Shown piece by piece: positions 1-43,133 of a DNA stretch of 43,133 nucleotides. The stretch comes from Candidatus Eiseniibacteriota bacterium. GTDB lineage: Bacteria > Eisenbacteria > RBG-16-71-46. The position numbers and the translations under genes were made by a program. A model generated the notes under the pieces. The model was not told the origin of the DNA. It searched no databases and was given only the letters and a program-made list of their open reading frames with translations. The DNA lies in NCBI GenBank assembly GCA_034678345.1, contig JAXDBZ010000302.1, forward strand, positions 1 to 43,133, written 5' to 3'. How positions within the stretch are numbered: position 1 is the first letter of the stretch; every line of letters starts with the position of its first letter.

Positions 1-1
1 C

Positions 2-2830
2 ATCACGCAGGAGGAGTTCGAGCAGCGCGTCCGGGCCGGCATGGCCGAGTACCGCGCGCGGAACCGCAGCGACCTGCCCGCGGAGATCGTCCCCATCGCC
101 CGCCGCCAGATGCTCGAGAGTCTCATCCGCCGGGAGCTGCTCGTGCTGGAGGCCAGGCGGCGGGGCTTCACGGCCAGCGTCGAGCAGGCCGAGGCCCAGC
201 TGCGACGGGACCCCTTCTTCCAGGTGAACGGCCGCTTCGACCCGGCGCGTTTCGAGCAGGCGCGGCGCGCGAATCCGGCGGCCTTCAAGACGGTGCTGCA
301 GTCCACCCGCGAGGGCATCGCGGCGCGCAACCTGATGGAGCGCGTCGAAGCGGAGAAGGGTCCGAGCGAGGCCTCCGTCCGGGCGCGGGCGACGCGCGAG
401 CTGAGCCAGGCCGACGTGGACTACCTGGCCCTGCGCTTCGGCGACTTCGACGGTACCTTCCCCGAGCCCCGGGAGAGCGACGTGCGCGCCTTCTACCTGA
501 CCCACCAGGCGGACTTCCAGCGGCCGCAGCGGGCCAGCCTGTCGGTGGTCTTCGTGGACCAGCCCGCCCTGAGCGACTCGGAGGCGGCGCGGCCCGAGGA
601 CGTGGCGCGTTGGACGGAGCGGATGCGGGCGACCGCCGACAGCATCCTGGCCGCGGTGCGGGCGGGCCAGTCCCTCGAGACCGCGGCAGCGTCGCAGGGC
701 GGGCCGCGGCCCCACCAGGTGGTGATGCCGGACAACTTCCCCCGCTACTGGCAGGGCGGTCCGGCCGCGCGCGCGGCGGTCTTCGCGGCCGCCAACGGAA
801 CCGTCCTGCCCGAGCCCGTCCCCGCGCAGTCCGGATGGCTCGTCGTGCGGGTGGACGAGGTGCGGCCCGCGCACGTCGCGGCGTTGGACGAGGTGGCCGC
901 CGACGTGCGGAGCCGACTGCGGTCGGAGAGCCGCCGTACGGCGGAGGACCGGGAGCTGCGGCAGCTGTACGAGGGCATGCGCGACAGCCTCCGCAGGACC
1001 GCGTACCGCCTGCGCTACGTCGCGGTGGACACCGGCGCGGTGACCGTCCGGCCGCCCGGACCGTCGGACATCGACCGGTTCTACCGGTCCCATCTCGCGG
1101 ACTACTCCAGCTTCGACGCGCAGGGCGGGGTGCGAGCGAAGAGCCTCGACGAGGTCCGTGACGAGGTGCGGGCGCGCTGGCTGAGCGAGCGGCGCGTGAC
1201 CCTGGCTCGGGAGCTGGCGCAGCGGCTGCACGACACCTGGCGACGGGGGCGGCGCGACGCCCGCCTCGAGCAGCGCCTCGGAGCGCGCGACGTAGGCCCG
1301 GCCGTGCCGGGCTCGCCCGCCGATACCGGGCGCTTCGGCCGCATCCTCGGGGATTCGCTCTCGGGCGCGGCCGCCGCCGCGGGGCCGACGGTGGTACGCA
1401 CCCCGTCGGGGTGGCTCGTCTACCACGTCCACGACACCGTGCCGGACTGGGTGCCGGCCTTCGAGCAGGTGCGCGCGGAACTCGCCGGGCAGCGCACGGC
1501 GATGCGGGAACAGGAGGACGAAGCCGGCGCACGCGCCCTGTTCGCGGCATCGCCCGGGCGCTTCGCCGGCGGCGAGGTCATCCACTACACGCGGGCGTTC
1601 ATCCCGGTGGGCGAGGTCCCGGACGTTCCCCTGACGCGCGCCGAGGTCGAGCGCTACCACCGCGAGCACATCGATCGTTTCTCGGCCCCGGAACTGGTGC
1701 GGGCCAGCCACATCCTCATCAGCCCCACGGATCCGACCCCGGCCGCCGACGCGCAGGCGAGGGCGCGTGCCGACAGCCTGCTCGAGCGCCTGGGCGCGGG
1801 CGAGGACTTCGAGCAGATGGTCGCCCGCGTCACCGACGACCCGGCCACACGCGACAACGGTGGCGACCTCGGCCTCTTCGCGCGCGGCTCCATGTTGCCC
1901 GAGGTCGAGCGGGCGGCCTTCTCCATGCGGCCGGGCGACCTGAGCAGCACCCCGGTGAAGAGCGCCGTGGGCTACCACATCCTGAAGGTGCGCGAGTACG
2001 TGCCGAGGGTCGCGCGCCCCCTCAGCCAGATGTACGCCGACGTGGGCTGGATGGCCGCCGAGGCGAAGGCAGAGTCGCTGGCCGCGCGGCGTGCCGACAG
2101 CCTCCTGCGCGCGGTGCCCGACGCGCGCGCGGCACGCGCCGCCGCCCGGAAGCTGGACCTGCGCACCTACTCGTACAAGCACCCGCGCGGCGAGCGGAAC
2201 AGGTACCCGAGCGATCTGCAGAGCTACTTCCAGCGGCTGGAGATGATGAAGCCGGGACAGGTGCTGCCCCTCTCCCGCGAACTCGGCGGACTCGGCTTCG
2301 CGGTGACCTGGGTGGACAGCATCCGGCCACCGGAGATGCCCACGTGGGAGGAGAGCCGCGTCCAGGCGCTCCGCGCCTACCGCGCCGAAGCGGGACAGCG
2401 GGCCGCGCGGGCGAAGCGCGCCGAGCTGGACTCCCTCGAGGCCGCGGGGTGGTCCTTCGACAGCCTCGCCGCTGGATTCGGCGGCATGCAGCGCGTCACG
2501 GACTTCATGCCCGGCGCGCGACTGCCGGGCGTCGGCATCAGCGGCGTGCTGGACACCCTGGTCTTCGGGGCGCACGGCGGCGATGGCCTCGCCGTCGGAA
2601 AGCTGGGCGACTGGGTGGACCTGCCCGTGGCCCTGGTGCGCCTGCGGGTCGCGAGGCTGCATCCGCCCGATCCGGTCGCGCTGCAGTCGCGGGTCGAGAG
2701 CGACCGGCGCAACGAGACCGAGGCGGCGCTGAACACCTACTTCGAGGACCTGAAGCGGCGCTACCCCGTGCGCATCCTCGACCGGCAGCTCCGGCAGATC
2801 CAGCTGCCCCAGAGCCCGGCCCCACGCTGA
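2..2830 (+). CDS. Large PpiD/SurA-like chaperone with one parvulin-type peptidyl-prolyl isomerase domain; 5' end probably lies outside the window
   Basis: ORF 41..2830. The frame stays open back to base 2 (ITQEEFEQRVRAG precedes the first ATG). Parvulin block: SHILISP...GGDLGLFARGSMLPEVERAAFSMRPGDLS..VKSAVGYHILKV. G/C-rich third codon positions. Confidence 0.75.
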   Translation: MTQEEFEQRVRAGMAEYRARNRSDLPAEIVPIARRQMLESLIRRELLVLEARRRGFTASVEQAEAQLRRDPFFQVNGRFDPARFEQARRANPAAFKTVLQSTREGIAARNLMERVEAEKGPSEASVRARATRELSQADVDYLALRFGDFDGTFPEPRESDVRAFYLTHQADFQRPQRASLSVVFVDQPALSDSEAARPEDVARWTERMRATADSILAAVRAGQSLETAAASQGGPRPHQVVMPDNFPRYWQGGPAARAAVFAAANGTVLPEPVPAQSGWLVVRVDEVRPAHVAALDEVAADVRSRLRSESRRTAEDRELRQLYEGMRDSLRRTAYRLRYVAVDTGAVTVRPPGPSDIDRFYRSHLADYSSFDAQGGVRAKSLDEVRDEVRARWLSERRVTLARELAQRLHDTWRRGRRDARLEQRLGARDVGPAVPGSPADTGRFGRILGDSLSGAAAAAGPTVVRTPSGWLVYHVHDTVPDWVPAFEQVRAELAGQRTAMREQEDEAGARALFAASPGRFAGGEVIHYTRAFIPVGEVPDVPLTRAEVERYHREHIDRFSAPELVRASHILISPTDPTPAADAQARARADSLLERLGAGEDFEQMVARVTDDPATRDNGGDLGLFARGSMLPEVERAAFSMRPGDLSSTPVKSAVGYHILKVREYVPRVARPLSQMYADVGWMAAEAKAESLAARRADSLLRAVPDARAARAAARKLDLRTYSYKHPRGERNRYPSDLQSYFQRLEMMKPGQVLPLSRELGGLGFAVTWVDSIRPPEMPTWEESRVQALRAYRAEAGQRAARAKRAELDSLEAAGWSFDSLAAGFGGMQRVTDFMPGARLPGVGISGVLDTLVFGAHGGDGLAVGKLGDWVDLPVALVRLRVARLHPPDPVALQSRVESDRRNETEAALNTYFEDLKRRYPVRILDRQLRQIQLPQSPAPR

Positions 2831-3077
2831 GCCGGGCGGCCCGGCCCGCGCGGGCCCCCCCGGGGGGGGCACGGGCGGGCCGGAGCGGTCTCGATCGGCC
2901 CGAGTCGCGCGATCGCGGGGTTGGTCATTCCGCACTCCGTTCCGGGAAGGTCCGTGCGCATTGCCCGGCGCGACGAATTCGCCGGGCCGGAACCCCCGCA
3001 GCCGGAAGGCTCCCGCGGCCGTTCGGGGTGGTACGGTCCCTGCAAGCCCGACCGTGGACCACCATCGGGAGCCTCTC

Positions 3078-4409
3078 ATGACCGAGCTCGTCTCGACATC
3101 GCCGGCCGCCCCGCTTCGCCGGGTCGTGCTGGTGGACTTCGACTGGCGCGACGCCGACCTCCTGCCGGAGCTCCTGGCCCGCCCGGGCCTGGCCGTGCGG
3201 CTCGTGGCGGGCGGCGCCGGTGAGGACGCGGGCATCAAGATGGCCGAGCTGTGCGAGCTGCCGAACACCACGGATCTCGCCGACCTGACCCGCGAGATCT
3301 TCGACCTGGCGGTCCTGGGCGAGCGCAGTCCGCGCCGCACGCAGGTCGAAGGCCTCCTGCTCGCCCTCGGCACGCCCTGCATCTCGCCCGAGGCCCTGCT
3401 GCACGGCTCGGACCTGAGCCAGCCGCATACGCCAGCGGTGGAGGCGCCGCTGGCCGTGCACGCGGTGGCGCTCGAGAGCGCGCTCGGCGGCGAGGACTTC
3501 GACCGGCTGGTGGAGAAGGCGCTCCCGGACGTCTCCCCGGAGGCCCCCACCGCCCCCCTGCCCGTCATGCCCACGGCCCGCACCGAGGTCCGCGTGCCGA
3601 GCCTGGAGGGCTTCCCCTCCCTGGAGGACCGGCAGGGGCTCGAGCGGGCCCTCGCCGAACTCGTGCTCAGCACCGGTGCCCAGGGCGCCGAGCTGCGGGC
3701 CGCCCGCGCGGGCGACGTGGACCTCGTCGCCCGGGTCGGGGGCGAGGATCCCCTGCTCGAAGGCCTGATCGACCTCGCGCTGGACCAGGACTCCGCCCAG
3801 GTCGTCAGCCGCCTGTCCGGCCCCGAAGAGGGCAAGGCGTGGGGCGCCTGGCCGTTCCGCACGACTCGAAGCCGGGGTGTCGTCGCCGCGGCGGCCATCG
3901 ACCCGGCCTCGGGCTGGACCGCCTGGCAGGGGCTCGTGGACGAACTGCGCACTTCCTGGGACCGCCAGGATCGTGAGCGGGCCGTGCCTGCGTTCCCCCT
4001 GGTCCCCGAGGAGCGGCATGGCTGGCTCGACGCCGAGGGCTTCCGCTCCGCCGTCTCGATGGCGGTGGCACGCAACCAGCGCGACGGGCTGCCCTTCGCG
4101 GTCCACCGGTTCCTGCTGGCGGACCGTCCCGGTGCCACCGAGGCCATGTGCGACCGCCTTCCCGCGCAGCTGCGCGACACGGACCGGCTCTGCCGGCCGG
4201 GCCGCCATGCGCTGCTCCTGCTCACCACCTGCACGCGGGATGCCTTCGACCCCGTCCGGCGGCGCATCGGCACCCTCTGGGAGACGGTGTGGCGGCAGAG
4301 CGGAGGCCCGCTGCCCGCCCCCGATCTCGAGGAGAGCCGGACGGCAGTCACGGGTTCGGCCGACGCGGACCGCTTCGCCCGGACCGTGGACGGCTGGCTG
4401 GCCCCCTGA
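3078..4409 (+). CDS. Hypothetical cytoplasmic protein with a degenerate GGDEF-like C-terminal domain
   Basis: ATG 3078 (MTELVSTS...) is preferred over the track start 2961, which adds an Arg/Pro-rich extension. The C-terminal part follows the GGDEF layout (GWLDAEGFRSAV..ARNQRDGLPFAVHRFLLAD..LRDTDRLCRPGRHALLLL), but the GG[DE]EF position reads PGRHA. Confidence 0.5.
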   Translation: MTELVSTSPAAPLRRVVLVDFDWRDADLLPELLARPGLAVRLVAGGAGEDAGIKMAELCELPNTTDLADLTREIFDLAVLGERSPRRTQVEGLLLALGTPCISPEALLHGSDLSQPHTPAVEAPLAVHAVALESALGGEDFDRLVEKALPDVSPEAPTAPLPVMPTARTEVRVPSLEGFPSLEDRQGLERALAELVLSTGAQGAELRAARAGDVDLVARVGGEDPLLEGLIDLALDQDSAQVVSRLSGPEEGKAWGAWPFRTTRSRGVVAAAAIDPASGWTAWQGLVDELRTSWDRQDRERAVPAFPLVPEERHGWLDAEGFRSAVSMAVARNQRDGLPFAVHRFLLADRPGATEAMCDRLPAQLRDTDRLCRPGRHALLLLTTCTRDAFDPVRRRIGTLWETVWRQSGGPLPAPDLEESRTAVTGSADADRFARTVDGWLAP

Positions 4410-4514
4410 GCCACGCCCCGGCGGAGCCTTCGGACCGCAGGTTCTCCACAGCCGCTCCTTGACCCGGATTCTCACCGTCATGTAATGCTCCGGGCCTTCC
4501 CACGTGGAGGCTCC

Positions 4515-6275
4515 ATGGACGGCTCCATCCGGCGGCTGCCGCCCGAGACCGCGTCCCGCATCGCCGCGGGGGAGGTCATCGAGCGGCCGCTGTCGGCCCT
4601 GAAGGAGATCCTCGAGAACGCGCTCGATGCCGGGGCACGCTCGGTCGAGGTTCGGGTCGAGCGCGCCCTCGACCACCTCTTCAGTGTCGCCGACGACGGG
4701 GCGGGCATTCGCGCCGAGGAGCTGGAGCTCGCACTCGAGCGGCACGCCACGAGCAAGATCGGCACACTCGAGGATCTCGACCGACTGGCCTCGCTCGGCT
4801 TCCGCGGCGAGGCCCTGCCGAGCATCGCTGCGGTCAGCCGCCTGCGCATCACCAGCCGCCCGGCCAGCGTCGCGGCCGCCGCGTTCCTGGCGCTGGAGGG
4901 GGGTGCGGTCAGCGAGCGCGGCACCGCGGCGCGGGCCCCCGGAACCACGGTCGAGGTGGCGGACCTCTTCTTCAACACGCCCGCGCGCCGCAAGTTCCTC
5001 AGCTCGCCCACCGGCGAACTGCGCGCCGCGCTGCGGCTGCTGGAGGCGTATGCGCTCGCCTTTCCGGAGGTCGGCTTCCGCCTGCTGGTGGACGGCAGGC
5101 AGCGGCTGGAGTGGCCGGCGGTGACGGGGGAGGGGCTGGCGGCACGGCGGGACCGGGCCGCGGCGCTCTGGGGTGCCCGGCACGCGACCCAGCTGCTCGA
5201 GGTAGAGACCGAGCGCGAGGGGGTGGCGCTGGACGCGCTACTCGGTCTGCCGGAGCACGCGCGCGCCACGCGGGAGGGCCAGATCTACATCGTGAACGGG
5301 CGCTGGATCCAGAGCCCGATGCTCGGAGCGGCGCTGCGGCAGGCCTACGGGAACCTGCTCCCGCCCGGACGATTCCCCGCGGCCACGCTCTGGCTGCGCC
5401 TGCCGCCGGCGCGCGTGGACGTCAACGTCCATCCCACCAAGCGCGAGGTGCGTTTCGCCGACGAGGAGAGGATCTTCGCCGCCGTGTCGGCCGGCTGCGC
5501 CCGTCCGCTGTCGCAGATCGCCCCGCCGTTCACCGTGGTCCCCGGCGGAGCGGGGCAGGAGACGTACCCGCCCTGGGCGGAGCGCGTCCGCGAAGGGCCC
5601 CCCGAGCAGACCTACCTCGGCCTGGAGGGTCCGGCGGCACCGGGCAGGGCGGCTCCGGCCACTCCTGCCGGCGGCGGGCCGGTGGTCGCGCTCCCCGCCG
5701 TGCCGGAGCCCGAACTCTGGCAGCTCCACCGGACCTATGTCCTTGCGCCGGTCCGCGGGGGACTCGTCATCATCGACCAGCACGCGGCGCACGAGCGCAT
5801 CCTCTACGAGGAGGCCCTGGCGCGCCTGCAGGGCGAGGTCGGCACGTCCCAGCAGCTGCTCTTCCCCACGCTGGTGGATCTCACGAACGACCAGTTCGAG
5901 CTCCTGCTCGAGCTCGGCCCGTATCTGCGCCAGCTCGGCTGGGACCTGTCGCTCCTCGGGCCGCCCACGGTGGTCATCCAGGGCGTGCCCTCGGGGCTGC
6001 ACCACGAGCGGCCGGGCCAGCTCCTCCAGGACGTGCTCGACGGCATGAGCGAGAACACCGGACGCTCGCCGAGCGAGGACATCTCGCACCGGCTGGCCGC
6101 CTCGTGGGCCTGCCACGCCGCGACGCGGGCGGGGGACGTGCTGAGCCAGGAGGAGATGCACTCGCTGGTGGACCGCCTGTTCGCGACCTCACGGCCGCAC
6201 GGGGATCCGCACGGCCGCGTGACCTACGTGCGGCTCGACCTCGACGAACTGCACCGGCGCTTCGGCCGGGCCTGA
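4515..6275 (+). CDS. mutL: DNA mismatch repair protein MutL (endonuclease-type)
   Basis: N-terminal GHKL ATPase signature IRRLPPETASRIAAGEVIERPLSALKEILENALDAGA. C-terminal DQHAAHERILYE (DQHAx2Ex4E). GGAGG lies 4 nt upstream of ATG 4515. Confidence 0.9.
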   Translation: MDGSIRRLPPETASRIAAGEVIERPLSALKEILENALDAGARSVEVRVERALDHLFSVADDGAGIRAEELELALERHATSKIGTLEDLDRLASLGFRGEALPSIAAVSRLRITSRPASVAAAAFLALEGGAVSERGTAARAPGTTVEVADLFFNTPARRKFLSSPTGELRAALRLLEAYALAFPEVGFRLLVDGRQRLEWPAVTGEGLAARRDRAAALWGARHATQLLEVETEREGVALDALLGLPEHARATREGQIYIVNGRWIQSPMLGAALRQAYGNLLPPGRFPAATLWLRLPPARVDVNVHPTKREVRFADEERIFAAVSAGCARPLSQIAPPFTVVPGGAGQETYPPWAERVREGPPEQTYLGLEGPAAPGRAAPATPAGGGPVVALPAVPEPELWQLHRTYVLAPVRGGLVIIDQHAAHERILYEEALARLQGEVGTSQQLLFPTLVDLTNDQFELLLELGPYLRQLGWDLSLLGPPTVVIQGVPSGLHHERPGQLLQDVLDGMSENTGRSPSEDISHRLAASWACHAATRAGDVLSQEEMHSLVDRLFATSRPHGDPHGRVTYVRLDLDELHRRFGRA

Positions 6276-6278
6276 GGC

Positions 6279-7235
6279 GTGGGCGGACCGCTCGTCGTCG
6301 CGGTGGTGGGAGCGACCGCCACGGGCAAGACCGACCTCGGCGAGGCCCTCGCGGCGGCGACGGACGGCGAGGTGGTGTGCGCGGACTCCCGCCAGGTCTT
6401 CCGCGAGCTCGAGATCGGCACGGGCAAGCCGTCCCCCGCGGAGCGGGGCGAGCGGCCGCACCACCTCTTCGACGCCCTCGGCCTCGGCGAGCGCCCCAGC
6501 GCCGGCTGGTACGCATCGGCGGCCGGGGCGGTGTGCGCGGCCATCCACTCGCGCGGGCGGACGCCCGTGCTGGTCGGGGGCTCGGGGCTCTGGCTGCGGG
6601 CCGCCCAGCACGGCCTGTCGGGCGAGCCCCCGCACGAGCCCGCGGTTCGGGAACGGCTGCGGCGCGAGTGCGATCGCCTCGGCGTCGAGGCGCTGCACGC
6701 CCGGCTCGCACTCCTCGACCCGCCGACCGCCGCCCGGCTGAGCCCCCGGGACCGGCAGCGCATCACGCGGGCCCTCGAGGTGTGCGAAGCCAGCGGCCGG
6801 CCGCTCTCCTGGTGGCACGGCCGGCGCGGCAGGCCCGCGCTGGTGGGGGAGTGGCACGTCATCGAGCTGACCGCGGCCGCCGGGGTGCTCGGGTCGCGCA
6901 TCGAGCGCCGCACGGCCTGGATGCTGGAGTCCGGCCTGCTGGACGAGGCGCGCGCCCTCGCCGCGGCCGGGCACGAGCCGGCCCTGAGGCGGTTGCGGGC
7001 CGTCGGCTACGACGAGGCGCTGGACGTGATCGCGGGCCTTCTGGACCCCGCCGAGGCCGCGGCACGCATCACGCTGCGCACCCGCCAGCTGGCCAAGCGC
7101 CAGCGGACCTGGTTCCGCCACCAGGTGGAGGCCATCCGCCTCGACGCCGGAGAGCACGGCACGGCCGGGCTGCTGGCCGCGGCGCTGCGGAGCCTGGGCC
7201 GGGCCGCAGCGCGCCGATCCGATGGGCGAGGGTGA
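6279..7235 (+). CDS. miaA: tRNA dimethylallyltransferase MiaA
   Basis: P-loop VVAVVGATATGKTDLGEALA, then VVCADSRQVFRELEIGTGKP. GTG start 3 nt after the mutL stop. Confidence 0.9.
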   Translation: MGGPLVVAVVGATATGKTDLGEALAAATDGEVVCADSRQVFRELEIGTGKPSPAERGERPHHLFDALGLGERPSAGWYASAAGAVCAAIHSRGRTPVLVGGSGLWLRAAQHGLSGEPPHEPAVRERLRRECDRLGVEALHARLALLDPPTAARLSPRDRQRITRALEVCEASGRPLSWWHGRRGRPALVGEWHVIELTAAAGVLGSRIERRTAWMLESGLLDEARALAAAGHEPALRRLRAVGYDEALDVIAGLLDPAEAAARITLRTRQLAKRQRTWFRHQVEAIRLDAGEHGTAGLLAAALRSLGRAAARRSDGRG

Positions 7236-7249
7236 GCCGCCGAGACCGG

Positions 7250-7279
7250 TTGACAGCAAGGGCTTCCCCGCACTAGCTT
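7250..7279 (+). promoter_or_regulatory. Candidate sigma70-type promoter for tRNA-Gly (TTGACA-18 nt-TAGCTT)
   Basis: TTGACA at 7250..7255, an 18-nt spacer, and TAGCTT at 7274..7279. It ends about 30 nt upstream of the tRNA 5' end. Confidence 0.35.
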
Positions 7280-7309
7280 CGCAACCGGCTTGAAGCGGAC
7301 CTCCCATGG

Positions 7310-7385
7310 GCGGGCATAGCTCAGTTGGTAGAGCGCGAGCTTCCCAAGCTTGAGGTCGCGGGTTCGAACCCCGTTGCCCGCTCCA
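7310..7385 (+). tRNA. tRNA-Gly (anticodon CCC), CCA encoded
   Basis: Manual cloverleaf: acceptor GCGGGCA/TGCCCGC, D arm GCTC-AGTTGGTA-GAGC, anticodon arm CGAGC-TTCCCAA-GCTTG, T arm GCGGG-TTCGAAC-CCCGT, discriminator U, CCA. Confidence 0.9.
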
Positions 7386-7466
7386 TCTTCCGGATCCGAG
7401 GCGCGCTGGCGCGGGTGGGTGTCCCGCCGGCGCGCCGAGCCGTCGAAGGAGGCGCACCTGGCCACA

Positions 7467-8783
7467 GTGACGAGCGGACTCCCGGTGGTCGCCATCATCG
7501 GTCGCCCCAACGTGGGCAAGTCCACGCTCTTCAATCGGGTCCTCGGCGAGCGCCGGGCCGTGGTGCACGACCGGCCGGGCATCACGCGTGACCGCAACAC
7601 GGCCCGGGCCGAGTGGTCCGGCCGCTCCTTCCTGCTGGTGGACACGGGTGGCTTCCTGCCCGGCGCGGCCGAGGGGCGCGACGCGCACGTGCGCCGGCAG
7701 GCGGAGATCGCCATCGGGCTGGCCCAGGCAGTCCTGCTCCTGGTGGACGCCAAGACGGGGGTGACGGACCTCGATCTGGCCATCGCCCGGGACCTCCAGC
7801 GTCGCGGCGCGAGGAGCCTGCTGGTCGTCAACAAGGTGGACCGTGCGGGCGACCAGTCCGCGCACGACTTCCACGGCCTCGGGCTCGGTGAGCCGGTGCC
7901 GGTGTCCTCGGAGAACGGGCTCGGCATCGGGGATCTTCTGGACCGGGTCATCGCCCTCCTGCCGCGAGAGGCGGGTGACGGCGCCAGGCCGGGGCCCCAG
8001 GTGGCCATCGTCGGCCGCCCCAACGTCGGCAAGTCCTCCATCGTCAACGTGCTCCTGCGCGAGGACCGCGTCATCGTCGAGCCGCGCGCGGGGACGACCA
8101 TGGACCCCATCGACACGGAATGGCGCACGCCGGCGGGCACCTTCACGCTCGTGGACACCGCCGGGATCCGCCGCGAGGCGCGTTTCCAGGACGAGGCCGA
8201 GTTCTACGCCGTGGTGCGGGCCCTGAACGCCCTGCAGCGCGCCGACGTCGCCTGCCTGGTGGTGGACGCCGCGCAGGGATTCCTGAAGCAGGAGGCCCGT
8301 CTGGCCCACAATGCGCTCGATGCCGGCTGCAGCGTCCTGCTCGTCTACAACAAGTGGGATCTGGTGGAGGACCGCGAGGCGGCCTGGAAGCGCCTGGTCG
8401 CCGAGCGCGCCGAGCGGTACCCGACCCTGGCCGATCTGCCCGCGGTGCCGGTGTCGGCCACCGAGAGGATCAACCTCGGACGCCTGCCGCGCCTCATCCT
8501 GCAGCGCGCCGAGGAGCACGGACGGCGGATCCCGACGCCACGCCTGAACGAGTGGCTGGCGCACGTCCAGAAGGAGAGGGGGGTGCCCTCGACGCGGGCC
8601 GGGCACACGCCCAGGCTCTACTACGTGGCCCAGACCGGCACGGGACCGCCCGAGTTCACGTTGTTCGTGAACCATCCGCAGCGGCTCTCGCAGAACTACC
8701 GCCGCTTCCTCTGGCTGCGGTTCGCGGAGCACTTCGACTTCCACGGGACCCCGCTGCGCCTGCGGGTCCGCAAGAGCGACTGA
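7467..8783 (+). CDS. der: Ribosome-associated GTPase Der/EngA (two tandem GTPase domains plus a KH-like C-terminus)
   Basis: Two G1 motifs: VAIIGRPNVGKSTLFN and VAIVGRPNVGKSSIVN. The track start 7350 overlaps tRNA-Gly, so I chose in-frame GTG 7467 downstream of GAAGGAGG. The exact start is uncertain. Confidence 0.88.
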   Translation: MTSGLPVVAIIGRPNVGKSTLFNRVLGERRAVVHDRPGITRDRNTARAEWSGRSFLLVDTGGFLPGAAEGRDAHVRRQAEIAIGLAQAVLLLVDAKTGVTDLDLAIARDLQRRGARSLLVVNKVDRAGDQSAHDFHGLGLGEPVPVSSENGLGIGDLLDRVIALLPREAGDGARPGPQVAIVGRPNVGKSSIVNVLLREDRVIVEPRAGTTMDPIDTEWRTPAGTFTLVDTAGIRREARFQDEAEFYAVVRALNALQRADVACLVVDAAQGFLKQEARLAHNALDAGCSVLLVYNKWDLVEDREAAWKRLVAERAERYPTLADLPAVPVSATERINLGRLPRLILQRAEEHGRRIPTPRLNEWLAHVQKERGVPSTRAGHTPRLYYVAQTGTGPPEFTLFVNHPQRLSQNYRRFLWLRFAEHFDFHGTPLRLRVRKSD

Positions 8784-8786
8784 ACC

Positions 8787-9425
8787 GTGTTCGCCCCGCT
8801 CGTGCTGACCCTCGTCGCCGGCTACCTCTGCGGCTCGCTGCCGTGGGGGTTGTGGATCGGACGTCTGGCCCGCGGGGTGGACATCCGCACCGTGGGATCG
8901 GGCAACCTCGGCGCGACGAACGTCTACCGGACGCTGGGGCCGGGTCTGGGCGTCCTCACGCTCGTGCTCGACATCGCCAAGGGCGTACTGCCCGTGTGGG
9001 TCCTGCCCCAGCTCGCGCTGACGGCCGGCTTCCCGGGCGGGCCGGAGTGGTGCCGCCTGGCGGCCGGTCTCGCGGCCGTCGCCGGGCACGTCTGGACGTT
9101 CCTCGCGGGTTTCCGTGGCGGCAAGGGGGTGGCGACGACCGTGGGAGTGCTGCTGGCGCTGGCCCCCGTCGCCTTCGGCGTCTTCGTCCTGGTGTTCGTG
9201 GTGACGGTCGCCCTGACGCGCTTCATCTCGCTCGGCTCCACCCTGGGGGCAGTCGCGTTCGCGGTCACGCTGGGCGTGGTCTCACGCGGCGGAGTGCGGA
9301 GCCCCACGTTCCTGCTGGGCGCGGCGCTGGCTCTGCTGGTGATCGCCCGCCACCGTGACAACTTCCGCCGGCTGGCCCGCGGCCAGGAGCGGCGTTTCGC
9401 GTGGAAGGGAGGCAAGGGGGCGTGA
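8787..9425 (+). CDS. plsY: Glycerol-3-phosphate acyltransferase PlsY
   Basis: Polytopic membrane protein with the PlsY signature GSGNLGATNVYRTLG. Confidence 0.9.
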   Translation: MFAPLVLTLVAGYLCGSLPWGLWIGRLARGVDIRTVGSGNLGATNVYRTLGPGLGVLTLVLDIAKGVLPVWVLPQLALTAGFPGGPEWCRLAAGLAAVAGHVWTFLAGFRGGKGVATTVGVLLALAPVAFGVFVLVFVVTVALTRFISLGSTLGAVAFAVTLGVVSRGGVRSPTFLLGAALALLVIARHRDNFRRLARGQERRFAWKGGKGA

Positions 9426-10411
9426 ACACCGTGGCCGTTCTGGGGGCCGGGTCGTGGGGCACCACGTTGGCGATCCACCTGTGCCAGGTCGGGGCCGAGG
9501 TCCGGCTGTGGGGCAACGTCCTGGCGGACTTGGAAGCCATGCGGCGCGACCGCGAGAACCGGAAGTTTCTGCCTGGCATCGCCCTGCCCGAGGGGGTTAA
9601 GGTGCTGCCGGAACTGGAGGCGGCGCTCGACGGAGCCGGCTTCGTCTTCTACGTCGTGCCGTCGCAGGCCGTGCGCGAGGTGGGCGGGCGCGTGACCCGC
9701 GCGGGTTGCCGGGCGCAGGCGGTCTGCTGCGCCAAGGGGCTCGAGCTGGGGACCCTGAGGCGCATGAGCGAGGTGCTGCGCGAGTGCCAGGATGGGGCCG
9801 ATCCGGTCATACTCACCGGGCCGAGCCACGCCGAGGAGGTGAGTCGCGGCATCCCCACCACGGTGGTGGCAGCGGCGGCCGACGAGGAACGCGCCCGGAC
9901 GGTGCAGGTGCTCTGCTCCACCCCGGCGTTCCGGGTCTATACGAACACCGACGTGACCGGCTGCGAGTACGCCGCCGCGCTGAAGAACGTCATCGCCATC
10001 GCCGCCGGCGTCTGCGACGGCATCGGCTGGGGCGACAACACCAAGGGGGCTCTGCTGACGCGCGGGCTGGCGGAGATCTCGCGGCTGGGCGTCGCGCTGG
10101 GGGGGCGGCGCGAGACGTTCTTCGGGCTCGCCGGTCTCGGTGACCTGGTGACGACGGCGATGAGCCGCCACAGCCGGAACCGGCACGTGGGGGAGGGCAT
10201 CGGTCGTGGGCGTGGCCTCCAGGAGATCCTGGGCGCCATGGTGATGGTCGCCGAGGGCGTGACGACCTCGCGCGCCGCGCGCGACTTGGGGCGCGCCCGC
10301 GGCGTGGAGATGCCGATCACCGAGGAGGTGTGTGCGATGCTGTTCGACGGCAAGAGTCCGCGGGACTCGCTGCTGGCGCTCATGACCCGCGACCTGAAGA
10401 GCGAGCAATGA
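9422..10411 (+). CDS. gpsA: NAD(P)H-dependent glycerol-3-phosphate dehydrogenase GpsA
   Basis: Rossmann motif VAVLGAGSWGTTLA and family-typical blocks NTKGALLTRGLAEI. GTG 9422 overlaps the plsY stop (GTGA) and is preceded by GGGAGG. Confidence 0.9.
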   Translation: MNTVAVLGAGSWGTTLAIHLCQVGAEVRLWGNVLADLEAMRRDRENRKFLPGIALPEGVKVLPELEAALDGAGFVFYVVPSQAVREVGGRVTRAGCRAQAVCCAKGLELGTLRRMSEVLRECQDGADPVILTGPSHAEEVSRGIPTTVVAAAADEERARTVQVLCSTPAFRVYTNTDVTGCEYAAALKNVIAIAAGVCDGIGWGDNTKGALLTRGLAEISRLGVALGGRRETFFGLAGLGDLVTTAMSRHSRNRHVGEGIGRGRGLQEILGAMVMVAEGVTTSRAARDLGRARGVEMPITEEVCAMLFDGKSPRDSLLALMTRDLKSEQ

Positions 10412-10866
10412 CCCGCGCCCGGACGACGACCCGTCGGGCGCGCCCCGCGGCGGCCCGGCCGAGCTCGAAACGGAAGGCGCGCCCGGCGCGGCCCGCGCCG
10501 CCTTCCGAGGCCAAGCTCTACCGTCCGATCAGCGAGGTGGCCGAGGTGGTGGGAGTCAAACCCCACGTCCTGCGGTACTGGGAGACGCAGTTCAGCATGC
10601 TGCGGCCCCGGAAGAACCGGGCCGGGAACCGCATGTACCGCCCGGAGGAGGTCAAGCTCCTCATGCGCATCAAGGAGCTGCTCTACGACCGGCGTTTCAC
10701 CATCGCCGGCGCTCGCAGCCACCTGCTGGCGCAGCGCAAGGACCCGGCCCCGCGCCTGCCGGAGGCGACGCCCAACGAGGCCGAGCGCCGGCTGTTGCTG
10801 CACGAGGTGAAGACCGGGCTGCGGCAGATCCTGGGCCGCCTGCGCGGGCCCGGACCGGAGGCCTGA
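10408..10866 (+). CDS. MerR-family transcriptional regulator with a basic N-terminal tail
   Basis: HTH block YRPISEVAEVVGVKPHVLRYWETQFSMLRPRKNRAGNRMYRPEEV. ATG 10408 overlaps the gpsA stop (ATGA). Confidence 0.8.
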   Translation: MTRARTTTRRARPAAARPSSKRKARPARPAPPSEAKLYRPISEVAEVVGVKPHVLRYWETQFSMLRPRKNRAGNRMYRPEEVKLLMRIKELLYDRRFTIAGARSHLLAQRKDPAPRLPEATPNEAERRLLLHEVKTGLRQILGRLRGPGPEA

Positions 10867-10906
10867 GACGCGGGGTCCCGGGCCGGTCGGACTGTCCGGA
10901 GCCCGC

Positions 10907-10935
10907 TTGCGGGCGGGCCCCGACTCGCCTAGATT
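10907..10935 (+). promoter_or_regulatory. Candidate sigma70-type promoter for tRNA-Pro(GGG) (TTGCGG-17 nt-TAGATT)
   Basis: TTGCGG at 10907..10912, a 17-nt spacer, and TAGATT at 10930..10935. It ends about 30 nt upstream of the tRNA 5' end. Confidence 0.35.
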
Positions 10936-10964
10936 CAAGGCGAAGGAAGTGCACCCCTTGCGGT

Positions 10965-11041
10965 CGGGGCGTAGCGCAGCCTGGTAGCGCACCTGCATGG
11001 GGGGCAGGTGGTCGCTGGTTCAAATCCAGTCGCCCCGACCA
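10965..11041 (+). tRNA. tRNA-Pro (anticodon GGG), CCA encoded
   Basis: Manual cloverleaf: acceptor CGGGGCG/CGCCCCG, D arm GCGC-AGCCTGGTA-GCGC, anticodon arm CCTGC-ATGGGGG-GCAGG (G37), T arm GCTGG-TTCAAAT-CCAGT, discriminator A, CCA. Confidence 0.9.
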
Positions 11042-11047
11042 TTCTCG

Positions 11048-11083
11048 CCGGCGGGCGCCGGTGCTGCAGGGGGCGCCCGCCGG
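11048..11083 (+). terminator. Perfect 12-bp stem-loop directly after tRNA-Pro(GGG), followed by TTCTTGGGTT
   Basis: CCGGCGGGCGCC (11048..11059), a 12-nt loop, and GGCGCCCGCCGG (11072..11083). Confidence 0.5.
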
Positions 11084-11142
11084 TTCTTGGGTTCGCCGGC
11101 CCCGCCTGGCGGGGGACCGGCCCGCGTGTTACGTTCGGATTC

Positions 11143-11583
11143 ATGGCTCACACGCGAAAGACCCCGACCCTGTCCCGCTTCAGCATCTCGATGGGCGCGG
11201 CGCTGGCGCGCCAGCTGGACGCGATGGCGCGGGAGCGCGGCTACACGAACCGCTCCCGGGCGGTGGCCGATATGGTCCGCGCCCAACTCGTCGAGCACCA
11301 TGCCCACGCCGCGGCCCGGGAGATCGCCGGCACCATCACCCTCGTTTACGACCACCATCGCCGCAACCTCCAGGCGCTGCTCACGGGCATCCAGCACGAC
11401 CACGGCGACCTGATCGTCTCGACCCTCCACGTGCACCTCGACCATCACTGCTGCATGGAGGTCCTCGTCGTGCGGGGCCGGGCCCGCGAGGTCCGGCGGC
11501 TCGCCGACCGCCTCATCGCCGCGCGCGGCGTGACGCACGGGCGCCTCACCGTCACCACCACTGCCGGCGACGGCCCGGCATGA
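11143..11583 (+). CDS. nikR: Nickel-responsive regulator NikR (ribbon-helix-helix plus C-terminal metal-binding domain)
   Basis: LSRFSISMGAALARQLDAM..GYTNRSRAVADMVR (RHH), then His/Cys-rich TLVYDHHRRNL...STLHVHLDHHCCMEVLVVRG. ATG 11143 avoids overlap with the tRNA. Confidence 0.85.
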   Translation: MAHTRKTPTLSRFSISMGAALARQLDAMARERGYTNRSRAVADMVRAQLVEHHAHAAAREIAGTITLVYDHHRRNLQALLTGIQHDHGDLIVSTLHVHLDHHCCMEVLVVRGRAREVRRLADRLIAARGVTHGRLTVTTTAGDGPA

Positions 11584-11610
11584 CGTCGCGGCGCTGAGGG
11601 AGGAAGGCTC

Positions 11611-12570
11611 ATGCACATCCCGGACGGGTTCCTCGACGCACGGACCGCCCTGACGGGGGCCGCCGTGGCCGCGGGGGGTGTGTCGGTGGCGCTGGTGGGC
11701 CTGCGCCGCACGCTGCCGTCGAACCGGGTCCCGTTGGTGGGGCTGGCCGCCGCGTTCGTGTTCGCCGCCCAGATGCTGAACTTCCCGGTCGCGGCGGGGA
11801 CATCGGGCCACCTCGTCGGGGGCGTGCTCGCGGCCGTGCTGCTCGGACCCGGGGCGGCGGTGGCGGCGATGACCGCGGTGGTCGTCCTGCAGTGCCTGAT
11901 GTTCGCCGATGGGGGTGTGACCGCCCTGGGCGCGAATCTCTTCAACATGGCGCTGGTGGCACCGATCGTGGGCTACGCCGCGTACCGCGCCCTGCGGCGT
12001 CTCGCCGGCGGCGGGATGCGGGCGACGATCTTCGCCAGCGCCTTCGCGGCCTGGGCGTCCACGGTGGTCGCCGCCATCGCCTGCGCCGGACAGCTCGCCC
12101 TTGCCGGCACGGTGGCCTGGCGTGCCGCCCTGCCGGCCATGGCCGGAGTGCACATGCTCATCGGGCTCGGCGAGGCGGCCATCACCGCCATGGTCGTCGC
12201 CGCCGTGGCCCGGGCCCGACCCGAGCTGCTGAGCGAGGTGCACGCGCCCTACCGCCGCCCGCGGACCGGCCTCTTCGTCGCCCAGGGCCTCGTGGTGGCG
12301 CTGGGCCTGGCCCTCTTCGTCGCGCCGTTCGCTTCGGGGTGGCCCGACGGGCTGGAGCGCGTCGCGCTGCAGCTGGGTTTCGAGCATCGCGCCGGCGCCC
12401 CCGTCCCGGCGCCGCTCGCGGATTACGGCTTCGCCGGCATCACGAGCCCCGCCGCGACCGCCGTCGCGGGCGCCGTGGGCACGCTGGCCGCCTTCGCCCT
12501 GGCCGCCCTGCTGGCGCTCCTGCTGGCGCCCCGTCGGGCCGATCCCCCGGCCGCTGGGAGCCCCTCCTGA
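11611..12570 (+). CDS. cbiM: ECF-transporter substrate-capture component CbiM/NikM with a C-terminal PDGLE-domain extension
   Basis: Starts MHIPDGFLD (the conserved CbiM N-terminus used for metal ligation). Multiple TM segments. The C-terminal extension carries the literal motif WPDGLERV between two TM helices. GGGAGGAAGG RBS. Confidence 0.85.
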   Translation: MHIPDGFLDARTALTGAAVAAGGVSVALVGLRRTLPSNRVPLVGLAAAFVFAAQMLNFPVAAGTSGHLVGGVLAAVLLGPGAAVAAMTAVVVLQCLMFADGGVTALGANLFNMALVAPIVGYAAYRALRRLAGGGMRATIFASAFAAWASTVVAAIACAGQLALAGTVAWRAALPAMAGVHMLIGLGEAAITAMVVAAVARARPELLSEVHAPYRRPRTGLFVAQGLVVALGLALFVAPFASGWPDGLERVALQLGFEHRAGAPVPAPLADYGFAGITSPAATAVAGAVGTLAAFALAALLALLLAPRRADPPAAGSPS

Positions 12571-12611
12571 TCCCCGCGCTGCTCGAGCCGTACGAGCCCG
12601 GCACCAGCCCG

Positions 12612-13181
12612 GTGCATCGGCTGCCCGCCGGCGTCAAGTGCGGGGGCGCGCTGCTCGCCGTGGTGGCCATCGTGCTTCTGCCGCGCGGGGCCTGGCCCGC
12701 CTATGGCGCCTGGGGCGTGGGCCTGCTCGTGCTCGCCCTGCTCTCGCGCGTACGCCTCGGTCGCCTGGGCCTGCGCCTGCTGGCGATCGCGCCTTTCGCG
12801 TTGGGCGTGGCGTTGCTCTCCCTGGCGCAGCCCGGCGGCCTCGCCGTCTTCGCGGCCGTGCTGACGCGGGGCACCCTGTGCCTCTCCGTCATGCTCCTGC
12901 TCGGGGCGACCACGCGCTTCACCGAGGTGCTGCTCGTCCTCCGGCGCATCCGGGTGCCGGCGCTGCTCGTGACCGTGCTGGCCCTCATGTACCGCTACCT
13001 CTTCGTGCTGGTGGACGAGTCCGTCCGGTTGGCGCGCGCGCGCCGCAGTCGCACGCTGGCGACCCGTCGCCGGGCGGACTGGCGCACGCCGGCCGGGATC
13101 ATCGCCCGGCTCTTCGTCCGCAGCTCGGAGCGGGCCGAGCGGATCCATGCGGCCATGTGCTCCCGGGGCTGGCGGACATGA
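12612..13181 (+). CDS. cbiQ: ECF-transporter transmembrane (T) component CbiQ
   Basis: Hydrophobic protein ending ..ERAERIHAAMCSRGW, as in CbiQ/EcfT. GTG 12612 is the first canonical start. The conserved N-terminal region seems to begin upstream, and CTG 12567 overlaps the cbiM stop as CTGA, so the start is uncertain. Confidence 0.75.
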   Translation: MHRLPAGVKCGGALLAVVAIVLLPRGAWPAYGAWGVGLLVLALLSRVRLGRLGLRLLAIAPFALGVALLSLAQPGGLAVFAAVLTRGTLCLSVMLLLGATTRFTEVLLVLRRIRVPALLVTVLALMYRYLFVLVDESVRLARARRSRTLATRRRADWRTPAGIIARLFVRSSERAERIHAAMCSRGWRT

Positions 13182-13924
13182 ACGCGCTCGACGTCGCCGG
13201 CCTCGGCTACCGCTACGGCGACGGCACGTGGGCACTGCGCGACGTGAGCTTCTCGGTCGCCGAGGGCGAGCGCGTCGCACTCATCGGACCGAACGGGGCG
13301 GGGAAGTCCACGCTGCTGCTGCACCTGAACGGCCTGCTGCCCGAGCGGCCGTCGGAGCGGCCGGCGGTGCACGTTTTCGGCCGCCCCGTGGCGCACCCGG
13401 CGCTGGAGTCGATCCGGGCCGAGGTCGGCCTGCTCTTCCAGGACCCGGACGACCAGCTCTTCTGCCCGACGGTCTGGGAGGACGTCGCCTTCGGGCCACG
13501 CCAGCTCGGCCTCGACGGCGCGGTCCTGGCCGGGCGCGTGCGCGACGCGCTCGCCCGGGTGGGGCTGGCCGGCTTCGAGGACCGCCTGCCCCACCATCTC
13601 AGCCGCGGCGAGAAGCGTCGCGTCTGCCTGGCCGGCCTCCTGGCCTGCGACGCGCGGCTGCTCGCCCTCGACGAGCCGACGAGCGACCTCGATCCCCGGG
13701 GCCGTCGCGAGCTGAAGGCCATCCTGCGCAGTCTGCCCGTGGCGCAGGTGATCGCCACGCACGACCTCGAGATGGTGGTGGAGATCTGTCCGCGCGTGGT
13801 GGTGCTGGACCGGGGCCGCGTGGTGACCGAGGGAGCGGCGGCCGAGGTGCTGGCCGACGAGGCGCTGATGCTGGCGCATGGCCTCGAGTGCCCCCACATC
13901 CTGCGGCACCGGCACCCGCACTAG
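13178..13924 (+). CDS. cbiO: ECF-transporter ATPase CbiO
   Basis: Walker A GPNGAGKST, ABC signature LSRGEKRRV, Walker B LLALDEPTSDLD. ATG overlaps the cbiQ stop (ATGA). Confidence 0.88.
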   Translation: MNALDVAGLGYRYGDGTWALRDVSFSVAEGERVALIGPNGAGKSTLLLHLNGLLPERPSERPAVHVFGRPVAHPALESIRAEVGLLFQDPDDQLFCPTVWEDVAFGPRQLGLDGAVLAGRVRDALARVGLAGFEDRLPHHLSRGEKRRVCLAGLLACDARLLALDEPTSDLDPRGRRELKAILRSLPVAQVIATHDLEMVVEICPRVVVLDRGRVVTEGAAAEVLADEALMLAHGLECPHILRHRHPH

Positions 13925-13977
13925 CGGGGCCACCCGCGCTTGCAACTTGGCCCGCCACGCCCCAAAGTGGCGGCGTC

Positions 13978-14796
13978 ATGCTCTCCTGGTTCCTCTATCG
14001 GATCGGCGACGGACTGGCCCGGCTGCTGCCCACCGGGACGGCCGATCGCATCGGCATGGGGATCGCGCGGCTGCTCTTCGCCCTGCGGGTGCCGGCGCGC
14101 GCCCACCTGGAGCGCAACCTGGCCCGACTGCTGGGCCCGGGACGCGCGGAGGAGGTCGTATCCACGGCTCGCGCGGCCTTCGAGAACTTCGCCCTGAGCC
14201 TGACGGACTTCCTGCGGCTCGGCCGCCACCGCGGCCGCGACCTCGACCGGCTCGTCGAGGTGCAGGGCGCCGAGCACCTCGCCGCCGCCCGGGAATCCGG
14301 GCGCGGCGTCATCCTGCTCTCCGCCCACCTGGGCAGCTGGGAACTGGGCGCCGCGTGGCTGGCCGGCACGGGCATCCCGATCCACCTGGTCGCGCGCCCA
14401 CACCCCAGCCCCTGGGTCGAGCGGTTCTACATCCGGCGGCGCCAGGCGTGCGGTGTCGGCCTGCTGACCGAGCGGCCCCTGTGGCGATCCGCCGCCGGCG
14501 TGCTGCGCCGGCGGGGATGGATCGCCCTCATGGTGGACCGCCGTGCCTCGGACCGGGTGGAGCGGAACCATGCTTCCGCCGGCGTCTGGGCCGCGACGCT
14601 GGCCCGGCGCACCGGCGCGCTCGTGATGCCCGGGGTGATCGTGCGCCTGCCGGGCCGCCGCTTCGCCGCCCGTTTCGAGCGCCCGCAGGAGGCGGAAGCG
14701 GGGACCGCCGACGCGCTGGGCCTGCTCGCTGCCCAGGTCCGCGAGCACCCCTCGCAGTGGGCGGCGTTCGAGCCGCTGCCGGAAGGACTGTCCTGA
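13978..14796 (+). CDS. LpxL/HtrB-family (lipid A biosynthesis-type) lysophospholipid acyltransferase
   Basis: Family-like layout: N-terminal hydrophobic anchor, ..NLARLLG.., and SAHLGSWELGAAWLA (HX4-type acyltransferase block). Confidence 0.65.
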   Translation: MLSWFLYRIGDGLARLLPTGTADRIGMGIARLLFALRVPARAHLERNLARLLGPGRAEEVVSTARAAFENFALSLTDFLRLGRHRGRDLDRLVEVQGAEHLAAARESGRGVILLSAHLGSWELGAAWLAGTGIPIHLVARPHPSPWVERFYIRRRQACGVGLLTERPLWRSAAGVLRRRGWIALMVDRRASDRVERNHASAGVWAATLARRTGALVMPGVIVRLPGRRFAARFERPQEAEAGTADALGLLAAQVREHPSQWAAFEPLPEGLS

Positions 14797-15524
14797 TGCG
14801 GGTCACCGCCCTGATCCCCGCGTATCAGGCCGCCGCCGGACTGGGCGAGGTGCTGCTCCGGCTGCAGGCGCTTCCCGAACCGCCCGAGGTGCTCGTGGTG
14901 GACGACGGCTCCCGCGACGCCACCGCGCAGGTGGCGCGGCAACACGGCGCGCGGGTGCTCTCCTTCGCCGGCAACCGGGGGAAGGGACACGCGCTGCTCG
15001 CCGGCTTCGCCGCCCTGCGTGACGAGTGCGACGCGGTGGTCACGCTGGACGCCGACGGGCAGCACGCGCCCGAGTGCCTGCCGGCCTTCGTGGCCGCGGC
15101 GCGCGACGGGGCGGAGCTGGTGCTGGGGCGACGGGCGCGCACGCCCGACATGCCCCTGCTGCGGCGCTTCGCCAACGGCATGTCCTCGGCCTGGGCGAGC
15201 GCCATCGCCGGACAGCGGATCTCCGACAGCCAGTGCGGCTACCGGCTCCACACGCGCCGGCTCCTCTTCGCCACCCCGCTCACCCCCGGGCGCTACGAGG
15301 TCGAGACGGAGCTGGCGGTGCGGGCCGCGCGGCTCGGCTTCCGGGTGGCCGAGGTCGAGATCCCGACCCTCTACGGGCCGGAGCGCAGCCAGATCCGCAT
15401 GCTGCGCGACGTCCCGCGCATCCTGGGAACGATGCTGCGGCTGACCGCGGAGCGGATCCGGCCGCCCGCGGTCATGCGCGCCGCCGCCGCGGGGCTGGCC
15501 GGCGCGGCGGGGGAGGTCCGGTGA
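14796..15524 (+). CDS. Soluble family-2 glycosyltransferase
   Basis: ALIPAYQAA...VLVVDDGSRDAT...GNRGKGHAL..VVTLDADGQH (GT-A DxD). ATG overlaps the upstream stop by 1 nt (TGATG). Confidence 0.75.
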   Translation: MRVTALIPAYQAAAGLGEVLLRLQALPEPPEVLVVDDGSRDATAQVARQHGARVLSFAGNRGKGHALLAGFAALRDECDAVVTLDADGQHAPECLPAFVAAARDGAELVLGRRARTPDMPLLRRFANGMSSAWASAIAGQRISDSQCGYRLHTRRLLFATPLTPGRYEVETELAVRAARLGFRVAEVEIPTLYGPERSQIRMLRDVPRILGTMLRLTAERIRPPAVMRAAAAGLAGAAGEVR

Positions 15525-16267
15525 ACGTCCTGCTCACGAACGACGACGGCGTCCAGGCTCCGGTCCTGCGCGAGCTGCAGCGGGCCCTGTCTCCGCTCGG
15601 GCGGGTCGTCGTGGTGGCCCCGGACCGCAACCAGAGCGCCACCTCGCACGCCCTCACGCTGCACCGGCCGTTCCGCATCCTGCAGCACGACACGGACGTC
15701 TTCAGCGTGGACGGCACGCCCACGGACTGCGTCATCACCTCCTTCTACGGCCTGCTCGACGAGAGGCCCGACCTCGTCATCTCGGGGATCAACCTCGGAC
15801 CGAACATGGGGGAGGACGTCTTCTACTCCGGCACGGTGGCGGCGGCCATCGAGGGCTCGCTGCAGGGCACCCCCGCCATCGCCGCCTCCTGGGCGGGCAA
15901 GCTCGAGCCCGACTGGCGCGAGCCGGCGGGCTTCCTCGCGCGCCTGGTGGCGACGCTGCTCGAGCGCGGCCTGCCACGGCGTCACCTGCTCAACGTGAAC
16001 CTCCCGGCGCGGCCGTGGCCCGAGGTGCGCGGGGTGCGGGTGACCCGGCTCGGCAGCCGCATCTACCACGACACGCTGGTGAAGAAGGTGGACCCGCGCG
16101 GTCGCGACTACTACTGGATCGGCGGCGAGGACCCGGAGTGGGAGTCCATCGTCGGCACCGACTTCCACGCCGTGCACCAGGGCTGGATCTCCGTGACCCC
16201 GATGCGGCTCGACCTGACCGCGGACGGCGTCCTGGCGGAGCTGGAGGCATGGGACCTGGCGAAGTAG
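15521..16267 (+). CDS. surE: 5'/3'-nucleotidase SurE
   Basis: N-terminus VNVLLTNDDGVQAPVL and SGINLGPNMGEDVFYSGTVAAA. GTG overlaps the upstream stop (GTGA). Confidence 0.9.
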   Translation: MNVLLTNDDGVQAPVLRELQRALSPLGRVVVVAPDRNQSATSHALTLHRPFRILQHDTDVFSVDGTPTDCVITSFYGLLDERPDLVISGINLGPNMGEDVFYSGTVAAAIEGSLQGTPAIAASWAGKLEPDWREPAGFLARLVATLLERGLPRRHLLNVNLPARPWPEVRGVRVTRLGSRIYHDTLVKKVDPRGRDYYWIGGEDPEWESIVGTDFHAVHQGWISVTPMRLDLTADGVLAELEAWDLAK

Positions 16268-16959
16268 GACGTCCCCGGGGTGCGGGGGAGGCGGACCGCT
16301 TCGTCGCCGAGCGGCTCCTCATGGTGGAGTCGCAGATCCGCGCCCGCGGCGTCCGCGACGAGCGCGTGCTGGCCGCCATGCGCGAGCTGCCGCGGCACCT
16401 GTTCGTGCCCGCCGCATTGCGCGACGACGCTTACGGGGACTGGGCGCTCCCGGTCGAGCACGGCCAGACGATCTCCCAGCCCTACATGGTGGCCCTCATG
16501 CTTGAGCTCGCCGCCCTGGCGCCCGGGCACCGCGTGCTCGAGATCGGCACGGGCACCGGCTACCAGACCGCCCTGCTGGCCGCGCTGGCGGGAGAGGTGT
16601 ACAGCGTCGAGCGGATCCATGGGCTGCTCGAATCGGCCCGGGTCCGGCTGGCGGCCCGGGGCATCGCCAACGTGACGCTGCACGAGGGCGATGGGACCTT
16701 GGGTTGGCAGGCCTTCGCGCCCTATGATAGGGTCCTCGTCGCTGCGGCGGCACCCCGTGTCCCCGAGGCCCTCAAGCGACAACTCGGAGAGCGGGGTGTT
16801 CTCGTGATTCCCGTCGGCGGCGCCGGGATCCAGCGCCTGGAGGTCTGGCGCCGCACCGCGAGCGCGGACTGGGAATCGAAGCGTTACGGCGAGTGCCGTT
16901 TCGTCCCCCTGCTCGGGCAGGACGGCTGGGGCGGGGAGCGTGACGGGTCGAGCAGTTGA
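16249..16959 (+). CDS. pcm: Protein-L-isoaspartate O-methyltransferase Pcm
   Basis: QTISQPYMVALMLE and the SAM motif VLEIGTGTGYQTALLA. The start is either ATG 16249 or ATG 16321. I prefer 16249 because the N-terminal helix aligns upstream of 16321. Confidence 0.85.
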   Translation: MGPGEVGRPRGAGEADRFVAERLLMVESQIRARGVRDERVLAAMRELPRHLFVPAALRDDAYGDWALPVEHGQTISQPYMVALMLELAALAPGHRVLEIGTGTGYQTALLAALAGEVYSVERIHGLLESARVRLAARGIANVTLHEGDGTLGWQAFAPYDRVLVAAAAPRVPEALKRQLGERGVLVIPVGGAGIQRLEVWRRTASADWESKRYGECRFVPLLGQDGWGGERDGSSS

Positions 16960-16967
16960 ACACCGGT

Positions 16968-17044
<77 letters not shown>

Positions 17045-17063
17045 TCCTTCCCACCGCGGACGC

Positions 17064-17342
17064 ATGCAGCGACTCCATCTGGTCGTCACCGGAGAGGTGC
17101 AGGGCGTGGGATTCCGCTGGTACGTGCAGCGGACGGCCCGGCTCCTCGGCCTGCGGGGAGAGGTCCGCAACCGTGCGGACGGCGCCGTCGCCATCGAGGC
17201 CGAGGGCGAGCGCGAGCCGTTGGAGCGGCTGGCCGCCGCCGCCCACGAGGGACCCGCCGGGGCGACGGTGACGGGCGTCGAGGCGCGCTGGAGCGAGGGG
17301 CCCGCCCGATACCGCGACTTCGGGATCGGGACGACCTCGTGA
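17064..17342 (+). CDS. acyP: Acylphosphatase
   Basis: VTGEVQGVGFRWYVQRTARLLGLRGEVRNRADGAVAIEAEG is the acylphosphatase signature. Confidence 0.85.
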   Translation: MQRLHLVVTGEVQGVGFRWYVQRTARLLGLRGEVRNRADGAVAIEAEGEREPLERLAAAAHEGPAGATVTGVEARWSEGPARYRDFGIGTTS

Positions 17343-18409
17343 CCGGCGTCCCCGCCGAATCGCGCTTCCGCGAGCGTCTCGACGCCGTGCTCGAGCGGGC
17401 GCGCCGCGACGGAGAGCTCGACCCGGCGGCCTACGACGCCCTGCTCGTCGATCCCGATTTCGACGACGTCGAGTTCGAGCGCTTCCGCAACGCCCTGCTC
17501 GAGGCGGACGTGACACCGCCGGATGCCGTGCCGGCGGCGGTGGAGGCGCCCCCGGTGGCCCCCGTCGGGGTGCCGGAGCGCGATCTGCTCGACCTCTACC
17601 TCTCCGAGATCGGCCGCGTAGCGCTGCTGCCGCACGAGGAGCTGCTCGAGCTCGCCCGACGCTCCCGCGCCGGCGACGCCGTGGCGCGCAAGCGCATCAT
17701 CGTCGCCAATCTGCGTCTGGTCGTCCACCTGGCGCGCGAGTTCCGCGACCGCGGCCTGCCCATGCTCGACCTCATCGAGGAGGGCAATCTCGGGCTCATC
17801 CACGCTGTGGACCGCTTCGAGCCCGAGCGCGGTCTGCGCTTCTCGACCTACGCCGCCATCTGGATCCGGCAGGCCATGCTGCGGGGCATCGCCGAACAGT
17901 CGCGCTCGGTCCGCATCCCGGTGCAGATGTTCCAGCAGGTGAACCGCTACGTCCGGGCGGAGCGGACGCTGCGTGCGGCGCTGCAGCGCGACCCCTCGGC
18001 CGAGGAGATCGGCCGGGAGATGGGGATATCGGCGGGCCGCGCCGCCCGCCTCGGCAACCTGCTCCACAGCCTGCGCTCCCTCGACGAGAGCGGCAGCGTG
18101 GAGACGTTCGAGCAGCTCTCGAGCGAGGATCTCGCCCAGGCGCCACCGAGCGTCGAGCGCCTCATCGAGCTGCAGCTGGAGCACGAGAAGATCGACCGCC
18201 TGCTGCGCTCGCTCAGCCAGCGCGAGGAGCAGGTGGTGCGCATCCGCTACGGCTTCTACGACGGGGTGGCGCGCACGCTGGCGCAGACCGGCGGCCTGTT
18301 CGGCATCTCGCGGGAGCGCGTGCGGCAGATCGAGGCGCGCGCCCTGCAGAAGCTCCGTCGGGCCGTCGAGATGCAGGAGGGCGCCGAGACCAGGGAGAGG
18401 GACCGATGA
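17339..18409 (+). CDS. Sigma-70 family RNA polymerase sigma factor (group 1/2-like; regions 1.2, 2, 3 and 4 present)
   Basis: Region 2: IVANLRLVVHLAREF..DLIEEGNLGLIHAVDRFEPERGLRFSTYAAIWIRQAM. Region 4: TLAQTGGLFGISRERVRQIEARALQKLRR. GTG overlaps the acyP stop (GTGA). Confidence 0.85.
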   Translation: MTGVPAESRFRERLDAVLERARRDGELDPAAYDALLVDPDFDDVEFERFRNALLEADVTPPDAVPAAVEAPPVAPVGVPERDLLDLYLSEIGRVALLPHEELLELARRSRAGDAVARKRIIVANLRLVVHLAREFRDRGLPMLDLIEEGNLGLIHAVDRFEPERGLRFSTYAAIWIRQAMLRGIAEQSRSVRIPVQMFQQVNRYVRAERTLRAALQRDPSAEEIGREMGISAGRAARLGNLLHSLRSLDESGSVETFEQLSSEDLAQAPPSVERLIELQLEHEKIDRLLRSLSQREEQVVRIRYGFYDGVARTLAQTGGLFGISRERVRQIEARALQKLRRAVEMQEGAETRERDR

Positions 18410-18927
18410 TCGATCTGGGCCGCTTCATCCGCGATGTCCCCGACTTCCCGAGGCCGGGCATCGTCTTCAAGGACATCACGCCACTGCTGGCCGAGCCCGA
18501 CGCGCTCGCCGCGGCGCTCGAGGCCATGGCGGCACCCCTGCCCCGGCCGGAGGCGGTGGTGGCGATCGAGTCGCGCGGATTCGTCTTCGGCACCGGGCTG
18601 GCGCTGCGCTGGCGGGTGCCGCTGGTGCCCGCGCGCAAGCCGGGCAAGCTCCCGGCGGCGTCGGTGCGGGAGGCCTACGCGCTGGAGTACGGGCAGGATG
18701 CCCTCGAGCTGCATGCGGACGCGCTGCGGCCGGGTCAGGCGGTGGTGATCGTGGACGACCTGCTCGCCACCGGAGGCACGGCGCTCGCGGCCGCCCGGCT
18801 CGTCGAGCGGCTGGGCGCGCGCGTGTTGGGGATCGTCTTCCTCGTGGAACTGACCGGGCTCGGCGGCAGGGAGCGTCTTGCGGCCTACCCGGTGCACTCC
18901 GTGCTCCGCTACGAGGTCCGCGAGTAG
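18406..18927 (+). CDS. apt: Adenine phosphoribosyltransferase
   Basis: PDFPRPGIVFKDITPLL and the PRPP motif VVIVDDLLATGGTA. ATG overlaps the sigma-factor stop (ATGA). Confidence 0.9.
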   Translation: MIDLGRFIRDVPDFPRPGIVFKDITPLLAEPDALAAALEAMAAPLPRPEAVVAIESRGFVFGTGLALRWRVPLVPARKPGKLPAASVREAYALEYGQDALELHADALRPGQAVVIVDDLLATGGTALAAARLVERLGARVLGIVFLVELTGLGGRERLAAYPVHSVLRYEVRE

Positions 18928-18956
18928 GGGGCGGCAGGCGCCCCGGGGGCGACGAG

Positions 18957-19001
18957 CGGGGGCGCCGCCTGGATCGCTCTCGCGATCCCGGGGCGCCCCC
19001 G
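18957..19001. terminator. Long imperfect compound hairpin between convergent apt and csp; likely a bidirectional terminator
   Basis: Outer arms CGGGGGCGC / GCGCCCCCG. Inner perfect arms GGATCGC-TCTC-GCGATCC. Confidence 0.45.
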
Positions 19002-19025
19002 TCCCATGGAGCGTGGCTCCGCGGG

Positions 19026-19226
19026 TCAGACCTTGCGGACGTTCGCCGCCTGGAGGCCCTTCGGGCCCTGATTGATGTCGAATTCCACCGCCTCGCCCTC
19101 GGCCAGGGTCTTGAAGCCCTCGCCCTGGATCGCCGAGAAGTGCACGAACACGTCCTCGCCGCCCTCCTGCGAGATGAACCCGAAGCCCTTCGCCTCGTTG
19201 AACCACTTCACGGTGCCACGCGCCAC
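19026..19226 (-). CDS. cspA: Cold-shock protein (CspA family)
   Basis: [15 protein letters not shown] (RNP1) and VFVHFS (RNP2). GTG start with AAGGAG 7 nt upstream. Confidence 0.92.
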
Positions 19227-19411
19227 TTCGCAACTCCTTGCTTCCGGGTCCGCAGACCCTCACCTGCCGCCTCATCACGCGGCGGCTGCGTCCGGCCACT
19301 TTGACCGGCGCCGGTCACCCCCGAGCCCCAAGACACACGAACGGCCGCCAAGCACACCCTGGCGGCTCCGAACGCCGACTCGAAGGTCCCCGGGCAACCA
19401 AAGCGGAGGAG

Positions 19412-19441
19412 AGTATCCGCGCCCGGACCGGGGGGTGTCAA
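19412..19441 (-). promoter_or_regulatory. Candidate csp promoter (TTGACA-18 nt-GATACT on the minus strand), implying a leader of roughly 180 nt
   Basis: Plus-strand TGTCAA at 19436..19441 and AGTATC at 19412..19417. Confidence 0.35.
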
Positions 19442-19561
19442 GCACCGGTTGCGTCGAATCGGGCCCCGGACCGCCCCGCCGGGTCACCGGAAGCGCCGCG
19501 GCCGGTGTGCCGGGACGCCGGCCGCTGGACGACGGCCGGGCACTCTGCCAGCCTCCGCGGC

Positions 19562-20641
19562 ATGGAGACGAGGCCGCCGGACGGGGACGGGGTGGACGAG
19601 CGGACCATCCACGGGCACTACCTGGCCACGGTCAACGGTGAGCTCGACTCCCGGGGCGCGATCCGCAGCCTGCCGGAGGACCTCGACGACATCGCCGCCC
19701 GCATCGCGCGCGCCGTCCCGCCGGACGGACGCCCGGTCCGCGTGCTCCTCTGGGCGCACGGCGGCCTCGTGGGGGAGACCGCCGCCGCCCGCCGCGTGCG
19801 CGACCTGCTCGGGCCGATGCGGTCGGCCGGCATCTACCCGATCCACTTCCTCTGGCACACGGGCTTCCTCGAGGAGGTCCGCGACGCGCTCCTGGCGCGC
19901 GGTGCGGGCCTGCCCGTGGCACCGCGGCGGGCGCGGGCACTCGGCTGGCTGGGCGACCGGATGCGCTCCCTCCGGGACGGGCTGCTCGAGAGGGCCGCCC
20001 GCCCGCTCGGCCGCCCGATCTGGGCCGAGATGAAGGCCGACGCCCGCGATGCCTGCCACGGCCGCGGGGGCGCCGGCGGGGGCCCCGCCTTCCGGCTGCT
20101 CGACCGCGTGCGGAGCACCGGGGCCCCCATCGAGTACCATCTCGTCGGGCACAGCGCGGGCTCCGTCTTCCACTGCCACCTGCTCGACTGGTTCGTGCGC
20201 CGGGCGGTGCCGGTGCGCAGCTGCTCGTTCCTCGTGCCGGCGGCGACCACCGCGCTGTTCCGGCGCGCGGTCTCGAACGCGGACGCGCTGCTGGGCTCCT
20301 TCCACCTTCACGGGCTCCCCGATGCCGACGAACGCACGGACCACTGCGGCGAGCTGCCGGGGACCGGCCTGCCCCTCTACCACAAGAGCCTGCTCTACCT
20401 CGTGGCCCACTCCTTCGAGGACGATCCCCCGGCGCGGCTGCTGGGTCTGGCCCGCCACGTGGACGTGGACCACCGCGGCCGCGGGCGCGACGCGGACCCG
20501 GCCGTCCGCGACTGGCTGCGGGCGCGCGCCACCTGCCACTGGTACCGGCCGCGGATCGAGCGCCCGGGGGCCACCCTCCACGGCTCCTTCGACGACGACC
20601 CCGGCACCATCGCCACGATCATCGCCCGCGTCGCCGGGTGA
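19562..20641 (+). CDS. Orphan alpha/beta-hydrolase-fold protein (putative esterase/lipase, uncharacterised family)
   Basis: VLLWAHGGLVGE (oxyanion-type HGG), nucleophile elbow YHLVGHSAGS (GxSxG), C-terminal ATLHGSFDDD. No signal peptide. The start is uncertain (ATG 19562, or in-frame GTG 19505); the track start 19238 adds an Arg/Pro-rich extension across the csp leader. Confidence 0.6.
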   Translation: METRPPDGDGVDERTIHGHYLATVNGELDSRGAIRSLPEDLDDIAARIARAVPPDGRPVRVLLWAHGGLVGETAAARRVRDLLGPMRSAGIYPIHFLWHTGFLEEVRDALLARGAGLPVAPRRARALGWLGDRMRSLRDGLLERAARPLGRPIWAEMKADARDACHGRGGAGGGPAFRLLDRVRSTGAPIEYHLVGHSAGSVFHCHLLDWFVRRAVPVRSCSFLVPAATTALFRRAVSNADALLGSFHLHGLPDADERTDHCGELPGTGLPLYHKSLLYLVAHSFEDDPPARLLGLARHVDVDHRGRGRDADPAVRDWLRARATCHWYRPRIERPGATLHGSFDDDPGTIATIIARVAG

Positions 20642-20659
20642 AACGGCTCCGGCAGACGC

Positions 20660-21349
20660 TCAGAAGCCCGGACGGAACAGGTGGGTGAAGGTCAGGTAGA
20701 GACCCGCGGCGACGAAGACGACCCCGGTGGCCGGCCGCGCCGCCCGCTCCACCAGGGCGACGCGGTGCAGGGCCTTCCCCAACCAGCGCGCCCCCAGGGC
20801 CATCGACACCGCGACCGCGACGACCGGCAGGCCCGTCGCCAGGCCATAGACGGCGGGAAGCAGGACACGCGAGTCGTGGGTCATGGCGAGGGGGACCAGA
20901 GCGCCGAAGAAGAGCCCGGCCGAGATCGGACAGAACGACAGTGCGAAGAGCATGCCCAGCAGACCTGCACCCAGCACGCCGCCCGTCGCGGCGCGGCGGC
21001 GCAGGGACTCGCCTCCGGCGCTGCCGCGCAGGCGCAACGGCAGCCAGCCCAGCAGCGCGATCCCGATCAGGACGAGCAACGGCCCCAGCACCTGGTTCAT
21101 CCGCTCCTGCAGGAAGCGCGACAGTCCGGGGATGGAGAGCAGGCTCGTCACCACCAGCGCCCCGACGACGACATAGCTGAGCGCCCGCCCCAGCGAGTAG
21201 GCCAGGCCCGCGAGCAGCACGCGGCGGGGCAAGCCCACCTCGCGGGCCACGAAGGAGACCGCCGCCAGGTTCGACGCCAGCGGGCAGGGGCTGATCGACG
21301 TCAGGATGCCGAGCCAGAGCGCAGTGCCCACGGCGAGCAGCAGGCTCAC
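20660..21349 (-). CDS. CcdA/DsbD-family thiol-disulfide membrane protein (NCBI-style name: ArsG-family transporter)
   Basis: Six predicted TM segments with the paired cysteine motifs TSISPCPLAS and ALSFCPISAG. GTG 21349 overlaps the upstream stop (GTGA). The track start 21814 is an out-of-context extension. Confidence 0.7.
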   Translation of the reverse strand: MSLLLAVGTALWLGILTSISPCPLASNLAAVSFVAREVGLPRRVLLAGLAYSLGRALSYVVVGALVVTSLLSIPGLSRFLQERMNQVLGPLLVLIGIALLGWLPLRLRGSAGGESLRRRAATGGVLGAGLLGMLFALSFCPISAGLFFGALVPLAMTHDSRVLLPAVYGLATGLPVVAVAVSMALGARWLGKALHRVALVERAARPATGVVFVAAGLYLTFTHLFRPGF

Positions 21350-21822
21350 GGCGTGCCCCCCAGATACGCGGCCACCTCGTCCCGCACGTACGTCACGAAC
21401 CGCCGCTTGTTCGCCAGATGCTCCCAGACCTTCGCGCAGTTCTTCCAGCGGGTCTGCTTCCCGCCGAGCCGCTCCGCCAGGACCAGCGACTTCGTGTAGA
21501 GCTGGTAGTCCTCCACGAAGTGCTCGTTGCCCTTCGCCTCGACGTCCACCACCTGCCAGACCAGGCGCCCCTCCGCCAGTTCCTTCGCGAACGACGTCTC
21601 GACGGCCTCCCGCGACCACGCCTCGATCTTCACGCAGTTGGCGCAGCGGGCCTTGCCGTGGAAGTAGTAGGCGATCACCTGCCGGCGGGCGGCGAGCGTG
21701 TCCGCCGCTGCGGCCTTCGCCGGAGCGGGGCGCTTCGGCCCGGCCGCGCCGGCGGCCGGGCCGGCGAACGCGATCGCCAGGGCCAGCATCCCGACCCGTG
21801 ATGCGAACCCACACGTGCTCAT
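21346..21822 (-). CDS. Secreted thioredoxin-fold CxxC protein resembling the ArsF family
   Basis: Signal-peptide-like N-terminus (MLALAIAFAGPAAGAAG), then VIAYYFHGKARCANCVKIEAW (YFH..RCxxC block). Confidence 0.6.
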   Translation of the reverse strand: MSTCGFASRVGMLALAIAFAGPAAGAAGPKRPAPAKAAAADTLAARRQVIAYYFHGKARCANCVKIEAWSREAVETSFAKELAEGRLVWQVVDVEAKGNEHFVEDYQLYTKSLVLAERLGGKQTRWKNCAKVWEHLANKRRFVTYVRDEVAAYLGGTP

Positions 21823-22052
21823 GCGAGCATCTCCTTCAGCTGGGAGGGGGAGGGCACCCGACCGGCCACCTTGACGACGCCGTCCACGACCAGCGCCGGG
21901 GTGGAGAGGACGTGATAGCCCATGATGACGTTCAGGTCGGTCACCTTCTCGATTTCGAACTCCAGACCCAACTCCTCGGCCGCGGCTCGGGTCCGGTTGT
22001 AGAGCAGCTTGCAGTTTGCGCAGCCCGCGCCGAGCACCTCGATCCGTTTCAC
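21819..22052 (-). CDS. Small thioredoxin-family protein (redox-active disulfide protein 2 type)
   Basis: MKRIEVLGAGCANCKLLY...LSTPALVVDG. 77 aa, with the CxxC near the N-terminus. Confidence 0.78.
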   Translation of the reverse strand: MKRIEVLGAGCANCKLLYNRTRAAAEELGLEFEIEKVTDLNVIMGYHVLSTPALVVDGVVKVAGRVPSPSQLKEMLA

Positions 22053-22080
22053 GCGCTCCCCCTCGTCCGGGGCACGGCCA

Positions 22081-23118
22081 TCACATCAGCCAGTTGAACA
22101 GGTAGCCGGTCAGCACGATGCCGGCCGTGACCACGCCCAGGAACACGGCGATCAGGGGCGGCCGGAGCACCCTGCGCAGGATAATGACCTCCGGCAGCGA
22201 CAGGGCGATCACGGCCATCATGAAGGCCAGCACCGTTCCGAGCGCCGCGCCCTTCTCGAGCAGCGCGTGCACCACGGGGATGATCCCGGCGGCGTTCGAG
22301 TACATGGGCACGCCGATGAGCACGGCGATCGGGACGGACCACCAGGCGCCCCGCCCCATGATGGCGGCCATGCAGTCCTCCGGCACCCAGCCGTGGATGC
22401 CCGCTCCCACGGCGATCCCGGCCAGCACCCAGGGCCACACCCGCCCGACGATATCCCGCACGGCCGCGAGGCCGGTGCGCAGCCGCTCGGCCCAGGACGG
22501 TTGCGCCTCGGTCGCGCCCGCCGGACCCCCGAGCCGCGTCTCGTACACCCAGGGCTCGACGTGGCGCTCGAGGCGCAGCCGCCCAATGATCCAGCCGGCG
22601 GCGATGGCGACGGCGAGGCCCGTGCCGAGGTAGAGGGCCGCCACGCGCCAGCCGAACAGGCCGAACAGCAGGGCCAGCGCCACCTCGTTCACCATGGGAG
22701 CCGAGATGAGAAACGAGAAGGTCACGCCCAGCGGCACGCCCGTCGTCAGGAAGCCGATGAACAGCGGCACCGCCGAGCAGGAGCAGAACGGCGTCACGAC
22801 CCCGAGGGCGGCGCCGAGGACGTTCCCGGCCGATTCCCGGCGGCCCGCCAGGAGCGCGCGCGTGCGCTCGGGCGTGAAGAAGGAACGCAGCACCCCCACG
22901 GCGAAGACGATCAGCGTCAGGAGGAGCAGGACCTTCGGAACCTCGTAGGCGAAGAAGGCGAGGGCGCTGGCGAGGTGCGAGCCCGGAACTCGGGCGTCCA
23001 GCCCCTCCCGCAGACGGGGCGCCAGCCACTCGTTGCCGGCGTATGCGAGGATCCAGGCGGGCAGGGCGAGCGCCAGCCAGCCACCGACGCGCTCACCGCG
23101 GGCGACGGGCTCAGACAC
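22081..23118 (-). CDS. arsP: ArsP-type permease (PF03773/YraQ-like; organoarsenical efflux family)
   Basis: Polytopic membrane protein with the diagnostic vicinal-cysteine block [17 protein letters not shown] 23118 is preferred because ATG 23172 would overlap acr3 by 62 nt. Confidence 0.75.
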
Positions 23119-24184
23119 GGGCGGCAGCCGCGGCACCGCCGAACCACCGGCGCCGGAGGACAAGGGCCACATGGACCAGGCCGATGAGGACCGGCACCTC
23201 CACCAGGGGGCCGATGACCGCCGCGAAGGCGGCGCCGTGGTGGATGCCGAACGTGGCGACGGCCACAGCGATCGCCAGCTCGAAGTTGTTCGAGGCGGCG
23301 GTGAAGGAAAGCGTCGCCGACTGAGGGTAGTCGGCCCCCGCCGCCCGGCTCAGCGCCAGGGAGGCAACGAACATGACGACGAAGTAGACCAGCAGCGGCA
23401 CGGCGATGCGCAGGACGTCGAGAGGCAGCGCCACGATCGCCTCGCCCTTGAGCGAGAACATCACCACGATGGTGAAGAGCAGGGCGACCAGGGTGAGGGG
23501 GGAGACGCGGGGGACGAAGCGGCGCTCGTACCACTCGCGGCCCTTCAAGGCCATGAGGCCGAAGCGGCTGAGGATGCCCGCCAGGAAGGGGATGCCGAGG
23601 TAGACGAACACGCTCCTTGCGATCTCGCCCATGGTGATGTCCACGACCACGCCCTTCAGGCCGACCCACGCCGGCGCCAGGGTGATGAACACGTAGGCAT
23701 AGACGGAGAAGAACAGGACCTGGAAGACGGAGTTGAACGCCACCAGCCCGGCGCAGTACTCCGTGTCCCCCTGCGCCAGCTCGTTCCAGACGATGACCAT
23801 GGCGATGCAGCGCGCCAGGCCGATGAGGATGAGGCCCACCATGTACTCCGGCCGGTCCCGCAGGAAGAGCACCGCCAGCGCGAACATCAGGACCGGGCCG
23901 ACGAGCCAGTTCTGGACGAGCGACAGGGCGAGCACGCGGCGGTTGCGGAAGACGCGGCCCATCTCCTCGTAGCGCACCCTGGCCAGCGGCGGGTACATCA
24001 TGAGGATGAGGCCGATGGCGATGGGGATGGACGTCGTGCCGACGCTGAAGCGATCGAGGAACGGGACGATGTCCGGCACGAGGAAGCCGGCCGCCACCCC
24101 GGCCCCCATGGCGAGGAAGATCCAGAGGGTGAGGTAGCGGTCGAGGAAGGACAGGCCGCGCGCCACGCCATGCGTTCCGCTCAT
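23111..24184 (-). CDS. acr3: Arsenite efflux transporter, ACR3 family
   Basis: [46 protein letters not shown] is typical of ACR3. ATG 24184 overlaps the arsC stop (ATGA). Confidence 0.9.
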
Positions 24185-24612
24185 CGTCCGCCAACCTCCT
24201 CCGGTGGCTGCATCGCGAGGGTTCGCACGAGTCTGCCGACCAGCGCCTCGATGCGGTCCCGCACGGCGCGGAACCCTGCATCGTCCAGCTCCCCGGGATC
24301 GGGCAGCGCCCAGTCGAGCCGGAGCCGCGCCGGCACCCAGGGACAGGCATCCCCGCAGCCCATGGTCACCACGGCATCCAACGCGTCGGGCCCGACCTCC
24401 GCCAGCGACTTCGACCTGTGTGCCGCGAGGTCGATGCCCTTCTCGCGCATGAAGTGCACCGCCCGCGGGTTCACCTGGCCCGACGGACGGGAGCCGGCGC
24501 TCGCCACGCTCAGGCGCCCCGCCCCTAGGGTCCGCCCGAAGCCCTCCGCCATCTGCGAGCGGCACGAGTTCTCGACGCAGACGAACAGGACGCGCGGGAG
24601 CCGCTCAGCCAT
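24181..24612 (-). CDS. arsC: Arsenate reductase ArsC, low-molecular-weight phosphatase type
   Basis: P-loop [17 protein letters not shown] (CX5R) and the downstream cysteine pair TMGCGDACP. Confidence 0.85.
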
Positions 24613-24985
24613 GGCGACCCCGCCCGCGCGCGGGCAGGGCGCAGAGCTCCGCGCGGGGGATGACGGTGACGGCGCGTAGGCGCCTGCGGTCCGCCGCGAC
24701 CACGGGATCACGCGCCAGGGCGCGGCGGAGCAAGGCCAGCACCCGGCGGGCGTGCGGGTTGCCCGGGCGCGCGGCCAACCGGTGCTCGATCCACTTGCCG
24801 TCCCGCCGCTCCTGGACCAGACCGGCCGACTTGAGCAGGGTGAGGTGCTTCGACACGGTCGAGGGGGCGAGCCCGAGCACGGCCTGGACCTGGCAGACGC
24901 AGAGCGGGCCGCCCTCCAGCAGCTTCAGGATCCGGGTCCGGGTGGGGTCCGCCGCGGCCTTGAGGGCCAGCTCCAGTTCGCGCAT
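24605..24985 (-). CDS. arsR: ArsR/SmtB-family metalloregulator
   Basis: ALKAAADPTRTRILKLLEGGPLCVCQVQAVLGLAPSTVSKHLTLLKSAGLV. Winged HTH with a CVC metalloid site. Confidence 0.87.
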   Translation of the reverse strand: MRELELALKAAADPTRTRILKLLEGGPLCVCQVQAVLGLAPSTVSKHLTLLKSAGLVQERRDGKWIEHRLAARPGNPHARRVLALLRRALARDPVVAADRRRLRAVTVIPRAELCALPARGRGRHG

Positions 24986-25004
24986 CGACGCCTCCGTTGG
25001 TCAG

Positions 25005-25048
25005 TTCGCCACATGACGAAGTGTAGCGGCCGGGCGGGGCCCGGTCAA
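25005..25048 (-). promoter_or_regulatory. Candidate arsR promoter (TTGACC-17 nt-TACACT on the minus strand) abutting an imperfect 16-bp palindrome (possible ArsR operator)
   Basis: Plus-strand GGTCAA at 25043..25048 and AGTGTA at 25020..25025. Palindrome TTCGCCACATGACGAA at 25005..25020. GGAGG RBS at 24991..24995. Confidence 0.35.
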
Positions 25049-25141
25049 GCCCGGGACCGGGCGGTGCGCTAGACTGGGCCGCGCCGTGCACCTCGGGCGC
25101 GGCGCGGAGGGCGAGATGATCCGACACTGCCGGAGACGGCC

Positions 25142-26383
25142 GTGACCCCGCTCGGTGGCACCGAGTGGGCGGCACTGCTCGTCTTCGCCCTGACCTACCT
25201 CGTCCTCGGCTTCGGCGCCCTGCCTCCGCTGCGTGTGGATCGCACGGGCGCGGCGTTGATCGGCGCCTCCGCGATGATCGGCTTCGGCGTGCTGACGCCC
25301 CAGCAGGCGGTCGCCGCGGTGGACTTCCAGACCATCGGGCTGCTCTTCGGCATGATGGTCGTCGTTGCCCACCTGCGCCTGGCCGGCTTCTTCCACTGGC
25401 TCGACGCCCGCGCCCTGGCGGGGGTGCGCTCGCCCCGCGGCAGGGTCGTGCTGCTCCTGTGGCTGTCAGGCGCCACATCGGCACTGTTCGTCAACGACAC
25501 GGCGTGTCTCCTGCTCACGCCGCTGGCCCTCGAGAGCGCGCGGGCGCTCCGGCGCGACCCGCTGCCCTTCCTGCTGGCCGTCGCCATGGGCGCCAATCTC
25601 GGCAGCGTCGCCACCATCGTCGGCAACCCCCAGAACATGCTGGTGGCGAGCTACTCCGGGATCACGTACGCCCGCTTCGCCGCCGTGCTCACCCCGGTGG
25701 CGATCGGCGCCCTGGGGCTGGCCAGCCTGCTGCTGCCCTGGCAGTTCCGCCGCGCCCTGGACGGGCCGCCGGCCCCGGACGCGGCGGCTGCCCCCGTCGC
25801 GGTGGGCCGGCCGCTGCTCGTGAAGTCCCTGGGCCTGACCGGCCTGCTGCTGGTGGCCCTGCTGGCGGGCATGACACCCAGCCTGGCCGCGCTGCTGGCC
25901 GCTTCCGCCCTTCTCATCACCCGCCGCGTGGACCCGCAGGATGTCTATGCCCGCGTGGACTGGTCGCTGCTCACCATGTTCGCCGGGCTGTTCGTCGTGG
26001 TGGCGGGGGTGGAGCAGGCCGGGCTCGTCGGCCGCGGTCTCGAGCTGGCCGGTCCGGGCGCGCGTCATTCCCTCACGGCCTTCGCCGGGGTGGTGGTCGG
26101 GCTCAGCAACCTCGTCAGCAACGTCCCGGCGGTGCTGGTGCTCAAGAGCTGGGCGGCGGGATTCCTCCCGGCGGAACGGACGTGGCTGCTGCTGGCCATG
26201 ACCAGCACGCTGGCGGGCAACCTCACGCTGGTCGGCTCGGTCGCCAACCTGATCGTGGTCGAGCAGGCGCGCCGCGAGACGCGTGTGGGCTTCTGGACCT
26301 ACGCGCGCGCCGGCCTGCCGCTCACGCTCCTGAGCCTGGCGTTCGGCCTCGGCTGGCTGCTGCTCGTCACGCCCGCCCGCTGA
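25142..26383 (+). CDS. ArsB/NhaD-superfamily anion permease (YbiR-like)
   Basis: About 10-12 TM segments. N-terminal block LRVDRTGAALIGASAMIGFGVLTPQQAVAAVDFQTIGLLFGMMVVVAHLRLAGFF, as in YbiR-type transporters. GTG start. Confidence 0.72.
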   Translation: MTPLGGTEWAALLVFALTYLVLGFGALPPLRVDRTGAALIGASAMIGFGVLTPQQAVAAVDFQTIGLLFGMMVVVAHLRLAGFFHWLDARALAGVRSPRGRVVLLLWLSGATSALFVNDTACLLLTPLALESARALRRDPLPFLLAVAMGANLGSVATIVGNPQNMLVASYSGITYARFAAVLTPVAIGALGLASLLLPWQFRRALDGPPAPDAAAAPVAVGRPLLVKSLGLTGLLLVALLAGMTPSLAALLAASALLITRRVDPQDVYARVDWSLLTMFAGLFVVVAGVEQAGLVGRGLELAGPGARHSLTAFAGVVVGLSNLVSNVPAVLVLKSWAAGFLPAERTWLLLAMTSTLAGNLTLVGSVANLIVVEQARRETRVGFWTYARAGLPLTLLSLAFGLGWLLLVTPAR

Positions 26384-26475
26384 CACCGCCCGGTCCCGCT
26401 TGGAAACCGCGTCCCGCTCGGCTAGCGTGTGACGGTCCGGTCCGCCGCATCGCCGGAGTCACGAGGAGGACCACC

Positions 26476-27747
26476 GTGCCGTCCGACACGCCCCAGAACG
26501 CCCCCGCCACCACCCGCTTCCCCTGGTACGCGGCGGTCTCTCCGCTCCACGACCCCGCGGCGCTGCGCGGCGTGCTGGAAGGCTTCGGCGCCGCCCTGCG
26601 GACGCTCGGCGGGGAGCGCTGGGATCCCGCCGCCGGCCGGCATGCCGCCGCCGCCGGTAGCCCGGTCGTGCTCGTCGTCACCGGCGGCACCGAGCGCCTC
26701 ATCCTCGAGCGGGCGCACTTCGCCGGCGGAGAGCCGGCGCTGCTCGTGGCCCATCCGGGGCACAACTCGCTCCCGGCGGCCCTCGAGGTGCTGGCCCGCC
26801 TGCAGCAGAAGGGCGTGCGCGGCCGGGTCCACTACCTCGAGGGCCCGGGGGACGAGGAGGGCCTGCAGGGTCTCCGGGCCGCCCTGCACGACCGGGCGGT
26901 GCGGCGCGCCCTGCACGAGGCCCGCATCGGGCTCGTCGGTCAGCCCTCCGACTGGCTCGTGGCCAGCAGCCCGAGTCCGCAGGTGGTCCGCGAGGTATGG
27001 GGACCCACGGTCCTGCCCCTGCCCCTCGAGCCACTCTACGATCCGCCGGATACCGACATCGCCGTGCTCGGCGAGCGCACGGCGCGCGCGCTGCGCGCCG
27101 GGGCCGGGGCGGTGGTCGAACCCGCCGAAGCGGACCTGCCCGCCGCCGGGCGCGTGCACGCCGCCCTGCGCCGCATGGTGGACGCCGGGCGCCTCGATGC
27201 GCTGAGCCTGCGCTGCTTCGACCTCGTCACGCACCGCCGCACGACCGGCTGCCTCGCCCTGGCACGCCTGAACGACGAAGGCGTCATCGCGGGCTGCGAG
27301 GGGGATCTCGTCGCCGCCGTGGCCATGCTCTGGGTTCACCGCCTGCTCGGCGTGCTGCCGTGGATGGCCAATCCCTCCCGGGTGGATCGTGCCCGCGGCG
27401 TGCTGGCGCTGGCGCACTGCACGGTGCCGCCGTCGCTCACCACCGCCTACCGGCTGCGGTCGCACTTCGAGTCCGGGCTCGGCGTCGGGATCCAGGGGAC
27501 GCTGCCCGAGGGACCGGTGACGCTCGTGCGCATCGGCGGCCCGCGCCTGCAACAGCTGCGGGCCATCGACGGCGCGCTGGTCGGCAACACCGATCACCCC
27601 GACCTGTGCCGCACCCAGGTCGAGGTCGAGATCGGCCGCGACGCCCTCGAGGAGCTGCTGGCCCATCCGCTCGGCAACCACATGGTCCTCGTCACCGGCC
27701 ATCACGCCGCGACCCTGCGTCGCTGGCACGAGGCCATGATCGCCTGA
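26476..27747 (+). CDS. L-fucose/L-arabinose isomerase-family protein (uncharacterised subgroup)
   Basis: GAGGAGG lies 5 nt before GTG 26476. Family-like blocks: VIAGCEGDLVAAVAML, ALAHCTVP, and C-terminal HPLGNHMVLVTGHH. The upstream 437 codons of track ORF 25165..27747 are an alternate frame of the permease gene. Confidence 0.6.
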   Translation: MPSDTPQNAPATTRFPWYAAVSPLHDPAALRGVLEGFGAALRTLGGERWDPAAGRHAAAAGSPVVLVVTGGTERLILERAHFAGGEPALLVAHPGHNSLPAALEVLARLQQKGVRGRVHYLEGPGDEEGLQGLRAALHDRAVRRALHEARIGLVGQPSDWLVASSPSPQVVREVWGPTVLPLPLEPLYDPPDTDIAVLGERTARALRAGAGAVVEPAEADLPAAGRVHAALRRMVDAGRLDALSLRCFDLVTHRRTTGCLALARLNDEGVIAGCEGDLVAAVAMLWVHRLLGVLPWMANPSRVDRARGVLALAHCTVPPSLTTAYRLRSHFESGLGVGIQGTLPEGPVTLVRIGGPRLQQLRAIDGALVGNTDHPDLCRTQVEVEIGRDALEELLAHPLGNHMVLVTGHHAATLRRWHEAMIA

Positions 27748-28634
27748 TGCGCAGGGCCCCCGGGATGACCGCCGCAGTGCCCTGCCGGCCCGCGCTGGTG
27801 GTCCTCGACTTCGACGGGACGCTGACCGACGCCGACGCGCATGCCCCCGCGTTCCTCGCCGCCTCGCGGCAGGCGCTCCGGGCGCGGCTGGGCTGGCAGG
27901 GGGCCGCCACGCGGGACGCCTGGGAGCGCACCTGGGCCCTGGTCCGGGCGCTGCCTGCCGAGGCGGCCTGGCAAGTGGGTGGACTTCCCGCCTGCCCGGC
28001 CAACGGGGATCCCTATCTGACCGCCAACGGCGTCGTCCGGCGGCTCCTCGATGAGCATGGCGGCCTCGCCGGGGAGGAGTTGGCCGCCGCCGTCCTCGAT
28101 GTCCATCGCCGGGCCTACGCGCAGGTGCCTCCGCCGTTTCGCTCCGACGCTCCCGCGCTGCTCGAGGCGCTGGGGGCGGCGGGCCACCGTCTGAGCGTGG
28201 TCACGAACTCGCGCACCGGCACGGTCGAGCGCCTGCTCGGCTCGCTCGGCTTCCGCGGGCGCGGCGCGGTGCTGGTGCGCGGCGACGCCGCCAAGTTCAC
28301 GATCGGGAGCGACGGGGTCGCCGACGCCCGCCTCACCGGCCTGCCCCGGAGCGTCGAATGGCCCGAGTTGGCCCGACCGATCCACCTCCATCGGGGCCCG
28401 TACTTCCGCGTCCTCGCGCGCCTGTGGGACGAGACGGGCACCGGTCCGGACGACACGCTGGTCGTGGGGGACAACTTCGAGTTGGATCTGGCCATGCCGG
28501 CGGCGCTGGGCGCCCATGTCCACCTCGTGCTACGGGCGGGCACCCTGCCGCACGAGGAGCGCCTCGCGCGTGCGCTGGCGCGCGGCGACGCCGGTGCGGA
28601 CCTGATGGCCGTGCTGGCGCGGCTGGAGCGCTGA
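27747..28634 (+). CDS. HAD-superfamily hydrolase
   Basis: Motif I LVVLDFDGTLTD, motif II SVVTNS, motif IV VVGDNFELD. ATG 27747 overlaps the upstream stop by 1 nt; ATG 27765 is an alternative start. Confidence 0.7.
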   Translation: MRRAPGMTAAVPCRPALVVLDFDGTLTDADAHAPAFLAASRQALRARLGWQGAATRDAWERTWALVRALPAEAAWQVGGLPACPANGDPYLTANGVVRRLLDEHGGLAGEELAAAVLDVHRRAYAQVPPPFRSDAPALLEALGAAGHRLSVVTNSRTGTVERLLGSLGFRGRGAVLVRGDAAKFTIGSDGVADARLTGLPRSVEWPELARPIHLHRGPYFRVLARLWDETGTGPDDTLVVGDNFELDLAMPAALGAHVHLVLRAGTLPHEERLARALARGDAGADLMAVLARLER

Positions 28635-28649
28635 CCGCCGGCCGGGGCC

Positions 28650-29765
28650 TCAGCGGGCCGCCGGCAGCCCCCTCCCGGTCACGAGGTAGGTGGCGAAGCT
28701 GCCCAGCCAGTGCCCGCCTCCGTAGTGCTCGGCCGTCACGTGCGGCAGGCTGGCCTCGCGGTGGGCCCGCGCGGCCGCCAGCAGGCCCGCGCGTCGCGGA
28801 TCGCCGCCCGGAAGGCGCGCCGCGATCCCCTCGAGCATCCAGGCGCGGGAGAGATTGAGGCCGTACAGGTGGATCAGCTTGCCGTCGCTCGGATCGCTGA
28901 CGACGCCCGGCGCCAGCCAGTCGCTCCGGCCGTCGTGCGGCAGGCCCGGCAGAAGGCCCTCGAGCCAGCGCGCGAACTCCTCCGGCGGCAGCACCCGGGC
29001 GACCGCGACGGCCTCCGCCAGGCAGGGGGAGAGGAAGTCCTCGCCCGACGGCTCGTAGTCGAGCGGGCAGTCCCGGTCCGCGAGGAAGAAGCGGCGGATG
29101 GCGGCCTCGAAGACGGCGCTGCTGGCCGTGTCGCCCGTCGCCCGGGCCCAATCGAGGGCGAGCCCGAGGGCGAAGGCCGTCTGGCTGTGCTCGCCCGCGC
29201 GCACCGGTCGCGTGAGCTTCGGCAGCCAGGTCGTGAGTCGCCCGGCACAGACGCGGGCCAACGGCTCGACGTCCGCGGCCCACGCGCGCGCCTGCGGATC
29301 GTCCCACTCGCGCAGCTCGGCGTGGAGCTGCAGCAGCCAGGCCAGCCCGTAGGGGCGCTCGAACGAGGCGCGGTCGGGGCCCTCCAGATAGCGGACCTCG
29401 GCGGCGAGGTTCGCCGGGGTGAGGCTCCTCGCGAGCGCGGCCCGCGCCCGGGGCGCGAAGGCGGCGCCCGGGTGGAGACGGGCCAACCGCGCCAGCAGCC
29501 AGTGCCCGTGCACGGCGGAGTGCCAGTCGAAGCAGCCGCAGAAGGCGGGCGTCAGTGCCCGTGGCGGCTGCGCGTCGGCGTCGCCCTGCATCACGTGGGC
29601 GATCTTGTTCGGGTACTCCTGGTGCACGCAGGCGAGGGCGAGGTCGGCGAACCGCGCGACCGCGGCCGCCGGCAGCGGCTCGTCCGCGCGCGCCGGAGAA
29701 GGGAGCAGGCAGAGGATCAGGGACAGGGCGAGGCCCGCGACCGCACGGCGATGGGAGAGGTCCAT
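28650..29765 (-). CDS. Secreted DUF2891-family protein
   Basis: Signal peptide MDLSHRRAVAGLALSLILCLLPSPARA. Blocks CVHQEYPNKIAHV and FCGCFDWHSAVHGHWLL match my memory of DUF2891. Confidence 0.65.
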   Translation of the reverse strand: MDLSHRRAVAGLALSLILCLLPSPARADEPLPAAAVARFADLALACVHQEYPNKIAHVMQGDADAQPPRALTPAFCGCFDWHSAVHGHWLLARLARLHPGAAFAPRARAALARSLTPANLAAEVRYLEGPDRASFERPYGLAWLLQLHAELREWDDPQARAWAADVEPLARVCAGRLTTWLPKLTRPVRAGEHSQTAFALGLALDWARATGDTASSAVFEAAIRRFFLADRDCPLDYEPSGEDFLSPCLAEAVAVARVLPPEEFARWLEGLLPGLPHDGRSDWLAPGVVSDPSDGKLIHLYGLNLSRAWMLEGIAARLPGGDPRRAGLLAAARAHREASLPHVTAEHYGGGHWLGSFATYLVTGRGLPAAR

Positions 29766-29863
29766 GGCCGGATGATAGCCTCCCGTCGACCACGAGGCGA
29801 GGGCCGGGACCGTCGGTCCCGGGAGGGCGGGTGGGGTATGCTGGCGGTCAGGAGGCCGACCCC

Positions 29864-31288
29864 GTGACCGACGCCGTACGCCGAGCCCCGCGCTCTCCCC
29901 GCCGGTTCGCACCGGAGTGGCTGCTCTTCGCCCTCGTGGCCGCCGTCCTCGTCTGGCAGCTCCTGCTGCCGCCCATCGTGGGGCTGGCGGACAACGGCGA
30001 CTTCGTCCGCGTGCTCGAGCCGCTCGGCCTGCAGCACGCGGCGACCGAGTGGGGCGAGCGCTACTGGAGCTGGCTCGACCGGACCTACGTGCCGGGACCG
30101 CGCCTGCCGGTGGATCTCGAGTCCTCGCAGCTGCTGCTGAGCCGGGCCGCCCAGGGCGTGGCCGGGCTCTTCCGGCGCGACGGCGTGCTGGACATCCGCG
30201 TGCAGGGCGCGCTGCACCTGGCCCTCTACCTGCTGGGCATCGCCCTCGTACTGCGCGCGGCGCGCACCTTCCGCGCCCCGGTCCGCGTCACGCTGGGCCT
30301 GGCCCTGCTGGTCGCCGCCACCGACGTGGCCTACGTCGCGCCCCTGAACTCCTTCTACGCCGAGGCGGCCACGCTCGTCTTCCTCGCCCTCACCCTCGGC
30401 TTCGGCCTCGTCGCCCTGCGGGAGGACGACGCGCGCTCCTGGGCCCTGCCCGGCTATCTCGCGGCCGCCGCGCTCTTCGTGGCGGCCAAGCCACAGAACT
30501 ACCCGCTGGCGGTGCCGCTGGCCGCCGTGCCCTTCGCGCTGCTGCCCCGGCTGCGGCGGACCACCACGCGCGTGCTCGCGGTGGTGGCGGCACTGCTCGT
30601 CATGGTCATGGCCTACGACATGCACTCGCGGCTGCCGTGGTCGCAGACCATCCGCAACCGCTGGAACGACGTCTTCTTCACCATCCTCGCCGACTCCCCC
30701 GATCCGCGCGCCGACCTGGCGGAGTTCGACCTCGACCCGACGCTCGCCCGTTACGCGCGCGTGCCGGCCTTCGCCGACTCGATCCCCATCGAGGAGGTGA
30801 CCGCGCGCTACGGGTTCGGCGACGTGCTGCGCTTCCACGCGCGGCACCCCGCGCGCTTTCTGCACACGGCCTCGGTCTGCGCCGAGAGCGCCTTCGTGTG
30901 GCGGGACCCGCGCCTGGGCAACTTCACGCGTGACTCGGGGCGCCCGGCGGGCACGCTGGCGCACCAGTTCACCGCCTGGAGCCGCCTGCAGGGGCTCGTG
31001 CTGCCCCGCTCGCTGGCCTTCATCGCGGCGTTCCTGGCCGCCGTCTTCGTGGTGGCCCTGGTGGAGGCCGTCCGGTCGCGGCCCGCGACGGCGGGAGGGG
31101 GCACCGCGCTCCTGTGCGCCGCCCTGGCCGTGGCCGCGGGGATGGAGTTCGGCATCTGCGTGGTGGGCGACGGTTACTACGACATCGTAAAGCACCTGTA
31201 CCTGTTCCAGCTGCTCTTCGATGCCTGCCTCTTCGCCGCCGTGGCGTGGCTGGCGGGGCAGGTGGCGGCCCGGCGGCCGGCCCGCTGA
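29864..31288 (+). CDS. Large polytopic membrane protein of unknown function (possibly a GT-C-like glycosyl/lipid transferase)
   Basis: GGAGG lies 8 nt before GTG 29864. About 10 hydrophobic segments. An acidic loop after TM1 (GLADNGDFVRV) is reminiscent of GT-C first-loop motifs. The function is inferred only. Confidence 0.5.
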   Translation: MTDAVRRAPRSPRRFAPEWLLFALVAAVLVWQLLLPPIVGLADNGDFVRVLEPLGLQHAATEWGERYWSWLDRTYVPGPRLPVDLESSQLLLSRAAQGVAGLFRRDGVLDIRVQGALHLALYLLGIALVLRAARTFRAPVRVTLGLALLVAATDVAYVAPLNSFYAEAATLVFLALTLGFGLVALREDDARSWALPGYLAAAALFVAAKPQNYPLAVPLAAVPFALLPRLRRTTTRVLAVVAALLVMVMAYDMHSRLPWSQTIRNRWNDVFFTILADSPDPRADLAEFDLDPTLARYARVPAFADSIPIEEVTARYGFGDVLRFHARHPARFLHTASVCAESAFVWRDPRLGNFTRDSGRPAGTLAHQFTAWSRLQGLVLPRSLAFIAAFLAAVFVVALVEAVRSRPATAGGGTALLCAALAVAAGMEFGICVVGDGYYDIVKHLYLFQLLFDACLFAAVAWLAGQVAARRPAR

Positions 31289-31292
31289 AGCG

Positions 31293-31320
31293 GGCGGGCG
31301 GGGCAGGCACCCCGCCCGCC
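31293..31320. terminator. Perfect 11-bp GC hairpin between convergent genes; likely a bidirectional terminator
   Basis: GGCGGGCGGGG (31293..31303), loop CAGGCA, CCCCGCCCGCC (31310..31320). Confidence 0.5.
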
Positions 31321-31325
31321 ACCGG

Positions 31326-32990
31326 CTACCACTCCCGGAAGAGGCTCAGCACGGCGCCGCGCACGTTGTAGAAGGGCGTCTCGCCGTAGTCGAGACGGGC
31401 ATTGAGCCCCCAGTGCGCGCCGAACCACTGCGAGTAGCCGACGTTGAAGCCGGTCGCGTGGTAGTCCACCAGCGCCTGCCCTGGCCCCACCAACAGGTAG
31501 GAGACGTCCCCGGCGTCGTAGCCGACGCCGATGGACATGCGCCGCCAGACGACGTAGGCGAGGCCAACGCCGCCCGACACGGAGCGCGTGTCGCCCGGCT
31601 GGCCCCAGTCGCAGCGTCCCTGGGCGCTCAGGATCCAGTGCGGCAGGTAACGCACCAGGCTCAGGCCGAGACCGTCGGAGCGGTTGTCACCCTTGCTCTG
31701 GATGCGCGTGTAGCCCAGCGTCGTCACCACCTCCGCGATGGGGCGGCTGACCGCGGCGTCGAAGCGGTAGCGGTGGGCGATGTAGTCGCCCGTGCCCGAC
31801 GAGACGCCTGCCGTGACGCTGGTCTTGCCGAACCAGTGCGAGTAGGACAACCCGCCATCGAGGCTCTCGTCGCCGAAGCGGGCGGACCGCCCCGCCTCGA
31901 AGCGCCACGCCCAGCGATCCTCACGCCACAGCCCGAAGCGCGCGAACTGGCCATCGGCGTCGCCGTAGCCGTTCGAGTAGTGGCCCCACGAGGCCCCGGC
32001 CTCGACCGAGCGCGTGAGCGGCGGCAGGTCCGCCGCGCCAGCAGTGCCCGCCACCGCCACCAGGAGCGCCAGCAGCGCCGCGGCCACGCCGGCGGCTCCG
32101 TTGCCGTTGCCCCCGGCTTCGCCCTGCCGCCGCGCCCACACGCGGTCCTCGAGACGCATCGGGTGGTGCCAGCTCACGCCCCACGAGTAGAACGAGACGA
32201 ACACCAGCACGTTCACCGTCAGCCCGAAGACGAAGAACATCAGCGGCATGTACAGCAGGGACAGGTGGTGGATGACGTAGGCGTGCGCGGCATACTGCAG
32301 CGGCACCAGCACGATCATGTGCAGCATCGTCATCACGGTGAGCAGGGCCTTGCGGGCGACCCCGAAGTCGAGCACGTAGTAGGTGAAGCCCAGCACGATG
32401 GGGACCAGGGCGACGAGCATGAGTTGGGCGATCAACATGCCGTGGACGTAGCCCGCCCCGTCGTAGGGGAAGGCCTGCGGCCAGAGGCCGAAGAAGATCT
32501 GCGCGCCCCCCTGGAAGAAGGCCAGCAGGCGCAGCACGTAGCGCAGCGGCAGGATCACCGGTGGCACGGCGTACGAGCCGAAGGCCAGCGCGAGGGTGAA
32601 CAGCAGGCCCCACCACCACGCCCCGCTGCCCGGCAGGCCCGAGGCGAAGCTCAGGAACGGCACATCGAACTCGAGCAGCCCGTAGAAGTCGTAGCGGACC
32701 AGCGACACCTGCCCGGGGATATCCATCAGGCCCTGCCAGGTCTCGAGCATGCCCGCCCACGCCCGGGCCACCGGCCCGAGCAGGAGCAGGTACGCGACGA
32801 ACAGGGCCAGCGCCAGCAGTGCGGCCGGCACGAGCTTCTCCCGCTGCACGGGAGAGACGCGCAGCGCCCGGTGTTCCGGGATGTCGCCGCCGCCCCAGCC
32901 CCGCCGGCGCAGGCGCAGGACCTCCTGCCGCGTCGCGGCATCGGCCCAGGGAAGCTCGGCGTCCAGCATCAGGTTGCGTGCGTTCGCCAT
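31326..32990 (-). CDS. Fusion protein: N-terminal ~7-TM inner-membrane domain, then an internal signal-peptide-like segment, then a C-terminal YaiO-like outer-membrane beta-barrel
   Basis: ATG 32990 lies 1 nt after the upstream stop. Residues ~70-290 (track ORF numbering) form six long hydrophobic helices. Then comes MRLEDRVWARRQGEAGGNGNGAAGVAAALLALLVAVAGTAGA|ADL. The C-terminal ~260 aa show alternating beta-strand patterns, resemble E. coli YaiO by eye (VEAGASWGHYSNGYGD..; TLGYTRI..) and end in an aromatic residue (..LSLFREW). Confidence 0.65.
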   Translation of the reverse strand: MANARNLMLDAELPWADAATRQEVLRLRRRGWGGGDIPEHRALRVSPVQREKLVPAALLALALFVAYLLLLGPVARAWAGMLETWQGLMDIPGQVSLVRYDFYGLLEFDVPFLSFASGLPGSGAWWWGLLFTLALAFGSYAVPPVILPLRYVLRLLAFFQGGAQIFFGLWPQAFPYDGAGYVHGMLIAQLMLVALVPIVLGFTYYVLDFGVARKALLTVMTMLHMIVLVPLQYAAHAYVIHHLSLLYMPLMFFVFGLTVNVLVFVSFYSWGVSWHHPMRLEDRVWARRQGEAGGNGNGAAGVAAALLALLVAVAGTAGAADLPPLTRSVEAGASWGHYSNGYGDADGQFARFGLWREDRWAWRFEAGRSARFGDESLDGGLSYSHWFGKTSVTAGVSSGTGDYIAHRYRFDAAVSRPIAEVVTTLGYTRIQSKGDNRSDGLGLSLVRYLPHWILSAQGRCDWGQPGDTRSVSGGVGLAYVVWRRMSIGVGYDAGDVSYLLVGPGQALVDYHATGFNVGYSQWFGAHWGLNARLDYGETPFYNVRGAVLSLFREW

Positions 32991-32991
32991 C

Positions 32992-34107
32992 TCAGGCCTT
33001 CCCTTCCGCGGCGCGGGGGAGCACGAGTCCGCCGCCATGCGCCCAGACCGTGCCGTGCGTCACGGTGCCGGTCTCGACCTCGAGGCAGCGCACGGTCACC
33101 GTGGTGGGGCGCCCGGCCGCGCCCAGCTCGGCCGCGGCGCCGACCCGGGCGTCGCGCTCAGCGACCACCGGCCCCCCGATGCGGCAGTCCGTCCCGATCG
33201 CGAGATCGCGCCCCGACACCACCGCGCCCTCGACAGCCACGCCGGATCCAAGGTGCAGGTCGCCATGACTCTTCAGGCTGCCCACGATCCTCGTGCCCTC
33301 GCCGACCACCAGCTCGCCGGTGACCACGATGTCCGACGTCACCAGCCGGTGCGCCGGGATCTCGAGCCCGCTCCGCACCAGCCAGCGGCCCGCCGCGTCC
33401 TCGACCAGGCCCGGCACGTCCTTCGCGGTCCACGGCGCGAGCGCGGCGCCGTCCGCGGGCGCTCCGCGCCCCGCCGCCGGTTCCCCGAAGGCCACGACCG
33501 GGGCGTTCAGACGCTCGAAGCGACAGCCGGCTGCGAGGCGCAGCGCCCGTTCGGCCGAGGCGCGTCCGTGCAGTGCGCAGGATTCCCGCGCCGCCAGCGT
33601 GCCCCGGGCGTGCAGCCAGCGCAGCGACCAGCAGCCGCGGTCGAGGCGCAGGTCGCCGTGCGACAGGACGGCGCGGCAGACGGTGCCCTCGCCGACCTCC
33701 ACGTCACCGCCCCCGTAGACCTCCAGCGGGAACAGCGCCCGGGCGGGCAGTCCCAGCCTCCCGGCGCCCACGGTAACCGCCGGACAGGAGATCGGACCGG
33801 CCGGCGGCACGGTCACGCGGGCCGGGGCGTCGTCGGGCAGCACCACGTACGGCGTGCCGTCCTCGAAGCGGCCCTCGATGGGGCCCCCTCCGGCTCCGCA
33901 GGCCGCCAGCGCCTCGCCCAGATGCCCACCGATCCACGCCTGGAAGGCGGTGGCGAAGTGACGGATGTCCACGTCGGCGCCGCGCACCACGCGCAGCGGC
34001 TTCACGTCCGTCCGCCGGCGCCACTCGAGGAGCGAGGGCAGCAGCGGCAGCGCCGCCCAGCCGACGAACAACGCCAGCACGCCGATGACCGCCAGGATCA
34101 TGGCCAT
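32992..34107 (-). CDS. N-terminally membrane-anchored beta-helix repeat protein (bactofilin/DUF583-like or hexapeptide-repeat-like)
   Basis: GAGGAGGA RBS 3 nt before ATG 34107. TM anchor MAMILAVIGVLALFVGWAALPLL followed by RRR. Repeats such as VVTGELVVGEGTRIVGSLKSHGDLHLGSGVAVEGAVVSGRDLAIGTDCRIGGPVVAERDARVG. Confidence 0.6.
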   Translation of the reverse strand: MAMILAVIGVLALFVGWAALPLLPSLLEWRRRTDVKPLRVVRGADVDIRHFATAFQAWIGGHLGEALAACGAGGGPIEGRFEDGTPYVVLPDDAPARVTVPPAGPISCPAVTVGAGRLGLPARALFPLEVYGGGDVEVGEGTVCRAVLSHGDLRLDRGCWSLRWLHARGTLAARESCALHGRASAERALRLAAGCRFERLNAPVVAFGEPAAGRGAPADGAALAPWTAKDVPGLVEDAAGRWLVRSGLEIPAHRLVTSDIVVTGELVVGEGTRIVGSLKSHGDLHLGSGVAVEGAVVSGRDLAIGTDCRIGGPVVAERDARVGAAAELGAAGRPTTVTVRCLEVETGTVTHGTVWAHGGGLVLPRAAEGKA

Positions 34108-35564
34108 GCGTCCTCCTCGTCGTTGATGGCGTGCGGATGATCGGTCTTCGACCAGCGCACCCGCGCCCCCGGTTCGCGCGGCCGCACCAGCTGCATCACG
34201 GTCTCGTGGGTGATGGTGAAGAGCCCGACCAGGAAGCCCAGCATGACCAGCGGCAGCAGGCGGATCCGCGCCCGCGAGCCGTCGAGGTACGAACCGGCGC
34301 TGACCTCGAAGAACGTCGCGAAGTTGCCGAGGACGCTGTAGGAGGTGACGATCAGGATGACGATCAACCCGGGCCGGTTCTCGCCCAGGTACCACAGCGC
34401 CATCGCCAGCAGCCAGCCGAGCATGACGATGGGCGACATCATGTAGACGTTGAGCAGCAGCCAGCCGTCGAGCTTCTCGCGGAAGCGCGTGCGCGGTCCG
34501 GCCAGCAGGTGCCCGGCGTGGGTGAAGAGCGCCTCGTTGTGTCCGCGCGCCCACCGACGCACCTGCCGCATCCGCTGCGGCCAGGTGGTCGGGACCTGCT
34601 CGTAGCACTCCGACCGGTTCTGGTAGACGGTCTTCCAGCCGCCGCGCAGCAGGCGGAAGGTGGCGTCGGTGTCCTCGGCCAGGGTGTCCACGCGCCAGCC
34701 GCCCACGCTCTCCAGGGCCCGGCGCCGCACCCCGCCCACCGTGCCGCCGTACTGCGGCACCAGCTTGAGGTTCATGCGAGCCTGCTGGTCCACCTGGTAG
34801 CCACCGGTGCGCTCGAGGTCGAGCAGCCGGGTGAGGAGGTTCCGCCCGACGTTGTGGGGGACGACGCGGCCCATGACGGCGCCCACCTCGGGGTCGAAGA
34901 AGGGCGCGACGAGCTGCTTGATGAGCCCGCGCCCGGGGATGTAGTCGGCGTCGAAGACCAGCGCGATGTCCGTGCTCACCAGGGTCATGGCGTCGCGGAG
35001 GGCCGCGGCCTTACCGGGCTCGCCCTTCCGGCGATGGTACGGGGTGACGACGCCCGGGTGGCGGGCCGCGAACTCGTCCACGATCGCGCCGGTCCGATCC
35101 TTGGAGCGGTCGTCGATCGGCAGGATGTGCAACCGGCCGGGCGGGTAGTCCACGTCCAGCAGCGCGGTCAGGATGCCCTCCATGACCGGCTCCTCGTTGT
35201 GGGCCGGGACCAGCACTGTGACCTCGGGCCAGTCGGCGGTGTCGATGTCGAGGTAGGGATGCCGCTGCGTCCCGTGCAGACGGTTCAGCGTGAAGCCGTA
35301 GTGACGGGTGGTGTACACGCAGATCACGAGCAGGATCGCGTAGAGCGGGTAGAGCATCGCCAGGATGTACCAGGGACGCTCGGGACGCTGGCCGACGGGG
35401 ATCGGCGCGTCCCAGGCCCAGGCGACCGCCACGGCCAGCAGACCCGCGGCGAGGAGGACCGCGGCCAGGCCCCCCGGCCGGAACCGAAGCGTCGGGAGGC
35501 ACGCGGCCGGGCGCCCGGCGGGGGCGGAACGACGACGGGCGGACATCCGAGGCAGGAAATTCAT
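34098..35564 (-). CDS. Processive membrane-embedded family-2 glycosyltransferase (PgaC/NodC/cellulose-synthase-like polysaccharide synthase)
   Basis: Two N-terminal and ~4 C-terminal TM helices flank a GT-A domain with VLVPAHNEE, PIDDRSKD, VFDADY (DxD), LAEDTDATF (ED) and RMRQVRRWARG (QxxRW). ATG 35564 overlaps the upstream stop (ATGA). Confidence 0.82.
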   Translation of the reverse strand: MNFLPRMSARRRSAPAGRPAACLPTLRFRPGGLAAVLLAAGLLAVAVAWAWDAPIPVGQRPERPWYILAMLYPLYAILLVICVYTTRHYGFTLNRLHGTQRHPYLDIDTADWPEVTVLVPAHNEEPVMEGILTALLDVDYPPGRLHILPIDDRSKDRTGAIVDEFAARHPGVVTPYHRRKGEPGKAAALRDAMTLVSTDIALVFDADYIPGRGLIKQLVAPFFDPEVGAVMGRVVPHNVGRNLLTRLLDLERTGGYQVDQQARMNLKLVPQYGGTVGGVRRRALESVGGWRVDTLAEDTDATFRLLRGGWKTVYQNRSECYEQVPTTWPQRMRQVRRWARGHNEALFTHAGHLLAGPRTRFREKLDGWLLLNVYMMSPIVMLGWLLAMALWYLGENRPGLIVILIVTSYSVLGNFATFFEVSAGSYLDGSRARIRLLPLVMLGFLVGLFTITHETVMQLVRPREPGARVRWSKTDHPHAINDEEDAWP

Positions 35565-36244
35565 GGCGCCACCAAGAGTCGGAACGAGCGGAACTGGGCC
35601 GTACCGTTGCGCACCGCCAGGTGCGGCTCGCGGTACCGCCCGGTGGGATAGCGCTGGTCCGAGCGGTACAGCCGCCGCCCATCCAGCCAGAGGTACACGC
35701 GGCCGTCGCGGACGGCGAAGGCCAGCGCGTGCCAGGTCGCGAGGCTCACCGCCTCGAGGGGCATGACCACCTTCAGTACGTAGTCGTGGCGGGCCACCAT
35801 GTGGCGGGCGCTCAGGCGCTCCAGACCGCCGAAGGCGACGGCACCGCTCTCGCAGGTCAGTTCGCGGCTGTCGCGCGTGAGCAGGTGCACCTCGGTGTGC
35901 CGGCCGGCGGAATCGGGCACGATGCGGACCTGCGTCTCGAGCAGGAAGTCGCCCCCGTGTTCGACCGGGCAGAAGTACACCGCGAAGTCGCCCCGGTCCT
36001 CGCGACCCTCGAGCAGCCCATCCGCGACCCGCCAGTCGCCCCAGCCCCAGGCCCCCGGGAAGGGCCCGTCGCGGAAGCTCCAGGACGACGCCTCGCGCCA
36101 GGGCATGCCCTCGACCATCAGGTCGGCCTCGCCCGACGTGCGCGGGACGCTCTCGTAAACCTGCCGGAACGCGCCAGGGCCCAGGCGCAGGACGAGCAGC
36201 AGGAGCACGAGCAGCAGCCCCAGGAGAAAGAGGAGCCGGCGCAT
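35561..36244 (-). CDS. Signal-anchored protein with a concanavalin-like jelly-roll domain (DUF1080/LamG-like)
   Basis: Leu-rich N-terminal anchor MRRLLFLLGLLLVLLLLVL. Then W..W.V.DG.L.G / DF.LE / V.LW.DG spacing (GDWRVADGLLEG, GDFLLETQVRI, GRVYLWLDGRRL), typical of DUF1080-type domains. Confidence 0.5.
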   Translation of the reverse strand: MRRLLFLLGLLLVLLLLVLRLGPGAFRQVYESVPRTSGEADLMVEGMPWREASSWSFRDGPFPGAWGWGDWRVADGLLEGREDRGDFAVYFCPVEHGGDFLLETQVRIVPDSAGRHTEVHLLTRDSRELTCESGAVAFGGLERLSARHMVARHDYVLKVVMPLEAVSLATWHALAFAVRDGRVYLWLDGRRLYRSDQRYPTGRYREPHLAVRNGTAQFRSFRLLVAP

Positions 36245-36619
36245 CAGGCCGGTTCCCGGAACGAGGCAAGCGCGGCACGCCCTGCCATGGCGCGCGCCGC
36301 GCCGCCGTCCATCTCGCGCGAATCGCCGTTGTGTCGGCTCATCCGTGATCGCTCCCGGCGGGAGACGACTCGTCCCCCGCGCAGCATCCTGCCGCTCCGG
36401 CGGCTGTCGTGTCGGCCACGATTCGCCGGCACCGGCCCGCGGGCCGGCGCATGCAGGTTATCGGCCGGCGGGAGGCCTGACTAGAGGGATCCCGAGGGGG
36501 GGCCCGAGGGGCCCCGGCGCCGCCTGCGAAGCTGGAACTGCCCCCGCCGGAGTGGTAGCGTGCCTTCAATCCCGCCCGGGGAAAGGGCGGCGTGGCGATC
36601 CACACCTCGGAGCGAAGCC

Positions 36620-37207
36620 ATGGCAGACCTCGCGCATGCCCTCACGCAGATCCTGGGCGGTGACGCCGCCCGGCAGATCGGCCGCCAGCTTGGCGCCGAC
36701 GACTCGACCACCCGGACGGCCATCTCGGCCGCTCTACCCGTCCTCCTGGGCGCCCTCGCCCGGAACAGCGCGAGCCGGGACGGCGCGGACGCATTACACG
36801 GGGCGCTGGCGCGCGACCACGACGGCAGCATCCTGGACGACGTCGGCAGCTTCCTGAACGACCCGCAGGGCGGTCCCGGGGCCGGCATCCTGCGGCACGT
36901 CCTCGGCACGCGGCAGCCGGTGGCCGAACAGGCGCTGGCCAAGGCCAGCGGCCTCGACTCGGCCGGGGCCACGAAGCTGCTCACGATGCTCGCCCCGTTG
37001 GTGCTGGGGGCGCTGGGTCGGGCCCAGCGCCGGGACGGCCTCGACGCCGGGGGACTTGCGGGCATGCTCGGCCGCGAGAGCGAGGGTCTGGGCCAGACCG
37101 CCCCGGGACTGATGGGCATGGTCACCCGTCTCCTCGATCAGGACCAGGACGGCTCGGTCGTGGACGAGCTGGGTGGTGTGCTGGGCAAGCTGTTCGGCGG
37201 CCGCTAG
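36620..37207 (+). CDS. DUF937-family protein
   Basis: Repeated helical modules: ..AISAALPVLLGALARN.., ..GAGILRHVLG.., ..ATKLLTMLAPLVLGALG... ATG 36620 with upstream GGAG. Confidence 0.65.
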   Translation: MADLAHALTQILGGDAARQIGRQLGADDSTTRTAISAALPVLLGALARNSASRDGADALHGALARDHDGSILDDVGSFLNDPQGGPGAGILRHVLGTRQPVAEQALAKASGLDSAGATKLLTMLAPLVLGALGRAQRRDGLDAGGLAGMLGRESEGLGQTAPGLMGMVTRLLDQDQDGSVVDELGGVLGKLFGGR

Positions 37208-37246
37208 CGGCCGCATCCTCGGAGTCCCAACGGAAAGGAGAGTCCC

Positions 37247-37513
37247 ATGGGAGGCCTTCTCTGGACGATCGTGATCGGTCTGGTCGCGGGTGCCCTGGCC
37301 AAGCTCATCATGCCGGGCAAGGACCCGGGTGGGATCATCGTGACCATCCTGCTGGGGATCGGAGGTGCTCTGCTCGCGACTGTCCTCGGCCGCCTGACCG
37401 GCTGGTACGCGCCCGACCGGGGCGCCGGCTTCATCGCCGCCACGCTCGGGGCGATCGTCATCCTGCTCGTCTACCGCTGGTACAAGAAGCGCCAGGCGGC
37501 CCCGAAGGCCTAG
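37247..37513 (+). CDS. GlsB/YeaQ/YmgE-family small stress-response membrane protein
   Basis: MGGLLWTIVIGLVAGALAKLIMPGKDPGGIIVTILLGIGGALLATVLG. GGAAAGGAG RBS. Confidence 0.85.
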   Translation: MGGLLWTIVIGLVAGALAKLIMPGKDPGGIIVTILLGIGGALLATVLGRLTGWYAPDRGAGFIAATLGAIVILLVYRWYKKRQAAPKA

Positions 37514-37593
37514 CCGGCACCGCCGATCGCCGCGGCGGCCATCCGATTCCGCCGGCCGCGGGAGCACACCGGGTGACCCACAGGGAGGGAGAC

Positions 37594-37860
37594 ATGGCAG
37601 CGAAGAAGAAGACCGTCCGTCGCACCGTGCTGCGCTCGAGCAAGGGCAAGAAGCTCTACGCCGTCCGCAACGCGGACGGGACCTTCAAGGACATCCAGGA
37701 CTACGCCCGCGCGTCGCGCGCCGACCAGGCGAGGAAGTCCAAGAAGGAGAAGGCGGCCGCCGCGAAGAAGGCGGCGAAGAAGCCGGCGAGGAAGAAGGTG
37801 GCGAGGAAGAAGCCGGCGAGGAAGAAGGTGGCGAAGAAGAAGGTGGCGAAGAAGAAGTAG
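37594..37860 (+). CDS. Lys/Ala-rich histone-H1-like basic protein
   Basis: GGGAGGGAG RBS 3 nt before ATG 37594. The N-terminal ~45 aa are non-repetitive (KGKKLYAVRNADGTFKDIQDYARA). The tail is KKAAKKPARKKVARKKPARKKVAKKKVAKKK. Confidence 0.65.
   Translation: MAAKKKTVRRTVLRSSKGKKLYAVRNADGTFKDIQDYARASRADQARKSKKEKAAAAKKAAKKPARKKVARKKPARKKVAKKKVAKKK
37781..37840 (+). repeat. Two tandem copies of a 30-bp unit (one mismatch) inside the H1-like gene
   Basis: AGCCGGCGAGGAAGAAGGTGGCGAGGAAGA at 37781..37810 and AGCCGGCGAGGAAGAAGGTGGCGAAGAAGA at 37811..37840. Confidence 0.85.
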
Positions 37861-37879
37861 CCGCGCCGCCGTGTTCTGC

Positions 37880-37925
37880 GGGGACGGGCGCTTCGGCTCC
37901 CGTCCCCGTCGTCGTACGGGGACGG
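37880..37925 (+). terminator. Three-arm element after the H1-like gene that can form two mutually exclusive hairpins
   Basis: GGGGACGGG (37880..37888) pairs with CCCGTCCCC (37899..37907) around a TTCG loop. Alternatively, CCGTCCCCGT (37900..37909) pairs with ACGGGGACGG (37916..37925). Confidence 0.45.
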
Positions 37926-38018
37926 CGAGTCGCGCGGCGATTCGGGATTGAATGCCCCGCACGCCTGGTGCATTCTGTCGGCGTTCCGATCGCATCCCGC
38001 TCCCGGAGGAACCCGACC

Positions 38019-38876
38019 ATGCGCTGGAAGGGGCGTGAGCAGAGCGGCAACGTCGAGGACCGCCGCGGTGTCGGCGGCGGTGGGCTCGTGCTCGGCGGCG
38101 GCATCGGCACCGTCGTGCTGGTGGCCGCCTACCTGCTGCTGGGCGGCGATCCGTCGCAGCTGTTCCAGATGCTGGGACAGACACAGATGTCCAGCGGCGG
38201 TGGCATCCAGACGGAGCAGACCGGCGGCATCGCCGACGAGGGCCGGGAGTTCGTCGCCGTCGTCCTCAAGGACACCGAGGACGTCTGGGGCGCCCTGTTC
38301 GCGGCGGCGGGCCGTACGTACGAGCCGCCCGCAGTGGTGCTCTTCAGCGGCGGCGTGCAGTCCGCCTGTGGGGTGGCGGGATCATCGACCGGCCCGTTCT
38401 ACTGCCCCGCCGACGGCAAGGTCTACATCGACCTGAGCTTCTACGACGAGCTGCGCGACCGCTTCGGCGCCCCCGGCGACTTCGCCCAGGCCTACGTCAT
38501 CGCCCACGAGATCGGCCATCACGTGCAGAACCTGCTCGGCGTCTCGGAACGCGTCGCCGCACTCCGCGAGCGGTTGTCGGAGCGCGAGGCCAACGAGCTC
38601 TCGGTGCGCGTCGAGCTCCAGGCCGACTTCTATGCCGGCGTCTGGGCGCACCACGCGCAGCGGACGAAGCGGATCCTCGAGGAGGGCGACATCGAGGAGG
38701 CGCTGAACGCCGCCAGCGCCATCGGCGACGACCGGCTGCAGCGGCGGTCCACCGGCACCGTGACGCCGGACTCGTTCACGCACGGCACCTCGGATCAGCG
38801 GATGCGCTGGTTCCGCCGCGGCTTCGAGACCGGCGACCTGGCGCAGGGCGACACGTTCTCGGCGGACAGGCTCTGA
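38019..38876 (+). CDS. ypfJ: YpfJ-type neutral zinc metallopeptidase
   Basis: MRWKGREQSGNVEDRRG, one TM segment, and the HExxH site AYVIAHEIGHHVQN. GGAGGAA RBS. Confidence 0.85.
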   Translation: MRWKGREQSGNVEDRRGVGGGGLVLGGGIGTVVLVAAYLLLGGDPSQLFQMLGQTQMSSGGGIQTEQTGGIADEGREFVAVVLKDTEDVWGALFAAAGRTYEPPAVVLFSGGVQSACGVAGSSTGPFYCPADGKVYIDLSFYDELRDRFGAPGDFAQAYVIAHEIGHHVQNLLGVSERVAALRERLSEREANELSVRVELQADFYAGVWAHHAQRTKRILEEGDIEEALNAASAIGDDRLQRRSTGTVTPDSFTHGTSDQRMRWFRRGFETGDLAQGDTFSADRL

Positions 38877-38885
38877 TCACTCCGC

Positions 38886-38910
38886 GGCGGTCCGGCGACT
38901 CCGGACCGCC
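38886..38910 (+). terminator. Perfect 10-bp hairpin 10 nt after the ypfJ stop
   Basis: GGCGGTCCGG, loop CGACT, CCGGACCGCC. Confidence 0.5.
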
Positions 38911-38945
38911 CCGGCATGCCGCGACCCACGCACGAGGAGGGACGC

Positions 38946-39032
38946 ATGGCGGCAAAGAAGAAGGCGGCCAGGAAAGTCGTGAAGAAGGCAGCCAGGAAGC
39001 CGGCGAGAAAGGGCTGCCGGGGCTGCAAGTAG
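38946..39032 (+). CDS. Unannotated 28-aa Lys/Arg-rich peptide ending in CxxC (MAAKKKAARKVVKKAARKPARKGCRGCK)
   Basis: Too short for the ORF track. GAGGAGG (38934..38940) lies 5 nt before ATG 38946. G/C-rich third positions. Shares the MAAKKK start and the GGGGACGGG/CCCGTCCCC hairpin core with the H1-like gene. TAG at 39030..39032. Confidence 0.45.
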   Translation: MAAKKKAARKVVKKAARKPARKGCRGCK

Positions 39033-39053
39033 CGGCAGGGAAGACGTGCCAGA

Positions 39054-39089
39054 GCGCGGGGACGGGTGCCCGAGCACCCGTCCCCGCGC
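39054..39089 (+). terminator. Perfect 16-bp GC stem with a CCGA loop, 21 nt after the small ORF
   Basis: GCGCGGGGACGGGTGC (39054..39069), CCGA, GCACCCGTCCCCGCGC (39074..39089). Confidence 0.55.
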
Positions 39090-39290
39090 GCGTCCCGGCA
39101 GGGCATCCATCGCCCCGTCTCCGCGCCCGTGACCGGGCCGCCCGCGTCCGTGCTCCATCCCCGCGCGCGGCTTTGTCCCGCCCCGCCATCCGTCGTAGCC
39201 TGCCCGCCACGACCCGCCCCAGGCCCGGGGCAGTGCAAGACACATCGCCCGGCCGGCGATCCTCCGCCGGCCGTCGCTCGTGGAGGGAGT

Positions 39291-42200
39291 GTGCGCGACC
39301 GCGTCCGTACCCGTGTCCTCTGGCTCGCATCCGTGCTCTCGTTCGCCGTGCTGTCGGCCGCTCCCGTGTGGGCGGCCGAGCCCGCGCTGTGGCTGCGCTA
39401 TCCGGCCATCTCCCCGGACGGCAGGACCGTGGTCTTCAGCTACCACGGCAACCTCTGGTCCGTCCCGGCCGCGGGGGGGCAGGCCGTGGCGCTCACGGTG
39501 AGCGCCGCGCACAACACCCGCCCGGTCTGGTCCCCGGACGGCACGCGGCTCGCCTTCGCCTCGGACCGCCACGGGAACTTCGACGTCTTCGTCATGCCCG
39601 CCACCGGCGGCGAGGCGACGCGCCTCACGTTCCACTCGGCCGACGAGTTCCCGTCCAGCTTCACACCGGACGGGCAGCGGGTCCTCTTCGGCGGCACCGT
39701 GCTCGACGCCGCCACGAACGTGCAGTTCCCGGCCGGGGTGCTGTCGGAGCTGTACGCGGTGGACCTCGTCGGGCACATGCCCGAGCAGGTGCTGAGCACC
39801 CCGGCGAACTACGCCGTCTACGACTGGGCCGGCAAGCGGCTGGCCTACTCGGACCAGCGCGGCATGGAGATGGAGTGGCGCAAGCACGACAACTCCTCCT
39901 TCGCGCGCAACGTGTGGGTGTGGGACGTGGCCGCGAACCGGCACACGCGCCTGACGGACTTCGGTGCCGACGACCGCCAGCCGGTGTGGGGCCCCGACCA
40001 GGTCTCGCTCTACTTCCTGTCCGAGCGGAGCGGCACGTTCAACGTCTGGCGGCTCGACCTCGCCGATCCGGCACGGCCGACGCAGGTCACGACGCACGTC
40101 ACGCATCCGGTGCGGTTCCTCTCCAGCTCGCGGGCCGGCGACCTGTGCTACGGCTGGGACGGCGGCATCTGGGTGCGCCCCGCCGGCGCGACGGCCAGCG
40201 TCCCCGTTCCGGTGACCATCCCCGCCGACCGCCGCGACCGCGAGACGGCGCCCCGGGACGTGTCGGGAGAGATCTCGGAGTTCGACGTGTCGCCCGACGG
40301 GCAGGAGGTGGCCTTCGTCGCGCGGGGCGAGGTCTTCGTGGCCGAGGTCGAGCACGGCACCACCCGTCGCATCACGAACACCCCCGGGCAGGAGCGCTCG
40401 GTGGGCTTCTCGCCCGACGGCCGCAGCCTGGTCTACGCCGCGGAGCGCGACGGCGGCTGGAAGCTCTACCGCACGGACCTCGCCGACCCCGAAGAGCCCG
40501 ACTTCTTCAACGCCACGGCGATGAAGGAGACGCTGGTGCTGGGCGGCGACGCCGACGTCTTCCAGCCCCGCTTCTCGCCGGACGGCGCCGAGGTCGCCTA
40601 CCTCGAGGAGCGCACCGCCCTCAAGGTGCTGAACCTGAAGAGCGGGCGCTCGCGCACGCTGCTGCCCGGCGACGTCAACTACTCCTACACGGACGGCGAC
40701 CAGTGGTTCGAGTGGTCCCCGGACGGTCGCTGGCTGGCGCTCACCTTCCTGAGCCATGAGCGCTGGTCGGAGGAGGTGGGGCTCGTGCCCGCCTCAGGCG
40801 ACGGCAAGCTCGTCAACGTGACCCGTAGCGGCTTCGAGGACTCCTCACCCAAGTGGGCGCGCAAGGGCGAGGTGCTCATCTGGCTCACCGACCGCTTCGG
40901 CCTGCGCAACCAGTCGGGCTTCCCCAGCGAGGCCGACGTGCACGCGGCCTTCCTGACCCGCCGGGCCTACGACCGCTACGTCCTCGACGAGGCGGCCTTC
41001 GACCAGCTCAGGGCGCGCGAGAAGGAGGGGGAGAAGAAGGGCGAGGGGGAGAAGCCGGCCAAGGACAGGGGCCGCGATACCGCGAAGGCGGCGGTCAAGC
41101 TCCCGCCGCCGGTGGCGATCGAGTTCGAGGGGCTCGACGACCGCATCGTGCGCCTGTCCGTGGCCTCGGCCGACCTGGCGGGGGCGGAGCTCTCGGCCGA
41201 CGGCGAGACCCTCTACTACCTCGCCCGCTTCGAGAAGGGCTACGACCTCTGGAAGTACGTGCCGCGGAAGAAGGAGGCCAGGCTGATCGCCAAGCTCGGC
41301 GCCGACCGGGCGCGCTTCGCGCTCGACCGCGAGGGCAAGAAGGCGTTCGTGCTGGCGGACGGCAAGCTGTCCACGGTGGAGCTGGAGGGGGGCAAGAGCA
41401 CGCCGGTCCGGGTCGCGGCGCGGATGGAGCTGGACGCGGCCGCCGAGCGCGGCTACCTCTTCGACCACATCTGGCGTCAGACGCTGAAGAAGTTCCACGA
41501 CCCGGGCATGCACGGGGTGGACTGGGCGGCGACGGGCGCGGCCTACCGGCGCTTCCTGCCCTCCATCGACAACCCCCGCGACTTCGCCGAGCTGATCTCC
41601 GAGATGCAGGGCGAGCTGAACGCCTCGCACACCGGCGGGCGCTACCGGCCGACCCGATCCGACGGCGACGAGACGGCGGCGCTCGGCTTCTTCCCCGATC
41701 CCGCCCACCGCGGGGACGGCGTGGCCATCGCCGAGGTGATCGAGGGCGGCCCGCTGGGCAAGGCGGGCACGAAGGTGCGCGCGGGCGTCGTGATCGAGGC
41801 GATCGACGGCTCGCGCATCGCCGCCGGGACCAACTGGTATCGCCTCCTGAACCGGAAGGCCGATGCGCCGGTGCGCCTGGCGCTCTTCGATCCGAAGACC
41901 AACGGCCGCTGGGAGGAGACGGCGAAGCCCGTCTCATGGGCGGCCCAGCAGCGGCTGCTCTACCAGCGCTGGGCACGCTCCCGGCGCGAGCTGGTGGACC
42001 GGCTCTCGGGCGGCCGCATCGGCTACGCACACATCCGGGGCATGAACGACGGCGCCTACCGCGAGGTCTTCGACGAGATCTTCGGCCGCGCCGTGGACAA
42101 GGACGCCATCGTCCTCGACACCCGCTTCAACGGCGGCGGCAACCTCGTCGAGGCGCTCACTGTGTTCCTGAGTGGCAGGCAGTACGCCCGGAACACGCCG

Positions 42201-42578
42201 CGCGGCCGCCAGATCGGCTCCGAGCCCTCCTTCCGCTGGAGCAAGCCGTCCATCGTGGTGATGTCCGAGGGCAACTACTCCGACGCCCACTGTTTCCCGA
42301 TGGCCTACACCCAGCTGGGGCTGGGGGAGACCGTGGGCATGCCGGTGCCCGGCACCTGCAGTTCGGTGTGGTGGGAGCGGCTGCAGGACCGGGACCTGAC
42401 CTTCGGCATCCCGCAGGTCTCGCTCATCGACATGGAAGGCGACGTCATGGAGAACAAGCACCTCGACCCGACGCACCTGGTCGAGCCCGACCCGGCCGTC
42501 GTGGCCGCGGGGCGCGACCAGCAGCTCGAGAAGGCGGTCGAGGTCCTGCTCGGGAAGCTCCCGCCGCTCGCGAAGTAG
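39291..42578 (+). CDS. Secreted tricorn-protease-like S41 peptidase (PD40 beta-propellers, PDZ, and an S41 catalytic domain)
   Basis: Signal peptide VLWLASVLSFAVLSAAPVWA. Repeated PD40 motifs (ISPDGRTVVF, WSPDGTRLAF, FTPDGQRVLF, FSPDGRSLVY, FSPDGAEVAY, WSPDGRWLAL). PDZ: VIEGGPLGKAGTKVRAGVVIEAIDG. S41 blocks IVLDTRFNGGGNL and GNYSDAHCFP. GTG 39291 is chosen because the track start 39066 lies inside the upstream terminator. Confidence 0.8.
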   Translation: MRDRVRTRVLWLASVLSFAVLSAAPVWAAEPALWLRYPAISPDGRTVVFSYHGNLWSVPAAGGQAVALTVSAAHNTRPVWSPDGTRLAFASDRHGNFDVFVMPATGGEATRLTFHSADEFPSSFTPDGQRVLFGGTVLDAATNVQFPAGVLSELYAVDLVGHMPEQVLSTPANYAVYDWAGKRLAYSDQRGMEMEWRKHDNSSFARNVWVWDVAANRHTRLTDFGADDRQPVWGPDQVSLYFLSERSGTFNVWRLDLADPARPTQVTTHVTHPVRFLSSSRAGDLCYGWDGGIWVRPAGATASVPVPVTIPADRRDRETAPRDVSGEISEFDVSPDGQEVAFVARGEVFVAEVEHGTTRRITNTPGQERSVGFSPDGRSLVYAAERDGGWKLYRTDLADPEEPDFFNATAMKETLVLGGDADVFQPRFSPDGAEVAYLEERTALKVLNLKSGRSRTLLPGDVNYSYTDGDQWFEWSPDGRWLALTFLSHERWSEEVGLVPASGDGKLVNVTRSGFEDSSPKWARKGEVLIWLTDRFGLRNQSGFPSEADVHAAFLTRRAYDRYVLDEAAFDQLRAREKEGEKKGEGEKPAKDRGRDTAKAAVKLPPPVAIEFEGLDDRIVRLSVASADLAGAELSADGETLYYLARFEKGYDLWKYVPRKKEARLIAKLGADRARFALDREGKKAFVLADGKLSTVELEGGKSTPVRVAARMELDAAAERGYLFDHIWRQTLKKFHDPGMHGVDWAATGAAYRRFLPSIDNPRDFAELISEMQGELNASHTGGRYRPTRSDGDETAALGFFPDPAHRGDGVAIAEVIEGGPLGKAGTKVRAGVVIEAIDGSRIAAGTNWYRLLNRKADAPVRLALFDPKTNGRWEETAKPVSWAAQQRLLYQRWARSRRELVDRLSGGRIGYAHIRGMNDGAYREVFDEIFGRAVDKDAIVLDTRFNGGGNLVEALTVFLSGRQYARNTPRGRQIGSEPSFRWSKPSIVVMSEGNYSDAHCFPMAYTQLGLGETVGMPVPGTCSSVWWERLQDRDLTFGIPQVSLIDMEGDVMENKHLDPTHLVEPDPAVVAAGRDQQLEKAVEVLLGKLPPLAK

Positions 42579-42742
42579 GACGCCGCGGGCCGCGGGCCCC
42601 GGAGACCACGCGCGCGGCGCGGGGCTCCGGGGCTGCGGCGTGTCGGGGCGCGCGCGGGCATTCCGCGCTTGCCCTCCGCCGCCGCTCGCGCCATAGTGTC
42701 CTCTGGCGCACGTTGCATCGGCAGTCACGCGGGGAGGTGGGC

Positions 42743-43133
42743 ATGATCCGGCGATTCGATCTCACGGGCGGAGCGCTGATCCCGGCCGAGTCGGAGCAGG
42801 CCCCCATCCAGCTCTACGTGAACCCCGAGGCGGACGAGCGGGAGGCGCTGGGGCGGCTCTTCGACCTCGACGAGCACACCCTGTCCTCGGCCCTCGACCC
42901 CGACGAGGTGTCCCGGCTCGAGGTGGACCCGGACCGCATCTTCCTCATCTGGAAGCGCCCCACCAACTACTCCGGCAAGGACACCTTCTTCTTCAACGTG
43001 GCCTCGATCGGCATGCTCCTGCTGGAGGGAAGGCTGGTCATCATCGTCTCCGACAACATGCCGCTGACCGCCGGCGCCCGGCACGTCCGGGCCCTCAAGC
43101 GGCCGCTGGACGTGATGCTCGGGCTCCTCCTGA
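42743..43133 (+). CDS. corA: CorA-family divalent-cation transporter, N-terminal part (3' end outside the window)
   Basis: Not in the ORF track because it runs off the window end. GGGGAGG RBS 5 nt before ATG 42743. The frame is open to base 43132. It shows a CorA N-domain-like pattern (LGRLFDLDEHTLSSALDPDEVSRLEVDPDRIFLIWKRP...GMLLLEGRLVIIV). The opposite-strand track ORF 42725..43084 is rejected. Confidence 0.55.
   Translation, partial: MIRRFDLTGGALIPAESEQAPIQLYVNPEADEREALGRLFDLDEHTLSSALDPDEVSRLEVDPDRIFLIWKRPTNYSGKDTFFFNVASIGMLLLEGRLVIIVSDNMPLTAGARHVRALKRPLDVMLGLLL

Follow-up and report, generated by a model that had tools for sequence, protein, structure and literature searches.

The four tightly coupled minus-strand genes described here probably make up one variant of a conserved, uncharacterised machine for synthase-dependent polysaccharide biosynthesis and export. 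They lie on contig JAXDBZ010000302.1 of a Candidatus Eiseniibacteriota genome (GCA_034678345.1), and we use the window to mean the whole 43,133-nt stretch that was analysed. The product is most likely an amino-sugar polysaccharide exported across both membranes, and, judging from sequence, the three partner proteins that would be used for export belong to no characterised family. An earlier note on this DNA had proposed an uncharacterised polysaccharide-secretion operon of four genes; the synthase type and the placing of the partners outside the Pga, Bcs, Alg and Pel systems held up, while the count of protein components rises from four to five, as the 6-TM and YaiO parts of gene D are separate in the nearest relatives. 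Neither the function of YaiO nor the cassette is the subject of any paper that we found. The features are as follows.

29843 to 31288, plus strand: gene E, polytopic WsfD-family hexose transferase, convergent; start uncertain, the ORF being open from 29555
~31296 to 31317, no strand: GC-rich hairpin, in the gap where genes D (stop at 31326) and E (stop at 31288) converge
31326 to 32009, minus strand: gene D aa 328-554 plus stop, YaiO-family outer-membrane beta-barrel, C-terminus FREW
32010 to 32090, minus strand: gene D linker, GNGNG low-complexity tail and signal-peptide-like segment with an AxA site
32091 to 32990, minus strand: gene D aa 1-300, 6-TM inner-membrane domain
32992 to 34107, minus strand: gene C, 371 aa, N-terminal TM helix then two beta-helical domains
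34098 to 35564, minus strand: gene B, 488 aa, PgaC/BcsA-like membrane GT2 with 2 N-terminal and ~4 C-terminal TM segments
35561 to 36244, minus strand: gene A, 227 aa, signal anchor and periplasmic ConA-like/DUF1080-type jelly-roll

A check of the ORFs and junctions gave exact coordinates for genes A to D and reproduced every junction of the four-ORF operon as it had been described. Genes A and B share an ATGA at 35561-35564, B and C overlap by 10 nt (34098-34107), and the gene C stop ends at 32992, leaving a 1-nt gap before the gene D ATG at 32990. A GAGGAGG Shine-Dalgarno sequence is found 4 nt upstream of the gene C ATG, and GGAAGGGAAGG precedes the gene D ATG. The hairpin reported as strong at 31293..31320 is present, and the 51-nt stretch 31280-31330 folds at -35.2 kcal/mol; in DNA of 73% GC the z-score relative to shuffled sequences is no better than -2.0, and 6 of 200 shuffles were equally stable. 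It carries no U-tract, and the terminator scan makes no call there.

The motifs expected of a membrane GT2 are all present in gene B (DDRS151, DADY205, EDTD297 and QVRRW334), as are TM helices on either side, with hydrophobic segments at aa 28-55 and 64-86 before the catalytic domain and four more within aa 368-457. Pfam matches include Glyco_tranf_2_3 (1.9e-30) and Cellulose_synt, while PgaC_IcaA ranks first among NCBIfam models (9.4e-33), with CelA and NodC also matched. Its nearest solved structures are PcManGT (6yv7, 1.3e-19) and BcsA (1.2e-16), and these results agree with the claim that the enzyme is nearest to processive membrane synthases and not to non-processive ones. Gene B is far under the NCBIfam equivalog cut-offs of all characterised synthases (113.7 bits against 422 for PgaC_IcaA), and its orthologues in other phyla share 54-66% identity with it. 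We predict that B is processive, polymerising a HexNAc-type chain from UDP-sugars at the cytoplasmic face and passing it through its own TM channel in the manner of BcsA and PgaC.

Gene A has a single hydrophobic segment (aa 1-29). The copy in the window is without a Pfam match, and the jelly-roll assignment made for it earlier holds by way of its orthologues: six of seven match PF06439 (best 7.7e-10), three of seven match Laminin_G_3, and the family profile finds 4jqt in the PDB at 8e-6. In the loci L013 and L016-L018 the A domain is in frame with the GT2 and flanked by two TM helices. We propose that A is a periplasmic jelly-roll that binds or processes carbohydrate, positioned where the chain leaves the synthase.

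Gene C encodes a bactofilin-like double beta-helix with a TM anchor, and the protein is probably cytoplasmic. Its description as a membrane-anchored beta-helix protein was borne out by the AF2 model (pLDDT 92), in which the TM helix is followed by beta-helical domains at ~aa 77-207 and 234-363. Pfam Bactofilin is matched by 47 of the 49 gene C family members (best 2.3e-9) and LbH_EIF2B by 18 of them; the window copy scores 19.5 bits against Bactofilin, under the cut-off of 27.9, and a fold comparison with the PDB gave nothing significant (best E 0.22). A conserved RRR stands directly after the TM helix, and the cytoplasmic placement comes from just the positive-inside rule and the topology of the fusions. 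Together with the 6-TM protein, C would be an obligate inner-membrane partner of the synthase, and the two may serve as co-synthase, scaffold or regulator, standing in for PgaD, the anchor of BcsB or PilZ-type modules.

Gene D had been read as a 7TM domain fused to a YaiO-like barrel. The barrel and the fusion stand, and the membrane part has six TM helices plus an internal signal-peptide-like helix, not seven. The 6-TM part has a beta-hairpin on the periplasmic side (aa 94-114) and a conserved GGxIxxHRA motif on the cytoplasmic side; it belongs to no Pfam or NCBIfam family and has no PDB sequence match. As modelled (AF2, pLDDT 77.6), it is a predicted novel fold, with no match in the PDB (best E 0.47, TM-score <=0.25). 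Its family comprises 361 cluster representatives among 1.84 billion proteins. Just before the barrel lies the signal-peptide-like helix AALLALLVAVAGTAGA/AD, the linker reading …AAGVAAALLALLVAVAGTAGA/ADL, with the slash at the putative cleavage site. The barrel itself (aa 328-554) passes TIGR04390 at E 9.7e-24 and 84.6 bits (cut-off 32), confirming the YaiO type, and also matches Pfam OMP_b-brl (6.9e-7); PF19413 is present in the barrels of relatives. It is small (~230 aa), with no periplasmic TPR or scaffold domain. Its C-terminal aromatic residue is conserved, and a terminal aromatic residue is typical of outer-membrane proteins handled by BAM.

In the closest relatives the 6-TM protein is a separate gene, overlapping that of YaiO by 4 nt. 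Relative to L088 and L089, gene D has a ~53-nt deletion in which the Shine-Dalgarno sequence and the stop (TGA) and start (GTG) codons are lost, and this deletion has fused the two in the window copy. The 6-TM protein and barrel would then be translated as one polypeptide that would have to be cut at AGA/AD, presumably by signal peptidase I; such cleavage at the internal signal peptide would leave the barrel able to reach the outer membrane, where we propose that it forms the polymer's exit. An n-h-c signal peptide with AxA is retained ahead of the barrel in every fused form.

An error of assembly or sequencing behind the fusion, with the four genes as chance neighbours, is very improbable. 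The members read in the 90%-identity cluster of the window protein have split 6TM and YaiO genes, the window copy alone being fused, which would suit an artefact. Against this, the deletion is clean and restores one frame, with no homopolymer slip, at least eight other lineages have independent fusions in which the internal signal peptide is intact, and the neighbourhood is kept across many phyla. In a sample of 80 GTDB genome loci, 68 have the GT2, C, 6TM and YaiO together within 8 kb, and nine beyond these are interrupted by contig ends; L013, L017 and L018 have the inner-membrane parts and no adjoining YaiO. This answers the neighbourhood check proposed for YaiO, GT2 and a beta-helix gene, in related and very distant genomes alike. 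The cassette is present in at least eight bacterial phyla, its lineages including Eisenbacteria, Krumholzibacteriia, Gemmatimonadota, Acidobacteriota, Oxalobacteraceae (cultured), Gammaproteobacteria, Bacteroidota/Rhodothermales and Verrucomicrobiia. Cultured carriers include Pseudoduganella guangdongensis DS3, Massilia sp. SR12 and Duganella sp. CF458. Natural fusions join 6TM to YaiO (P0106, P0108, P0135, the window, L002 and L008), C to 6TM (P0105), 6TM to GT2 (P0145) and A to GT2 (L013, L016-L018). As far as can be read from sequence, each agrees with a single topology and links parts of the cassette, and the cassette proteins may well form a physical complex.

The sugar enzymes of relatives bear on the product. 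A WecB equivalog is found in 64 loci (393 bits, cut-off 210) and a 627-aa protein containing Polysacc_deac_1 in 49. Since WecB usually adjoins the orthologous GT2s, ManNAc and/or GlcNAc is the most likely sugar of the polymer, and the two enzymes together suggest a ManNAc/GlcNAc-type, partly deacetylated polymer. WecB, a deacetylase and any c-di-GMP module are missing from the window, so the sugar is assigned here by way of relatives. The earlier note's list of missing parts (PilZ, Pga, Bcs, Alg and Pel partners, TPR, deacetylase) is true of the window, and the flanking genes have no Pfam or NCBIfam matches to Pga, Bcs, Alg or Pel component families. The lack of a deacetylase is, however, a peculiarity of the clade; the 49 loci that encode one, with the 64 WecB loci, bring the enzymology of the cassette nearer to Pga- or Nfr-type logic than was first supposed.

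In place of WecB and the deacetylase the window variant has A and gene E, which matches NF051875 glycan_WsfD at 3.9e-103 (345.6 bits, cut-off 80). Orthologues of E match PF27133 YfdI_N and hold the corresponding convergent position in L002, L004, L006 and L088; the gene is found in 12 loci. The convergent WsfD-like gene is a sixth one that accompanies the cluster in the window's clade. E is probably a periplasmic branching glycosyltransferase and would add hexose side branches from a polyprenyl-phosphate-linked donor; we saw no gene in the window for a cognate polyprenyl-phosphate hexose synthase.

We also considered that the GT2 is a lipid or small-molecule glycosyltransferase, like HpnI, MftF or ceramide glycosyltransferases, and that the cassette serves to remodel a glycolipid or to export it to the outer membrane. 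Gene B does have weaker matches to non-polymer GT2s (MftF 3e-22, HpnB/HpnI 1e-14 and 6e-12, Glyco_transf_21 1e-9), and a small barrel with no periplasmic scaffold would fit. We think this unlikely, as channel-forming processive GT2s are recognised by QVRRW and EDTD with a C-terminal TM bundle, the top structural relatives are BcsA and PcManGT, some lineages have the periplasmic ConA-like domain inserted in the synthase, and a WsfD-type branching transferase with a periplasmic-type polysaccharide deacetylase fits a translocated glycan chain.

The polysaccharide machine that we favour can be compared with several known systems. With E. coli PgaABCD it shares a PgaC-like GT2 with QxxRW and flanking TM helices, small inner-membrane partner(s), a dedicated outer-membrane barrel and, in many relatives, a polysaccharide-deacetylase-domain protein, as PgaB is in Pga. 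It could be asked whether this is a divergent PNAG system, in which B makes poly-beta-1,6-GlcNAc and the others are PgaD, PgaB and PgaA diverged beyond recognition; PgaC_IcaA is after all the top-scoring characterised family for B and its orthologues. This is quite unlikely, given the score of B relative to the PgaC cut-off and the lack of Pfam or NCBIfam matches to the PgaA porin/TPR, PgaB or PgaD. The barrel is of the YaiO family with no TPR domain and not PgaA, and the usual neighbour WecB suggests ManNAc, which is absent from PNAG. The 6-TM (~300 aa, novel fold) and bactofilin-like proteins have no Pga counterpart, in contrast to the 2-TM PgaD, and the window copy is without any deacetylase.

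In E. coli, NfrB, NfrC (WecB-like), NfrA and YbcH are involved in a c-di-GMP-activated, ManNAc-containing glycan that is the phage N4 receptor (PMC8669469, PMC8669472). The combination of inner-membrane GT2, UDP-GlcNAc 2-epimerase and outer-membrane protein is common to most cassette members, and a cytoplasmic accessory role for C would recall the cytoplasmic regulatory domain of NfrB. The product could by this likeness be a cell-surface or periplasmic glycan with a role in envelope functions or as a phage receptor, and not a released biofilm exopolysaccharide, a possibility to which we give a small but real chance. It departs from our main explanation only over what becomes of the polymer, a point that sequence cannot settle. 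B and NfrB are only 23% identical (E 1e-4), B has no C-terminal c-di-GMP-binding extension, no NfrA- or YbcH-type protein was found with Pfam or NCBIfam, C and the 6-TM protein are missing from Nfr, and the window copy has no nearby WecB.

BcsA has the same motif set as B, and in the BcsA-BcsB(-BcsC) system the carbohydrate-binding domains of BcsB guide the nascent chain. A may offer a parallel to BcsB as a TM-anchored periplasmic jelly-roll adjoining or fused into the synthase, though it is a single ~200-aa DUF1080-type domain and not BcsB; B has no PilZ domain, and the window operon is without a BcsC TPR-barrel or BcsZ. Gene E passes the model of WsfD, the S-layer glycan branching hexose transferase of Paenibacillus alvei, related to GtrS-YfdI-type GT-C enzymes; its companion here is a synthase-type GT2 cassette, in a Gram-negative candidate phylum, whereas WsfD acts in a lipid-linked S-layer glycan pathway.

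Lastly, the earlier note likened the operon to the E. coli yaiS-yaiP-yaiX-yaiO cluster and suggested an intact version of it. The order GT2, beta-helix protein, YaiO barrel was given correctly, both barrels pass TIGR04390 (182.4 bits for the E. coli protein), and PgaC_IcaA is also the top model for YaiP; beyond the barrel family and a GT2 of generic PgaC-like type nothing is shared. YaiS, a deacetylase of BshB1/LmbE type, has no counterpart in the window operon, and YaiX is a soluble hexapeptide acyltransferase. The idea of an intact version fails, because the D barrel and E. coli YaiO show no pairwise BLASTP similarity, B and YaiP are 23% identical, C aligns to YaiX over just 23 columns of beta-helix repeat, and homologues of 6TM and of C are both lacking from the E. 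coli locus. On these comparisons the cassette would be, at best, a parallel system with the same barrel family.

The earlier note described four minus-strand ORFs with closely coupled junctions, and all four are present in the window with every junction exactly as it gave them. A, the signal-anchored jelly-roll gene (35561-36244), shares an ATGA overlap with B, the membrane GT2 gene (34098-35564), and B overlaps C, the TM-anchored bactofilin-like beta-helix gene (32992-34107), by 10 nt. A single base separates the TGA of C from the ATG at 32990 of D (31326-32990), which encodes a 6-TM domain (6TM), an internal signal peptide and a YaiO-family barrel in one ORF. A Shine-Dalgarno sequence, GAGGAGG, lies immediately 5′ of the ATG of C, and the ATG of D has GGAAGGGAAGG 5′ of it. 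The hairpin said to follow the operon does exist, as a thermodynamically strong, GC-rich element of −35.2 kcal/mol over 51 nt, located between the stop of D and that of a convergent gene on the plus strand, but its z is only −2.0 against shuffles at 73% GC and it has no U-tract. The G+C content of the window is ~73%, and promoter and terminator consensus scans were uninformative in such DNA. Where the unit had been called a four-gene one, we count five or six components.

B contains the DxD, ED and QxxRW motifs that had been claimed for it, and with DDRS151, DADY205, EDTD297 and QVRRW334 it has the full D, DxD, (T)ED, QxxRW set of processive membrane GT2 enzymes. It matches Glyco_tranf_2_3 (1.9e-30) and Cellulose_synt in Pfam, and its hydropathy profile has two N-terminal and about four C-terminal segments flanking the catalytic domain. 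Among characterised families B comes closest to PgaC/IcaA (9.4e-33), cellulose synthase and NodC, with scores far under each equivalog cut-off, and the nearest solved structures are PcManGT (6yv7), which is minimal and cellulose-synthase-like, and BcsA. No PilZ domain was matched on B, whose C-terminus lies ~30 aa past the last TM segment.

The N-terminal anchor of A is present. The window's own A has no family match in Pfam; six of seven orthologues match PF06439 (DUF1080/3-keto-disaccharide hydrolase, ConA-like; best 7.7e-10), and the A-family profile matches the DUF1080 structure PDB 4jqt at 8e-6 over 52 residues. In its AF2 model (pLDDT 92), C has a single TM helix at the N-terminus, joined through a helical linker to two domains that are beta-helical. 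Invariant residues in the first of these domains are R145, R163, R182 and R199. Against Bactofilin PF04519 the window's C scores 19.5 bits, with a cut-off of 27.9, and 47 of 49 C-family members match at E ≤ 0.01 (best 2.3e-9). Among solved structures the C profile matches bactofilin 6ria at 5e-3 and LpxD at 1.4e-4; a fold search of the model against the PDB returned generic beta-helices only (best E 0.22), the whole protein having no solved likeness. We considered C as an acyltransferase related to E. coli YaiX and rejected this, as hhalign aligns 23 columns only and the LpxD and GlmU matches are weak and at the level of the repeat. Because a conserved RRR directly follows the TM helix, the positive-inside rule would place the beta-helices of C in the cytoplasm.

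The barrel of D occupies its C-terminal 227 residues (aa 328-554), which match TIGR04390 at 84.6 bits against a cut-off of 32 (profile positions 2-230); PF19413 was found in relatives. The protein ends in ...FREW, and an aromatic C-terminus is typical of BAM substrates. An internal n-h-c/AxA segment sits N-terminal to the barrel. AF2 models the N-terminal 300 residues (pLDDT 77.6) as a helical membrane domain with six TM spans and one beta-hairpin. This 6TM domain has no match in Pfam or NCBIfam, its profile has none among PDB sequences, and the best result of a fold search of its model against the PDB was E 0.47, with TM-scores ≤ 0.25.

Three kinds of D homologue were found, namely fusions of full length, 6TM proteins of 300-325 aa that stand alone, and barrels that stand alone. 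In those members of D's 90%-identity cluster that were read, 6TM and YaiO are separate genes with a 4-nt overlap, and we asked if the fusion in the window could be an artefact. DNA alignment with two related loci, L088 (6880-6960) and L089, shows about 53 nt missing at window 32010-32090. The absent segment holds the Shine-Dalgarno sequence, TGA stop and GTG start of the split form, and its loss joins the two frames while keeping the hydrophobic core and AxA site of the barrel signal peptide. Fusions of 6TM and YaiO arose independently in at least eight other lineages, all of which retain a classical n-h-c signal peptide with AxA ahead of the barrel. The clean ~53-nt difference, together with these independent fusions, led us to reject an artefact, and D is best read as a genuine fusion. 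Its linker contains a (GGC AAC)n GNGNG repeat of variable length. Since only about 10 residues separate the barrel from the last helix of the fused protein, the barrel would reach the outer membrane solely if D were cut at the internal signal peptide, at the predicted site AGA|AD.

An exhaustive profile (HMM) search of 1.84 billion proteins put the 6TM family at 361 cluster representatives; word-indexed protein searches found few members (13 and 22 matches), probably owing to a candidate list swamped by hydrophobic words. Loci were sought in one genome per GTDB species using a closer alignment, the 47-sequence alignment being too diverse for pattern design, and parts were counted using custom HMMs on six-frame ORFs. 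The scan returned 80 loci. The four core parts do occur together in related genomes, with GT2, C, 6TM and YaiO found within 8 kb in 68 of the 80 loci; contig ends cut another nine, and an adjacent YaiO is absent in three (L013, L017, L018). At L013, an unannotated 637-aa ORF lies downstream of the cluster. The closest loci are from Candidatus Eisenbacteria (76-88%), probably the lineage of the window itself, and the other carriers include Krumholzibacteriia, Gemmatimonadota, many Acidobacteriota, Rhodothermales and Bacteroidota, Verrucomicrobiia, Oxalobacteraceae (with cultured strains such as Massilia sp. SR12, Duganella sp. CF458 and Root1480D1, and Pseudoduganella guangdongensis DS3) and other Beta- and Gammaproteobacteria. 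The GT2 is conserved to an unusual degree, with 54-66% identity across phyla, and the partner proteins are 23-48% identical.

Natural fusions were found of the bactofilin-like protein with 6TM (P0105, 692 aa), of 6TM with GT2 (P0145, 716 aa), of 6TM with YaiO (several) and of A with GT2 (L013 3103-5370, L016 4884-6920, L017 4733-6919 and L018 97-3378). The hosts of the A and GT2 fusions are Gemmatimonadales, Krumholzibacteriia and Polarisedimenticola MAGs and one MAG labelled 'uncultured Fibrobacteraceae', and the A domain is inserted in frame into the first periplasmic loop of the synthase, with a TM helix on either side. A single predicted topology fits all fusions, in which A would be periplasmic, C cytoplasmic and 6TM N-in/C-in. 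The 6TM domain also occurs fused to DUF11 repeats and a T9SS Por_Secre_tail (P0175, 1496 aa) and to zinc-ribbon domains (P0215, 666 aa).

The gene order in the window's clade is A-GT2-C-6TM-YaiO, followed by a convergent WsfD-model gene (E). The genes around the cassette in the window are as follows.

28650-29912, minus strand, DUF2891 gene flanking the cassette
29555-31288, plus strand, gene E, a convergent polytopic membrane protein matching the WsfD hexose-transferase model NF051875 at 3.9e-103
36560-37207, plus strand, DUF937 gene flanking the cassette
37247-37513, plus strand, Transgly_assoc gene flanking the cassette
37968-38876, plus strand, Zn_peptidase gene flanking the cassette
39033-42578, plus strand, large tricorn-like protease with PD40 repeats, Tricorn_C1, PDZ_Tricorn and Peptidase_S41, unrelated to the cassette

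E covers positions 3-452 of the 452 in NF051875 (345.6 bits, cut-off 80). Its convergent position is the same in L002, L004, L006 and L088, and its synteny with the cassette is a feature of the Eisenbacteria/Krumholzibacteriia clade. The window showed no polyprenyl-phosphate hexose synthase that would be cognate to E. All four flanking genes (DUF2891, DUF937, Transgly_assoc and Zn_peptidase) lie beside the cassette in L088 too, and the last two recur on the P0006 contig, a synteny that indicates a close relationship between the window and those MAGs. The remainder of the window, where genes are callable, is housekeeping; calls are ambiguous at 12570-16990 and 26383-28650, with overlapping high-GC ORFs on both strands, and a weak GT2-like match of the B HMM (14799-15059, plus strand) falls in the first of these stretches. 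No c-di-GMP modules were found among the window genes examined. A GAF-GGDEF diguanylate cyclase gene lies just past the cassette in L002 only (13393-14433), on a complete Eisenbacteria chromosome, and no equivalent was found in the window.

In most other phyla the order is GT2-C-inserted genes-YaiO-6TM, the inserted genes encoding a non-hydrolysing UDP-GlcNAc 2-epimerase (WecB equivalog, 393 bits) and a 627-aa polysaccharide-deacetylase-domain protein, found at 64 and 49 of the 80 loci, respectively. The 627-aa protein (L029 5211-7094; L020 4109-5992) matches Polysacc_deac_1 weakly, also has a GH42M-like match and is present at many acidobacterial and proteobacterial loci; an extra 398-aa protein without a family (L020 2909-4105) occurs at 13 loci. 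Neither WecB nor the deacetylase was found within the 43 kb of the window. The earlier note's statement that there is no deacetylase is true of the window, but the wider cassette family has both a deacetylase and an epimerase. The orthology of the GT2s is clear, and a polymer of ManNAc/GlcNAc type, often partly de-N-acetylated, would therefore be the most economical reading. In the window's clade, hexose branching via E may take the place of WecB/deacetylase-type modification of the polymer. Oxalobacteraceae cassettes have conserved neighbours of their own, namely a fatty-acid hydroxylase (L046 2570-3391), an alpha/beta-hydrolase (8796-9527) and a 510-aa protein with no family (9998-11530), which are also found in L052, L053, L056, L057, L065 and L075; the latter two genes lie beside the cassette in L060 as well.

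All functional statements here rest on sequence, structure prediction and comparative genomics. The interpretation in the earlier note is partly supported, in that the operon is a conserved synthase-type cassette with non-canonical parts and a putative role in polysaccharide secretion. The joint reading, to which we give about an even chance, is an undescribed, phylogenetically widespread 'YaiO-type' class of synthase-dependent polysaccharide secretion. In its inner-membrane core a PgaC-like GT2 would be combined with a 6-TM subunit of novel fold and a bactofilin-like protein anchored in the membrane, and a YaiO barrel, minimal and TPR-less, would be the outer-membrane exit. Several lineages, that of the window among them, would make the inner and outer subunits as one polyprotein split at the internal signal peptide. 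If this is true, the split would give a bacterial trans-envelope machine an unusual route of biogenesis, and YaiO, an orphan family of E. coli outer-membrane proteins, would gain its first functional context from the cassette. We found no description of the cassette or of YaiO function in the searchable literature (YaiO, yaiP/yaiS, bactofilin with synthase-dependent EPS, epimerase/deacetylase with Acidobacteria), where yaiO appears chiefly as an E. coli PCR marker.

The synthase-dependent polysaccharide systems that are understood are, to our knowledge, few, namely those for cellulose, alginate, PNAG and Pel, joined more recently by Nfr. These systems are the basis of most knowledge on biofilm matrix export. 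Carriers of the cassette include lineages that are abundant in soil and sediment (Acidobacteriota, Gemmatimonadota, Eisenbacteria, Oxalobacteraceae), and three of its obligate partners are uncharacterised, with 6TM and C matching no solved structure. These partners could reveal new ways in which polymerisation, its regulation and exit through the outer membrane are coupled when no TPR scaffold is present, and the cultured carriers make the cassette directly testable. Of separate interest for membrane-protein biogenesis are the recurrent polyproteins in which an inner-membrane domain is joined to an outer-membrane barrel.

The earlier note gave the E. coli gene order yaiS-yaiP-yaiX-yaiO correctly, but the proposal that the operon is an intact, elaborated version of that cluster did not survive orthology tests of YaiP, YaiX and YaiS. 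Both have a YaiO-family barrel (182.4 bits for E. coli YaiO) and a GT2 that is most PgaC-like, and beyond this the kinship is weak. B is 23% identical to YaiP over 219 aa, the barrel of D has no pairwise similarity to E. coli YaiO, YaiX is a soluble hexapeptide acyltransferase with the short repeat alone in common with C, and 6TM and C homologues are absent from E. coli, and on these grounds direct orthology was rejected; no YaiS-like gene was found in the window. The claim of a non-canonical partner set held against each of the Pga, Bcs and Nfr systems. B scores 113.7 bits against the 422.3 cut-off of the PgaC equivalog TIGR03937, Pfam and NCBIfam gave no matches to the PgaA porin/TPR, the PgaB deacetylase or PgaD in A, C, D or their neighbours, and no Bcs accessory families (BcsB, BcsC, BcsZ) were found. 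The Nfr system is defined by NfrA, by a GT2 of NfrB type that carries a c-di-GMP-binding domain at its C-terminus and by an adjacent or dedicated WecB-like epimerase, a set that the window does not contain, and membership was rejected with B 23% identical to NfrB in the GT2 core only, the NfrB-type model NF011305 at E 0.02 and no WecB in the window. In outline the cassette resembles Pga, Bcs and Nfr, in that a membrane GT2 is accompanied by accessory subunits of the inner membrane and by a barrel of its own in the outer membrane, and it differs from them in its partner set and in a barrel that has no TPR domain.

Follow-up and report, generated by a model that had tools for sequence, protein, structure and literature searches.

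Outer-membrane beta-barrels are normally made as separate precursors, each with its own N-terminal signal peptide, and we know of no described natural example in which a polytopic inner-membrane protein carries such a barrel as its tail. A parallel in layout is FbcH of Bradyrhizobium, a cytochrome b/c1 precursor that is reportedly split at an internal signal sequence. FbcH and the ORF analyzed here both encode a polytopic inner-membrane protein and, in frame behind it, the signal sequence of an exported protein, and cleavage would yield two mature proteins. However, both products of FbcH stay at the inner membrane, whereas the part released from the present protein would be an outer-membrane barrel that needs chaperones and BAM; the two ORFs have no sequence relationship. 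The BcsA-BcsB (AcsAB type) pair is similar in that an inner-membrane component and a Sec-exported partner of a synthase-dependent system come either as two genes or, in some cases, as one polypeptide (PMC8892547). BcsB stays tail-anchored in the inner membrane, whereas the partners fused here are a non-catalytic six-helix (6TM) protein and an outer-membrane pore.

The barrel belongs to the YaiO family (TIGR04390/PF19413), of which the C-terminal 234 residues of the fused protein are a full-length member, as is E. coli YaiO (b0358). In E. coli, yaiO is located behind the GT2 gene yaiP and the acyltransferase gene yaiX and adjoins the deacetylase gene yaiS, which parallels the order of GT2, beta-helix and, further on, YaiO in the window (the whole stretch of 43,133 nt that was analyzed). 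E. coli YaiO is made by itself, its signal peptide is N-terminal, and no gene for a 6TM partner is present at its locus; in the window, by contrast, the barrel makes up the C-terminal portion of an inner-membrane protein, and the signal-like segment is internal, behind the 6TM domain. Our literature search found no functional account of YaiO, with papers using yaiO only as a PCR marker, and nothing on the fused architecture emerged from the literature on YaiO function, yaiP/yaiS, signal peptides located inside bacterial polyproteins, or synthase systems associated with bactofilins.

A further comparison is with PgaABCD, BcsABC, alginate, Pel and NfrAB, which likewise combine a membrane GT2 of the PgaC/cellulose-synthase type with a dedicated outer-membrane barrel in one operon but have no counterpart of the beta-helix and 6TM components of the window. 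Known polysaccharide porins have 16-18 strands, whereas the window's barrel has 14, as do OmpG and CymA.

Architecture of the fused ORF

The fused gene is the last in a translationally coupled operon that encodes, in order, an anchored protein of 227 aa, a GT2 synthase, a beta-helix protein and the fused protein. The features of the operon are the following:

35561..36244, minus strand: first operon gene, 227 aa, N-terminal hydrophobic anchor; homologues show a faint or weak match to 3keto-disac_hyd (DUF1080-like)
34098..35564, minus strand: GT2 processive-type glycosyltransferase, 488 aa, PgaC/IcaA-, cellulose-synthase- and NodC-like
32992..34107, minus strand: beta-helix protein, 371 aa, N-terminal membrane helix, weakly bactofilin-like or hexapeptide-transferase-like
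31326..32990, minus strand: fused ORF, 554 aa plus stop, starting MANARN, with 6TM domain, linker, internal signal-like segment and YaiO barrel
32844..32990, minus strand: N-terminal cytoplasmic segment, aa 1-49, Arg-rich, with a conserved R..RG.GGG.I..HRAL motif
32175..32843, minus strand: six-helix inner-membrane domain of an unnamed family, aa 50-272, with a periplasmic beta-hairpin at aa 95-113
32097..32174, minus strand: basic tail and Gly/Asn linker, aa 273-298, SWHHPMRLEDRVWARRQGEAGGNGNG, cytoplasmic, containing ATG 32159 and GTG 32141
32031..32096, minus strand: internal signal-peptide-like segment, aa 299-320, AAGVAAALLALLVAVAGTAGAA, containing the in-frame GTG 32087
31329..32030, minus strand: YaiO-family 14-strand outer-membrane beta-barrel, aa 321-554 (TIGR04390), C-terminus ...LFREW

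The window has a GC content of 73% and many chance ORFs; a mechanical ORF list contains a longer version of the fused ORF that extends to 33038 (570 aa) and is the source of the residue number M294 in the earlier note. In a frame plot, third-position GC content stays at 0.90-1.00 (about 0.95) from 32980 to 31360, junction included, which is not the case for the other two codon positions. Because the signal is high in one frame throughout, the ORF is a real coding frame; a chance ORF in GC-rich DNA is ruled out by this plot together with the homologues, three of which (P0001, P0002 and P0003) are fused and full-length. Hence the union of an inner-membrane domain and a YaiO barrel in one ORF, as first proposed from the letters, is real in the sequence, and it recurs in relatives.

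AlphaFold2 predicts six transmembrane helices, a low-confidence junction (~280-320) and 14 beta-strands (325-553), with a mean pLDDT of 86.5 for the full protein. The helices (50-89, kinked; 122-141; 144-169; 178-203; 211-242; 245-272) belong to a domain in which pLDDT exceeds 90 over most of the length, and the "7-TM" domain of the earlier note stands as six helices plus the signal-like segment, not as seven helices. The 6TM domain has no match in Pfam or NCBIfam, and a sequence profile search of PDB gave no relative. Foldseek with the full-length model returned matches to the barrel only, and the N-terminal domain was therefore modelled separately; this confident model had no match in PDB either (best E 0.23, TM-score below 0.25). 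The family comprises about 393 representatives at 50% identity.

The N-terminal segment of the family is strongly basic (mean K+R of 8.4 over 34 homologues), with H40 and R41 invariant. The C-terminal tail has a mean K+R of 3.4 and the two short periplasmic loops 0-0.4, and in the long first periplasmic loop the mean K+R of 2.4 stands against a D+E of 3.5. This charge distribution assigns both ends of the six-helix domain to the cytoplasm, and a zinc ribbon directly behind the 6TM domain in P0191 agrees with a cytoplasmic C-terminus. Since the N-terminus and the C-tail are basic and cytoplasmic, the next hydrophobic segment is expected to cross the membrane from inside to outside. The fused ORF thus combines a polytopic domain, a cytoplasmic C-terminus and the in-frame signal sequence of an exported protein, which is the layout of an internal-signal polyprotein. 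In P0146, the 6TM domain is followed by a signal-like segment and then by a type IX secretion cargo.

The signal-like segment and the residues behind it read AAGVAAALLALLVAVAGTAGA followed by AD, and signal peptidase I is predicted to cut behind A319 or A320. The segment consists of a 23-residue uncharged stretch (mean hydropathy 2.0) with a hydrophobic core, VAAALLALLVAVA, of the kind expected in a Sec signal (about 10-15 residues), then G-T-A-G-A before the cut and A after it, so that small residues occupy positions -3 and -1; core and small -3/-1 residues are present in 14/14 fused proteins examined. The n/h/c layout with its A-G-A/A site (a slash marks the cut) is present as had been described, with the caveat that the n-region is atypical: a Gly/Asn spacer keeps the nearest basic residues (RVWARRQ) at a distance of 10 residues upstream from the hydrophobic stretch, whereas in other fused proteins an Arg or Lys is found 1-3 residues from the core. 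The linker contains four K+R in this ORF, compared with a range of 2-8 across all the fused homologues, and its length differs in every relative; its Gly/Asn-coding repeat, only about two units long in the window, was not flagged there by Tandem Repeats Finder.

In alignments, the segment falls on the signal peptides with which stand-alone (split) YaiO orthologues begin. For example, the N-terminal ...AAAAA/DLPPLTRSVE of P0057 (longer reading ...AAAAADLPPLTRSVE) corresponds to ...TAGAA/DLPPLTRSVE in the window. By this alignment, the joining segment corresponds to the signal peptide that stand-alone YaiO has at its N-terminus. In the AlphaFold2 model the segment has low pLDDT and is not packed against the 6TM bundle, and the first strand (aa 325) follows only ~5-10 residues after the hydrophobic segment has ended (~aa 314-319). 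The internal ATG 32159 is preceded by CACCACCCG, in which the earlier note saw no Shine-Dalgarno sequence and for which the predicted anti-Shine-Dalgarno pairing is only -3.6 kcal/mol; the corresponding Met is replaced by Leu in several split orthologues and absent in the fused P0003, and this ATG was rejected as a conserved internal start.

The barrel is a complete member of its family, also in the aromatic C-terminus (FREW) that had been recognized from the sequence: residues 328-554 match positions 2-230 of the 230 in TIGR04390 (YaiO family barrel domain; E 9.7e-24, 84.6 bits vs a cut-off of 32). It also matches Pfam OMP_b-brl, and homologues have precomputed PF19413 matches. The 14 strands, with pLDDT above 90, form a closed barrel for which the best Foldseek fits are OmpG (14-strand; target-normalised TM-score 0.62-0.67) and CymA.

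Split and fused relatives

The locus and its split orthologues share the order Zn peptidase, 227-aa protein, GT2, beta-helix, 6TM, YaiO, a convergent WsfD/YfdI_N-like gene and DUF2891. Split orthologues such as L001, L003/L004 (Candidatus Eisenbacteria GCA_025357055.1) and L008 are 76-94% identical to the window at the protein level, with L001 being the nearest (88-94%). They have the same operon and flanks but encode 6TM and YaiO separately, in different reading frames that overlap by 4 nt (GTGA), and with a Shine-Dalgarno sequence; the window lacks this stretch and is read through. The same 4-nt overlap between the 6TM stop and the YaiO start is found in L015, L017 and L018 as well as in L001, L003 and L008, and the two genes overlap by 11-29 nt in L012, L013 and L014. 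The YaiO starts in split loci show Shine-Dalgarno pairing of -7 to -11 kcal/mol. On this comparison of loci, the ancestral state is evidently two genes coupled by the 4-nt stop/start overlap.

Compared with L001, the junction in the window is 59 nt shorter and the stop/start/Shine-Dalgarno stretch is absent; the alternative frames are open for ~85 and ~150 codons, unlike in any orthologue. A one-base assembly error cannot, judging from these differences, explain the fused ORF, and a single-base frameshift was ruled out as a candidate on the same grounds; the idea that the assembly had fused two genes is accordingly unlikely.

Fused ORFs are found, besides the window, in L007/L009 (same linker in two different assemblies), L005, L006 and P0083, and throughout two clades, P0022/P0027/P0028/P0076 and the deep clade P0082/P0085/P0088/P0114/P0131. 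In the family tree, fused forms thus occupy at least six places, including these two older all-fused clades; the tree was built by neighbour-joining without support values, and the number of independent fusion events is therefore approximate. A stop codon and ribosome-binding site between the halves, which the earlier note had considered as a counterargument, are indeed present in the nearest orthologues but not consistently so across the family.

Common to all the fused proteins are a linker of net basic charge, an uncharged stretch of 16-25 residues and small -3/-1 residues (triplets -3 to -1: AGA, AAA, AWG, AAA, AEG, AHA, ADA, AQA, ARA, VRA, AHG), and the YaiO domain is complete and above the cut-off in 10/10 tested. 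Stretches of this length are more in keeping with a signal peptide than with a stable membrane anchor. With dN/dS of 0.10-0.25 in both halves among close fused/fused and fused/split pairs, both halves are, by this measure, under purifying selection. The window's own fusion is young and has undergone little independent evolutionary testing, given that its nearest relative L001 is split. Among the assemblies compared, L005 is a nanopore genome with signs of indel errors, in which the WsfD-like gene is split, and L016 is a metagenome-assembled relative with several frameshifts.

Processing of the fused product

We favor, with a probability of roughly 0.6, the possibility that the fused ORF encodes a polyprotein with an internal Sec signal in the form of its seventh hydrophobic segment, at which signal peptidase I would cut and so free the barrel for assembly in the outer membrane. 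Given that the relatives usually keep the halves separate and yet have fused them repeatedly, release by signal peptidase is the most likely fate of the barrel. Under this scenario, the six-helix domain would insert in the inner membrane with both ends inside, the signal peptide of YaiO, now internal, would cross from inside to outside as a seventh span, and signal peptidase I would cut behind TAGA or AGAA at the periplasmic face; the freed 14-strand barrel would then reach the outer membrane by the usual chaperone and BAM route. The fusion itself probably originated through a deletion in the indel-prone Gly/Asn linker that took out stop, start and ribosome-binding site and brought the two parts into one frame.

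An unlikely but not negligible alternative is that translation initiates within the ORF (at GTG 32141, GTG 32087 or ATG 32159), such that the barrel precursor is made alone with an ordinary N-terminal signal and the read-through protein is a by-product or a second isoform. Translational coupling is the ancestral arrangement, and both GTG codons follow moderate Shine-Dalgarno-like sequences: GTG 32141 is 4 nt behind GAGGA (-5.9 kcal/mol) and GTG 32087 is 7 nt behind GGAG (-5.8). Together with L006, which retains a strong Shine-Dalgarno sequence (-9.5) and a GTG inside its fused ORF, these two sites make separate translation of the barrel possible, and L022 has a TTG/GTG behind a G-run (-8.6 kcal/mol). 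However, the internal sites of the window are weaker than the real YaiO starts, the spacing at 32141 is short, the GAGGA corresponds to conserved Glu-Asp codons of the 6TM tail that are also present in split orthologues, and a start at 32087 would leave the signal peptide without an n-region. Moreover, the old fused clades have no conserved internal Met or Val, and two fused loci lack a credible start ahead of the hydrophobic stretch, with L020 having in-frame starts only inside it (-1.5 to -2.5 kcal/mol) and L009 having none better than -3.6 kcal/mol before it. In the window there is no stop codon, and ribosomes on the 6TM part would read through regardless; thus the fusion protein would still be made and must be tolerated.

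Appreciably less probable is an artefact or a decaying gene: the fusion might be a mistake of the assembly or its consensus, or a population variant might have suffered a recent inactivating deletion, the fused ORF being without function in either case. Although the nearest orthologue and most relatives are split and some metagenome-assembled relatives (L016 and L005) visibly contain errors, the change at the junction involves far more than one base, genes cover the remainder of the window in a clean tiling, the two halves are undamaged, of full length and under purifying selection, no signal-peptide feature is lost, and the same architecture is retained across clades with members less than 50% identical. 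Finally, we consider it barely credible that the chain stays uncleaved, with six or seven inner-membrane helices and the outer-membrane barrel bridging the envelope. Such a tether would place the exit pore right above the synthase complex in an operon that lacks a TPR-type periplasmic scaffold, but the spacing between the hydrophobic segment and the first strand is far below the width of the periplasm, the spacer in the P0022 clade is only ~25 residues long, the conserved small-x-small motif would have no explanation without cleavage, and in split orthologues an ordinary free barrel works. The earlier judgement that an uncleaved two-membrane polypeptide is implausible is borne out, because at most ~10 residues lie between the cleavage site and the first strand.

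Operon context and possible function

The GT2 protein matches Pfam Glyco_tranf_2_3 (E 3.6e-30) and, weakly, Cellulose_synt (24.5 bits vs the Pfam cut-off of 24.7); its score against TIGR03937 (PgaC_IcaA), 112 bits, is under the equivalog cut-off of 422, and it is therefore not PgaC itself. The GT2 gene and the 227-aa gene upstream share an ATGA overlap, and the stop of the beta-helix gene lies 1 nt ahead of the ATG of the fused gene (TGAgATG). The beta-helix gene holds the same position in all related loci and is fused to the 6TM domain in P0080. A promoter/terminator scan of the operon gave nothing meaningful. Domain searches with the four operon proteins yielded no TPR, PilZ, MshEN or GGDEF/EAL match, and in this respect the operon differs from synthase-dependent systems that have a TPR scaffold and PilZ or other c-di-GMP modules.

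The combination of a YaiO barrel and a GT2 in one operon is kept in all related loci that hold YaiO, the distant L021 being without a called YaiO. A membrane GT2 synthase and an outer-membrane barrel in the same coupled operon are features of synthase-dependent secretion systems, and we infer that 6TM and YaiO might be the inner-membrane partner and the outer-membrane exit pore, respectively, of an uncharacterised synthase-dependent polysaccharide system. There is, in our estimate, about an even chance of a broader interpretation, namely, that these proteins represent a class of two-membrane polyproteins in which the barrel is delivered co-translationally as a seventh span and released by signal peptidase I, and that the repeated fusions mark 6TM and YaiO as obligate partners in a previously undescribed, TPR-less envelope-spanning export system consisting of GT2, beta-helix protein, 6TM and a 14-strand YaiO pore.

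If the polyprotein reading is true, these loci provide a natural test of whether a co-translationally delivered barrel can reach the outer membrane via internal signal-peptidase cleavage. The fusions are also Rosetta-stone evidence that links the unnamed 6TM family, which lacks both a Pfam model and a solved fold, to YaiO, the GT2 synthase and the beta-helix protein. They would give a first functional context for the long-uncharacterised yaiO/yaiP/yaiX/yaiS locus of E. coli and point to what may be a new pathway for synthase-dependent polysaccharides in Eisenbacteria, Gemmatimonadota and their relatives.

Among other genes around these loci, a SurA-like outer-membrane biogenesis chaperone is encoded in the window at 2..2812, which is in line with the proposed route of the freed barrel. 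A GGDEF gene is located near the locus in L005 only.

The fused gene, its operon and its domains

The fused gene (31326..32990, minus strand) encodes a 554-aa protein that begins with MANARN and ends with LFREW; a mechanical ORF call runs to 33038, which is the source of the 'M294' numbering in the earlier note. Given the 73% GC content of the window and the abundance of chance ORFs, the coding frame was checked by third-position GC, which remains at 0.90-1.00 from 32980 to 31360, unbroken across the junction. This single frame and the recurrence of the fusion in relatives confirm the one-ORF arrangement described in that note, and the internal ATG at 32159, with its upstream stretch CACCACCCG, is present as stated there. 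Four closely coupled minus-strand genes form the operon, and this one comes last.

Genes of the operon and its surroundings in the window
35561..36244, minus: 227-aa anchored protein
34098..35564, minus: GT2 synthase, ATGA overlap
32992..34107, minus: 371-aa beta-helix protein with an N-terminal helix
31326..32990, minus: fused gene, TGAgATG junction with the beta-helix gene
29555-31288, plus: WsfD/YfdI_N-like glycan hexose transferase (NF051875, 345 bits), convergent, flanks the operon
28650-29912, minus: DUF2891 protein, flanks the operon with the preceding gene
2-2812: long SurA-like chaperone with SurA_N and PPIase domains, truncated at the window start
4515-6263: MutL
7398-8780: EngA/Der
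39315-42578: Tricorn-like protease, 1087 aa, PD40 repeats

The GT2 synthase resembles PgaC/IcaA, cellulose synthase and NodC, with a score far under every equivalog cut-off. The pair of WsfD/YfdI_N-like and DUF2891 genes, whose products may modify the operon's own polymer, is also found in the nearest orthologous locus, L001, and the YfdI_N-like gene is kept in loci L003 and L005. A UDP-GlcNAc 2-epimerase gene (Epimerase_2) adjoins the operon in distant relatives (L020, 2448-3599; L021, 1506-2690), which points tentatively to a polymer of the ManNAc type; in the window the operon has no epimerase gene beside it. Since a SurA-like chaperone, MutL and EngA are encoded, the window is chromosomal DNA of a diderm; its relatives belong to Candidatus Eisenbacteria, to Gemmatimonadota and to MAGs that carry the label 'uncultured Fibrobacteraceae'. 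Between the stop codon of the convergent WsfD-like gene, which ends at 31288, and that of the fused gene at 31326, positions 31289-31325 hold a perfect 10-bp GC hairpin, GCGGGCGGGG...CCCCGCCCGC, which lacks a T tail and was not called in the terminator scan.

The region of aa 328-554 is a full-length match to TIGR04390 (YaiO barrel; 84.6 bits against a cut-off of 32, E 9.7e-24), and Pfam OMP_b-brl also matches there; judging from these profiles, the barrel truly belongs to the YaiO family. The N-terminal ~290 aa matched no family in Pfam and NCBIfam searches. The AlphaFold2 model of the full protein, built on a 69-sequence alignment (mean pLDDT 86.5), includes six transmembrane helices (50-89, kinked; 122-141; 144-169; 178-203; 211-242; 245-272), a periplasmic beta-hairpin (95-113), a short helix (277-292) and a hydrophobic segment (298-312), both of low confidence and unpacked against the bundle, and 14 strands (aa 325-553, pLDDT above 90). 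The closest superpositions of the barrel are with two porins of 14 strands, OmpG (target-normalised TM-score 0.62-0.67) and CymA. The N-terminal six-helix (6TM) domain, modelled separately (pLDDT 84, pTM 0.75), has no significant fold match in the PDB (best E 0.23) and none by sequence profile. Across 34 homologues, Lys+Arg average 8.4 in the N-terminus, 3.4 in the C-tail and 0-0.4 in the two short periplasmic loops, a distribution that places both ends of the domain in the cytoplasm, so that the following hydrophobic segment has to cross in-to-out, like a signal peptide. The double zinc ribbon immediately after the 6TM domain in the homologue P0191 agrees with a cytoplasmic C-terminus.

Split orthologues, recurrent fusion and the origin of the junction

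Among the syntenic loci, the closest ones carry 6TM and YaiO as separate genes in different frames. The 6TM stop and the YaiO start overlap by 4 nt in L001, L003, L008, L015, L017 and L018 and the genes by 11-29 nt in L012-L014, with Shine-Dalgarno pairing of -7 to -11 kcal/mol before the split YaiO starts. Where YaiO stands alone, it begins with an ordinary signal peptide, the cleavage region of which aligns with the internal segment of the window protein (...AAAAA|DLPPLTRSVE in P0057, ...TAGAA|DLPPLTRSVE in the window), indicating that the internal signal peptide noticed earlier is the YaiO signal peptide.

The stop and ribosome-binding site between the halves, which the earlier note had named as a test, are thus found in the closest loci but not throughout, as fused ORFs recur. 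Apart from the window, these are L007/L009 (an identical linker in two different assemblies with slightly differing sequences), L005, L006, the clade P0022/P0027/P0028/P0076, the clade P0082/P0085/P0088/P0114/P0131 (separate representatives, less than 50% identical) and P0083. The YaiO domain is complete and above the cut-off in 10/10 fused proteins tested. A neighbour-joining tree built from the 6TM domain intersperses fused among split forms: the window is sister to split L001, as L005 is to split L003, and each of the two larger fused groups is monophyletic. The fusion is real and recurrent, with about 8 cases among the best 150 family representatives (5%). Fusions may be more numerous than counted because the 'YaiO' calls P0062 and P0067, which start within the 6TM tail (MMFIAFFGWGFSWRN...) or the Gly-Asn/Gly-His linker (VSRNGNGNGNGNGHGHGHGNG...), are probably further fused genes shortened by contig ends or the gene caller. 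The long-read (MFD) metagenome genomes L016 and L005 show signs of being prone to indels: several frameshifts affect the 6TM as well as the YaiO gene of L016 (646-2370), and in L005 the WsfD/YfdI_N-like gene is broken into two ORFs (9718-11227), which calls for caution on the L005 fusion.

The window and L001 are 87-89% identical outside the junction, which is the only poorly alignable part. The window version is shorter by 59 nt and is missing the entire GGAAGGGAGCGCATCGTGA stretch, which bears the Shine-Dalgarno, start and stop in L001. As the two remaining frames are open for ~85 and ~150 codons beyond the junction, a one-base error could not account for the loss of the split arrangement; the suggestion that the assembly had made the fusion is in this form ruled out, and elsewhere the window divides cleanly into genes. 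GGCAAC-like hexamers (32097-32130 in the window, and the junctions of L001, L003, L005 and L008) encode the linker, a Gly-Asn repeat that has a different length in every relative. This repeat is plausibly an indel hotspot, which, beside a 4-nt stop/start overlap, could drive repeated fusion and fission.

Fate of the fused product

Both halves have dN/dS of 0.10-0.25 in close pairs, fused or split alike. Every fused protein has a net-basic linker (2-8 Lys+Arg), small residues at -3/-1 and an uncharged stretch of 16-25 residues, a length more in keeping with a cleavable signal than with a stable anchor. Internal initiation of the window barrel at GTG 32141 (pairing -5.9 kcal/mol, spacing 4) or GTG 32087 (GGAG, -5.8 kcal/mol, spacing 7) has to be weighed against this, and L006 retains a strong internal Shine-Dalgarno. 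However, in the fused clades no Met or Val is conserved ahead of the hydrophobic stretch; in-frame starts occur in L020 only inside that stretch, essentially without a Shine-Dalgarno, and those ahead of it in L009 reach -3.6 kcal/mol at best, so that an internal start, ATG 32159 included, appears rather unlikely. In the AlphaFold2 model, the first strand follows the predicted cleavage site by at most ~10 residues, and because of this short spacer an uncleaved protein would be unable to reach the outer membrane; that form, which the earlier note had called implausible, is very unlikely on the model.

The linker features, the lack of a conserved start, the weak starts and the short spacer together make a cleaved polyprotein the best supported reading, and we consider processing by signal peptidase I the most likely route (probability about 0.6). 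The polyprotein would be cut at the internal signal, and the released barrel would take the normal chaperone and BAM route to the outer membrane. Of the overall interpretation in the earlier note, the fusion and the signal-peptide segment followed by the barrel hold; the inner-membrane domain has six helices instead of seven, and the closest loci are split.

Related fusions and known systems

Further fusions within the 6TM family agree with this picture. In P0080, a beta-helix protein is fused onto the 6TM N-terminus; in P0120, the 6TM domain is followed by a signal-like segment and GT2, and in P0146 by a signal-like segment, two DUF11 repeats and a type IX secretion C-terminal sorting domain (type IX cargo). 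P0220 has an exported-looking C-terminal domain without a match in the Pfam search. With the gene order 6TM, GT2, beta-helix in the distant locus L021, these fusions show that the GT2, beta-helix and 6TM proteins are a conserved trio, usually accompanied by YaiO.

The Bradyrhizobium FbcH cytochrome b/c1 precursor is a processed polyprotein. This precursor and single-chain BcsA-BcsB are the closest processing precedents, although their products remain at the inner membrane whereas the window's barrel is proposed for the outer membrane. BcsA-BcsB occurs in some cases as a single chain (PMC8892547). The operon shares a GT2 synthase and an outer-membrane barrel with the Pga, Bcs, alginate, Pel and Nfr systems but differs in its smaller, 14-strand pore and two extra uncharacterised components, and no TPR scaffold or c-di-GMP module was detected. 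The window gene with its operon would combine two known kinds of system, the internal-signal polyprotein and the synthase-dependent export operon.

No functional literature on YaiO was found. In E. coli K-12 (NC_000913.3, 380069-384616), yaiS (deacetylase), yaiP (GT2), yaiX (acyltransferase, disrupted by IS2) and yaiO, behind yaiP and yaiX, form a same-strand cluster, the operon logic of which parallels that of the window, although it lacks a 6TM gene. This suggests a like role for E. coli YaiO, as the pore of a polysaccharide system that is cryptic and has been inactivated by the IS element.

Follow-up and report, generated by a model that had tools for sequence, protein, structure and literature searches.

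A probable micro-gene for a lysine-rich peptide with an invariant cysteine tail in three related Eisenbacteria species

We identified a 28-codon open reading frame (ORF), with its own Shine-Dalgarno (SD) sequence and terminator-like hairpin, downstream of a ypfJ-type metallopeptidase gene on a 43,133-nt contig of Candidatus Eiseniibacteriota bacterium (the whole contig is the window referred to below). A preliminary description had pointed out the ORF, the SD sequence and two flanking hairpins, and all were found in place when the sequence was re-read. The features needed for the analysis are as follows.

37594..37860, + strand: H1-like gene (88 aa), outside the module and used as comparison partner
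37880-37907, + strand: terminator of the H1-like gene, GGGGACGGGCGCTTCGGCTCCCGTCCCC, which shares a 9-nt core with the mini-gene terminator
37968..38876, + strand: ypfJ-type Zn metallopeptidase gene (Pfam PF04228, E = 1.5e-117, full profile)
38882..38914, + strand: leader hairpin, with a perfect 10-bp core at 38886-38910 (GGCGGTCCGG/CGACT/CCGGACCGCC) lengthened by CCG/CGG
38917..38933, + strand: unpaired block TGCCGCGACCCACGCAC between hairpin and SD, from the three-species alignment
38934..38940, + strand: SD sequence GAGGAGG, with a spacer of 5 nt to the ATG
38946 (ATG) to 39030-39032 (TAG), + strand: 28-codon ORF encoding MAAKKKAARKVVKKAARKPARKGCRGCK, read from the sequence
39043..39050, + strand: 3'-UTR block GACGTGCC, unchanged in all three species
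39054..39089, + strand: terminator-like hairpin with a perfect 16-bp GC-rich stem, a 4-nt CCGA loop and no T-run

The encoded peptide is built of xxKK tetrad repeats followed by C-R-G-C-K. Lysine and arginine account for 13 of its 28 residues (46%), the remainder being A, V, P, G, C and M. Signal peptide and hydrophobic segment are both absent. The only metal ligands are the cysteines C24 and C27 (codons 39015-39017 and 39024-39026), and there is no histidine; the same is true of both orthologues described below. Lysine-rich ORFs are scarce in this genome: only 11 (15-80 aa, at least 25% Lys) were identified in the whole 2.8 Mb, and the presence of one at 73% GC is far from a chance event. By eye, one of the 11 appears to be the C-terminal portion of ribosomal protein L34 and another a bS22-like peptide.

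The ORF lies in a module of ~240 nt (leader hairpin, CCGCGACCCA, SD, ATG, repeats, cysteine tail, TAG and terminator) that is common to the genome of this window (G000) and two other species of the same genus (G003 and G007). The orthologues are 36 aa (MAAKKKVAKKVVKKTVKKVVKKAAMKPAKKACKGCK; 15/36 Lys) in G003 and 33 aa (MAAKKKAAKKVVKKAAKKVAKKPAKKACKGCKK; 16/33 Lys) in G007, with the SD at the same position (GGAGGAG / AGGAGGAGG). The ATG, SD, TAG, the proline ahead of the tail and C-x-G-C-K are unchanged, and the tail C-(K/R)-G-C-K is invariant in all three species. GGAGG by itself is no evidence, because it occurs 162 times in the window, fewer than in shuffled sequence; the weight we would give the SD rests on its unchanged spacing in the orthologues. 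Similarity among the three genomes ceases at the module borders, the 3' limit being just past the terminator hairpin, and homology between G000 and G003 begins right at the ypfJ stop codon.

Conservation of the frame and of the CxxC motif, with dN/dS below 1, had been proposed as a check on the gene, and both hold: the reading frame, its start and stop, the SD and the two cysteines are all preserved, and dN/dS lies at 0.12-0.27. For the three orthologues, and thus over ~30 codons, the NG86 values are 0.27, 0.12 and 0.17 in frame 0, against ranges of 0.37-0.76 and 3.2-6.1 for the two alternative frames. Differences per codon position are [1,6,5], [1,6,9] and [1,4,6], so that position 1 is almost invariant. 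We counted four K-to-R and no K-to-E changes; the former are single-step AAG-to-AGG/AGA substitutions, to codons that are rare in G000. Nucleotide identity is 83-92% for the mini-ORF versus 81-83% for a neighbouring 227-aa gene. Gene callers predicted the 33-aa version on 6 contigs and the 36-aa version on 7, and several independent samples are represented among them. Within-population polymorphism was also sought, in 5 and 7 contigs, and all were identical across ~700 nt. Most likely, then, the mini-ORF is a genuine, conserved small gene, more than a chance reading frame.

Some observations temper this picture. The orthologues differ in length by whole 12-nt repeat units, which keeps the frame automatically. 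The cysteine pair could equally be a chance tandem 9-nt duplication (GCC TGC AAG / GGC TGC AAG) that is too recent to have decayed. The G000 copy is the shortest of the three, uses rare AGG, AGA, GCA and AAA codons and lacks the promoter-like block found in the other two genomes; constraint on the mini-gene could be relaxed in this species.

Both hairpins of the module are supported by compensatory changes. In the leader hairpin, which is in the same place in all three genomes and begins 9 nt past the ypfJ stop codon in G000, a T-A pair is replaced by C-G in G003 (plus two G-U pairs) and in G007 (with one C-G flipped to G-C). The terminator stem shows T-A to C-G in G003 and G-C to C-G, with one G-U pair, in G007. 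Neither G003 nor G007 has a co-directional gene upstream of the leader hairpin. This structure, earlier attributed to ypfJ, thus belongs to the leader of the mini-gene. Neither hairpin is followed by a T-run, which is why a terminator scan does not call them. Within the unpaired block, CCGCGACCCA (38919-38928) is unchanged in all three species, and a regulator might bind to the block. An Rfam search of the locus gave no match to the module.

These untranslated blocks are about as conserved as the ORF, from which it follows that selection at the RNA level acts too and could be dominant. An RNA of ~200-240 nt, made up of a 5' stem-loop, an unpaired seed-like block and a terminator, may then be the functional product, with the ORF incidental or a second function (a dual-function sRNA). 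In favour of this rather unlikely explanation, CCGCGACCCA, GACGTGCC and both hairpins match the ORF in conservation, the stems covary, and the region 38870-39110 folds at -131.7 kcal/mol, far more stably than shuffled sequences (z = -5.15). A second, 22-aa polylysine gene of the genome, described below, likewise lies within a conserved, structured unit of ~300 nt. However, the substitutions track the codon frame (lowest dN/dS in frame 0, K-to-R and never K-to-E, near-invariant position 1), and the SD, ATG and stop are fixed in spacing. The absence of an Rfam match also counts against this explanation.

Searches for the Cys-tail motif recovered it in three genomes, out of 206 in the phylum and 89 in the family, which suggests that the mini-gene is young. 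A family-wide HMM search returned 16 weak matches (E 0.02-0.9) beyond the three true ones, and these were dismissed one by one: 15 are spurious Arg-rich frames, and the other (L035) is an unrelated Lys-rich stretch that lacks cysteines. Of these weak matches, the one in G054 ('ARKPARKGCTG') sits in a 113-codon shadow frame. Scanning GTDB with a DNA pattern added one match, from a MAG that carries the label Clavibacter; it is a chance occurrence inside an ETF-beta gene. A pattern scan of metagenomes gave 10 matches, 2 of them in frame (L048, identical to G007, and L044). On a metagenome contig of 40% GC, MAAKKKTKKVAKKAKKVAKKAKKTSKKKKCCKGCKCK is encoded by a gene that has a T-run terminator of its own. 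No match was found among 1.84 billion representative sequences for a profile built from four peptides; this says little, because the exact peptides are missing from the 15-billion-sequence clustered collection. Searches of Pfam (E <= 0.1) and NCBIfam (E <= 1) identified no family for the peptide, including the H1-like/Hc2 family PF07382, and in the PDB the best sequence match was the tail of uL14 (E = 1.5). Cys-tailed or stand-alone polylysine micro-proteins of bacteria were not found described in a literature search.

The peptide may instead be a small ribosome-associated protein rather than a binder of the nucleoid or of polyphosphate. In size (24-33 aa) and extreme positive charge, bS22, bL37, bTHX and eL41 are similar, a strong SD is a further likeness to such tiny basic ribosomal proteins, and bS22 and bL37 are often unannotated (PMC10081302, PMC6133939). 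The G000 genome also encodes a bS22-like peptide (MGSGKKRKRKKIATHKRKKRLRKNRHKKRIR), whose sole family match was a weak one to COX24_C (E = 0.19). Nevertheless, there is no sequence similarity to these proteins, and no solved ribosomal chain matches other than the uL14 tail mentioned above. The repeat number varies (28 to 36 aa), and a distribution of 3/206 phylum and 3/89 family genomes is unlike that of a ribosome component. We consider a ribosomal role improbable.

The second polylysine gene of G000 is a cysteine-free ORF of 22 aa (MAAKKKAAKKKVAKKKVAKKKK; contig C218:5811-5879), preceded by the SD AAGGAGGTGAT and followed by a terminator. Of 41 relatives, 39 have a match to this locus, and the structured, transcript-like unit of ~300 nt in which the gene lies is even better conserved than the mini-gene module. 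The two genes are alike in being tiny K/A/V repeat ORFs with an MA(A)KKK start, a very strong SD, a leader structure and terminator of their own, a position in an intergenic gap, and in having been missed by annotation. They differ in repeat period (the tetrad xxKK in the Cys-tailed gene, the pentad xxKKK in stand-alone polylysine genes), in the proline and invariant C-x-G-C-K tail, which only the Cys-tailed gene has, and in spread (three species versus family-wide). The first 30 nt of the G007 mini-ORF equal those of the 22-aa gene, while UTR similarity between the two modules, judged against shuffles, is nil. On its sequence, the Cys-tailed gene belongs to an informal class of tiny, unannotated polylysine mini-proteins: it falls within 15-40 codons with at least ~40% Lys+Arg and almost only A/V/P/T/G besides, and it has its own SD and terminator, varied neighbours, and a frame under purifying selection in a small sample of three species.

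The H1-like gene upstream has also been proposed as a source. The preliminary description noted that both genes start with MAAKKK, and this is so at the amino-acid level, with synonymous codons 2 and 3 (GCG GCA in the mini-ORF, GCA GCG in the H1-like gene). Their KKxA-type tails are 77% identical in nucleotides over 57 nt. The shared terminator core was likewise confirmed: hairpins with GGGGACGGG...CCCGTCCCC occur exactly twice in the 2.8-Mb genome, in these two terminators. The chance that two hairpins share a 9-mer is 0.32% per pair, and hairpins at most 3 kb apart share 9-mers 7 times against 0.8 expected. Terminators are therefore copied locally in G000, and since the shared core is unlikely to be pure chance, local exchange between the modules, in either direction, is possible. 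However, the further suggestion of a diverged duplicate of the H1-like gene and its terminator fits poorly. A search for the H1-like gene recovered it in only 4 of 41 relatives; not among these are G003 and G007, whose mini-genes already have the core GGGGACG(G/C)G. The conserved N-domain of the H1-like gene has no counterpart in the mini-gene. A decayed H1 duplicate is unsupported, given that the other two carriers appear to lack the H1-like gene.

More generally, the locus could be a neutral, functionless remnant, in which a Lys-rich tail and terminator were copied recently from the H1-like or the 22-aa polylysine gene. The resemblances to the H1-like gene, the local copying of terminators, the 30-nt identity with the 22-aa gene, the narrow distribution and the rare codons in G000 are all consistent with such an origin. 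We nevertheless regard it as doubtful: the ORF, SD, start, stop and both cysteines are intact in three species whose copies of a neighbouring protein gene share only 75-80% identity, dN/dS stays far under 1, the H1-like gene was not found in G003 and G007, and the UTRs show no similarity to those of the 22-aa gene.

The neighbourhood of the mini-gene is not constant. Gene order is EPS gene (-), four inserted genes, mini-gene, tricorn, CorA in G000; EPS gene (-), mini-gene, T9SS propeller, tricorn in G003; and EPS gene (-), mini-gene, CorA in G007. The gene directly downstream is thus a tricorn protease, a T9SS propeller protein and CorA, respectively, and the only shared neighbour is the upstream divergent EPS operon, with none on the downstream side. 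Neighbours that differ in all three genomes argue against both a leader peptide and a protease or RiPP substrate. In two further relatives (G005 and G006), an 'empty site' was sought and not found: the EPS gene is present, and synteny is gone beyond it.

Transcription probably differs among the three species. A promoter-like block upstream of the hairpin is present in G003 and G007, which probably use a promoter of their own; a sigma-54 promoter was looked for by eye in these two genomes, and the spacing is unsuitable. In G000 the block is absent, and an inserted block of DUF937, GlsB/YeaQ-type, H1-like and ypfJ genes fronts the leader hairpin. The conserved module begins directly at the ypfJ stop codon, and ypfJ and the mini-ORF share a reading frame. 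The G000 copy therefore probably depends on read-through from ypfJ. An earlier proposal of such dependence is plausible to this extent (no promoter-like block, homology starting at the ypfJ stop), although the hairpin to be read through is not that of ypfJ.

Two explanations tied to the flanking genes are much less probable. A leader peptide rich in Lys codons could attenuate the downstream gene via the terminator; the ORF is short, a strong hairpin follows its stop after 21 nt, and a same-strand gene lies downstream in all three genomes. But this gene differs by genome, and the MFE folds of the three modules (a non-exhaustive comparison) contain only the terminator and local ORF hairpins, with no antiterminator pairing that stands out. 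A ribosome terminating at the stop codon would fall short of the stem, given the 21-nt gap, and the invariant Cys tail has no role in this mechanism, which we consider very improbable. Least credible is a substrate of YpfJ or the S41/tricorn protease (RiPP-like), or a C-terminal extension of YpfJ by UGA read-through: YpfJ and the tricorn protease do flank the mini-gene in G000, with 51 open codons in the shared frame past the TGA, a hairpin after the UGA and a tRNA-SeC on contig C63, yet G007 has neither protease adjacent and YpfJ is also absent at the G003 locus (which removes the basis of the earlier precursor-peptide idea), no maturase-type gene is conserved nearby, YpfJ fills its Pfam profile before the stop, at which similarity to orthologous ypfJ genes ends, the leader hairpin is present in relatives that lack an upstream ORF, and Rfam (E <= 1) gave no SECIS match.

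Taken together, we give about even weight for and against a young, self-contained micro-gene that encodes a polyanion-binding peptide with cysteines capable of pairing. Its ~240 nt would comprise the leader hairpin, the single-stranded block, the strong SD, an ORF of 28-36 codons and the terminator hairpin, and the gene would be of recent origin, dating to the common ancestor of the three species, which belong to one genus. The translation product would be a cytoplasmic polycation of (A/V)(A/V)KK tetrads, in every case with C-(K/R)-G-C-K at its end. The most plausible function is that of a mini-protein that binds nucleic acid or the ribosome and has a metal- or thiol-active tail. Its attachment to a polyanion (DNA, RNA/ribosome or polyphosphate) would be driven by charge, as for a free histone-H1 tail or a protamine. 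A single chain, with its one C-terminal CxxC, has too few ligands for a zinc site, so such a site would need two chains. Two peptides may pair via one shared Zn2+ (a Cys4 site resembling a zinc hook) or via disulfides, and pairing would turn a monovalent coat into a cross-linker, possibly in a redox- or metal-dependent manner.

Lys-rich repeats bind DNA or polyphosphate in H1 tails, Hc2 and AlgP. The chlamydial Hc2/HctB (Pfam PF07382), Pseudomonas AlgP and Bordetella BpH1 share with the peptide Lys/Ala/Val/Pro repeats of variable number, and the same charge-driven binding to DNA or polyphosphate would be expected of it. Variation of the repeats has been described for Hc2 (PMC2848022), and AlgP is located on polyphosphate granules (PMC9239181). 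The peptide studied here is 5-10 times smaller than these proteins, has no second domain, and differs in its C-terminal cysteine pair. In mammalian protamines, condensed DNA is locked by inter-chain disulfides and zinc. P1 and P2 are also short polycations with few cysteines; unlike them, the bacterial peptide is Lys- rather than Arg-based, non-homologous, has a single CxxC and is known from sequence. In the Rad50 zinc hook, two CxxC motifs make one Zn site, and there, too, each chain has one CxxC and a Cys4 site forms only between chains. Rad50 has its motif at the tip of a long coiled coil; here it lies at the free C-terminus of a 28-aa peptide, for which metal binding is a prediction.

A zinc-ribbon or zinc-finger micro-protein was considered and rejected, because four ligands per chain are required and the peptide has two. 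One-domain zinc-finger micro-proteins of Haloferax volcanii have two C(P)xCG motifs (PMC6562870, PMC10716476). They resemble the peptide in very small size and in having a CxxC-type motif with Gly or a basic residue after it, but their two pairs supply four ligands in a folded knuckle, whereas the peptide has one pair and is otherwise of low complexity.

A more specific, tentative version, which we think unlikely as it stands, is a switchable mini-protamine. The free thiol monomer would coat nucleic acid or polyphosphate, and available zinc or an oxidising cytoplasm would pair the CxxC tails of two or more chains (by a shared Cys4-Zn site or disulfides), cross-linking and compacting the polymer. 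The tandem (x-C-K)2 unit would have been added very recently to a polylysine repeat peptide. If true, no more than 28-36 residues would make up a condensation device gated by redox state or metal, and the Cys-tailed polylysine gene of an unrelated low-GC lineage (CCKGCKCK) would be a convergent case.

Polylysine micro-genes escape standard annotation and protein databases, and a single genome can carry an old, deeply conserved polylysine gene plus a young, lineage-specific one. The locus offers a compact and clear example of a gene recently born or remodelled around a recombination-prone spot. The invariant cysteine pair in such a young gene offers a simple biochemical handle (metal binding, disulfide pairing). 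The finding would be modest for a peptide that does no more than coat nucleic acids; cross-linking under the control of the cysteines would amount to a new, minimal way of organising the nucleoid or polyphosphate.

The ORF, the SD and the two perfect hairpins reported in the preliminary description were confirmed at these positions in the window:

38886-38910, + strand: upstream hairpin, perfect, 10 bp, beginning 9 nt 3' of the ypfJ stop codon
38934-38940, + strand: SD of the mini-gene, GAGGAGG, with 5-nt spacing to the ATG
38946-39032, + strand: mini-gene ORF, translation MAAKKKAARKVVKKAARKPARKGCRGCK
39054-39089, + strand: downstream hairpin, perfect, 16 bp, beginning 21 nt 3' of the mini-gene TAG

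The ORF (ATG GCG GCA AAG AAG AAG GCG GCC AGG AAA GTC GTG AAG AAG GCA GCC AGG AAG CCG GCG AGA AAG GGC TGC CGG GGC TGC AAG TAG) encodes a product whose net charge is about +13 and which has a helix-breaking Pro ahead of the tail and two invariant Cys. Neither a signal peptide nor a hydrophobic stretch is present. The Lys-rich frame is not a chance product, as only 11 ORFs of 15-80 aa with at least 25% Lys occur in the whole source genome, G000 (73% GC; 2.8 Mb in 319 contigs, 87% complete). GGAGG alone is frequent, with 162 occurrences in the window. The 241-nt mini-gene stretch folds with -131.7 kcal/mol (z = -5.15 against dinucleotide shuffles). T-runs are absent after both hairpins, Rfam families gave no match for the mini-gene region, and no sigma-70-like promoter was called across window positions 37400-39500.

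A DNA search of 41 relatives located the mini-gene region in two congeneric species, with these frames:

G003: MAAKKKVAKKVVKKTVKKVVKKAAMKPAKKACKGCK
G007: MAAKKKAAKKVVKKAAKKVAKKPAKKACKGCKK

The three sequences align as a single conserved block of about 240 nt, with similarity lost just beyond its borders. From 5' to 3' it comprises the leader hairpin, an invariant CCGCGACCCA, the SD, ATG, ORF, TAG, an invariant GACGTGCC and the terminator. Both stems show compensatory changes: in the leader hairpin T-A became C-G (G003, G007) and one C-G flipped to G-C (G007), and in the terminator T-A became C-G (G003) and G-C became C-G (G007). The ORF is 83-92% identical, equal to or above the neighbouring 227-aa gene (81-83% nt, 75-80% aa). 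Differences at first, second and third codon positions were 1, 6, 5; 1, 6, 9; and 1, 4, 6 in the three comparisons. Nearly all second-position changes are AAG-to-AGG (K to R), GCx-to-GTx (A to V) or GCC-to-GGC (A to G), and AAG-to-GAG (K to E) does not occur among the ORF differences of the three species. Nei-Gojobori dN/dS, based on three sequences only, as are all selection statistics here, was 0.27, 0.12 and 0.17 in the annotated frame and 0.37-0.76 and 3.2-6.1 in the two shifted frames. Conservation of the frame and CxxC in relatives with dN/dS below 1, the check proposed in the preliminary description, was thus borne out (0.12-0.27, both Cys invariant in three species). ORF length differences are multiples of a 12-nt repeat, so the frame is kept automatically. 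The mini-gene is a conserved compact expression unit, and its ORF evolves in the manner of a coding sequence. It is most likely a real translated gene. Rival readings are that the unit acts as an sRNA or dual-function RNA, the UTR blocks being as conserved as the ORF, or that the product is a ribosome-associated protein.

The mini-gene could also be a neutral remnant, and the preliminary description envisaged a duplicated module of the H1-like gene (37594-37860, + strand) and its terminator that had diverged into a mini-protein. The H1-like protein (also loci L054, L055 and L056) has a conserved N-domain of about 55 aa, roughly MAAKxxRTTxRSSxGKKLYAVRDxxGKFKDIQxYKRAQG, and no Pfam or NCBIfam match; in other genera this domain occurs both with a Lys-rich tail and without one. 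Its gene was found in only 4 of the 41 relatives searched, G003 and G007 not among them, yet the mini-gene orthologues of these two species already have the GGGGACG(G/C)G terminator core. Decay of a copy that arose in G000 thus cannot by itself explain the mini-gene, and the duplication is not supported. The resemblance between the two terminators in G000 is nevertheless real: hairpins of the form GGGGACGGG...CCCGTCCCC occur only twice in the genome, at the mini-gene and at the H1-like gene, 1.2 kb apart. Among 562 perfect hairpins in G000 (stem of at least 9 bp), only 0.32% of pairs have a 9-mer in common; such pairs within 3 kb numbered 7, where 0.8 would be expected, which suggests that neighbouring terminator-like hairpins are locally copied or converted. 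Such copying may have run from the mini-gene to the H1-like gene, since orthologues of the latter in other genomes are followed by different terminators and are often tail-less.

Gene order around the mini-gene differs among the three genomes:

G000: GT2 (-), 227-aa gene (-), DUF937, GlsB/YeaQ-type, H1-like, ypfJ, mini-gene, tricorn, CorA
G003: GT2 (-), 227-aa gene (-), mini-gene (+), T9SS-tailed propeller protein (+), tricorn protease (+)
G007: GT2 (-), 227-aa EPS gene (-), mini-gene (+), CorA (+)

No same-strand neighbour is conserved, and the mini-gene is the constant element of a rearranging spot. These observations speak against the mini-gene being a leader or attenuator, and equally against a precursor that YpfJ or the S41/tricorn protease would process, an idea that had been drawn from the flanking genes in G000. 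In G003, a neighbouring gene has a T9SS-type sorting domain, no more than a hint at the Bacteroidota-Gemmatimonadota group. About 245 nt adjoining the EPS operon are common to the three genomes; beyond them, G000 diverges into a four-gene block. Upstream of the first gene of this operon (227 aa, minus strand), positions 36245-36490 are very highly conserved in the three genomes, with long invariant runs, e.g., CCCTGCCATGGCGCGCGCCGCGCCGCCG and GGTTATCGGC, and may form the leader or a regulatory region for the operon.

By our reading of the alignment, G003 and G007 have a promoter-like block upstream of the hairpin (TTGAAA / TTGCAA - N17-18 - CATCTT / CAAGTT). In G000 its place is taken by ypfJ coding sequence, and homology to G003 begins exactly at the ypfJ stop codon. 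Hence the hairpin at 38886-38910 is the mini-gene leader hairpin and not, as previously read, a ypfJ terminator. The accompanying suggestion of read-through is plausible: expression in G000 would most likely rely on transcription that enters from ypfJ. UGA read-through of ypfJ into the mini-ORF, which lies in the same frame (38874-39032, 51 codons open past the TGA) with a hairpin after the UGA and a tRNA-SeC in the genome, was rejected on four counts: YpfJ is complete ahead of its stop (profile), orthologue similarity ends there, an Rfam search found no SECIS element, and relatives have the hairpin without any upstream gene. We judge the common frame a coincidence. Given the tRNA-SeC (contig C63, 7873-7970, anticodon tca), selenocysteine is probably in use in this organism.

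Searched with a profile built from the three peptides, 89 family genomes gave matches only in G000, G003 and G007; 16 weak matches were read individually and none is a homologue. The DNA pattern [KR]-K-x-C-[KR]-G-C-K was likewise confined to these three among 206 phylum genomes, and the sole extra match to a stricter pattern in all GTDB species representatives is a chance one inside an ETF-beta gene. By profile and DNA pattern the motif is absent from four same-genus genomes of 93-96% completeness, as it is from G002, a genome only 54% complete. Gene callers predicted the 33-aa version on 6 contigs and the 36-aa version on 7, from several samples, with identical DNA in all those read. The peptides are absent from large protein collections, hence the lack of database matches. 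Judged from this distribution, the mini-gene is young and confined to one sub-lineage.

G000 has a second stand-alone polylysine gene, outside the window:

C218:5811-5879 (locus C218:5599-5960, equivalent to L057 1300-1660): encodes MAAKKKAAKKKVAKKKVAKKKK, 22 aa

It is preceded by the SD AAGGAGGTGAT, a full anti-SD complement, followed by a terminator, and flanked by uvrA and a gene for a sigma-54-type response regulator. The locus was matched in 39 of 41 relatives, spanning families and orders, and in the 11 loci read the peptide conforms to MA(A)KKKxxKKKxxKKKxAKKKK. Alignment identified a well-conserved sigma-54-type GG-N10-GC motif about 150 nt upstream (TGGCAC/TGGAAT ... CTGCT), a structured leader and an almost invariant 3' UTR (GGACCTGGCACGTCC ... 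GGGGATTGG). This unit may be a dual-function RNA. Its UTRs have no similarity to those of the Cys-tailed module, so homology to the mini-gene is unproven beyond the low-complexity ORF.

A 40%-GC metagenome contig (JGI Ga0172371_10022937; L044, 4013-4126) from an unrelated low-GC organism carries a free-standing 37-aa gene, MAAKKKTKKVAKKAKKVAKKAKKTSKKKKCCKGCKCK, with its own classical T-run terminator, between genes for a pyruvyl-transferase and an HI0933-like flavoprotein. This Cys-tailed polylysine peptide is probably convergent with the mini-gene, and its occurrence there suggests that such versions arise more than once. In G000, a 78-aa protein without Pfam or NCBIfam matches (C203:73-309; L058) has an N-terminal W-K-G-C-C-G-K-G-C-K-K-C cluster, resembling the Cys tails of the mini-peptides, and a Lys/Gly/Asp-rich tail. 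An unannotated 31-aa ORF with an SD, MGSGKKRKRKKIATHKRKKRLRKNRHKKRIR (C151, minus strand, start 13355), is reminiscent of bS22, a small ribosomal protein; the sole family match it gave is weak (COX24_C, E = 0.19).

The mini-gene appears to be a real, very young polylysine micro-gene variant, distinguished by its invariant C-x-G-C-K tail. The functional guesses in the preliminary description were partly right; its precursor and duplication ideas are not supported. We lean slightly towards a polyanion binder: the peptide would bind through charge, as do H1 tails and the Lys-rich repeat proteins Hc2 (repeats, PMC2848022) and AlgP, which acts on polyphosphate (PMC9239181). The simplest use of the invariant Cys pair would be intermolecular, in a shared Zn site or in disulfides, since one CxxC is insufficient for a Zn site alone. 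The Rad50 hook, with its Zn site shared between molecules, and mammalian protamines, with disulfides between molecules, would be the respective models. Such Cys-mediated pairing is a tentative and rather doubtful step; it would turn a polyanion coat into a cross-linker.
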